Shown here: piece after piece, positions 1-35,767 of the stretch | How the letters are laid out: every line of letters begins with the position of its first letter | How positions within the stretch are numbered: the stretch's first letter is position 1 | Assembly: GCA_003531155.1 (NCBI GenBank) | Contig: DQHR01000078.1 | Location: 351 to 36,117, forward strand | Reading direction: 5' to 3' | DNA length: 35,767 bases | Source of the DNA: Bacteroidales bacterium | GTDB lineage: Bacteria > Bacteroidota > Bacteroidia > Bacteroidales > Tenuifilaceae | Position numbers and translations under genes: made by a program | The notes under the pieces: model-generated | Told to the model about the DNA's origin: nothing | Databases searched by the model: none | The model's input: only the letters and a program-made list of their open reading frames with translations

Positions 1-311
1 GCAACCATGGTTTACGTAATGGTATGGGTGCTACCCAAAACGAGGCTAAATTGGCTGTTAAATCTGGTTACTGGCACTTATTCCGTTATAATCCACTTCT
101 CGAAGCAGAAGGTAAGAACCCATTCCAACTTGACTCTAAAGAGCCAGAATGGAATACTTTCCAAGATTTCTTAAAAGGCGAGGTTCGTTACACCTCACTT
201 CAACTTTCGTTCCCTGAGGCTGCTGGTGAACTATTCAAAGCATCTGAAGATAATGCTCGTTGGAGATATAAGTCATACCTGAGAATGGCTGCAATGGATT
301 TTAGCAAGTAG
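1..311 (+). CDS. nifJ: Pyruvate:ferredoxin (flavodoxin) oxidoreductase, C-terminal fragment (5' end lies outside the window)
   Basis: The frame is open from the window edge (frame of nt 3: NHGLRNGMGATQNEAK...) to TAG at 309-311. The tail ...GYWHLFRYNPLL..GKNPFQLDSKEP...FLKGEVRYTSL matches the conserved C-terminal region of PFOR/NifJ as I remember it. The internal Met at nt 24 in the ORF track is not the real start. Confidence 0.85.
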   Translation, partial: NHGLRNGMGATQNEAKLAVKSGYWHLFRYNPLLEAEGKNPFQLDSKEPEWNTFQDFLKGEVRYTSLQLSFPEAAGELFKASEDNARWRYKSYLRMAAMDFSK

Positions 312-331
312 TATTTTGATGTTATATCTTT

Positions 332-362
332 AAAAGGGTGTCATTTCTGACACCCTTTTTTT
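332..362 (+). terminator. Rho-independent terminator after PFOR
   Basis: Perfect 8-bp stem gggtgtca (336-343) / tgacaccc (348-355), loop tttc, then a T7 run (356-362). An A-run precedes it, so it could work in both directions. Confidence 0.8.
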
Positions 363-398
363 ATTATATTTAGCAGACTAACTTTATAAATTGGAATC

Positions 399-3300
399 TT
401 GACTTTATTGCGCTCTCTCATTTGCCTCTCAATTCCCAAACGCTTTGTTTGGACAATATTCTTTTTTGTAATATCTCAATTGTTCTTGGTTGCAAGTGCT
501 CAAAACCCAGAACCAGTTTATAGAAGGTATACTATTAATGATGGACTTCCTTCATCAATGGTTTACCACGCTTTTCAAGACTCAAAGGGTTACATATGGT
601 TTGCAACCTCAAATGGTGTTAGCCGTTTTGATGGATATAAGTTCGAGAATTTCGATCTTCAATCGGGACTTGTAGACAACGATGTGTTTGAGATTTATGA
701 GGATTATAAGCATCGTATTTGGTTTATACCAATGTCAGGTAAATTATGCTATTACGAGAATGGTAAAATATCACAATTTAAATATAATGATTTGATTGCT
801 AGGCATACGAAAAATACTAGGGGTCCTGTCAAAGGAAGTTTTTATGTAAATACCCATGATTTTGTTTACCTAAGCATGAAATTCGTAAGTAGGTTTAGTA
901 TCAGCCCTGAGGGTGTTCTAAGATCATTTGTTAATAAGGAAAATTGCGGCATAGAGGTTTTTGAAATAGTTAAAGGTAAGCCACTGATTTCGTTTTCAGG
1001 AACTTATTTCAGCAGGGTTTTAAGATATGATGGGATTGATGATGATTTTGAAATTGATTATACTAAGATTTTTAAATCAGATGATCCTCGTTTTATTCCA
1101 TTTCACATCTTTTTTACTCATACGAATGACAGGTCTATTATTATGTCAGTTAATTCTTGGTTAATTAAGTTTAAAGGGGATATTGTAGTTGATGGAAGAA
1201 GATCAAAAAATAAAACAGATATTTTATGGGTTAGCCCTGATAAACAAAATAATTTCTGGATTTCTGAACTCTCAGGAGGAGTTCAACTTATTGATTTTGA
1301 TAAGTTTAATGGAGAACCTATACTGACCCTGCTTGAGAATTATAAGGTGACCTCAGTTTTGTCTGATAACGAGGGAGCATACTGGTTTACCACCTTGAAT
1401 GATGGGGTTTTTTATTACCCTAACATTAATGTTTTAAAAGTCAAAAACTCAAAAGAATTTGCCGATAGTAGAGTAAATGCTGTACTTGCCAATAAAGATG
1501 GTGTATATATAGGTTATGATTTTGCTTATGTTGATTTCCTAGATCGTAAATGGATCGTAACATATTATAAATCACCAAATTATTCTGTCCCTAAAAATAC
1601 CGTCAGGAGTTTTTTTGAAGATTCTGCTAGAAATAGGATATGGGTTTGCTCAATCTCAAATTTGAGTTGGATCGAAAATGGGAAAGTAAAAGCTATTGGG
1701 CCTCCTCCATTTTATAATCTTTTTTTCCCAAGAAGGATAATTTTGAGTAGAAGTGGAGGATATTGGATTGCCACAACCAAGGGTTTAGCTAAATGTGTAG
1801 ATGATGTTATTATATATAAATCCGAAAATAGCAGCGGTTTCAGGGAGTTAGTGTATGATTTAGCTGAAGATTATGAGCAAAGAGTTTGGCTTTGCACGGT
1901 TCGGGGTATATGGACATTTAGTAATGGCGTTTTTAAGTTTTTAGGTGATGAGGATTCTCGCTATAATCAAACATGTAATAGCATTATCTCAAACCCAATG
2001 GATTCATCGATCTGGATTGGAACAAATGGAGACGGGATTATCATTAGTAAAGGAAATAAGATATCGAAGCTTACTACAAAAGAGGGACTTGTTTCTAACT
2101 CAATAACTCAGTTATTATATAAAAGCAATAGTGTTTGGGTCGCAACCCGAAATGGTTTGACGAGATTGATTTTGGATGGAAAGAAGTATGCTGTAAAAAA
2201 TTATACAATACTTGATGGGCTCCCAACAAATGAGGTTACTTCAATAAGTGAGTATAGAGATACTGTATACTTAGGAACACCAGAGGGGATCTGTTATTTT
2301 AATAAGAATAAGATTGTTGAATGCAATAATCCTCCAAAAATTACAATCTCAAAATTTTCAGCAAAGGATAAACTTGTTGACCTTAATCTTAATCACATTG
2401 AGTTTAATTATCACGATAACTCTTTTAGTATTGATTTCGTAGGATTTGTATATCGAAATGCTGGTAAAGTTAACTACCGCTACAGGATGTTGGGATTAGA
2501 TTCATCATGGGTATATTCTCAAGTTCCCAGTTGTCAATATTATGGATTGGAAGATGGTAGGTATAAGTTTGAAGTTGAAGCGCAAAGTTATAATGGTATT
2601 TGGAGCGAAAGTCCTGCTGCTGTTGAGTTTATCATTAACCCTCCATTTTGGAAACGTATATGGTTTTTATTGTTATTAGCTATTTCATTTTCTGGTTTGT
2701 TCTTTCTCATTTATCGTATTAGAGTGAGTTCAATTCATCGAAGGAATGACCTTCTGCAAAACATAAACTTATACAAACAGCAATCGCTGAGACAGCAAAT
2801 GAACCCCCATTTTATATTCAATACGTTAAATTCTATTCAGCTTTATATTTTGGAGAAAGATTCAATTAGTTCGCATAAATACCTCACAAAGTTTGCGCGT
2901 TTAATGAGGATGACCCTTGATAACTCTCTTTTTTCAACTATCCCTTTGAAAGATGAACTTGAGTCGTTAAAACTTTACCTCGATTTAGAAAAATTGAGAT
3001 TAGAGGATAAGTTTGATTATACTATTGAATATGGTTCCGACGATAGTATTCTAAACGTTGAAATTCCTACTCTGCTAATTCAGCCGTTTGTTGAGAATGC
3101 CATTTGGCACGGTATTTCACTTAAAAAAGAACAGCAAGGTTGGCTGAAAATATCAATAATTGACAATGTGAATTCTTTAATCTGCATTGTCGAAGATAAT
3201 GGTGTTGGTAGGGCAATGGCCGAGCAAATAAAAAATAAACAAAATAAAAATCACAAATCACGCGGTTCTCAGATTACACAGCAAAGGATTGATCTTTTAG

Positions 3301-3425
3301 GTCAGATGTATAAAGAGAAGTTTAGCGTTGTTTATAACGACCTATTCGATAATACAGGTGACTCTATAGGAACTAGGGTTACTGTTACAATACCAAAAGA
3401 TGTAAAGGTAAAAGTTAATAAGTAA
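399..3425 (+). CDS. Sensor histidine kinase: periplasmic two-component-regulator propeller repeats + Y_Y_Y region, one TM segment, LytS/YehU-type His_kinase + HATPase
   Basis: 1008-aa ORF with a TTG start; there is no in-frame ATG before aa 54, and the N-terminus is signal/TM-like (FVWTIFFFVISQLFLVASAQ). It has many W(F/I)xTxxG(L/V) propeller blades, a Y_Y_Y-like YRYRMLGLDSSWVY and a TM segment WFLLLLAISFSGLFFLIY. These are followed by the LytS-family phosphoacceptor motif NPHFIFNTLNSIQ and ATPase motifs (ENAIWHG, EDNGVG). Confidence 0.85.
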   Translation: MTLLRSLICLSIPKRFVWTIFFFVISQLFLVASAQNPEPVYRRYTINDGLPSSMVYHAFQDSKGYIWFATSNGVSRFDGYKFENFDLQSGLVDNDVFEIYEDYKHRIWFIPMSGKLCYYENGKISQFKYNDLIARHTKNTRGPVKGSFYVNTHDFVYLSMKFVSRFSISPEGVLRSFVNKENCGIEVFEIVKGKPLISFSGTYFSRVLRYDGIDDDFEIDYTKIFKSDDPRFIPFHIFFTHTNDRSIIMSVNSWLIKFKGDIVVDGRRSKNKTDILWVSPDKQNNFWISELSGGVQLIDFDKFNGEPILTLLENYKVTSVLSDNEGAYWFTTLNDGVFYYPNINVLKVKNSKEFADSRVNAVLANKDGVYIGYDFAYVDFLDRKWIVTYYKSPNYSVPKNTVRSFFEDSARNRIWVCSISNLSWIENGKVKAIGPPPFYNLFFPRRIILSRSGGYWIATTKGLAKCVDDVIIYKSENSSGFRELVYDLAEDYEQRVWLCTVRGIWTFSNGVFKFLGDEDSRYNQTCNSIISNPMDSSIWIGTNGDGIIISKGNKISKLTTKEGLVSNSITQLLYKSNSVWVATRNGLTRLILDGKKYAVKNYTILDGLPTNEVTSISEYRDTVYLGTPEGICYFNKNKIVECNNPPKITISKFSAKDKLVDLNLNHIEFNYHDNSFSIDFVGFVYRNAGKVNYRYRMLGLDSSWVYSQVPSCQYYGLEDGRYKFEVEAQSYNGIWSESPAAVEFIINPPFWKRIWFLLLLAISFSGLFFLIYRIRVSSIHRRNDLLQNINLYKQQSLRQQMNPHFIFNTLNSIQLYILEKDSISSHKYLTKFARLMRMTLDNSLFSTIPLKDELESLKLYLDLEKLRLEDKFDYTIEYGSDDSILNVEIPTLLIQPFVENAIWHGISLKKEQQGWLKISIIDNVNSLICIVEDNGVGRAMAEQIKNKQNKNHKSRGSQITQQRIDLLGQMYKEKFSVVYNDLFDNTGDSIGTRVTVTIPKDVKVKVNK

Positions 3426-3488
3426 TCAATAAATAGCATTATAATTTGTAATTTTGCCAGCGTAATTTTTAAAAGTATCCTTATTACA

Positions 3489-4247
3489 ATGCTTAGAGCC
3501 TTAATTGTAGATGATGAAATCGCATCTGTAAGATCACTTGAGATTTTGCTTACTCAGTTCTGTAAGCAGGTTGAGGTGGTTGGCATTGCTCGATCGGTTG
3601 AGGAAGCTCTCGATTTAACAGTTAAGCAAAAACCAAATCTGATTTTTCTTGATATCCAAATGCCATCAGGTACTGGATTTGATTTTCTTGAGAAAAGCAT
3701 TTGTTGTAATTTCGAGATTGTTTTTATTTCGGCTCATAATAACTATGCTGTTCAGGCTTTTAAATACAGCGCAGTCGATTACCTTCTTAAACCCATTGAA
3801 ATTGATGAGTTGGTTAAGGCCGTTGAGAAGGTTACAGAAGTACTTAGCGCAAATCTCAATAACCGAAATAAGTATAACGTTCTTTTCGATAACCTAAAAG
3901 ATATAATCCCTCAAAAGCTTGTGGTTGTTGTTAATGGAAGTTATGAGTATATCGATTTAAGGGATGTTTTGTATGTTGACTTATCATCTAGTAAACTAAA
4001 TGTCTTTTTAGAGAATGGAACTTCAATTTTAATTGATGATTCATTAGCTGCCATTGAAGATCAACTTTATGAGCGAGGATTTTATCGTATTCACAAAGAT
4101 TACTTATTAAATACCCAAAAGACAAAAAAGGTATTAAAAACAAATGATAGTTTAGTTGAGTTAAGTAATGGTATACGATTACCTTTGAACCCGTTGAAAC
4201 GAGATGATCTTATTGCAAAAATCTCAGATTTAAACCTAAAAAGTTAA
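3489..4247 (+). CDS. LytR/AlgR-family response regulator (REC + LytTR DNA-binding domain)
   Basis: N-terminal receiver motifs (ALIVDDE, LIFLDIQMP, ISAH) and a C-terminal LytTR-like half (...YRIHKDYLLN...). It lies 63 nt downstream of the LytS-type kinase, which is the usual pairing. Confidence 0.85.
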   Translation: MLRALIVDDEIASVRSLEILLTQFCKQVEVVGIARSVEEALDLTVKQKPNLIFLDIQMPSGTGFDFLEKSICCNFEIVFISAHNNYAVQAFKYSAVDYLLKPIEIDELVKAVEKVTEVLSANLNNRNKYNVLFDNLKDIIPQKLVVVVNGSYEYIDLRDVLYVDLSSSKLNVFLENGTSILIDDSLAAIEDQLYERGFYRIHKDYLLNTQKTKKVLKTNDSLVELSNGIRLPLNPLKRDDLIAKISDLNLKS

Positions 4248-4253
4248 CCTGTC

Positions 4254-4679
4254 TTGGGAAGAATCCTTGCATTTGATATTGGACGAAAACGAACTGGAGT
4301 TGCAGTTACCGATCCCCTTAAAATAATTGCCAATGGGTTAACAACAATACCTACAGATTCGGTTGTTGATTTTTTGCAACAATACATTGATAAGGAAAAC
4401 GTTGAACTTATCGTTATTGGGCAACCAAAGCATGGAAACAATCAACCATCGGAAGCTGTTAAATATATTCAACCGGTTGTCAATCGGATTCGAAAAGTTT
4501 TTCCAGATCTTAAGATTGAACAAGTTGATGAGCGGTTTACCTCAAAAATGGCTTTCCAAACCATGATTGATGGTGGACTTAAACAAAAAGATAGACAAAA
4601 CAAAGCTTTAGTGGATACTATTAGCGCAACTATAATACTGCAATCCTTCATGGAGAGCAGAGGGTTTAATAAATTTTAA
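4254..4679 (+). CDS. ruvX: Holliday-junction resolvase-like / pre-16S rRNA nuclease YqgF (RuvX)
   Basis: 141 aa. The N-terminus, M-GRILAFDIGRKRTGVAVTD, is the family signature. The TTG start at 4254 places that motif at the expected position, and no in-frame ATG lies upstream. Confidence 0.85.
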   Translation: MGRILAFDIGRKRTGVAVTDPLKIIANGLTTIPTDSVVDFLQQYIDKENVELIVIGQPKHGNNQPSEAVKYIQPVVNRIRKVFPDLKIEQVDERFTSKMAFQTMIDGGLKQKDRQNKALVDTISATIILQSFMESRGFNKF

Positions 4680-4685
4680 ATAATT

Positions 4686-5240
4686 ATGATTCGTCCGGTA
4701 TATATTTACGGTTCCCCAGTACTACGCAAGGTGGCTCAAGATATCGATTCTACATATCCCGATATTAAACAGCTAATTGAAGATATGTTTGAAACAATGT
4801 ACCATTCCGATGGAGTTGGTTTAGCTGCTCCTCAAATTGGACTTTCTATTCGTTTAATTGTAATTGATGATTCTCCAATGGAAGAGGATGATCCCGCATT
4901 AAAGGATTTTAAAAAAGTGTTCATCAATGCTAAGATAATAGAACGATTTGGAGAGAAAGTTCTTTTCAAGGAGGGGTGTTTGAGTATTCCTAACTTACGT
5001 GAGGAAGTTGAAAGGGAGAGTAGTGTGCGTATACAGTATCTCGATGAGAATTTTATCCCACACGATGAAGTCTTCGAAGGTATTCCCGCTCGTGTCATTC
5101 AACATGAGTACGATCATCTTGAAGGAGTAATGTTTACTGATAGACTCTCTGTGCTTCGGAGGAAGTTGATAGGCGGTAAGTTAAATTCTATTTCGAAGGG
5201 TAAATTTGATATTGATTATAAGTTTAGACTAGCTAAGTAA
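4686..5240 (+). CDS. def: Peptide deformylase
   Basis: All three PDF motifs are present: GVGLAAPQIG, EGCLS and QHEYDHLEG. The size (184 aa) is typical. Confidence 0.95.
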   Translation: MIRPVYIYGSPVLRKVAQDIDSTYPDIKQLIEDMFETMYHSDGVGLAAPQIGLSIRLIVIDDSPMEEDDPALKDFKKVFINAKIIERFGEKVLFKEGCLSIPNLREEVERESSVRIQYLDENFIPHDEVFEGIPARVIQHEYDHLEGVMFTDRLSVLRRKLIGGKLNSISKGKFDIDYKFRLAK

Positions 5241-5267
5241 TGTTGGTTCTATCGTATTAAAAAGATA

Positions 5268-5291
5268 ATCCCTCTTTCGAGGGATTTTTTA
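5268..5291 (+). terminator. Rho-independent terminator after def
   Basis: Stem atccctc (5268-5274) / gagggat (5279-5285), loop tttc, followed by a T-run. Confidence 0.75.
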
Positions 5292-5354
5292 TTTTATTGG
5301 TTTTTAGTGCAAAAAAATATTGTAACTTGTTATTAGATTGAGTTTGTTTTTTGC

Positions 5355-7469
5355 ATGAGTTTACCTATTACGGCTAAAGAAGTACCTTTTTTTAAACTGA
5401 TAATTCCCCTTTTGGCTGGAATCGTTTGTCAATATTGGTTGGCAATTCTCGATAATGCTTGGTGGAATTATGTTGTTGCATTACTTTTAATATCAATTTT
5501 ATTTTTAGGATATTTTTTCTCAGCTCATTGGCGATATCGATGGGTGTTTGGATTTGTGCTTAATTTATCACTTCTATTTTTTGGAGCATTGCTGACCTTG
5601 AGACAACCGTTAATTGATAAAATTGAGGTAAACTCTGGTAATGAAACAATACTCCGATTGCTTGATGATCCGCAGGTTAGAGCGAAATCAATTAGGGTTG
5701 AGGCTGAAATTAAATCTGTTTACTCCAAGAGTATTTGGTGGTCGGTAAATGAGAAAATATTAATCTACTTCAACCTTAGGGATAGCTTGGCGTGCGATCT
5801 GAGATATGGAACGCTATTAGCAGTTAATCTAACTCCCCATGAGGTTCTGCAACAAGGAAACCCTGAGCAGTTCGACTTTAAAAAATATCTTTCTGATAGA
5901 GGCGTTCGTTTAACTGCTTACGTTCAACAAAACCAGTGGATTAAGGTTGGGTATGATGGTAATGCATTAAAACGAGTTGCATTAGATTTTAGGATTAGAC
6001 TGATGTCGCTCTTCAAGCAATATGGGTTGTCTGGCGATGAACTGGCTGTTGCATCTGCCTTAACGCTAGGTTATCAGGATTTGCTTGACGATGAGTTAAG
6101 ACACGTTTATTCAAGTTCGGGGGCAATGCATATTCTCGCCGTTTCGGGTTTGCATGTTGGAGTATTGTATGTGCTTCTTTCATTTCTTCTCACTTTTCTC
6201 GATAAACGAACAATTACAAGGGCAATAAAGGTCGTTGTGTTGCTCTGTTTTCTTTGGTTTTTTGCTCTATTAACGGGACTGCCCACCAGTGTTCAACGCT
6301 CTGCGTTGATGTTCTCCTTTCTGGTAGTTGGAGATTTTTTTAGTCGAAAATCTAATATCTACAATACTTTGGCAGCATCTGCATTTGTTCTGTTAATAAT
6401 CAATCCTTACAACTTATTTAATATCGGATTTCAACTCTCTTACTTAGCAGTGCTATCAATCGTTTTCTTTTACCCTTATGTGTACCGGTTGATTTATGTG
6501 AAGAACTGGGCACTCGATAAGATCTGGTCGCTAATTGCTGTGTCAATTGCCGCTCAAGTGGGTACATTCTCACTTACCCTTTTTTATTTTAACCAGTTCC
6601 CGAACTATTTTCTGCTATCAAATCTTATTGCCATTCCTTTGTCAACCATTGCTTTATACCTTGCAGTGCTATTAATTATCGTATCTCCAGTCCAGTTTAT
6701 CTCTGTGTATGTTGGTAAGGCTTTATCAATAACGATAAGCCTTTTAAATCATGGACTTGAGTTTGTCGAGAAACTTCCTTTTTCTGTTTCTGATGGATTT
6801 AATATATCGTCTATTCAAATGCTTATTCTTTTCTTGCTAATACTCGTTCTAACGCTTTTTTTGGTTACTAAATATGGGCGGTATTTAATAATAGTGCTTT
6901 CTCTATTCGTTATTCTCCTCGGATTAAATTTTATTTCTAAAATTAAAAAGTCTTACCTGAAGGAGTTTGTTGTATTTAATATTGGGAAGAGTTCGTTGGT
7001 GAGTTTTCGGTCTGGCAATAAACTTGTTTTTGTTGATACTGATTCATCTAAAAGAACTTTTGGCGAAAAGTATGATTTTTTCACAAAGGGCTATATTTCT
7101 AAGGTGTGCAATAGAGCAGATGTTGAGGTTATTAACCCTTTTGATGCAAAGGTTGCTCCAAAAATAAATTCAACCCAATTTGCATTGCAGCATGGTGTTA
7201 CAATATTTAATTTTGATAAGAAACTAATTGCAATAACTTATGATAAATCGCTTGATGGTTTTGAATCAAGGAGTTGGGTTGACGTTGATTATTTGGTGAT
7301 AAACCAATTTTACCCTTCAACGATATTTAATTACTTAAACCCTAAAATGGTTATTGTCGATTCCTCTGTTTCAAAATATAAAGTCATGGAAATAGCGCTT
7401 AAGTGTAGACACGATGGTATACCTTGCTATATAGTATCAACACATGGGGCATTCATAAAAACTATTTAA
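5355..7469 (+). CDS. comEC: ComEC/Rec2-family DNA internalisation channel protein; the C-terminal metallo-beta-lactamase-like region lacks HxHxDH
   Basis: 704 aa and polytopic. It has the ComEC competence-domain signature SSGAMHILAVSGLHVG. The C-terminal ~170 aa are soluble, with no HxHxDH motif. Confidence 0.85.
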   Translation: MSLPITAKEVPFFKLIIPLLAGIVCQYWLAILDNAWWNYVVALLLISILFLGYFFSAHWRYRWVFGFVLNLSLLFFGALLTLRQPLIDKIEVNSGNETILRLLDDPQVRAKSIRVEAEIKSVYSKSIWWSVNEKILIYFNLRDSLACDLRYGTLLAVNLTPHEVLQQGNPEQFDFKKYLSDRGVRLTAYVQQNQWIKVGYDGNALKRVALDFRIRLMSLFKQYGLSGDELAVASALTLGYQDLLDDELRHVYSSSGAMHILAVSGLHVGVLYVLLSFLLTFLDKRTITRAIKVVVLLCFLWFFALLTGLPTSVQRSALMFSFLVVGDFFSRKSNIYNTLAASAFVLLIINPYNLFNIGFQLSYLAVLSIVFFYPYVYRLIYVKNWALDKIWSLIAVSIAAQVGTFSLTLFYFNQFPNYFLLSNLIAIPLSTIALYLAVLLIIVSPVQFISVYVGKALSITISLLNHGLEFVEKLPFSVSDGFNISSIQMLILFLLILVLTLFLVTKYGRYLIIVLSLFVILLGLNFISKIKKSYLKEFVVFNIGKSSLVSFRSGNKLVFVDTDSSKRTFGEKYDFFTKGYISKVCNRADVEVINPFDAKVAPKINSTQFALQHGVTIFNFDKKLIAITYDKSLDGFESRSWVDVDYLVINQFYPSTIFNYLNPKMVIVDSSVSKYKVMEIALKCRHDGIPCYIVSTHGAFIKTI

Positions 7470-7474
7470 GTTTA

Positions 7475-10201
7475 CTATTCTGGGTTCTCTATTCTGACCG
7501 CCGAAAGTTTAAAAGGTGCAATTTTACTATAAGGATCAAGTTCATCACGGGTTAGCCTGTTTACTTGCGATTCGGAAAAATGCCAAGGCATAAATAGTTC
7601 ACCCTCAAGAACCTCATCGCTAACCTTGATAAATGTTTCAAGTTGTCCTCTTTTTGATCTAACAACCACTTTTTGTCCATTATTAACCTTTATTTTTGAG
7701 GCATCAATTGGGTTAATAAGCACATACGATTGATTAATAAAATCTCTAAGTGCCTTTGTTTTTCGGCTCATGGTACTAGAGTGGTAATGGTAAAGGATAC
7801 GTCCACTATTCAGTAGGAATGGGTATTCACTATCAACTCTTTCGTTTTGCTCCACATAATCAACAGGGAAAAGCTTGCCTTTACCTGTTGATGTGTTGAA
7901 TTTATCGATGTATAAGGTTGATGTTCCCGGATGATCTGATGTAGGACATGGCCACTGAATGCCATGCACCTCAATACGTTTGTGCGATATCCCTGCTAGT
8001 ATTGGTGTTACCATTGCCAATTCATCAAAAATTTCGGATTCGTCTTTGTAATTGGGCATAGGTTTTCCCATGCGTTTTGCTAACTCATGTAATATTTTCC
8101 AGTCTTCACGGGCTTCGCCGGGGCAGTCAACGGCCTTTCTTACCATTAAAACACGTCTATCGCTATTAACGAATGTTCCATTCTTCTCAGCCCAAGTCGA
8201 TGCCGGTAAAATGACATCAGCAAAACGAGTTGTTTCAGTATGGAATATATCTTGCACTACTAGGAAATCTAATTTTCTTAGGGCTTCTTCAGTATGGTTT
8301 AGGTTTGGATCGGTAAGCATTGGATTTTCTCCCATAATGAAAAGTCCTTTAACTTTACCTTCGTGCGCAGCTTTAACAATCTCAACCGTTGTCAATCCTG
8401 GTTTCGATGGCATCGACTCAAATGGAATACCCCAAATATCAGCGACTTTCCTTCGATTTTTTTCATCAGAAATAGGAATATACCCCGATAGCATATAAGG
8501 ATGACAACCCACATCGGTTGCTCCTTGTACATTGTTCTGCCCACGAGGTGGATCTATGCCGCACCTTTCGCGCCCAACCTGACCTGTAATGAGCATCATG
8601 TTTAGAAGACAGAAAACGTTATTTGTTCCGGTAACCTGTTGGCTCATTCCCATACCAGTTGCAATCATTGCTGTTGGTGCTTTTGCGTAAAGTTTTGCAG
8701 CAAGTACAATTTTATCAGCATCAACTCCAGTAATCTTTTCAACATATTCGGGGGTATATTTGCTCGTTAGCTGTTCCAAAACTTTGAATGCCTCCATTCC
8801 ATCCTCTACACGCTCCTTGATAAAATTGATATTGTGCCAACCATTAGTAATGATAACATGAACAATTCCGTTAAGCAATGCCACATCTGTTCCAAGTTTT
8901 GGTTGTAGCCATATGCTTGCGTACCTGGCAATTGGAGTCCATTTAGGATCGATAACTATAATTTTTTGGCCCTTTGTTGCTCCTTTTTTAACATAGGTAG
9001 CAGTAATTGGGTGTGTATCAATAATGTTATTTCCGATGATAAGGAGACAATCTGTTGTTTCAAAATCTTCAATGGGGTTACTTCCAGCCCCATCGCCAAT
9101 AGATTTGAGCATTGCAGTAACAGTTGAGGCATGGCAAAGACGAGTACAATAATCGATATTATTGGTGCCAAAGGCTGTTCTAATAAATTTTTGGAAGATA
9201 TAGTTATCTTCATTGGTGCACTTTGCCGATGCATAACCTGCAAGAGCATCAGCACCAAATTCATTTTTTATTGAAGTGAACTTTGATGCGATCAGATTTA
9301 AAGCCTCGTCCCAAGTAGATTCTATGAACTCTCCATTTTTTTTAATTAAAGGCTTTGTAAGCCTTTCGGTGCTGTGAACGAACTCGTAACCGAATCGACC
9401 TTTAACGCATAGCCTACCATCATTTGGCGATACTCCCTCAACCCCGTTGCTTCTAACAATCTTGCCATCCTGAACTAGCAGTTCAATTTGACAACCAACA
9501 CCGCAGTATGGACAGGTTGTTATTATTTTTCTTGCAACTTTATCAAGTTTAATAACCTCTCTGTTAGGTTTTTCAACAATTGCTCCTGTTGGGCAAAGTT
9601 GAATGCATTCACCACAACCATCGCACTCGCTTTCGCCCCAAACACCATTTCCCGCAATGATGTATGAGTTTATTCCTCTATCAGTAAATGATAATACGTT
9701 TTTACCTTGAACTTCATCACAGGCTTTTATGCACCTAAAGCATTTGATGCACTTTGATGGATCGTAGGTTAGAACAGGAGAACTTTTATCGGGCTGAAAT
9801 TTTAGGTTTTGCCATATAGGTTTGAAAAACCTATCTTCAGGCTTGTTAAGACCATAACGAAACATCAAATCACGAAGTTCATCGCTATAGGTATTATCAT
9901 AGGAGTCGTTATGCTCGCTAAGCAAATAATCTAAAAGATATTTTCGGGTTTGCTCAAGTTCATCATCGAAGGCAGTTATTATCATACCCTCATCAACCTT
10001 TACTGTACACGACGCAACTAATCCTCTGGTTCCTTCAATTTTGACAAGGCACAAGCGACAAGCCCCTGTTGCTGAAAGCTTATGATGATAGCAAAGACTT
10101 GGGATGTTAAACCCATTCTCGCGAGCTACCTTTAACAAGTTTGAGCCCCAAGGAGCAGAAACCTGTTTGTCATCAATTGTGAATTTAACTGATTGACTCA
10201 T
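7475..10201 (-). CDS. Formate dehydrogenase catalytic subunit, NuoG-like N-terminus fused to a Mo/W-bisPGD domain (FdsA/FdhA type), cysteine variant
   Basis: 908 aa. [2Fe-2S] pattern C36...C47xxC50...C65; two ferredoxin-type sites (CIKCFRCIKAC, CDGCGECIQLCP); molybdopterin-domain cluster CPYCGVGC...C. The active-site stretch is IDYCTRLCHAS, with Cys where FdhH carries Sec. A C-terminal molydopterin-binding barrel follows. The gene converges on comEC with a 5-nt gap. Confidence 0.85.
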   Translation of the reverse strand: MSQSVKFTIDDKQVSAPWGSNLLKVARENGFNIPSLCYHHKLSATGACRLCLVKIEGTRGLVASCTVKVDEGMIITAFDDELEQTRKYLLDYLLSEHNDSYDNTYSDELRDLMFRYGLNKPEDRFFKPIWQNLKFQPDKSSPVLTYDPSKCIKCFRCIKACDEVQGKNVLSFTDRGINSYIIAGNGVWGESECDGCGECIQLCPTGAIVEKPNREVIKLDKVARKIITTCPYCGVGCQIELLVQDGKIVRSNGVEGVSPNDGRLCVKGRFGYEFVHSTERLTKPLIKKNGEFIESTWDEALNLIASKFTSIKNEFGADALAGYASAKCTNEDNYIFQKFIRTAFGTNNIDYCTRLCHASTVTAMLKSIGDGAGSNPIEDFETTDCLLIIGNNIIDTHPITATYVKKGATKGQKIIVIDPKWTPIARYASIWLQPKLGTDVALLNGIVHVIITNGWHNINFIKERVEDGMEAFKVLEQLTSKYTPEYVEKITGVDADKIVLAAKLYAKAPTAMIATGMGMSQQVTGTNNVFCLLNMMLITGQVGRERCGIDPPRGQNNVQGATDVGCHPYMLSGYIPISDEKNRRKVADIWGIPFESMPSKPGLTTVEIVKAAHEGKVKGLFIMGENPMLTDPNLNHTEEALRKLDFLVVQDIFHTETTRFADVILPASTWAEKNGTFVNSDRRVLMVRKAVDCPGEAREDWKILHELAKRMGKPMPNYKDESEIFDELAMVTPILAGISHKRIEVHGIQWPCPTSDHPGTSTLYIDKFNTSTGKGKLFPVDYVEQNERVDSEYPFLLNSGRILYHYHSSTMSRKTKALRDFINQSYVLINPIDASKIKVNNGQKVVVRSKRGQLETFIKVSDEVLEGELFMPWHFSESQVNRLTRDELDPYSKIAPFKLSAVRIENPE

Positions 10202-10206
10202 GAATT

Positions 10207-11457
10207 CTAAAATTTATTAATGAGTTCATTGGCAAAATTTACCCAAAGGCTCTTTAATGGCAGAATTGGTGATTGTCCTAATGGGCATAGCGACGTTTTT
10301 GCCATTATTTCAGCCTGCTGAATTATGTTGATAAAGGTTGATTCTCTTTCCTTTGGCTCCATCTCTTGAATTCTCTCTGTTATATTAAGAATTTGTGCTG
10401 TTCCTAATCGGCATGGAATACATTTCCCGCAACTTTCGTGCTTAAAAAAGTCGAGAATTGATGTAAGCATTTCCAATAAATCTCTCGTTTCGTTCATCAC
10501 TACAACTGCACCAGAACCGAGCGTGAGCCCTTGCTCTTTGAGCGAATCAAAATCGAGTGGGAGGTTTAAATGATTAATTGAGGCAAAAGTACCAGCGGCT
10601 CCACCAATAAGTATCGATTTTATTGAATTTCCATTAACACCACCACCAAATTCGTTAATAAGATCTATAAGAGTTATGCCCATATCAACTTCATAGTAAC
10701 CCGGACGTTTCACATCACCGCTTAAACAGAATATTTTTGTTCCAGGTGATTTTGATGTGCCAAAACTCTTATACCAATCGGCTCCATATAAGATAATGGG
10801 AGCAAAATTTGCTAGCGTTTCAACATTATTAATAAGTGTAGGATGATCCCATAAACCTTTTTGTGCAGGGAATGGGGGTTTTATTCTTGGGTATCCTCGC
10901 TTTCCTTCGAGCGATTCAATAAGCGTGAGTTCCTCGCCACAAAGATACGAACCAGCACCTGGCTTAACCTCTAGCGTAAAGCTAAAATCAGTATTCAGAA
11001 TATTTTCACCTATAAATCCCTTCTTTTCGGCTTGTTTTATTGCTATATTAAGTCTTTCAATGCTCAAATGGTATTCACCCCTTACATATATATAGCCTAC
11101 GCTTGCTCCAACGCTCCATGCTGCAATAAGCATTCCTTCGATAAGATTATGAGGGTCTGTTTCCATTATAATCCTATCCTTAAAGGTTCCGGGTTCGCCT
11201 TCATCAGCATTACATACAATGTATTTTAAGCACTCAATACAGGTTTGAGCTGTTGATTTTTCTTTAGTACCGGTTGGGAAACCGGCTCCACCTCTTCCCC
11301 TTAAGCCAGAATCGATAATGATTTCTGAAATGTCCGATGGAGACATGGTAAGCGCTTTGGCAAAGGCTTGGTATCCGCCGCACTGAATGTACTCGTCGAT
11401 ACTTTCGGGGTTTATCAACCCCGAGTTACGAAGTGCTATTCTTTTCTCTTGAATCAT
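10207..11457 (-). CDS. NuoF-like NAD(H)/FMN-binding subunit of the formate dehydrogenase (FdsB-like)
   Basis: 416 aa. Motifs: GLRGRGGAGFPTGTK (FMN), CNADEGEPGTFKDR, GAGSYLCGEE and the N3-type cluster ESCGKCIPCR...CPLG. It lies 5 nt upstream of the FDH alpha gene. Confidence 0.85.
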   Translation of the reverse strand: MIQEKRIALRNSGLINPESIDEYIQCGGYQAFAKALTMSPSDISEIIIDSGLRGRGGAGFPTGTKEKSTAQTCIECLKYIVCNADEGEPGTFKDRIIMETDPHNLIEGMLIAAWSVGASVGYIYVRGEYHLSIERLNIAIKQAEKKGFIGENILNTDFSFTLEVKPGAGSYLCGEELTLIESLEGKRGYPRIKPPFPAQKGLWDHPTLINNVETLANFAPIILYGADWYKSFGTSKSPGTKIFCLSGDVKRPGYYEVDMGITLIDLINEFGGGVNGNSIKSILIGGAAGTFASINHLNLPLDFDSLKEQGLTLGSGAVVVMNETRDLLEMLTSILDFFKHESCGKCIPCRLGTAQILNITERIQEMEPKERESTFINIIQQAEIMAKTSLCPLGQSPILPLKSLWVNFANELINKF

Positions 11458-11924
11458 TTCTGTGCGTTTTGCTCTGATATTACTATTTCTTCAATGATTG
11501 ATTCAATCTTCTGGGGAGTGAGATTGCCATATATTTCTTTATTAATCATCATGCAAGGCGACTGGTTACACTGTCCCAAGCATTCTACTTTCTCAATGGT
11601 GAATAGGTTTGCGCTGTCGGGCCTAGCACTAATCTTTACTTTTACTGCATCATAGATTGATTGGCTTCCCAGCATTCCACATATAGGCGATTTACATACT
11701 TGTATAACGAATTTTTTTCTTGGGTTCAAACTTAGCATGCTATAATACCCAACTATGCCATAGATTTGAGCCAATGGGAGATTAATATGGGTTGCCACCT
11801 TTTTTAGAGATTCTTCAGAAAGATAATTCTGAGGGTCGTGATTCTGAATCTCGTGAAGAATTTCAATAACGGAATCCCTTCGTTTGGGGTATTTTTTGAG
11901 AATTGTAGTTACATCCATTTTCAC
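11454..11924 (-). CDS. NuoE-like thioredoxin-fold [2Fe-2S] subunit (FdsG-like)
   Basis: Motifs CKSPICGMLG ... CLGQCNQSPC. A 4-nt ATGA overlap with the NuoF-like gene suggests translational coupling. The ORF-track start at 11924 is GTG; the ATG at 11918 (MDVTTIL...) is an equally plausible start. Confidence 0.85.
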   Translation of the reverse strand: MKMDVTTILKKYPKRRDSVIEILHEIQNHDPQNYLSEESLKKVATHINLPLAQIYGIVGYYSMLSLNPRKKFVIQVCKSPICGMLGSQSIYDAVKVKISARPDSANLFTIEKVECLGQCNQSPCMMINKEIYGNLTPQKIESIIEEIVISEQNAQK

Positions 11925-11954
11925 TCCTATTAATTTTCAAAAGATAGTGAAAAA

Positions 11955-11968
11955 TGACATCCATGTCA
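11955..11968. promoter_or_regulatory. Perfect palindrome TGACAT-cc-ATGTCA upstream of the FDH operon (candidate operator)
   Basis: tgacatccatgtca lies 31-44 nt upstream of the nuoE-like start. A near-consensus -7 box (minus strand tATCTTTTG, + strand 11938-11946) sits between it and the start codon. Confidence 0.25.
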
Positions 11969-12030
11969 ACTATTATATATTGAGACAAATCAACGCTTAT
12001 AGTAATTCTTTTTAGAAAAGGTTAACTATT

Positions 12031-12076
12031 ATAAATAAAAAACTTTCTCAAGTAGAACGAGCTACTTAAGAAAGTT
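12031..12076 (-). terminator. Strong rho-independent terminator (copy 1 of a 62-nt repeated module, 12030-12091)
   Basis: Minus strand reads aactttcttaagtag-ctcgtt-ctacttgagaaagtt-ttttatttat. The stem is 15 bp, perfect on the minus-strand RNA apart from one G.U pair (a C.A mismatch on the plus strand), followed by a U-tract. Confidence 0.85.
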
Positions 12077-12207
12077 AGGCCATACAACCTTCGCAGAAGA
12101 GCAAGTTTGTATGCACAGACTGCTAAAATATAACGAATGAAGCGACAGCCTGAATCGTTGTATTTCTTTTTTATTTATGGACTTCGCTAATTTGAGTGGC
12201 ATGAATA

Positions 12208-12240
12208 ATAGCAAAGGCTAATTTTAATAGCCTTTGCTAT
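12208..12240 (-). terminator. Perfect 13-bp hairpin immediately after the 1910-aa gene stop
   Basis: atagcaaaggcta (12208-12220) / tagcctttgctat (12228-12240), 7-nt loop, 10 nt after the TAA at 12251-12253. The downstream U-tract is weak (tattattcat), so this could be a terminator, an attenuator or an RNA-stability element. Confidence 0.5.
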
Positions 12241-12250
12241 GTATAATGAA

Positions 12251-15200
12251 TTATTGTTTTATAATCATTTTTGTTTTAATACTATTCCCTGAAGTGATTC
12301 TTATAAAATATGAGCCAGGTTTAAATCTAGATATGTTGAAATCTCCTGAAGTACCTATTATTAAATCTTTTAATAATGTAACTCCTAGAATATTTAATAT
12401 TTCAACCCGACATCCATTTTCAACTGCGTTTATGAGTAGTAGTTTAAAAGAACCATCTGTTGGATTTGGGAAAACATTAAAATCGAGTCCCTTTTGAATG
12501 TAATTGTTATTGCTAGTAGTATCAGTAACCTCTGGTGCTTTATAAAACACACATTTATTATCGTACTGAAAAGGTTCATTATAGTTGGGCTGTATAATAA
12601 ATGACAAAAAACTACCTGTTTTACCTTCGAATCCATTTTTAAGCGCGATTTGTTCTGTAGCAATAAAACTTTCAGATTCACCTGCCTCGTAGGAAAGTAG
12701 AGGACTGCAATTTGCTCCAACTTCGAGGAAACGTGGAGCTAATGTGAAAATATTATCTTTAGTACAGATTTTTGCTGTACTAAAAAAAATACCCTTGCCA
12801 CCTGTATGACCCATATCACAGCGACTACCGTCTTTATCTAATTTTGTTGGATCTCCTGTATCTATACAAGGAGAATTGGCTAGTAAACTAAAATTCCAAT
12901 CAAATTTAGGGTCTACATTTTTATTACCAGTACCCCAGTTAATTTGAATCGGACCTGTAATCGATGATGTAATGTCTGAAAAGTTGATGTTGAGTTTTGT
13001 TGTTTCAGCTGAATTTCTTGTTCCAATTTTGCCTGTAATTATACTATTGGTGATATTTGTAGTCTCTGCATCTATTGTCAGTTCAGCAAAACCAGGTGCA
13101 TCTATTTCAACATATCTATTTTCAGAAATTGTTACATTATCTAGCATCATATTTGCATTACTGGATAGAATCCCCACGCCTTTGCCGTTAAAAACAATAT
13201 TGGGATCATTCAAATTATTAAAATCCACTCTTGCGCCAAGGGCACGATTATCAATAATTAAAACGTTTTTCAAAGACACACTTCCTCCTAAAATAAATAG
13301 CCCCCCGCCATATTCTGCATAATTTCCTAGTATGGAAACATTCGTAATCTTTGGAGATCCATAATAAATATTTATACCACCACCACCACCTTCTGTTCTA
13401 TTATCAGTAATAAGTAAATCTATCAATTCTGGGTTACTAAAATATGAATAAATACCTCCGCCTTTAAATAATGCTTTATTATAATGTCCACTTATGCTAA
13501 AGCCTTGTAGTACGGAGTTATTATTATCAAAAGTCACGGTGGGATTGTTATAACAAGATTCGGGTACATTAGGACCACTATCTTGATTAAGTGCAGATAT
13601 AATTGTATTTACAGGGCAGCCAGTTGCTTTTACGGATATTTTTTTAGAGCCAGAAAAAACAATATTTTCATTGTATGTACCTTCATCTACCTCAACTCGA
13701 TCGCCATCAGATGCCGCATCAATAGCCTCCTGTATTTTTTCAAAATCGGCTGGAACACGAATAATATTATCCTTTCTTTGGGTTATAATTATTTCATAAG
13801 GGCTATTAACAGCCTCGGGCGATTCAATAATCAATCTGCCCATTCTTTCAACATTAGTGTTATTTTCAGATACATTAAAAGTTATATAATTATCAGAATA
13901 GCCACTAGTTCCGCTAATAACTGATAACCAATCGCACTCGGAGCGTGCTGAATAGGTAATTTTTCCTGGAGTTGGAGCAGATGTGACTTGGAGTTTTATC
14001 GTTGTTGGATTCTTACTCTTTAAGAAGTTATTTACCGCTGTAATACTGAAACCCCTGCATAATATCTTGCAGTTTGCAGTTTTTTCACACCCAGTATAAT
14101 TATCTTTTACAGTGAAAGTTTGCTCGAAATTTGACAAATAATTAATGGTAATATCCTTCGTTCTAGCACCATTTGACCATTTATAGCTAAAATTACCCGA
14201 ACCTCCAGAAATTGTCGGAGTAATGATAGATGATTCTGTCCCATTTACATAATAAAAAGGATCTAAATTTATTTGAATATCATCGTATGTTACAACATCT
14301 ACCTGATCAGATGCACTAGTTCCATAGTTATCTCGTACAGTTAATGTATATTGCTTAGTTCCTACACCTGTTGATGAAACGGTTGGATTTTCATCAATAA
14401 TTGAACTTAAATTTGTGTCTGGATTCCATGTGTAATAATAAACCCCACTACCACCAGAAACTATTGGGTTAAACGTTTTTTTGCTGCCATCATTACATAG
14501 GTAGATAGTATTACCCGCATCAACCTGAATAGGAGGACAAACATGAAAATCTTTCTTAACCTCATAATCATCGTTTCTGTAAAATGAACTTGCATTACGA
14601 ACAATCAGTTTACAATTTTTCATTTTATCTCCAACTAAAATATCTATAGTCGAATTGTTACTATAGAAAACGTCATCGATAAACCAATCTATTTCATAAG
14701 GTTGAATTCCTCCCGTGATTTGCGGAGTAACAGTAACCGTATTGCCAATTTCATCGACATATACATAATTAATATTTTTTATGGCAAGTGGATTGTATAG
14801 GATGAACTCGGAGGTTTTTGAATACGTTTTCCAATAAGGCTCAAAATCAATATATCCTGTAACGTCAAGTGTGGCAGTAAATTTGTATGTGCCTGTTCTA
14901 TTTAATTCATCCTTTATTTCATCATTAAGAGTAATCCAAGTCATTGGTTCATTAGGATGTGTAAATTCGATAGGGGAGTTGGTCCACCATTTAAATCTAT
15001 AGTACAAAGAGCGATCGAAATATGTATAGTATCCTGGACTATAAAGTGAAAACTCACTTTGTACATTTGGAAAAGGTAAAATGTTAAAAACTCTACCTGA
15101 CAAGACGAACTTATCATCATAATACCATTTATTATAATATAGTACTATTTCACCATTAGGGGCATTTGGCGTTTTATATACATTAATCTCCTTTTGTGTA

Positions 15201-17983
15201 ACAAGTTTCCATTGCTCGAATTGAATTACATATGCATATAATGAAACCTTATACTTTCCCCCCACTGAATATTTATGTGTGACAATAGTATTTGAGAATG
15301 GAGGTAATAAAGCGCTTTCAATATTGGATTGCGTTCCATCTCCATATGTGATATAAAAACTACAGTTTTTATTTGATGTAATTTCAAAACTTGCATTCTG
15401 GTCGTTTGGGCTTGTTGTTGCAATAAAGTCCATGTTTAAATCGCCTAAGTTACTAACCCTGTAGTCGTATCTTGCAAATGCAGTACTTACATCGTCTTGA
15501 ACTCTAAGTGTTACGGTATAAAACCCTTCTACGGTGTATTCATTTGAAGGGCACGCAATTGTACGTCGTGTATCCCATGGATATGTGTCATCGCCAAAAT
15601 CCCAATAGTATTTTACATCACCTTTTGCATTTTGGATAACACTAATGAATTGTACACTTCTGTTTGGAAGTAAATTAAAAATTCTAGAATTGTTTGTACC
15701 AACAAAAAAATCTATTTTCAGAGGAGGGCTGTCAACTATTTCAACTGTTTTACGAATTGTTTTAGACGTCTGACCACTCCTAACAGTCAATTGAATTATT
15801 TTTGTTCCAATCTCGGAATAGGATATAGTTTCTGTTTTATTAGAAGAATAGTTCATTGAGCAACCATTCAAGAAATACCAATCATAGGAATAGGCTCCAT
15901 CACCACCGCTTGCTTTAACAGATACCTCAATGCTTTCATTCTTTTCTGCTTTTACTTTATCAATTGCTATCTCGGCTAAAAGTTCATTGCCGACAGTTAC
16001 AATATTTTGCGTTTTTCCATAACCCTCCTTTACATTATTTTTTTCAAGAGTTACTTCGGCAGAGATAACAGCAGGATAGGAAAAACTTGTAGAATAGGAT
16101 TTGTTGCTGCCTGTGTATTCTTTAACAGGAGTTGGGCTTTTGTCCTCAAAGAAAATCCAATGATAGCTATAATCTTCAGGAATAATATTGGGATCGAGTA
16201 TTATAGATGTAAATGTAACCTCCTCATCAACATTTACTTGTGTTTTGCTTGAGTTAATTGTTACACTAAAACTGTTGCTTGTACTTGCCTCTCCCCCTAT
16301 TTCAAAGCAATGCATATCATCGTACCCTTGAGAATTGTGAGGAGGAGTGCTCCATGTATTTTGACCTGTTCTTTTTGGAATTTCTGATTCGGAATAACTT
16401 GTTTTTGAAGATGAGAAGTTTTCAATTGCATTACCGGCAAGGTCTGTCCCGTTAAATCGGATAAAATGAACGCCATCGGTAGAGCCATCTGTTTTAATTG
16501 CGCTAGCATCTATTGTAAACTCCCACTCTTTACCTTCAGTATCGATTTTGGTACCAGCAAATGGGCAAGTTAAAGTTAATGTTGCTTGCCCTTGGTTAGG
16601 CTTTATGCTTTCAATATTTAGTGCGGTTAATGGTTCGCTGGCAGTAACCTTAATGGTTAAACTTTTGTCGCGTGCGGCTTTTGCAATTTTCCCATCGAGC
16701 GGGTTGTGCAAATTTGCATTACCGTTAGCAATATATTCAAGGGCATTACTTGTTGAATTCCACACCCATTCTCCTTTATAAACATCTGTAGTGCCCGATT
16801 TAATTTCTACCTTTTGGAGGTAAGGGCATAGATTATCTAAAGTGGTATTTACTGTTGCAGTTGAACTTAGTGCTTGAATAACTGCATTCCCAACATCAGT
16901 GCCAATTGCTTGGAATGTATAAGAGCCATCTCCATACTGGAAACCTCTTGCTATTGTCGATGTCGTTGATGTTGCTTGACTATTGAAGTGATACTTAAAA
17001 AAATCATGACTATGCACATTGGGCACTATTGGATAAATTCCTACACCAACTGCATTTCTAATTTCTTGTTCAGACGTTAATGAATAAATAATGTTATGTT
17101 CTGGAACATTACTAATCCCTAAACTATTATTTGTATAGAACATTTGCTCTAAACCTGTATAATTATAGGAAAAAGTCTTAACAGATTGTCCATTTTTAGA
17201 AATCTGAAGTTGAAGATTATCAAAGTCATGGCTAAGTACTGTGTTTTCTTCAGTTTCAACTATTATAGTACCAAAGGAAATGTCATTTCCAAATTCAGTT
17301 GCAATACTATTGTTATTGTATTTTAATTGTAAATTAATGGTTGGTGCATAATTATTTGTTCTATTTAAAAAACTGAGGGGATTTTCACTCAAATTATTCC
17401 TTTCTAAGTGTAAGTGAGGGCCACTTGGATAAGCTCTAGCTCTGAATATAAGATCTCCTTGGTTAGCAGTCTGCCTCAAGGTGACTCGGCTTCTTGTCAC
17501 ATCATCGTAAAAAGTATTATTATTGTTTGGATCACCGTCTCCATCATCATAATTTCCACTTATATATGCATTAGTTGTTGTTAGAACATTATTTCTCACT
17601 TCTCTAATAATTAATAATCTATAATTTGGATTATTATTAATTCTATAATCCCAAATCACATTATGATTTTCATCCTCAAATGTACCAACATGAACATGAC
17701 GATATCTAAAATTCCCAACTTCAACATAAGAAATATCATCGCCATTATATGCAGGAAGGACAATGGTGCCATTTTCTACTGCATATGCAGGTCCATATAA
17801 ACCAGGGGGGCTATAATCTAAACCTTTATGGAATTTAGTTGTAGTGCCATTTACATATCTTGGACCAAAATCACTTGTTAAATTGGTTAGAGCATTATTT
17901 CCTCCTGTTGGGTTTGGTAAGGTTTGACCAAAAGAAAAATAAGTTAAAAAAATACTTGTCAAGGTAACAATATATATCTTCAT
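12251..17983 (-). CDS. Giant T9SS-secreted multidomain protein: signal peptide, M23 metallopeptidase, Ig/PKD repeats, BACON-like domain, right-handed beta-helix, type-A T9SS C-terminal sorting domain
   Basis: 1910 aa.
- Signal peptide: MKIYIVTLTSIFLTYFSFGQ.
- M23 motifs: FH52KGLD56, YRHVH, GPH190LH192LE.
- Four PKD-like units (e.g. ...YYWDFGDD..., ...ITYGDGTQ...).
- SGGSG-xY-Y-W Ig-like units.
- BACON-like segment: CDWLSVISGTSG...ITFNVSENNTNVERMGRLII...IIITQ.
- Beta-helix entry: IIRVPADFEKIQEAIDAASDGDRVEVDEGTYNE, followed by GGG-rich turns.
- C-terminus: FNVFPNPTDGSFKL...GSYFIRI...KTKMIIKQ (Por secretion tail). Confidence 0.85.
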   Translation of the reverse strand: MKIYIVTLTSIFLTYFSFGQTLPNPTGGNNALTNLTSDFGPRYVNGTTTKFHKGLDYSPPGLYGPAYAVENGTIVLPAYNGDDISYVEVGNFRYRHVHVGTFEDENHNVIWDYRINNNPNYRLLIIREVRNNVLTTTNAYISGNYDDGDGDPNNNNTFYDDVTRSRVTLRQTANQGDLIFRARAYPSGPHLHLERNNLSENPLSFLNRTNNYAPTINLQLKYNNNSIATEFGNDISFGTIIVETEENTVLSHDFDNLQLQISKNGQSVKTFSYNYTGLEQMFYTNNSLGISNVPEHNIIYSLTSEQEIRNAVGVGIYPIVPNVHSHDFFKYHFNSQATSTTSTIARGFQYGDGSYTFQAIGTDVGNAVIQALSSTATVNTTLDNLCPYLQKVEIKSGTTDVYKGEWVWNSTSNALEYIANGNANLHNPLDGKIAKAARDKSLTIKVTASEPLTALNIESIKPNQGQATLTLTCPFAGTKIDTEGKEWEFTIDASAIKTDGSTDGVHFIRFNGTDLAGNAIENFSSSKTSYSESEIPKRTGQNTWSTPPHNSQGYDDMHCFEIGGEASTSNSFSVTINSSKTQVNVDEEVTFTSIILDPNIIPEDYSYHWIFFEDKSPTPVKEYTGSNKSYSTSFSYPAVISAEVTLEKNNVKEGYGKTQNIVTVGNELLAEIAIDKVKAEKNESIEVSVKASGGDGAYSYDWYFLNGCSMNYSSNKTETISYSEIGTKIIQLTVRSGQTSKTIRKTVEIVDSPPLKIDFFVGTNNSRIFNLLPNRSVQFISVIQNAKGDVKYYWDFGDDTYPWDTRRTIACPSNEYTVEGFYTVTLRVQDDVSTAFARYDYRVSNLGDLNMDFIATTSPNDQNASFEITSNKNCSFYITYGDGTQSNIESALLPPFSNTIVTHKYSVGGKYKVSLYAYVIQFEQWKLVTQKEINVYKTPNAPNGEIVLYYNKWYYDDKFVLSGRVFNILPFPNVQSEFSLYSPGYYTYFDRSLYYRFKWWTNSPIEFTHPNEPMTWITLNDEIKDELNRTGTYKFTATLDVTGYIDFEPYWKTYSKTSEFILYNPLAIKNINYVYVDEIGNTVTVTPQITGGIQPYEIDWFIDDVFYSNNSTIDILVGDKMKNCKLIVRNASSFYRNDDYEVKKDFHVCPPIQVDAGNTIYLCNDGSKKTFNPIVSGGSGVYYYTWNPDTNLSSIIDENPTVSSTGVGTKQYTLTVRDNYGTSASDQVDVVTYDDIQINLDPFYYVNGTESSIITPTISGGSGNFSYKWSNGARTKDITINYLSNFEQTFTVKDNYTGCEKTANCKILCRGFSITAVNNFLKSKNPTTIKLQVTSAPTPGKITYSARSECDWLSVISGTSGYSDNYITFNVSENNTNVERMGRLIIESPEAVNSPYEIIITQRKDNIIRVPADFEKIQEAIDAASDGDRVEVDEGTYNENIVFSGSKKISVKATGCPVNTIISALNQDSGPNVPESCYNNPTVTFDNNNSVLQGFSISGHYNKALFKGGGIYSYFSNPELIDLLITDNRTEGGGGGINIYYGSPKITNVSILGNYAEYGGGLFILGGSVSLKNVLIIDNRALGARVDFNNLNDPNIVFNGKGVGILSSNANMMLDNVTISENRYVEIDAPGFAELTIDAETTNITNSIITGKIGTRNSAETTKLNINFSDITSSITGPIQINWGTGNKNVDPKFDWNFSLLANSPCIDTGDPTKLDKDGSRCDMGHTGGKGIFFSTAKICTKDNIFTLAPRFLEVGANCSPLLSYEAGESESFIATEQIALKNGFEGKTGSFLSFIIQPNYNEPFQYDNKCVFYKAPEVTDTTSNNNYIQKGLDFNVFPNPTDGSFKLLLINAVENGCRVEILNILGVTLLKDLIIGTSGDFNISRFKPGSYFIRITSGNSIKTKMIIKQ

Positions 17984-18006
17984 GATAATTTCTAATTAGA
18001 AGGCTA

Positions 18007-19167
18007 CTATTTGATTTTGTATTCAATTCTTTTAATACCATCAGTATAAACATCAAAAGTGTCGTATGAAACTTCTTTGATACTTAGAGTACTAGAACCA
18101 CATTTAATTGGTGAACAATTCAAAAGTTTGCCGTTTAGATCATAAAAATTAATCATACATTTATTAGGAGCAGTATTTGTTAGTATAGCAATTGTAGAAT
18201 TATTTACAAAACATCCCTCTAATACCCATGGTTCAGTCTCAGTGTTTTGGTCTTGCTCTTTTTTAAATATTAGTTTTAAACTTGAACTATTATAAATTTC
18301 AAACATATAAGGCTTGACTATTCGCAGCAAAAATGTTCCATCATAAGACATTGCAAACTTTCCTCCGGCAGGACTGAACTCATGTTCCCATAATGTTTTA
18401 CCATTACTATCTACCAAATAAACAGACGAGCCATCTCTTACCAAAACAAAATTTCCATTACCTGATATATATGAAAAAACATTATTTGATTTATCAAAAG
18501 TTTTTTCCCATTGCTTTTTGTCATGAAAATCATAAAAATACAAAGTGTTTGTAAGATCATTTTTTGATGGATTAACCCTAATTCTGTAATAAATAGCAGT
18601 ATTAAGTTCATTAGGAATAATATATCCGATATTATCTATATAAAATACTTCTTTCCCACTTTTATCATAAGAAAAAAGTTTTTGACGACCTTCTGTTTCT
18701 TCAGAAGAACCATACCAAATAATGTGTGTATAACTCCCATCATCTGATATTGATATGTAATTTGGAATGCTTTCCTTTTTTGAAGTACTCCAAAGTAATT
18801 CGCCTTTCTCATTGTACATCTCAATTATTCCTCTTTCTTCTAATGGATCTGTTTTTTTTGAAGTTTCGTAATTAACTTTTGTAAGTTGATGAGTAACTAG
18901 AACAAAATGTTTTTTGTTTTCAGATGAATAAACCCATTGTTCGTCGTAACCTGATTCATTATTTGGATTACTTTTTAATTTTGATGTTGGAATTTTATAA
19001 GAACTATATAAGGGAATTTCACTTAATTGAATTTCAATACCCTTGATTTTGACAGTTTTTTGTTGATATTGTTGTATTTCAGAATTATCTTTTGGATAGT
19101 TTATCTTTTGCGAAAATGCATTCATACCGATTGCGGTAATAATGCAAAGTAGTATATAGTATCTCAT
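18007..19167 (-). CDS. Hypothetical exported protein, beta-propeller-like repeats
   Basis: 386 aa. Sec signal peptide MRYYILLCIITAIGMNAFSQ. Recurring blade-like motifs (GELLWSTSK, GKEVFYIDN, NGKTLWEHEF, NGKLLNCSP). No T9SS tail and no lipobox. Very AT-rich coding sequence. It is separated by 23 nt from the M23 gene and by 7 nt from the 905-aa gene. Confidence 0.7.
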   Translation of the reverse strand: MRYYILLCIITAIGMNAFSQKINYPKDNSEIQQYQQKTVKIKGIEIQLSEIPLYSSYKIPTSKLKSNPNNESGYDEQWVYSSENKKHFVLVTHQLTKVNYETSKKTDPLEERGIIEMYNEKGELLWSTSKKESIPNYISISDDGSYTHIIWYGSSEETEGRQKLFSYDKSGKEVFYIDNIGYIIPNELNTAIYYRIRVNPSKNDLTNTLYFYDFHDKKQWEKTFDKSNNVFSYISGNGNFVLVRDGSSVYLVDSNGKTLWEHEFSPAGGKFAMSYDGTFLLRIVKPYMFEIYNSSSLKLIFKKEQDQNTETEPWVLEGCFVNNSTIAILTNTAPNKCMINFYDLNGKLLNCSPIKCGSSTLSIKEVSYDTFDVYTDGIKRIEYKIK

Positions 19168-19174
19168 AATTGTT

Positions 19175-21892
19175 TTATTTGCTATTCAGATTCTTTACCT
19201 CATTCTCTAACGCCTCAATGCGCTTGTTCTGATCAATTATATAGAGCGTTAGCTCCTCAATTTTCTGGAGTAGTTTGGCGTTCATCTCGCCAACTCCAAT
19301 ACCTTGCTCTTGAGCCTCTTTTTCGGTTGGAATTTCGGGAAGATGTTTGTTGGTCTTGATAAATTGCTCAAGCTCGCTTAGGGAGCGTAGTTTATGGTTG
19401 CTATTAAAAATAAAATCGGGCCATGGCTGCAACCTAATAATAACCTCCTCAGCAATAACCCTGCCAGCAACAGCCAATTTAAAACCTTTGGTATCTGTGG
19501 TGCCAATGCCAACGTTGCCAGCATTTTCTTGTAGTAATAGAAGGTTGTTGTCTCCATCATATCTTAAAGCATTATATCCACTAGGTCCATTTTGTATGAC
19601 AAATGTTTCAGAATTTTCTCCGGTTGAGAAAAAGACATCTCCAGCAACATGAAGTCTGTGTTGAGGTATTGTTCCAATACCAATAGAACCATCGCTTGTT
19701 ACTCTTATTCTTTCGTAATTATTAGTTCGAATAACAAAATCCTGATTGTCTGTGGTACCTATAAAATTGTTAGTAGGGTTTGTTCCAGTATTGCCACGTA
19801 TATTCCATGTTGAAGTTGAATTTCCTGCATCAGTAAGGATAACATCACCGGTTGAGTTAACACTTAGGAATTTTCCATTGCCTGCTACTGCTGTTGATGA
19901 AGAATTAAGCTGAGTAAATCTTAAGCCTGAGTTTCCAACTGTACCATGGTTTATTTCTAGTTTATTGTTTGCTGTTGTTGTTCCAATACCGACCTTGCCA
20001 TCATAATTAATTATCATCCTCTCCGTACTAAGGGTTGAAAATGAGATTGCTGCTGCTCCGCCAGCACCGGGTGCGTTAAAGTTAAATCCTACCTCGTTCG
20101 TTCCACCTACAACAAATGATGAAAGTATAAGTCCTCTTTCAGACACAGTACCTCCAAATCTTGCTATTTCATTGTTAGATAATCCAGAGAGAACTTCAAG
20201 TTTGGTAGCAGGGCTAGTTGTTCCAATACCGACATTGCCATTGCTTGTCACCCTTACTTTTTCAGTGTTGTTTGTTCTAATAATAAGATCTTTATTGTCA
20301 GTAGTACCTATGAAGTTAATAGTTGGATTTGTTCCCGCATTTCCTAAAAAACTCCATGCAGAAGTTAAACTACCTGCATCGGTAAGGATAACATCACCAG
20401 TTGAGTTAACACTCAAGAATTTCCCATTGCCAATTGTTGTTGGTGACATAGAGTTGAGTTGAGTGAATCTTAATCCGGAATTCCCTGCTGTACCATGGTT
20501 TATTTCAAGTTTACTATTGGGGTTTAATGTTCCAATACCAATATAACCACTCCCATTAATAATTAACCTTTTTGTACTATTTGTGGAGAACTCAAGATTG
20601 TTATTGCCGTATACTGCCATGCCTAAGTTTGATGAAACACCACTATTAATACTTGCCCCAGAGCCAATGATACCAAGGTTTGTTCCGTTGGTTTTAAACA
20701 TTAGGTAATTATTGTTGGCATTTATAGGGTTTATTGAAAGTGAGCCAGTTGTTGAGATATCTCCAACTGTTACTAATTTATGTGAAGGAACGCCTCCTCC
20801 ACAACCACTTATGGGGGTTACTTTTATTATACCTGAAGTAGCAGTTGAACTATAATTTACGACAATGTTGTTGCTTTTTGAATTAGAAGTAATTGTTGCA
20901 CCATTTGGAACTTCCCAATTATATTCGCTTGCACCTGTTACGCTTGAAATGGAGTAAGTGATTCCGTTTGCCCCTGGGTTAACAGCATTAAGGCCTGTTA
21001 TTATTCCTGCTGAGGTTTGGGTACTAATTGTAACAGGTAAATATGCAGGCTGAGCGTTTCCTCCTGAAACACTTATATTACCAGATACTGCAGAAGAATT
21101 GTAGTTGACAGTGATACTGTTAGAACCAGTTCCAGATGCTATATACGCACCATAAGGCACCGTCCATGTATAGTTAGTTACACCATAGACTATTGGTACT
21201 GAATAAACTACTCCTTTTGTTCCAGCACAAATATTGCTATTTCCACTTATTGGCCCAATTGTAAGTTGGGGATTTACAGTAACAAATAATTTACTGGGGT
21301 TCCCTGATCCGCATTTATTTTGTACAGATACAGATATATTTCCAGAGACTGCTGTTTGAGAAAAATTTACAAGAATAGTATTTGTATTTTGCCCATTGCT
21401 GATTGTTGCTCCACTAGGTACACTCCAAATATATCCGGTGGATCCAGGAACAGGTGTTGCATAATAATTTAATTGGGCTCCTCTATATACAATGTTACTT
21501 CCCGTTATTGAATTAACCGAAAGAACACCATCACCAGTTACTTCTTTACTATTTGTTAGCACCTGTCCATTTGATAAGGTAACTGTTACTGTGATTGTAA
21601 AATCACTTTGTGTATCACTAGGGTTAACTATCATGTATTCTAAACCTTGTTCTTCATCAAAATAAGGACGTCCATCATAACTGTCAAGGCTCCATACGAT
21701 GGAGGTAACACTTGGGGCCGGCTCTGTCTCCCAATTTAAATGAATTGTATATACCTCAGGACCACCATCCCAGCAAAAAGTAGATGAGCCCTCAATGGTT
21801 ACTGAATTTACTTGAGCATTTGCATATTGAAATTTCAGTGAAAAGATAAATGCAAATAATAGCACAATTAAGAATCTGTATGGATTTCTCAT
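19175..21892 (-). CDS. Exported PKD-like-repeat / tail-fibre-like protein with a C-terminal coiled coil
   Basis: 905 aa. Signal peptide ...FSLKFQYANAQ. Four ~85-aa PKD-like repeats (YIWSVPSGATISNGQNTNTILVNFS..AVSGNISVSVQNKCG and variants). A duplicated 183-aa unit is rich in NFIGTTDN...RTNN.E..RVTS.G.(V/I)GIGT. The C-terminus, WPDFIFNSNHKLRSLSELEQFIKTNKHLPEIP...LLQKIEELTLYIIDQNKRIEALENEVKNL, resembles what I recall being annotated as Bacteroidota 'tail fiber domain' proteins. No T9SS tail. Confidence 0.75.
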   Translation of the reverse strand: MRNPYRFLIVLLFAFIFSLKFQYANAQVNSVTIEGSSTFCWDGGPEVYTIHLNWETEPAPSVTSIVWSLDSYDGRPYFDEEQGLEYMIVNPSDTQSDFTITVTVTLSNGQVLTNSKEVTGDGVLSVNSITGSNIVYRGAQLNYYATPVPGSTGYIWSVPSGATISNGQNTNTILVNFSQTAVSGNISVSVQNKCGSGNPSKLFVTVNPQLTIGPISGNSNICAGTKGVVYSVPIVYGVTNYTWTVPYGAYIASGTGSNSITVNYNSSAVSGNISVSGGNAQPAYLPVTISTQTSAGIITGLNAVNPGANGITYSISSVTGASEYNWEVPNGATITSNSKSNNIVVNYSSTATSGIIKVTPISGCGGGVPSHKLVTVGDISTTGSLSINPINANNNYLMFKTNGTNLGIIGSGASINSGVSSNLGMAVYGNNNLEFSTNSTKRLIINGSGYIGIGTLNPNSKLEINHGTAGNSGLRFTQLNSMSPTTIGNGKFLSVNSTGDVILTDAGSLTSAWSFLGNAGTNPTINFIGTTDNKDLIIRTNNTEKVRVTSNGNVGIGTTSPATKLEVLSGLSNNEIARFGGTVSERGLILSSFVVGGTNEVGFNFNAPGAGGAAAISFSTLSTERMIINYDGKVGIGTTTANNKLEINHGTVGNSGLRFTQLNSSSTAVAGNGKFLSVNSTGDVILTDAGNSTSTWNIRGNTGTNPTNNFIGTTDNQDFVIRTNNYERIRVTSDGSIGIGTIPQHRLHVAGDVFFSTGENSETFVIQNGPSGYNALRYDGDNNLLLLQENAGNVGIGTTDTKGFKLAVAGRVIAEEVIIRLQPWPDFIFNSNHKLRSLSELEQFIKTNKHLPEIPTEKEAQEQGIGVGEMNAKLLQKIEELTLYIIDQNKRIEALENEVKNLNSK
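19450..20553 (-). repeat. Tandem in-frame duplication (2 x 549 nt = 2 x 183 aa) inside the tail-fibre-like gene
   Basis: taccatggtttatttc occurs at 19942 and 20491, and ccaatacc at 19983 and 20532, both offset by 549. The protein units KLEINHGT(A/V)GNSGLRFTQLNS...GNGKFLSVNSTGDVILTDAG... are near-identical over ~110 aa. Confidence 0.85.
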
Positions 21893-22371
21893 AGTAAAAT
21901 GTTTATTTAGGTCTGGTTATTTTCACTATTCTATTTTTGAGAATAAAATATTTAGTTAAATATTTGCTTTTACTAAATTATTATCAAAGTTTACTTAGCA
22001 GCATTATTGCTCTTAATAGTAAATAACTGCAAAAAAATATATAATTGGATAAGAAAAATAATTTTTAGAAATTATTAATTGTATTATAAAAGTATAAAAA
22101 ATAAATAAATAATTCCAAGAGATAGGGTTGTTTAGTTTTGTTAAATATATATTAAACATTATATCGTTTATAAGGCATTGTTTTTAGAGTTAACTTGTAA
22201 TTGTATAACTTACAAGCCAACTCAGTTTGTGCCTTTGCTGTTTATTGGTAAACTTTTTTTTGTCACCAAGGCTCGAAAATACCTATAGGTTCGATGAAGT
22301 CAATTTAATTTTTTTTATATGATTATCCCTAATTATGGCTATTCCTTTGAATTTTACGAAATTATTCTGAT

Positions 22372-22534
22372 GACAGGTTTTCTTCGGATCCTGTCTAGAA
22401 ATTTCAAGGTAAAATGACTCTTTCAGGTCTAAAGACTCTGAAAGGTCATTTCATAGTATTATCGTTTAAGCATCCTTATGGATACTCATTTACTTTTAAT
22501 ATTAGATGCTTCACTCCGTTCAGCATGACAAAAG
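22372..22534. repeat. Cluster of REP-like palindromic word repeats in the long intergenic region
   Basis: Hairpin gacagg/cctgtc (22372-22395). A 14-bp bulged stem aaatgac(t)ctttcag / ctgaaaggtcattt (22412-22451). agatgcttcactccgttcagcatgacaaaag (22504-22534) recurs at 34782-34803 without the 7-nt insert. Confidence 0.6.
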
Positions 22535-22646
22535 ATACCTAATTATTAGGTATTGAATTCCAATTACCACTCTTAGAACGAACTGGCATTAAATAGTCTT
22601 CAGGGGAGATAAAATAGGATGAGCACGGCAATAAGGACAGGTATAT

Positions 22647-22692
22647 ATAAATAAAAAACTTTCTCAAGTAGAACGAACTACTTAAGAAAGTT
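22647..22692 (-). terminator. Strong rho-independent terminator (copy 2 of the 62-nt module, 22646-22707)
   Basis: Identical to 12030-12091 except for one base in the hairpin loop (g12061 vs a22677). It begins 8 nt after the stop of the 45-aa lipoprotein gene. Confidence 0.85.
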
Positions 22693-22714
22693 AGGCCATA
22701 CAACCTTTAATAAT

Positions 22715-22852
22715 TTAACTTCTAGCTACTTCTGTTGAGTTTTTAACAACTTGGCTGTATGCAGGGCATGTTTTCTTTTGGCATGAACTGAAAACAGCAG
22801 CAACAACAACCAGAACTAGTAATACAGCAAAAAATTTCTTCATTGATTTCAT
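22715..22852 (-). CDS. Mini-lipoprotein (45 aa precursor, ~22-aa mature peptide), CxKxxCPAY family, paralog 1
   Basis: The ORF-track entry 22715-22906 is trimmed to the signal-peptide-compatible start, giving MKSMKKFFAVLLVLVVVAAVFSS|CQKKTCPAYSQVVKNSTEVARS. It has a basic n-region, a hydrophobic core and a lipobox-like SSC. The alternative start is 22843. Confidence 0.6.
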   Translation of the reverse strand: MKSMKKFFAVLLVLVVVAAVFSSCQKKTCPAYSQVVKNSTEVARS

Positions 22853-22912
22853 CGAATTACAATTTTGAGAGTCCAGTGCTAAGTTATTTAAAAATTGGTA
22901 AACCACAAAAAG

Positions 22913-23038
22913 TTACCCTTTATTATTTTGAGCCTTAACACTTGTGCTTGCATAAGCAGGGCATGAGTGTTTCATACACGAGGCCATTCCCAGCAACATC
23001 GTTGCTAGAAATACAATTGCAAGTAATCGTCTCTTCAT
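22913..23038 (-). CDS. Mini-lipoprotein (41 aa precursor, ~21-aa mature peptide), CxKxxCPAY family, paralog 2 (absent from the ORF track)
   Basis: Hand translation of the minus strand gives MKRRLLAIVFLATMLLGMAS|CMKHSCPAYASTSVKAQNNKG, ending at TAA (22913-22915). Upstream in-frame ATGs lie at 23044 and 23047. It has the same architecture and the same C-x-K-x-x-C-P-A-Y motif as the neighbouring gene. Confidence 0.6.
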   Translation of the reverse strand: MKRRLLAIVFLATMLLGMASCMKHSCPAYASTSVKAQNNKG

Positions 23039-23103
23039 ATTCATCATTTTTTAGTTGCACAGTTACAAAATCTGTTCCCAAAATCTGCAATAATTATATA
23101 CAA

Positions 23104-23121
23104 CAAAAGTATTCAAATATA
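23104..23121 (-). promoter_or_regulatory. Two candidate Bacteroidota -7 boxes (TAnnTTTG) for the mini-lipoprotein genes
   Basis: Minus strand TACTTTTG (23111-23104) and TATATTTG (23121-23114), 57-74 nt upstream of the first possible start codon. I found no clear -33 TTTG. Confidence 0.4.
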
Positions 23122-23310
23122 TGTTCGATTTTTTTTTGAAAAGGAGATATAAATCACCAATGAAAAAAACTCATAGACTAATAAACGAGATGTAAACTCG
23201 ATGAAAGTTGAAGATTTGCAGGTTTTTAATGTAATAATCGGTTTGACGAAATGTGCTTCAGATGGATTCAATAGCTATTTTCTATAGATGAAGAGTCTCA
23301 TGTCCTTAAC

Positions 23311-23346
23311 AAAAAAACCTGCCAGCAAAATACTGACAGGTTTTTT
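23311..23346 (-). terminator. Rho-independent terminator after the 2182-aa gene
   Basis: Minus strand reads aaaaaa-cctgtcag-tattttg-ctggcagg-ttttttt. The stem includes one G.U pair on the minus-strand RNA (C.A on the plus strand). It lies 22 nt after the TAA at 23368-23370. A- and T-runs flank it on both sides. Confidence 0.8.
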
Positions 23347-23367
23347 AGATTATCTAGAAGAAGTTGA

Positions 23368-26300
23368 TTACTGTTTAATCATCTTCTTAGTTGATTTTTC
23401 GCCTTTATCGCTGACGAACGTTACAAAGTACATGCCCTTGTTAAGTTCTCCTGTGCTGATAAAGTTAGTTTGGTTAACAACCTCGTTTCTTACAACTTGA
23501 CCAGTAATGCTTGTAATAACTATGCGTTTAACATTTGCAGAACCCTCAAACCTAATTTCGTTTGTGAATGGGTTAGGATAAACGGTTAGGTTATCGTTGA
23601 AGTTATCTTCAATACCAGTTGTAATATCAACGATGTCGCCAGCACTACGTGGGTTAAGTTCATAAGTTTGAACCGAATTGTAATAGTTGTCAAATAGTAC
23701 ACCTGTGATTCTGTACTGATGGGTGGCTATTAAAGCTAAATCGGCATACAAACCTTTGTAGATTTTTAAGTCACCAGTTCCATCATTAACAGTATAGCTA
23801 CCATTAGCACCACCCGCAGCACAAGTTGCAAGATTAACTTTTATCAATACACCCTCGTACATTTCATCGTTAGCGGCAAGAGTTGTAACTTCAGTTACAG
23901 CAGGTAACGAACCTTGTCCATTTATGGTTACGCCATTCTCAACAGGAACAAGCTCAGTTAGCTTATTATACTCGTTAACAGTTGCGGTTATATTTACATT
24001 ATCCAATATGCTAACTGGGGTTGGTGTGTAAACATAAATACCATTCCAAGCACCTGCGGCATCTTGAATAGTAAAGCCTACTTGAGCACCACCTGTAGAA
24101 GCATATTTAATAGCAGTTACAACGCCACTTGTTTTAACGTATTCATCCATGTAAGGGCTATTGCCAGATGGATCTGCCGTAGTTTGAATTTGAGCAATTG
24201 TATAAGTAGGTATTGTAGCAGTTGTAACCTGTTTCATCTCAACACTTGAAACGTTTGGTGTAGCCTGTTTATCTTCGGCAACAAAGTAAAAATCGTATGC
24301 TGTGTTGTCAGTAAGACCAGTTACATTAACAGTGTACTCAGTATTTGCAGCAACTGCATCAATTATAGTTCCTTGTGCTTTAATTTCAGCAACGGTTGGA
24401 GCAGTTGCATCTTTTGCAACTTTGTGGAAATAAACAAAACCTATCTCATCAATTTTTACCTTAACATCTAATGTGAATGGTTCAACATTTTCAAGAACTG
24501 GGTATCCACTAATAAACGAAGGTGCGATAACATCAGAATCAATACCTGTTCCGCTAACAGCAATATTTTTGGTAGTAACATCACCATTTTCAATGGTAAT
24601 ATTAGCACTGTATGCTTGAATAGCAGCAGGATGGAATTTAACATAAATAGATGTTGGAGCAACAATACCTGATGCAGGGGTCAACGAAATTGGGCTTTCA
24701 GAAACAAAGTTTGCACCTGATTGTTTTGAAATCTCAAACCCTGCAGGAGCTGTAATAACTATATCACTTGAAAGGTATACTCCACTTACAGTAAATAATT
24801 GTTCACCCGCACCTATCGTACCCGAAACAATATTTCCAAAGTCAGGTAAGGTATTAACATCAGTAGTCATTGTAGGCTCTGGTAAATACATGTTATGAGA
24901 ACCTAAATATGAGAACTCATCTTTTGGATACACAATCCACTCAGAGTTTTCTTCGGTAGTACCTGCTGAAGTTGTCCAGTCAGTGTTCCCTTTAGTAGCT
25001 GTTGGTTTACGAATAATAGTATGGTCTACTGAAGCAGCAGTAGTTCCAGCAATATCAAAACTTGTAGCTGTAGTTATTTCAATACCAAATACATCAATAA
25101 GGTCTGTGCCTTTAAATAACCCTAAAGCGTCATTCCCATTGAAACTGGTAACATTTGAACCGTCGGCAGGGTAGGTTGGGCTGATTAAATCACCTTTGTC
25201 TTTAATGGTTTGTGATGCATTAGCATTGTAAATTACGTATACATCTCCTGCAGCAAGAGTGCCAGAAAGAGGAAGTGAGCATGTAGCACTTTCACCTGTT
25301 GAGTTTTTACCAAAACCAGCACCATTAGTTGAGATTTTAATTGTATAAGCGCTCAAATCAACAGCAGCGTTTGTTGGATTATAAATCTCAATGGCTTTAT
25401 TATTACTGCTTCCTTCAACATATTCAGAGAAGAACAATTCTTTTTCAGTATTATCAATTCTAAATACTATTGAATAAGTTTTGGTATCACCATTTTCAGC
25501 AGTTACTAAAACAGTTGCTGTACGTGCAGCCACATCACCGCTTAAATCGGTTACTTGTGTTATTGATGTAATCGTTGCATCAGCATTGTTTTTGGTAGCT
25601 GTAACATTTGGAATTGATGAGCCAAAAGGTAATGATACAAAATACTTAATAATATTTGCATCAAAACCTGTAACGGTAGTGCCATTATATTGAAGATCGC
25701 TTAACGTAGCATCAGTACTCTTAACAACAGTAAATACAATTGTGTAAACTTTTGAGATGTTTACATCTTCAGCAGTTACAGTTATTGTAGCAGTACGTTC
25801 AGCGAGCGTTCCTTTAAGGTTGGTTGCATCAACAACATTTACACTTGCTCCTGCAAAGTTTTTAGTTGCTACGATAGTTGGAATTGAACTTCCGTAAGGC
25901 AATTCAACATTGTAGTTTAAGGTTGCAGGATCGAATGAAGGCACTTGAGTCGTATTGTATTTTAAGTCACTCAATGTTGCATCGCCTGATTTTACATAGA
26001 ATATAACATTGTATGTTTTTTTTGTGACATTATCCTGAGCAGTAACCTCAATTGTTGTAGTTCTTTCAGCAAGAGTTCCTACTAGATTTGTTGCAGCTGT
26101 TACCTGTGCATTTGCCAAAGGATCATTGGTTGTTGCTGTAACTGTTGGAACAACAGTAGTGTTAGCTGCTAACGAAATGTTATAGGTTAATGTTAAAGGA
26201 TTAAAGGTTGCAATGGCAACACCATCAACCTTGATTTCGGTTAAAGTTGCATCGGTACCAGGAACAGCAACATTAAACTCAATTGTATATGTTTTCTTTG

Positions 26301-29300
26301 AGTTATCCTGAGCCGTTACCTCAATACTGGTTGTTCTATCTGCTGCAGTTGCGCTAGTTACATCTGTTGCATTAGTAACAACGGCTGTTGCTGTTGCATG
26401 ATTTGTGGTTGCTGTAACAGCAGGAGTTGCAGTTGTTCCAACGGGTAATTCGTAGGTGTAAGCAGTTGTTGTAGATACAAAACCAGAAATTGTTGTGCCT
26501 TCCACTTTCAAATCCGATAGGGTGTTGTCAGTGTTAGCAGGTGTAACGCTAAAGACAACGGTGTAAGTTGTTTCTGCAATACCATCTTCGGCAGTTACCA
26601 CTACAGTAGCTGTACGTTCTGCTTCTGTGGCAGTAATGCTTGTTGCTTGAGTAATTGCAACATTTGCATTAGCATCAGTAGCGGTTGCTGTAACAGCTGG
26701 TACAACTGTTGAACCAAATGGAAGTTCTACGTTATAGGTTAAAGTTGCAGCATCAAAACTAGGAACAGAGGTTGCATCGTATTTTAAACTGCTAAGTGAA
26801 GAAACAGTAGCTGGTGCAATTCTTGTAATAGTATAAGTTTTAGTTGTAGTACCATCCTGTGCTGTAACAATAAGTTTATACCCAGTTTGTAGATCAGTAG
26901 CAACAGTTGTTCCGTTGGTTTCGTATGTTTCAAATGTAGCACCAGTTGCAGGAGTGATATTTCCTTCAAAAGTTGCTAGGTTGTGAGCATATGGAATGTT
27001 TGTAATGGTTTCAGCTCCATTGTCAACAGTATAAACTGTAGATGAAATTGTTGCATCTGAACTAGGAGCAACAGTTACTGTAACAGTGTATAATTGAGTT
27101 GTACCGTCTTGAGCAGTAACAGTATAATCAACAGGGTTTGTGAAATCTGTTGTAGCACCACTTGCAGGTGAAATCGTTGCATATTTCGAAACGGTAATTG
27201 TTGGAGCAAGAGTTGTTACGTCTGTGCCATTTGCGACCTCAATTGAAACAGTGTGATTTACGCCATTAATTGTTGCAGCACCAGTTTGACTAGCAAGAGT
27301 AAATGTTAATAAATCTTTAGCACTGCTCTTTACTTTATGCCATCCAATATAATTAAAATCATCTTGAGGATAAATTGTCCATTGAGAGTTTTCAACTGTT
27401 GTTCCTGACGAAGCAGCCCAATCAGTAGACCCAAAAGTTACAGCATCTTTACGTACTAAAGTGAACTCTGACGTTGCTCCTGCGCCACCAGCTACAGACC
27501 AGTTTGTTCCAGGATCTCCAGTGGTTAAACCAATAACATCAATTAGTACATCATTTTTAAAAAGGCCAACAGCATCATCGCCGTTGAAATAAACTATTAA
27601 TCCTGTATCATCAATCAAATCGGCTACTGCCTTAATGCTAGCATTAGCGCTTGCATGAGCAATAACATATACTTTACCGGGCTCTAGAGTTCCTGTAAGA
27701 GGAAGAATTGTACTAAAATCAGCACCGTTAGAACCTTTCTTTAAACTGTATTGTGTCAAATCAACAGTTGACCCTGTTGGATTGTAAATCTCAATAGCTT
27801 TATTATTGCTTAATCCTTCAATATATTCTGAGATGAATAGTTCAGCAGGAGGTGCAGCATTTAAAGTGATTGTATATGTTTTTTTAGTAGTTCCATCCTG
27901 AGCTGTAACAATAACTTTATATCCACTTGCCAAATCAGTTGCTACATCTGTACCATTAGCTTGGTAAGTATCAAATGTTGCATCAGTAGCTGGTGTTAGA
28001 TTGGCTTCAAATGTAGCTAAGGTTTCATTATATGGAATATTTGTAATTGTTTCAGTACCATTATCAACGGTATATGTCCCAGATGAAATAGTTGCATCAG
28101 TACTTGGTGCTTTATTTGTAACAGTTACAACCCAATCTAAGGTCGAAGCATCTTCGGCAGTTACGGTGTATGTTACATCGCTAGTAAAATCGTTTGGAGT
28201 TGTTCCGCTAACCTGATCGGTTGCTCCTACCTTTACAGTTGAATTTGGTGAATGAGTAAAAGTAGCTATAAGACCATTTCTGTTTATTCCATAACCAACT
28301 TCAATGGCAATAGTATGAGCTGTGCCATCGATTGTTGCGGCTCCTGTTTGCTCAGCAAAAGAAAAGGTAAGAATATCTTTTTCGCTACTCAGGGTAACCA
28401 GTTTTGTAATGGTATAGGTTTTTTTTGTAGTACCATCTTCAGCAGTAACAATAACCTTATAACCAGTTTGTAAATCAGTTGCAATAGTAGTTCCATCTGA
28501 TTCGTATGTCTCAAATGATGCTAATGCTGCAGGGGTTATATTCGCTTCAAAGGTAGCAAGGGTTTCAGATGCTGGCACATCGGTGATTGTTTCAGCACCA
28601 TTATCAACGGTATATGTTCCTGATGTAATAGTTGCATCTGTGCTTAAAGCAACAGTTGTCTCATCAATTTTAACAGGACTCGCTTGTAAGTTTGGAGTTC
28701 CATCCTCCGCAACAACATAAATATCATAATCGGTACCTGGTGTTAAACCAGTAATATTACTTGTGAAATCAGTTGTAGCAGTAGTAATTGACTTGTTTCC
28801 AGCAAAAAGCGCAGCTCCACCACCATTAGCAGTACCCGCTTTAACTTCAGCTGCAGTTGGTGCTACAGCATCATTAGCAAGAACAACATAATATGCAGTT
28901 CCTGCTTCGCTCATATTATAAACTAGGTCGAAGCTCGTTTTAGCAAGGTTGGCAGTTTTTGGATAGGTTAATGTCCAAGTTGGAGCAGTAACATCAGCCT
29001 CGGTTAATCCATTTCCTGATGATTCGTCTGAATAGTTAAACGCTTTATCTACTGTGTAAACTTTATAATAATATGTCATTCCGGTTGATAAACCATTATC
29101 TGTAAAAGAAGTTCCTGTTCCGATATAACAAACCGTACCCTGATTTACAACGGTGAAAGTATTCCCAACGGCATAAATTCCATTCTGATTTGGATCGTCA
29201 GTTGCATCAGGGTTTACGGCATAACGAACTACAACATAACCCCCGCCATCAACATCTGCGGCAGCAAGCCAGCTAACATCTAACGAATTTGATGTTGCGT

Positions 29301-29916
29301 TATTAACTGTTACTGCTCCTGGTGTGCTAGGAATTGTTTCGTCTAATGTTCCACTATAAATAACAACGTCATCGATGTCAAATTCTGCAGTTTTTGCTGC
29401 TGTAGATTCTTTAATACTTATTACAGCAAAGCCGGAAGCATTTGCTGTAACGGTAACTTGAGCGGAGTATTTTGTCCAATTACTTTGATTTTGAGCAGTG
29501 TTATAAGCCCCATAAACGTATGCTCCTCCACTTATACCGCCTCTTATGTCTCCATAATTTGTGGCACCATCATTGTTTTTATCTCCTCTATAGAAAAATT
29601 GAATAGTATGCTGTCCAGCAGTAATATTTGCACTTGCAGGTCCACGAAGGGTCATGTGTGTTGTACTAGTCATGGAGATGGTAGCATATTTAGGGCCAGA
29701 TCTTCCATTAGTTGTATTGAGTGTAGCTGTTAATCCTGCAGCACTTCTATACCATTCAGTTGGGTTAGAGGTTGTTCCCCAAGGTCCAATTTGGCCTTCA
29801 AACCCTCCATCTTGACTTGGGTATGCTCCAATAATTTGTTGCCCCCAACTCACTTTTCCTGCTATAAGCAGCATTGCGGTAAGGGCGGTTGTTTTGAGTA
29901 AATGTTTAAAATTCAT
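23368..29916 (-). CDS. Giant T9SS-secreted surface protein: jelly-roll/CBM-like N-domain, FN3-like domains, 3 short Ig-like modules, 2 lamin-tail domains (LTD), 5 cadherin-like repeats, OB-like region, type-A T9SS sorting domain
   Basis: 2182 aa.
- Signal peptide: ...LLIAGKVSWGQ.
- LTD1 (~27340-27843): ELFISEYIEGLSNNKAIEIYNPTG...FNGDDAVGLFK.
- LTD2 (~24905-25440): ELFFSEYVEGSSNNKAIEIYNPTN...FNGNDALGLFK.
- Five ~90-aa DATLSDLK...F(D/N)..(T/I)..Y.V.LP.G......VTA...V(T/V)AEDG/QD..K.Y.I.F repeats.
- C-terminus: LTVYPNPFTNEIRF...KGMYFVTF...TKKMIKQ. Confidence 0.85.
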   Translation of the reverse strand: MNFKHLLKTTALTAMLLIAGKVSWGQQIIGAYPSQDGGFEGQIGPWGTTSNPTEWYRSAAGLTATLNTTNGRSGPKYATISMTSTTHMTLRGPASANITAGQHTIQFFYRGDKNNDGATNYGDIRGGISGGAYVYGAYNTAQNQSNWTKYSAQVTVTANASGFAVISIKESTAAKTAEFDIDDVVIYSGTLDETIPSTPGAVTVNNATSNSLDVSWLAAADVDGGGYVVVRYAVNPDATDDPNQNGIYAVGNTFTVVNQGTVCYIGTGTSFTDNGLSTGMTYYYKVYTVDKAFNYSDESSGNGLTEADVTAPTWTLTYPKTANLAKTSFDLVYNMSEAGTAYYVVLANDAVAPTAAEVKAGTANGGGAALFAGNKSITTATTDFTSNITGLTPGTDYDIYVVAEDGTPNLQASPVKIDETTVALSTDATITSGTYTVDNGAETITDVPASETLATFEANITPAALASFETYESDGTTIATDLQTGYKVIVTAEDGTTKKTYTITKLVTLSSEKDILTFSFAEQTGAATIDGTAHTIAIEVGYGINRNGLIATFTHSPNSTVKVGATDQVSGTTPNDFTSDVTYTVTAEDASTLDWVVTVTNKAPSTDATISSGTYTVDNGTETITNIPYNETLATFEANLTPATDATFDTYQANGTDVATDLASGYKVIVTAQDGTTKKTYTITLNAAPPAELFISEYIEGLSNNKAIEIYNPTGSTVDLTQYSLKKGSNGADFSTILPLTGTLEPGKVYVIAHASANASIKAVADLIDDTGLIVYFNGDDAVGLFKNDVLIDVIGLTTGDPGTNWSVAGGAGATSEFTLVRKDAVTFGSTDWAASSGTTVENSQWTIYPQDDFNYIGWHKVKSSAKDLLTFTLASQTGAATINGVNHTVSIEVANGTDVTTLAPTITVSKYATISPASGATTDFTNPVDYTVTAQDGTTQLYTVTVTVAPSSDATISSTVYTVDNGAETITNIPYAHNLATFEGNITPATGATFETYETNGTTVATDLQTGYKLIVTAQDGTTTKTYTITRIAPATVSSLSSLKYDATSVPSFDAATLTYNVELPFGSTVVPAVTATATDANANVAITQATSITATEAERTATVVVTAEDGIAETTYTVVFSVTPANTDNTLSDLKVEGTTISGFVSTTTAYTYELPVGTTATPAVTATTNHATATAVVTNATDVTSATAADRTTSIEVTAQDNSKKTYTIEFNVAVPGTDATLTEIKVDGVAIATFNPLTLTYNISLAANTTVVPTVTATTNDPLANAQVTAATNLVGTLAERTTTIEVTAQDNVTKKTYNVIFYVKSGDATLSDLKYNTTQVPSFDPATLNYNVELPYGSSIPTIVATKNFAGASVNVVDATNLKGTLAERTATITVTAEDVNISKVYTIVFTVVKSTDATLSDLQYNGTTVTGFDANIIKYFVSLPFGSSIPNVTATKNNADATITSITQVTDLSGDVAARTATVLVTAENGDTKTYSIVFRIDNTEKELFFSEYVEGSSNNKAIEIYNPTNAAVDLSAYTIKISTNGAGFGKNSTGESATCSLPLSGTLAAGDVYVIYNANASQTIKDKGDLISPTYPADGSNVTSFNGNDALGLFKGTDLIDVFGIEITTATSFDIAGTTAASVDHTIIRKPTATKGNTDWTTSAGTTEENSEWIVYPKDEFSYLGSHNMYLPEPTMTTDVNTLPDFGNIVSGTIGAGEQLFTVSGVYLSSDIVITAPAGFEISKQSGANFVSESPISLTPASGIVAPTSIYVKFHPAAIQAYSANITIENGDVTTKNIAVSGTGIDSDVIAPSFISGYPVLENVEPFTLDVKVKIDEIGFVYFHKVAKDATAPTVAEIKAQGTIIDAVAANTEYTVNVTGLTDNTAYDFYFVAEDKQATPNVSSVEMKQVTTATIPTYTIAQIQTTADPSGNSPYMDEYVKTSGVVTAIKYASTGGAQVGFTIQDAAGAWNGIYVYTPTPVSILDNVNITATVNEYNKLTELVPVENGVTINGQGSLPAVTEVTTLAANDEMYEGVLIKVNLATCAAGGANGSYTVNDGTGDLKIYKGLYADLALIATHQYRITGVLFDNYYNSVQTYELNPRSAGDIVDITTGIEDNFNDNLTVYPNPFTNEIRFEGSANVKRIVITSITGQVVRNEVVNQTNFISTGELNKGMYFVTFVSDKGEKSTKKMIKQ
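25459..26805 (-). repeat. Five tandem ~270-nt coding repeats (cadherin-like beta-sandwich units)
   Basis: The array runs from VSSLSSLKYDATSVPSFD... (codon at 26803-26805) to ...TKTYSIVFRIDN (about 25459). The units are recognisably homologous at the protein level and divergent at the DNA level. Confidence 0.8.
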
Positions 29917-29978
29917 AGGCGTTTATGTTTAGTTAATATTTTGGGATTTCGCAGTGTGTCTATATTTTAAGTCCTTTG

Positions 29979-29986
29979 CAAAATTA
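29979..29986 (-). promoter_or_regulatory. Candidate -7 box (TAATTTTG) for the 2182-aa gene
   Basis: The + strand reads CAAAATTA, an exact TAnnTTTG match on the minus strand, 63 nt upstream of the ATG at 29916. There is no matching -33 TTTG. Confidence 0.4.
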
Positions 29987-30265
29987 AATTGTTTGGAGTT
30001 TAAGGGTGTTAAGTTAGGGTTAAATTTTAGACGAAACTAAGGTGTTTTTTCAATCTTATAAACAAGTTATTAGTTCAGCAAAAAGATAAAAAAAAGGAGC
30101 GATAAACAGAAAAATAGCCTATAGAAATGCGATGATTGTGCGTATTATTTTGCGCAAGCTATTTTTAGCTATATATGTATTATCTATATTGTTTCAAGGG
30201 TAAGAACCTGTAATTATAATTAATTGTAATAAGAGCACTTGTTAAGGCTATTAATTATACACGGT

Positions 30266-30296
30266 TTTGGCAGGTGTTAAATTTACCTTAGATTTG
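30266..30296 (+). promoter_or_regulatory. Bacteroidota-type promoter for the Crp/Fnr gene: -33 TTTG + -7 TAGATTTG
   Basis: TTTG at 30266-30269 and TAGATTTG at 30289-30296, with a 19-nt spacer as in the Bacteroides consensus. The ATG is 27 nt downstream. Confidence 0.65.
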
Positions 30297-30322
30297 CTTT
30301 TAAATCAAAAATTGGTTAATAA

Positions 30323-30991
30323 ATGTACAATATAATAGCTAACTCTCCATTTTTCAGAGGATTGACACCGCAAGATGTAGAGGCGATTCTAAATAAAATT
30401 TCTCATTCAGTTAAATCATTCTCTAAAGGACAAACCATTGCTCAACGCGAGGAGGAGGTGAACAACCTATGCATTGTGGTTGCTGGTAGCGTAAAAGGTG
30501 AGATGGTGGACTTTTCTGGTAAAATTCTGAAAATTGAAGAGATGTACGCTCCGCACCCAATTGCGCATGCATTCTTATTCGGAGAGCGAAATCGATACCC
30601 TGTTGATGTTATTGCTTTAGAGGATTGTAAAATACTGTTCATTCCTAAACCCGATGTAATTAGGATGTTGCAACACAACGATGTAATTCTTAAGAACTAC
30701 CTTAACGCTATTTCTAATCGAGCACAGTTTTTATCGAATAAGCTGTGGTTCTTATCGTTCAGAACTATCAAAGAAAAGGTTGCGCATTACCTTTTAAACC
30801 TTTCGCGAAGCGAAACCGGGAAAAATATTATGCTTCCGAAGTCGCATCAGGAGTTAGCAGAGTTTTTTGGGGTTACACGCCCATCATTGGCTAGGGTTTT
30901 TGCTGAGATGCAAGATGAAGGAATAATAACCGTAGATCGCCGTGCGATATCTATCATTAATAGGAATAAACTTGTTGAGATGATTAAGTAA
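30323..30991 (+). CDS. Crp/Fnr-family transcriptional regulator (cNMP-binding-like domain + C-terminal HTH)
   Basis: 222 aa. It has an N-terminal beta-roll-like region and a C-terminal HTH, SHQELAEFFGVTRPSLARVFAEMQDEGII. There is no N-terminal Cys cluster, so it is not an FNR-type Fe-S oxygen sensor. Confidence 0.85.
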   Translation: MYNIIANSPFFRGLTPQDVEAILNKISHSVKSFSKGQTIAQREEEVNNLCIVVAGSVKGEMVDFSGKILKIEEMYAPHPIAHAFLFGERNRYPVDVIALEDCKILFIPKPDVIRMLQHNDVILKNYLNAISNRAQFLSNKLWFLSFRTIKEKVAHYLLNLSRSETGKNIMLPKSHQELAEFFGVTRPSLARVFAEMQDEGIITVDRRAISIINRNKLVEMIK

Positions 30992-31084
30992 GTTGATAAG
31001 ATGATAGGTCAATAAGCTGATAAGTCATTTAAGAACCAATGATTCACGAAAATTTACTTACTTTACATCATATAAAATTATTGA

Positions 31085-32953
31085 ATGAAGGCTCTAATTC
31101 TAGCAGGAGGAAAAGGTACTCGTTTGGGCGAAAAAACACAACTTACGCCTAAGCCAATGCTGCTAATAGGCGAGAAGCCCGTTTTGCAGCATCAGGTTGA
31201 ACTTTTTAAGAGCTACGGAATTACCGATATAACTTTTTTGGTAAATCACCTAAGCGAATCCATAGTTGAGCACTTTGGAGATGGGAGCGCGCTAGGTGTC
31301 AGGATATCTTATTACAATGAGCGTGAACCACTAGGAACAGCAGGCGGGTTAAAGGATTTAGAGGGGATTTTATCGGAAGATTTTATTCTCCTTTACGGCG
31401 ATGTTATGCTAAATATGGATTTAAGCCGTTTGTTAGATTTTCATCAGGCAAAAAATAGCGAGTGCACGGTTGTTGTTCACCCCAATGATCATCCGCAGGA
31501 TAGTGATTTGGTTGAGATAGATGATAGTAGGCGAGTTACTGAGTTTCATTCTAAACCTCATGCTGAAGGGAAATTTTATAGAAATCTCGTAAATGCTGGA
31601 CTTTACGTTATGAGTCCATCAATTCTTCGTTATATAAAAAGGGGTAAGAAGGCTGATTTCGGGCACGATATTTTCCCTAATATCTGCAGAAAGATAAATA
31701 TGTTTGGCTACAATACAGCCGAATATTTAAAGGATATGGGTACTCCGGCAAGGCTCGAAAAGGTAACCTCCGATTATTTGTCGGGTAGAATTGAAAGATC
31801 TAGCTATAAATACAAACGAGCATGTATATTCCTCGACCGTGATGGAGTTATAAATGAAGATACTGATCTGATTTCGCGCCACGAGGATTTAAATATTTTT
31901 GAGTTTGTTCCAGAGGCAATTAAGCGAATAAATCAATCGGAATACCTTTCAGTAGTTATTACCAATCAGAGTGTTGTGGCTCGAAACCTTTGCAGTTATG
32001 ATGAAGTAAAGGTTATTCACAATAAAATGGAAGCGCTGCTAGGTGAGCAAGGTGCATATTTAACAGGAATCTATTTTTGCCCTCACCATCCTGATGGCGG
32101 TTTCCCGGGCGAGAATGTGAATTATAAAGTTAACTGCTCTTGTCGTAAACCAAAACCGGGCATGCTGCTCGAAGCTGCAAAGGAGTTCAATATCAATTTG
32201 CAAAAATCGTGGATGGTTGGCGACTCCGATAGGGACATAAAGGCTGGTCGTGCTGCAGGTTGTAAAACAATTGCTGTTCGCACTGGAAGGAGCACGCATA
32301 CTAGCAAACTTTATCCCGATTACTGGTTTGAGGACTTAACCGAGGCTGTTTCGTTTATTCTTGGCAACCCTTACCAAAAAGTAGTTGAAAAAGTTGATAA
32401 GCATGTTGTGAAAAATGGCGTAAAGCCATTTGTAATTGCAGTTGGGGGTAGGGCTCGTTCAGGGAAGAGTTCGCTGAGCAAAAATATTGAGCAATGGTTT
32501 GAGGGGCAAGGGAAAAAGGTACTTCATGTTGAACTCGATAAGTGGATTTTACCTCAGACGCAAAGGGGGAATGCAAAAAATGTTTTCGATAGATATCAAA
32601 TCCCATTGCTAACAAAGGATCTGCAATCGCTTATTAAAGGTAAAAAGGTTACAGCACCCGGATATACAATTGATCCAATGGCTGTGCATGAGCCTGTGAC
32701 ATATGATCCATCTGGCTTTGAGATAATAATTCTTGATGGAGTTGTTGCTCTCTCAATGCCTGAAATAAGGGAATTAACACACCAGAAATTGTTTGTTAAG
32801 ATTGATTCAGAGTTGCATAAACAAAGATTCTTTGACTATTATCATTGGCGCGGAAAAACCGAAAGTGAGATTTTCTATCTGTTTGAATCGCGTTTAAAGG
32901 ATGAGAATAAGTTAATAGATATGGATATTGATTATGCAGATATAGTAATTTAA
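31085..32953 (+). CDS. Tri-domain fusion: sugar-1-phosphate nucleotidyltransferase (HddC-like) + D,D-heptose-1,7-bisphosphate phosphatase (GmhB, HAD-IIIA) + uridine-kinase/PRK-like P-loop kinase
   Basis: - aa 1-~235: MKALILAGGKGTRLG...KPML...EPLGTAGG...YGD.
- aa ~245-425: IFLDRDGVIN, ITNQS, CPHHP...CSCRKPKPGML and VGDSDRDIKAG (GmhB motifs, including the Zn-site Cys/His).
- aa ~445-622: VGGRARSGKSS (P-loop, 32441-32473), IIILDGVVAL and LFVKIDSELHKQRFFDYYHWRG (Udk/PRK-like). Confidence 0.8.
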   Translation: MKALILAGGKGTRLGEKTQLTPKPMLLIGEKPVLQHQVELFKSYGITDITFLVNHLSESIVEHFGDGSALGVRISYYNEREPLGTAGGLKDLEGILSEDFILLYGDVMLNMDLSRLLDFHQAKNSECTVVVHPNDHPQDSDLVEIDDSRRVTEFHSKPHAEGKFYRNLVNAGLYVMSPSILRYIKRGKKADFGHDIFPNICRKINMFGYNTAEYLKDMGTPARLEKVTSDYLSGRIERSSYKYKRACIFLDRDGVINEDTDLISRHEDLNIFEFVPEAIKRINQSEYLSVVITNQSVVARNLCSYDEVKVIHNKMEALLGEQGAYLTGIYFCPHHPDGGFPGENVNYKVNCSCRKPKPGMLLEAAKEFNINLQKSWMVGDSDRDIKAGRAAGCKTIAVRTGRSTHTSKLYPDYWFEDLTEAVSFILGNPYQKVVEKVDKHVVKNGVKPFVIAVGGRARSGKSSLSKNIEQWFEGQGKKVLHVELDKWILPQTQRGNAKNVFDRYQIPLLTKDLQSLIKGKKVTAPGYTIDPMAVHEPVTYDPSGFEIIILDGVVALSMPEIRELTHQKLFVKIDSELHKQRFFDYYHWRGKTESEIFYLFESRLKDENKLIDMDIDYADIVI

Positions 32954-32960
32954 TTATCTA

Positions 32961-33037
32961 ACCACAATGGGCACCAAGGACACACTAAGGAATGTTTACT
33001 CTGTGAAACTCTGTGTGAACTCCGCGTCCTCTGTGTT
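32961..33037. repeat. Word-like intergenic repeat element (CTCTGTG / CACAGAG type)
   Basis: accacaatgggcaccaaggacacactaagg...tactctgtgaaactctgtgtgaactccgcgtcctctgtgtt, with ctctgtg at 32999, 33009 and 33029. From memory, this resembles a short intergenic repeat family seen in many Bacteroidota genomes. Confidence 0.5.
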
Positions 33038-33059
33038 ATAAAAAGTAAAAAGTTATTGA

Positions 33060-34046
33060 ATGATAATTACCCGAACACCATTTAGGATAAGCTTTGTAGG
33101 CGGCGGCTCCGATTTACGGGAGTTTTACTCCAAGCATCAGGGTGCTGTGCTTAGCACATCCATCAATAAATATATGTATATCTCATCTCATCGATTTTTC
33201 GAGGAGGATAAGATAAGAGCAAAATACTCAATTACCGAAACCGTTGAGAATATCGAGGAGCTTAAGCACGATATTATTCGTGAGGCCCTTAAGATGGTTA
33301 AGATTAAGGGTGGTGTTGAGATTAGCTCAATTGCCGATATCCCTGCCGGAACAGGAATGGGCTCGTCATCGGCATTTACTGTTGGTTTACTACACAACCT
33401 TAATGCAATAAAACGAGAATACGTTTCGAAGGAGATGCTTGCAGAGGCAGCTTGTCGTATGGAGATTGATGTGCTCAAAGAACCTATTGGTAAACAGGAT
33501 CAGTATGCTGCTGCATTTGGAGGTTTGAATATCTTTAGATTCAATGCAAACGAAACGGTTACCGTTGAGCCGCTTTACCTAAAGCAAGATGTTTATCAGC
33601 AGCTACAGGATAACCTTGTGCTATTTTACATTGGAAATGCTCGTAAAGCATCCGATATTCTTGTTGAGCAGAAGGATAATATGGCTAAGGCCGATAAGTT
33701 CTCTGTTTTAAAGGATATGGTTGCCCTCGTTGATGCTTTAAAAGATGTGCTTTACAAGGGAACAATCGATGAATTTGGGTTGTTACTGCATCAGAACTGG
33801 ATGCTTAAACAGCGTTTGGCTTCCAAAATTAGTAACGATAATATATCGGAACTTTATCAGCTAGGAATTAAGAACGGTGCTACTGGCGGAAAACTTCTTG
33901 GTGCAGGTGGTGGTGGATTTATGCTATTCTACTGCCCTAAGGAAAAACAAGCAGCGTTAATAAAAGCAATGCCGGCAAGGCATTTCGATTTTAAATTTGA
34001 CTTAGAAGGAACAAAATTAATTTACTTTGGCGATGAGTGGGCTTAA
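33060..34046 (+). CDS. hddA: GHMP-family sugar kinase, D-glycero-alpha-D-manno-heptose-7-phosphate kinase-like (HddA)
   Basis: 328 aa. N-terminus TRTPFRISFVGGGSDL and GHMP motif PAGTGMGSSSAFTVG, with GGKLLGAGGGGF near the C-terminus. It sits between GmhB/HddC-like and GmhA genes. Confidence 0.75.
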   Translation: MIITRTPFRISFVGGGSDLREFYSKHQGAVLSTSINKYMYISSHRFFEEDKIRAKYSITETVENIEELKHDIIREALKMVKIKGGVEISSIADIPAGTGMGSSSAFTVGLLHNLNAIKREYVSKEMLAEAACRMEIDVLKEPIGKQDQYAAAFGGLNIFRFNANETVTVEPLYLKQDVYQQLQDNLVLFYIGNARKASDILVEQKDNMAKADKFSVLKDMVALVDALKDVLYKGTIDEFGLLLHQNWMLKQRLASKISNDNISELYQLGIKNGATGGKLLGAGGGGFMLFYCPKEKQAALIKAMPARHFDFKFDLEGTKLIYFGDEWA

Positions 34047-34650
34047 ACACTATAATGATTATTTCAAACAGGTAAGCGATGTGCTAGCTAAGATTGATGC
34101 TTCGCAATTAGAATCAGTTGCAAATGCAATTGTAGAATGCTATAAGCGCGATGGCATGATTTACGTTTTTGGAAACGGAGGAAGTTCTGCTACCGCATCA
34201 CATGTGGCGGGCGATTACTTAAAAGCTATTACTCTTGGCATGGATAAGCGATTAAAAATTATCTGCTTAAGCGATAATACTCCCGGCTTAATGGCTATTG
34301 CCAATGATATGTCGTACGATGATATTTTTGTTGAACAGCTTAAGAGTTTCATCAAACCCGGTGATTTGGCCATAGGTATCTCGGGAAGTGGTAATTCTGA
34401 GAATGTGCTTCGCGCATTGAAATTAGCTAAGGAACGGAACGTTGAAACTATTTGTTTGGTTGGTTTCTCTGGGGGTAAGGCAAAATCGATGGTTGATATT
34501 TGCGTTCACATCCCAGTTAACGATATGGAAATGACAGAAGATTTACATCTTCTTTGCTTTCATGCAATAAAACAGCAACTAATCAAAACCATCAACACAA
34601 CCCAGACTGGCATGGGTGATAAGTACGATGCTAGGATGAAAGAGTGCTAA
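34033..34650 (+). CDS. gmhA: SIS-domain phosphoheptose isomerase (GmhA-like)
   Basis: Motifs VFGNGGSSATASHVAGD and GISGSGNSENV. The ORF track starts at TTG 34027. The ATG at 34033 (MSGLKHY...) is the more likely start and overlaps the hddA stop (34044-34046) by 14 nt. Confidence 0.8.
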   Translation: MSGLKHYNDYFKQVSDVLAKIDASQLESVANAIVECYKRDGMIYVFGNGGSSATASHVAGDYLKAITLGMDKRLKIICLSDNTPGLMAIANDMSYDDIFVEQLKSFIKPGDLAIGISGSGNSENVLRALKLAKERNVETICLVGFSGGKAKSMVDICVHIPVNDMEMTEDLHLLCFHAIKQQLIKTINTTQTGMGDKYDARMKEC

Positions 34651-34654
34651 ACTA

Positions 34655-34803
34655 GTTGTCAGTGTTTGGTTGACAGTGGACAGTAATTGTTCTAAATTTC
34701 ATGTAAAATGTCATCCTGAGCACCCGCCTGCCAAGGCGTAGCAACGGACAGGCAGCGAAGAATCTAAATATCTGTAATTATAGATGCTTCAGCATGACAA
34801 AAG
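34655..34803. repeat. Composite REP/MITE-like palindromic element between gmhA and the GT2 gene
   Basis: ttgtcagtgtttggttgacagtggacagt is followed by the imperfect inverted pair atgtcatcctgagca (34708-34722) and tgcttcagcatgacaa (34785-34800), which flank ~60 nt containing gcctgcc...ggcagc. The right arm matches 22504-22534. Confidence 0.55.
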
Positions 34804-34833
34804 TTATTGTGAACGGTCAAATGGCCGATTAAC

Positions 34834-35767
34834 CTACACTAATGATTTATCCCTTCTAAGTATTAGCAGTTGAACAAAGTTGGCTATAAACCCACTTCCA
34901 TAACCACCAAACTGAGTAAATACAGCAATTATAGATAGAGCCCCAACTTTGGGGCTTTTGTTTTTTATGGTTGAGTCAACGAAAATTGCAGCAATGTATA
35001 TTGCTAACATTATTGACCATGCTGTAAATAGTTTTGTGCTGAATAATGGGGTAATGATGAGTAACAGAATTGCCATTAAAAAGAATGCAGGAAAGAAGTG
35101 GGTTATTTTTAACTCCTTTGGATATAGCTTGTAAATGTTAATACGAGCCGCGCCAAACCTGAAAACCTGACGAAAAAACGCTTTGAAAGTCGTTCTTCGT
35201 TTGTGATAAACGTAAGCTTCGGGGATTAGCCCAGTTTTAAAACCCATACTAATTATTCGTATGCTAAACTCAATATCTTCGGCGCATTTTAGCGATGAGT
35301 AGCCATTGGTTTTTTCAAAAACAGTTCTCGATATTCCCATGTTAAATCCACGTGGATGGAACTGTCCAACATGATTCTTCTTACCCCGTATACCTCCAGT
35401 TGTTAGTATTGAGGTCATTGAATAGCTGATGGCTTTTTGAAGCGGAGTAAACGATTCATCAGCAGCATCTGGTCCTCCAAAAGCATCAAAACTATTTGCT
35501 TTTAGCCCTTTCAGAACATTGTTTAGATACTCTTCAGGGAGAACGCAATCCGAATCTAAAAAGATAAAGTATTGCCCTTTTGCATGTTGACAACCAAGGT
35601 TTCTTGAGTCGCTAATGCCAAGGTAGGGTCTGTGCAGATGTTGTACATCCAACCTCGATTTGTAGTCTTCGATAATTGGAACCAGCTTCTCATCGGGCGT
35701 GCCATCTGCAAGGATTAGCTCAAAATCTTTGTTGGTTTGCTTGGTAAGGCTTGCCATCAGCTCATCA
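34834..35767 (-). CDS. Family-2 glycosyltransferase with C-terminal membrane segments (5' end outside the window)
   Basis: The frame stays open to the window edge; the Met at 35757 is internal (...LTKQTNKDFELILADG...). It has the DxD motif IFLDSDCVLP and typical GT2 spacing, followed by 2-3 hydrophobic helices (FFPAFFLMAILLLIITPLF, AWSIMLAIYIAAIF). Confidence 0.75.
   Translation of the reverse strand, partial: DELMASLTKQTNKDFELILADGTPDEKLVPIIEDYKSRLDVQHLHRPYLGISDSRNLGCQHAKGQYFIFLDSDCVLPEEYLNNVLKGLKANSFDAFGGPDAADESFTPLQKAISYSMTSILTTGGIRGKKNHVGQFHPRGFNMGISRTVFEKTNGYSSLKCAEDIEFSIRIISMGFKTGLIPEAYVYHKRRTTFKAFFRQVFRFGAARINIYKLYPKELKITHFFPAFFLMAILLLIITPLFSTKLFTAWSIMLAIYIAAIFVDSTIKNKSPKVGALSIIAVFTQFGGYGSGFIANFVQLLILRRDKSLV

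Follow-up and report, generated by a model that had tools for sequence, protein, structure and literature searches.

In an uncultured Bacteroidales bacterium, three minus-strand ORFs form a terminator-bounded operon that encodes a tail-fibre-like protein, a beta-propeller and a T9SS cargo with an M23-like peptidase head, and this combination is a genuine, recurrent and so far unannotated conserved module. The operon lies in a 35.8-kb stretch of DNA, hereafter the window, and NCBI lists all three of its products as hypothetical (HCT30016.1, HCT30015.1 and HCT30014.1). The best explanation that we can offer for the whole, held tentatively and with somewhat less than even confidence, is that of a conserved module in which the propeller would guard the M23 head of the T9SS cargo and the fibre would provide targeting. 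A first-pass annotation of this DNA had proposed a secreted bacteriolytic module with an in-operon protector, and as a whole that interpretation is partly supported. The recurrence of propeller and M23-head pairs in other genomes, a tandem array of such pairs and the linkage of the fibre gene to them are new evidence that goes beyond it.

The three ORFs encode proteins of 905 aa (19175-21892), 386 aa (18007-19167) and 1910 aa (12251-17983), and the parts of these genes located below, like the leader and the repeat copies beside them, are likewise given for the minus strand. Direct reading of the sequence gives gaps of 7 nt between the fibre and propeller genes (19168-19174) and 23 nt between the propeller and cargo genes (17984-18006), just as the tight cluster had been described, and we call the trio an operon because of these gaps and because identical terminator-like hairpins close both the upstream transcription unit and the unit of the trio itself. 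The hairpins belong to a 62-nt direct repeat, which had also been reported and is real: copy 1 (12030-12091), downstream of gene 3, comprises a hairpin with a 15-bp stem (12041-12076) and a T-run, and copy 2 (22646-22707), also a hairpin with a T-run, ends the upstream transcription unit and bounds the promoter region of the operon on its upstream side. The copies are 98% identical and the operon sits between them, and a shared transcription terminator explains the repeat better than the boundary of a mobile element does. The non-coding leader or promoter region (21893-22645; 753 nt) is AT-rich (GC 0.27) and holds no ORF of at least 60 aa and no Rfam family; on its minus strand the TAnnTTTG motif is absent and the promoter search gave no candidate. 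By inspection, all three proteins start with the Sec signal peptides previously assigned to them, which are SPase-I-like and end in ...YANA, ...NAFS and ...FSFG, each followed by Gln at +1, consistent with the Bacteroidetes Q-rule (PMC5837995). The window encodes none of the T9SS machinery genes (GldK/L/M/N, SprA), and the presence of a T9SS in the host genome is implied by a second protein with a T9SS C-terminal sorting domain (CTD) at 23368-29916.

The signal peptide of the 1910-aa protein leads straight into its first domain (aa 21-205; 17369-17923), a divergent M23 peptidase of the LytM/lysostaphin type, with its fold and activity predicted. The motifs noticed at first reading, H52xxxD56 (17816-17830), Y94-R-H96 (17696-17704) and H190-L-H192 (17408-17416), are all present, and their residues H52, D56, Y94, H96, H190 and H192 are invariant across seven homologs that share about 39% mean identity; the HxxxD, YxH and HxH positions are also kept in a distant relative, L006. 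H52 and D56, predicted to supply two Zn ligands, align to HxGxD of M23 structures, and H190-L-H192, with the putative catalytic His and third Zn ligand, falls opposite PHLHF when lysostaphin and zoocin A are aligned with it. All eight sequences keep Y94-x-H96, yet HMMER and hhalign put the canonical YxH at a non-invariant Y-x-D (aa 158-160). The earlier M23 assignment fared unevenly in profile searches: the Pfam model PF01551 does not match the window protein even at E<=10 and is matched by relatives only weakly (L006, 7e-5 and 23.4 bits; L015, 0.024 and 15.3 bits; cut-off 28.7), but a database-wide phmmer search of 5.8 billion sequences matches the head to the protein P0002 at E 2.6e-4, itself a PF01551 member at 4.8e-30, and hhalign of the head with a bona fide PF01551 protein gives 95.1-95.8%, with E 7.9e-9 at 95.8%. 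BLASTP for the head gives 5e-11, and M23 enzymes account for nearly all of its PDB profile matches (zoocin A, 0.0031; lysostaphin, 0.026). The AlphaFold2 model of the head has a pLDDT of 31 and is unusable for the fold. The head resembles the M23 enzymes of PF01551 (lysostaphin, LytM, zoocin A, LasA) in the HxxxD and HxH motifs, in a candidate YxH motif and in the alignable blocks that surround them. It differs from them in scoring below the gathering threshold, in an insertion of about 65-70 aa, predicted to lie between the canonical M23 blocks, in having no pro-domain or occluding region and in its place as the very first domain of a T9SS cargo of 1910 aa, and the fold assigned to it is a prediction.

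The head is followed by a conserved module of about 195 aa (aa 206-400; 16784-17368), which aligns in seven homologs, has no Pfam match, terminates at a conserved DNL(R/C)PY motif and is part of a variable 'head cassette'. Further on, Pfam finds a stalk (13778-15667) with a PKD domain (aa 773-840), weaker PKD/SprB units and a BACON domain (aa 1344-1402), after which comes a repeat-rich region (aa ~1403-1836; 12476-13777) with GGG/N-rich repeats recognized by eye. The protein ends in a T9SS type-A CTD (aa 1837-1910; 12254-12475) that is matched by TIGR04183 (43.8 bits against a cut-off of 23), by PF18962 (40 bits against 27) and by the CTD of PDB 8glj. The PKD, SprB-repeat, BACON and Por_Secre_tail/TIGR04183 assignments all exceed their cut-offs, in agreement with the domain order read earlier, but the beta-helix that had been placed in this protein was not confirmed: aa 1400-1840 give nothing in Pfam even at E<=1. 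A stretch homologous to the repeat-rich region is conserved in the ortholog from locus L010, a full-length protein of 1822 aa with identical architecture. Together, these sequence features identify the 1910-aa protein as a T9SS type-A cargo.

One could suppose that the head is no bacteriolysin at all: it might serve nutrition or proteolysis, as LasA does, with proteins, necromass or peptidoglycan fragments as substrates, or it might be a binding domain of an adhesin that is idle as an enzyme. M23 enzymes have varied roles (reviewed in PMC9662197), and such a role would suit a head that diverges strongly, misses the Pfam threshold and is enlarged by a long insertion, as well as the PKD, BACON and SprB-like units, which are typical of adhesins and glycan-binding surface proteins. 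We nevertheless consider it improbable, since all five predicted catalytic or ligand residues are strictly conserved over about 39% identity, which argues for an active enzyme. Degenerate LytM domains, such as those of EnvC and NlpD, lose their catalytic and ligand residues. A dedicated co-evolving partner, described below, would also be hard to square with an idle domain.

The partner in question is the 386-aa product of gene 2, which is predicted to be a Sec-exported beta-propeller of a small unannotated family. The NCBI start is a later ATG that gives 372 aa, and we favor the 386-aa start because the homolog P0004 retains the hydrophobic N-terminus. The protein has no match in Pfam, NCBIfam or PHROG, and its propeller-like character, seen already at first reading, was borne out by profile matches to designed propellers of the PQQ-like type (E 4.5e-9) and to BamB (0.13), by an AF2 model with about 31 strands (pLDDT 73, pTM 0.67) and by Foldseek, which for this model returns only generic 7/8-bladed propellers of the WD40/BamB type (probability 1.0 to many, TM about 0.5). 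The repeat-level profile similarity and the overall fold of the model liken it to the eight-bladed BamB/PQQ-like propellers, from which it differs in lacking a lipobox and a Pfam PQQ match and in being encoded in a secreted-peptidase operon and not in the context of the BAM machinery. It is predicted to be periplasmic because it has neither a lipobox nor a T9SS CTD. The family counts 41 representatives at E<=1e-10. We regard the propeller as a candidate for partnering or guarding the M23 head in the periplasm.

The linkage of the 386-aa gene to M23-head genes, proposed from the window, is found in other genomes as well. A propeller gene stands directly upstream of an M23-head gene in seven sequence-verified pairs at five loci (one pair in the window, three in L001 and one each in L010/L011, L014 and L015), and one further locus has the same arrangement as judged by architecture only. 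The two genes are separated by 23 nt in the window and by 9-48 nt in the six other pairs. Every M23 head whose upstream neighbourhood could be seen had been reached by way of the propeller or inside propeller loci, and therefore the reverse linkage test, from head to propeller, is not independent. Fibre genes that share the C-terminal module of the window fibre lie directly upstream of the propeller gene in three loci, at 5-61 nt, and thus the adhesin, the partner and the peptidase cargo recur as one module, as had been suggested. The identity matrices of the seven propeller/head pairs correlate (Pearson 0.93; Spearman 0.56, p 0.0085), although common ancestry of one operon could alone give correlated matrices, and the propeller evolves faster, with a mean identity of 27.5% vs 38.8% for the head. 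The propeller gene and the M23 head (about 400 aa) are an evolutionary unit that co-diverges. Among the M23-head proteins, those of L014 (970 aa) and of L001 (391-450 aa) have no detectable T9SS CTD; therefore, T9SS export is not universal in the head family, and the very large protein that bears the head is usually, though not always, a T9SS type-A cargo.

What could the propeller do for the head? The head has no pro-domain, with about 30 residues between the signal-peptidase site and the first Zn ligand, and T9SS cargo folds in the periplasm, so that an active M23 head would face the producer's own peptidoglycan. The most likely reading, by analogy with systems discussed below, is that the propeller acts as a periplasmic guard, either an inhibitor or a chaperone, for a peptidase head without a pro-domain. 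The co-translated propeller would bind its cognate head as the latter folds in the periplasm, exposed to the cell wall of the producer, and would hold it in an inactive and/or export-competent state until its removal by the T9SS. Its role would then be self-protection, like that of potempins toward KLIKK peptidases or of Bd3460 toward Bdellovibrio endopeptidases. A long PKD/Ig/BACON stalk would carry the exported head at its tip, where the head may cut peptide cross-links, whether in wall debris or in other bacteria's cell walls; target binding would be provided by the fibre protein. Several observations count against this explanation: peptidase inhibitors and immunity proteins are typically far smaller than the 386-aa propeller, solitary propeller genes make up 5 of the 14 examined (including the third-best match of the profile search, P0005 in L007), some M23-head proteins have no detectable CTD, and the head misses the Pfam M23 threshold and has its canonical YxH aligned automatically away from Y94/H96.

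The first-pass annotation knew of no T9SS peptidase with a co-operonic protector, and in this it was incomplete. In Tannerella forsythia an inhibitor ORF, encoding a potempin, lies immediately upstream of each T9SS-secreted KLIKK peptidase gene (PMC9890683), so that an upstream protector beside a T9SS peptidase gene is already known. The two systems are alike in occurring in T9SS-bearing Bacteroidota, in the partner ORF that lies immediately upstream of, co-oriented and (here by prediction) co-transcribed with, the gene of a secreted CTD-bearing peptidase, and in the several diverged pairs per genome with a near-identical C-terminal region among the peptidase paralogs; protection of the producer from its own peptidase is the role of the Tannerella system and is proposed here. 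Potempins, however, are outer-membrane lipoproteins of 98-132 residues with OB-folds or 8-stranded beta-barrels, whereas the partner in the window, a beta-propeller of 386 aa, has an SPase-I signal and lacks a lipobox, and the KLIKK peptidases belong to non-M23 families and have pro-domains, which the M23-like head does not. Size, fold and signal type rule out the propeller as a member of the potempin family, and the likeness in arrangement is one of analogy. Self-protection against a secreted peptidoglycan endopeptidase is also known for the Bdellovibrio pair Bd3459-Bd3460 (PMC4686830). With this pair and with T6SS pairs of the Tse1-Tsi1 type the module shares a predicted periplasmic partner genetically coupled to a putative secreted peptidoglycan peptidase, the co-divergence of partner and enzyme, and the existence of orphan-like partners; it differs in its large, upstream-encoded partner, in the T9SS route and in its folds, and neutralization is hypothetical here.

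Alternatively, it is possible, though on balance unlikely, that the head needs no guard and the propeller belongs to a surface complex as an accessory without inhibitory function, such as a folding or assembly scaffold, an adaptor between fibre and cargo or a co-adhesin of lectin-like type. Beta-propellers serve generically as platforms for interaction, and both the generic nature of the Foldseek matches and the BamB-like profile similarity would fit such a role, as would the five loci in which the propeller occurs without an M23 gene and the tight linkage of the fibre gene as well, of which a remnant persists beside the solitary propeller of L009. But a propeller without a T9SS CTD and a lipobox has no known path to the surface, and the three L001 pairs have no fibre gene, hence the conserved core is the propeller with the head. 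Moreover, faster divergence of the propeller in step with the head is seen more typically with a specificity-matched binder than with a generic scaffold.

A more far-reaching variant draws on the metagenomic contig L001, where three diverged pairs of propeller and head stand in tandem without a fibre gene. At the nucleotide level the variable parts of these cassettes are 46-54% identical, the intergenic DNA 79%, and a 223-nt segment at the 3' end 86-96%; every cassette ends in this near-identical segment followed by a stop, and a fourth copy of the segment is present at the contig start. According to this variant, to which we assign a rather low probability, the propeller and the M23 head would be an exchangeable warhead-and-antidote cassette of T9SS-dependent, peptidoglycan-targeting antagonism or predation. 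The variable enzymatic head would be N-terminal with the cognate immunity gene upstream, the mirror image of CDI/Rhs loci; silent or orphan cassettes of the L001 type would retain the homogenized 223-nt stalk piece for recombination, which would swap heads onto one long T9SS-exported stalk, and MAT-like fibres would choose the target. If true, this would be the first described T9SS effector-immunity system acting on the cell wall. The likeness is to the orphan cassettes of CDI/Rhs systems and to the TANFOR toxins of Bacteroidetes, which carry C-terminal nuclease domains and have the immunity gene downstream (PMC7073777): the L001 units, as assembled, are likewise tandem and diverged, pair a predicted enzyme with a partner and keep a short stretch of the main gene. 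They differ in the mirror-image layout, with an N-terminal variable module, an upstream partner and the retained homology 3' of the cassette, and in being known from a single metagenomic locus.

A true polymorphic interbacterial system, in which the head is toxic to competitors, the propeller confers immunity to heads that come from neighbours and silent or orphan cassettes are swapped by recombination at the 3' segment into the locus of expression, strikes us as similarly unlikely. It would account for the at least three diverged L001 cassettes with near-identical ends, conserved intergenic DNA and an additional segment copy, and for the solitary propellers and propellers that outlive a decayed cargo, as in L016, where the propeller is retained beside a 56-aa CTD remnant; these resemble orphan immunity genes. 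A co-encoded fibre similar to prey-binding MAT fibres would also fit, and a second assembly (L004) is identical to L001 over the first two units. However, the two assemblies may share reads, and the array, seen in L001 and L004 only, represents a single metagenomic lineage and consists of repeats prone to mis-assembly. No full-length expression locus was seen in the L001 genome, and the window carries one cassette and no array of diverged orphans. In addition, we know of no route by which a surface-bound or secreted M23 enzyme would cross the outer membrane of a diderm target, so that periplasmic immunity to incoming enzyme would not obviously be required.

The remaining member of the module, the 905-aa product of gene 1, is a Sec-exported tail-fibre/MAT-like protein. 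As first described, it combines PKD-like repeats, a duplicated tail-fibre-like region and a coiled coil, and it has no T9SS CTD. Pfam finds PKD_6 (PF19408) in three stretches (E 1.3e-46), which make up three units at aa ~123-377 (20762-21526; boundaries read from the translation). The fibre shaft (aa ~378-795; 19508-20761), with repeated '...GIGT...' motifs, contains a 300-nt direct repeat (19669-19968 and 20218-20517, 76% identical) and aligns to the beta-helical shafts of the Bdellovibrio MAT fibres Bd3182, Bd1334 and Bd2133; the PDB matches to these fibres are modest (8ojn, E 1e-3; 8oml, 1.9e-3; 8ond, 9e-3). The protein also matches the PHROG tail-fibre families phrog_9942 (3.8e-14) and phrog_18345 (1.3e-9).

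The latter matches raise the question of whether the block derives from a prophage, as a domesticated or decaying piece with a tail fibre and a tail-associated lysin but without function as a unit. Phage tail lysins can carry M23 domains, and the GC3 of the operon's three genes, 0.18-0.26 vs 0.26-0.39 in housekeeping genes, is low; the block is indeed more AT-rich than the flanking core genes, as had been judged by eye, but modestly so, and the GC3 of the neighbouring T9SS cargo gene is also low (0.21). We consider this origin very improbable. The window has no other phage genes and its flanks are housekeeping genes, all three proteins have Sec signal peptides and the cargo a T9SS CTD, neither the 1910-aa nor the 386-aa protein has a PHROG match, and the module is intact in several genomes.

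At its C-terminus the fibre carries a conserved module of about 110 aa with a coiled coil (19178-19507), which represents an uncharacterised family: it follows the pattern …DF[IV]F…Y.L[RK].L.E.E.F[IV]K.N.HL…GEM…LL.K.EELTLY.I…, has 26 invariant columns in eight fibre proteins (from the window, L010 and L015) and gives no match in Pfam, PDB or NCBIfam. An S74 chaperone was considered for this terminus and rejected: Pfam S74 does not match it, and an hhalign comparison with the L014 fibre's S74 domain yields a probability of 0.8%. In comparison with the MAT fibres and phage tail fibres (PMC10769870), the window protein is thus alike in a shaft that aligns with trimeric beta-helical shafts, in its signal peptide and variable N-terminal/tip domains, and in paralog arrays, found in L010, and unlike them in a C-terminus that corresponds to no S74 chaperone and to no known tip domain, and in a Bacteroidales host that is no known predator. 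Across loci, the recurrent gene module comprises at least one such Sec-exported adhesin resembling a trimeric fibre, and in places more than one.

In the window (GC 36%, a contig of a Bacteroidales MAG), three minus-strand genes form a tight operon in which, in the order of transcription, a tail-fibre-like protein of 905 aa (19175-21892), a beta-propeller protein of 386 aa (18007-19167) and a giant cargo of 1910 aa (12251-17983) follow each other at gaps of 7 and 23 nt; these gaps, reported in the first-pass annotation, are exact on reading the sequence. Their GenBank counterparts (HCT30014.1, HCT30015.1 and HCT30016.1; DIW31_04640 to 04650) are all named 'hypothetical protein'. The Sec signal peptides proposed for all three proteins are borne out by inspection, each having a basic n-region, a hydrophobic core and a small-residue cleavage context, and in all three the residue at +1 of the cleavage site is Gln (YANA/Q, AFS/Q and SFG/Q). 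Gln after the SPase-I site is the 'Q-rule' of SPase-I substrates in the host phylum (PMC5837995). The GenBank start of the propeller gene is an internal ATG (372 aa, protein P0003), at which most of the signal peptide is lost; the start yielding 386 aa is backed by ENA/Logan gene calls and by homologs.

The 62-nt direct repeat said to bracket the operon is present at 12030-12091 and 22646-22707, with the copies being 98% identical. In both copies, a hairpin with a 15-bp stem precedes a T-run on the minus strand, and one copy closes the preceding transcription unit while the other lies 175 nt past the stop of the 1910-aa gene. Because of the position and the structure of its copies, the repeat is taken to delimit a transcription unit, and it is read as a shared terminator, the idea of a mobile-element boundary being rejected. 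A perfect 13-bp hairpin (ATAGCAAAGGCTA...TAGCCTTTGCTAT; 12208-12240, minus strand), located ~10 nt past the stop of the 1910-aa gene, precedes the terminator repeat; it has no T-run and was therefore missed by the terminator scan. Upstream of the operon, 753 nt of non-coding DNA (21893-22645, GC 0.27) contain neither an ORF of at least 60 aa nor a recognisable promoter motif: the Bacteroidetes -7 motif TAnnTTTG is absent from the minus strand there, its count is not above chance, and neither are the matches of a sigma-70-type promoter scan. An Rfam scan of the window found no family. The flanks are occupied by housekeeping genes (NuoE/F/G-like genes, ComEC, Def, RuvX, a two-component system and sugar-nucleotide genes), and the impression of an AT-rich island stands only in part, as the trio has a lower GC3 (0.18-0.26) than the housekeeping genes (0.26-0.39), yet a neighbouring T9SS cargo gene is similarly low (0.21).

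The domains expected in the 1910-aa protein were mostly recovered by Pfam/NCBIfam searches, which revealed PKD (aa 773-840, with weaker units elsewhere), BACON (aa 1344-1402) and also a SprB repeat, and its type-A T9SS sorting domain scores 43.8 bits with TIGR04183 against a cut-off of 23. The supposed beta-helix at aa ~1400-1840 was not, as no Pfam model matches this region at E<=1. Judged by its domain content, the protein is a standard type-A T9SS substrate. The M23 metallopeptidase core claimed for its N-terminal domain (aa 21-205, hereafter the head) is upheld by profile and homology searches and by motif residues but stays below the curated Pfam M23 threshold: Pfam Peptidase_M23 gives no match with the whole protein, with the isolated N-terminus (E<=10) or with four homologs, and membership must thus be argued from profiles and motifs. 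A phmmer search of 5.8 billion proteins with the head retrieved a Clostridiales protein (E 2.6e-4), which is itself a PF01551 protein at 4.8e-30; BLASTP relates the two at 5e-11, aligning HxxxD and HLH across a gap of ~60 residues, and hhalign of an 8-sequence head profile against this PF01551 protein gives 95.8% probability (E 7.9e-9). When profiles made from four, five and eight members of the head family were compared with the PDB, the matches were almost only M23 enzymes (C. jejuni M23, 0.021; zoocin A, 0.0031; lysostaphin, 0.026), and sub-threshold PF01551 matches were found in two relatives (7e-5 on contig L006 and 0.024 on contig L015). The head is thus probably a very divergent member of M23. 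Residues H52, D56, Y94, H96, H190 and H192 are invariant in seven homologs with a mean identity of 39%. Automated alignments put the canonical Y-x-H on a Y-x-D at aa 158-160; since Y94-x-H96 alone is invariant among the Y-x-H candidates, the distant L006 head included, we favour H96 as the second catalytic His, which would be followed by an insertion of ~65-70 aa. The catalytic motifs thus appear intact, and a non-lytic role of the head seems distinctly unlikely to us. An AlphaFold2 model of the head module from a 3-sequence alignment was unusable (pLDDT 31). The M23 domain starts ~30 residues past the predicted signal-peptidase site, leaving no room for a pro-domain. The head found independently of the propeller, a 528-aa protein on the high-GC metagenomic contig L006 (63-1649), has the same insertion-bearing M23-like organisation (HKGID, SYLH, HLHLQ), so the head subfamily is not confined to low-GC Bacteroidales.

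The 386-aa protein has no Pfam, NCBIfam or PHROG match, and the propeller fold suggested for it is supported by modelling: AlphaFold2 predicts ~31 strands (pLDDT 73, pTM 0.67), and a four-member profile matches designed PQQ-like propellers at E 4.5e-9 and, weakly, BamB. Foldseek searches of the model against the PDB and BFVD viral models returned only generic 7/8-bladed WD40/BamB-like propellers and yielded no functional clue. Having neither a lipobox nor a T9SS CTD, the protein is by default predicted to be soluble and periplasmic. Near its N-terminus it has a conserved hairpin of the pattern G-x-I-x-L-x-(E/D)-I-P. Pattern scans of genome and metagenome contigs reached only the lineage of one further MAG (RPRQ01) and the distant L006, which made an exhaustive profile search necessary to find the wider family. 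In 1.84 billion representatives this search gave 226 matches at E<=1e-3 and 41 at E<=1e-10, of which ~36 are single-domain proteins of 355-430 aa; the few members with a source name are all 'hypothetical'. By these counts, the family is small.

The predicted linkage of the propeller to M23-head genes was found in other loci as well, with 7 of the 14 propeller genes preceding a head (8 if a locus judged by architecture only, where a 1125-aa protein with PKD and CTD follows, is counted). The closest relative of the propeller is on the JGI contig L001 (source samples 3300027792 and 3300009082), which carries three tandem propeller/head pairs (propellers of 377, 388 and 373 aa; head proteins of 441, 450 and 393 aa) at gaps of 16-37 nt. 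Elsewhere, the gene next to the propeller encodes a 1822-aa ortholog that has PKD and CTD (L010/L011, 18-nt gap), a 1302-aa head protein with PKD and CTD (L015, 9-nt gap) or a 970-aa head protein without CTD (L014, 48-nt gap). In L016 it precedes a 56-aa Por_Secre_tail remnant (9134-9304), and in L007, L009, L012, L017 and L018 it is solitary; local HMMs run over all fetched loci agree with this tally and place a remnant of the C-terminal fibre module (7645-7986) directly upstream of the L009 propeller. L016 and L009 are, to judge by these remnants, decayed modules in which an intact propeller gene outlives its neighbours. The reverse linkage is not an independent test, as all heads with a visible upstream context were reached via the propeller or its loci, and the L006 gene begins at the contig edge with its upstream context absent. 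The whole trio, whose co-occurrence had been proposed for a check, recurs in three independent loci, where the gene immediately preceding the propeller is a fibre gene with the C-terminal module: at 7 nt in the window, at 5 nt in L015, and as the last of five in tandem in L010; L014 has an S74-type fibre nearby. So far the module family, a rare one, has come only from uncultured Bacteroidales.

T9SS cargo acquires its fold in the periplasm. Because the cargo folds there and its head has no pro-domain, the propeller can be inferred to be a guard: most plausibly, the co-expressed periplasmic propeller would bind its cognate head and mask or chaperone it until export. Against this guard role speak the solitary propellers, including P0005, the third-best match of the profile search, the L014 and L001 heads devoid of a CTD, and the unusually large size of the putative inhibitor. 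Alternatively, the propeller may be a non-inhibitory scaffold or adaptor, which we consider somewhat unlikely. Over seven pairs, the mean identity is 38.8% for the heads and 27.5% for the propellers, and the two identity matrices are correlated (Pearson 0.93; Spearman 0.56, p 0.0085), as would be expected for co-inherited genes and is compatible with, though not proof of, specificity matching.

The three L001 pairs form a cassette array. Variable parts of the units are 46-54% identical at the nucleotide level, and each head ORF closes with a 223-nt segment (86-96% identity between units), after which a stop comes within ~20 codons, whereas in full-length orthologs the homologous region runs on for more than 1,400 residues. 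The L001 coordinates noted for the array with its homogenised 3' segments are 97-319, 2639-2861 and 5424-5646, each 223 nt long, and 8180-8282. One copy of the 223-nt segment, the fourth, has no head and is located at the contig start; between units, the intergenic stretches share 79% identity. The third head breaks off exactly at the DNLRPYI codons, and what follows up to the end of the contig is unrelated sequence, as it is, identically, in L002; an insertion element may account for this, or the assembly may be broken there. The RPRQ01 MAG contigs L003 and L004, which represent a second assembly, show 100% identity where they cover the array and break inside the repeats. With its variable cassettes between homogenised arms, this mosaic looks like a mirror image of the arrays of orphan cassettes in polymorphic toxin loci. 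The tandem array suggests head switching, and switching of N-terminal cassettes is a speculative reading of an array that represents one metagenomic lineage, where no expression locus of full length turned up. That the module is a true effector-immunity system between bacteria, with switching of cassettes, is in our estimate unlikely.

The PKD-like repeats of the 905-aa fibre protein correspond to three Pfam PKD_6 units, its duplicated tail-fibre-like region is a 300-nt internal duplication in the shaft, its coiled coil ends a C-terminal module of ~110 aa, and no CTD is detectable, all in line with the initial description. The shaft has matches among PHROG tail-fibre families; those to the trimeric beta-helical shafts of the Bdellovibrio MAT fibres Bd3182, Bd1334 and Bd2133 are modest. 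These fibres are carried on the surface of the predator and bind glycans of its prey (PMC10769870). The tail-fibre matches could point to a prophage remnant, a highly improbable origin that was rejected, as the flanks contain no phage genes and the cargo and the propeller have no PHROG matches. While the fibre is like MAT and tail fibres, its C-terminal module is new: common to eight fibre proteins from three loci with 26 invariant positions, it has no Pfam, PDB or NCBIfam match and gives the impression of a domain family that lacks annotation. The idea that this module is a divergent S74 intramolecular chaperone was rejected (hhalign 0.8%). In L010 (2632-7939 and 15661-17095), five tandem fibre paralogs of 322-427 aa, together with a downstream set of at least one more, are unrelated to each other in their N-terminal parts, and all end in the ~100-aa C-terminal module of the window fibre.

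Once exported, the head, presented on its long stalk, would attack peptidoglycan of other cells or wall debris, with binding possibly provided by the fibre. The complete chain from propeller guard through export to fibre-assisted peptidoglycan attack is a tentative proposal, to which we give slightly less than an even chance. Gliding adhesins, polysaccharide-degrading enzymes and virulence proteases are the exports for which T9SS is chiefly known. The module is a testable candidate for a T9SS-exported cell-wall weapon with self-protection, with its function being inferential; it would combine a pro-domain-less M23 head on T9SS cargo, a co-evolving, predicted periplasmic propeller of an unannotated family, and, linked to them, a tail-fibre-like adhesin whose conserved C-terminal module is unannotated. 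Secreted peptidases with a genetically coupled protector are already known. Every T9SS KLIKK peptidase gene has a potempin gene immediately before it, and the potempin inhibits that peptidase specifically and protects the producer's outer membrane (PMC9890683); in Bdellovibrio, Bd3460 shields the cell against the DD-endopeptidases that it secretes itself (PMC4686830). The propeller differs from potempins in fold, size and lipidation and has only the operon logic in common with them; what is new here are three unannotated protein families, one of them with a putative protector role. In the open-access literature we found no paper uniting T9SS, M23, peptidase and cargo, and the only T9SS-associated toxin/immunity proposal retrieved, that of TANFOR nuclease toxins (PMC7073777), concerns a differently organised system. 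If the propeller is a guard, the potempin principle of co-operonic inhibitors of T9SS peptidases would apply to a further class of enzymes and to a further inhibitor fold, and three new protein families useful for the annotation of Bacteroidota genomes would be defined.

Upstream of the operon, the window encodes a second giant T9SS type-A cargo (23368-29916, minus strand; 2182 aa), unrelated to the M23 module, with two Lamin-tail domains, DUF5018, cadherin-like and fn3 domains; its Lamin-tail region partially matches the N-terminal part of the ExeM model. Between this cargo gene and the terminator repeat copy at 22646-22707 are two adjacent minus-strand ORFs (22715-22906, 63 aa; 22913-23047, 44 aa) encoding small paralogs with lipoprotein-like signal peptides and a common C-x-K-(K/H)-x-C-P-A-Y motif, and TAnnTTTG motifs are located just upstream of them, at 23104-23121.
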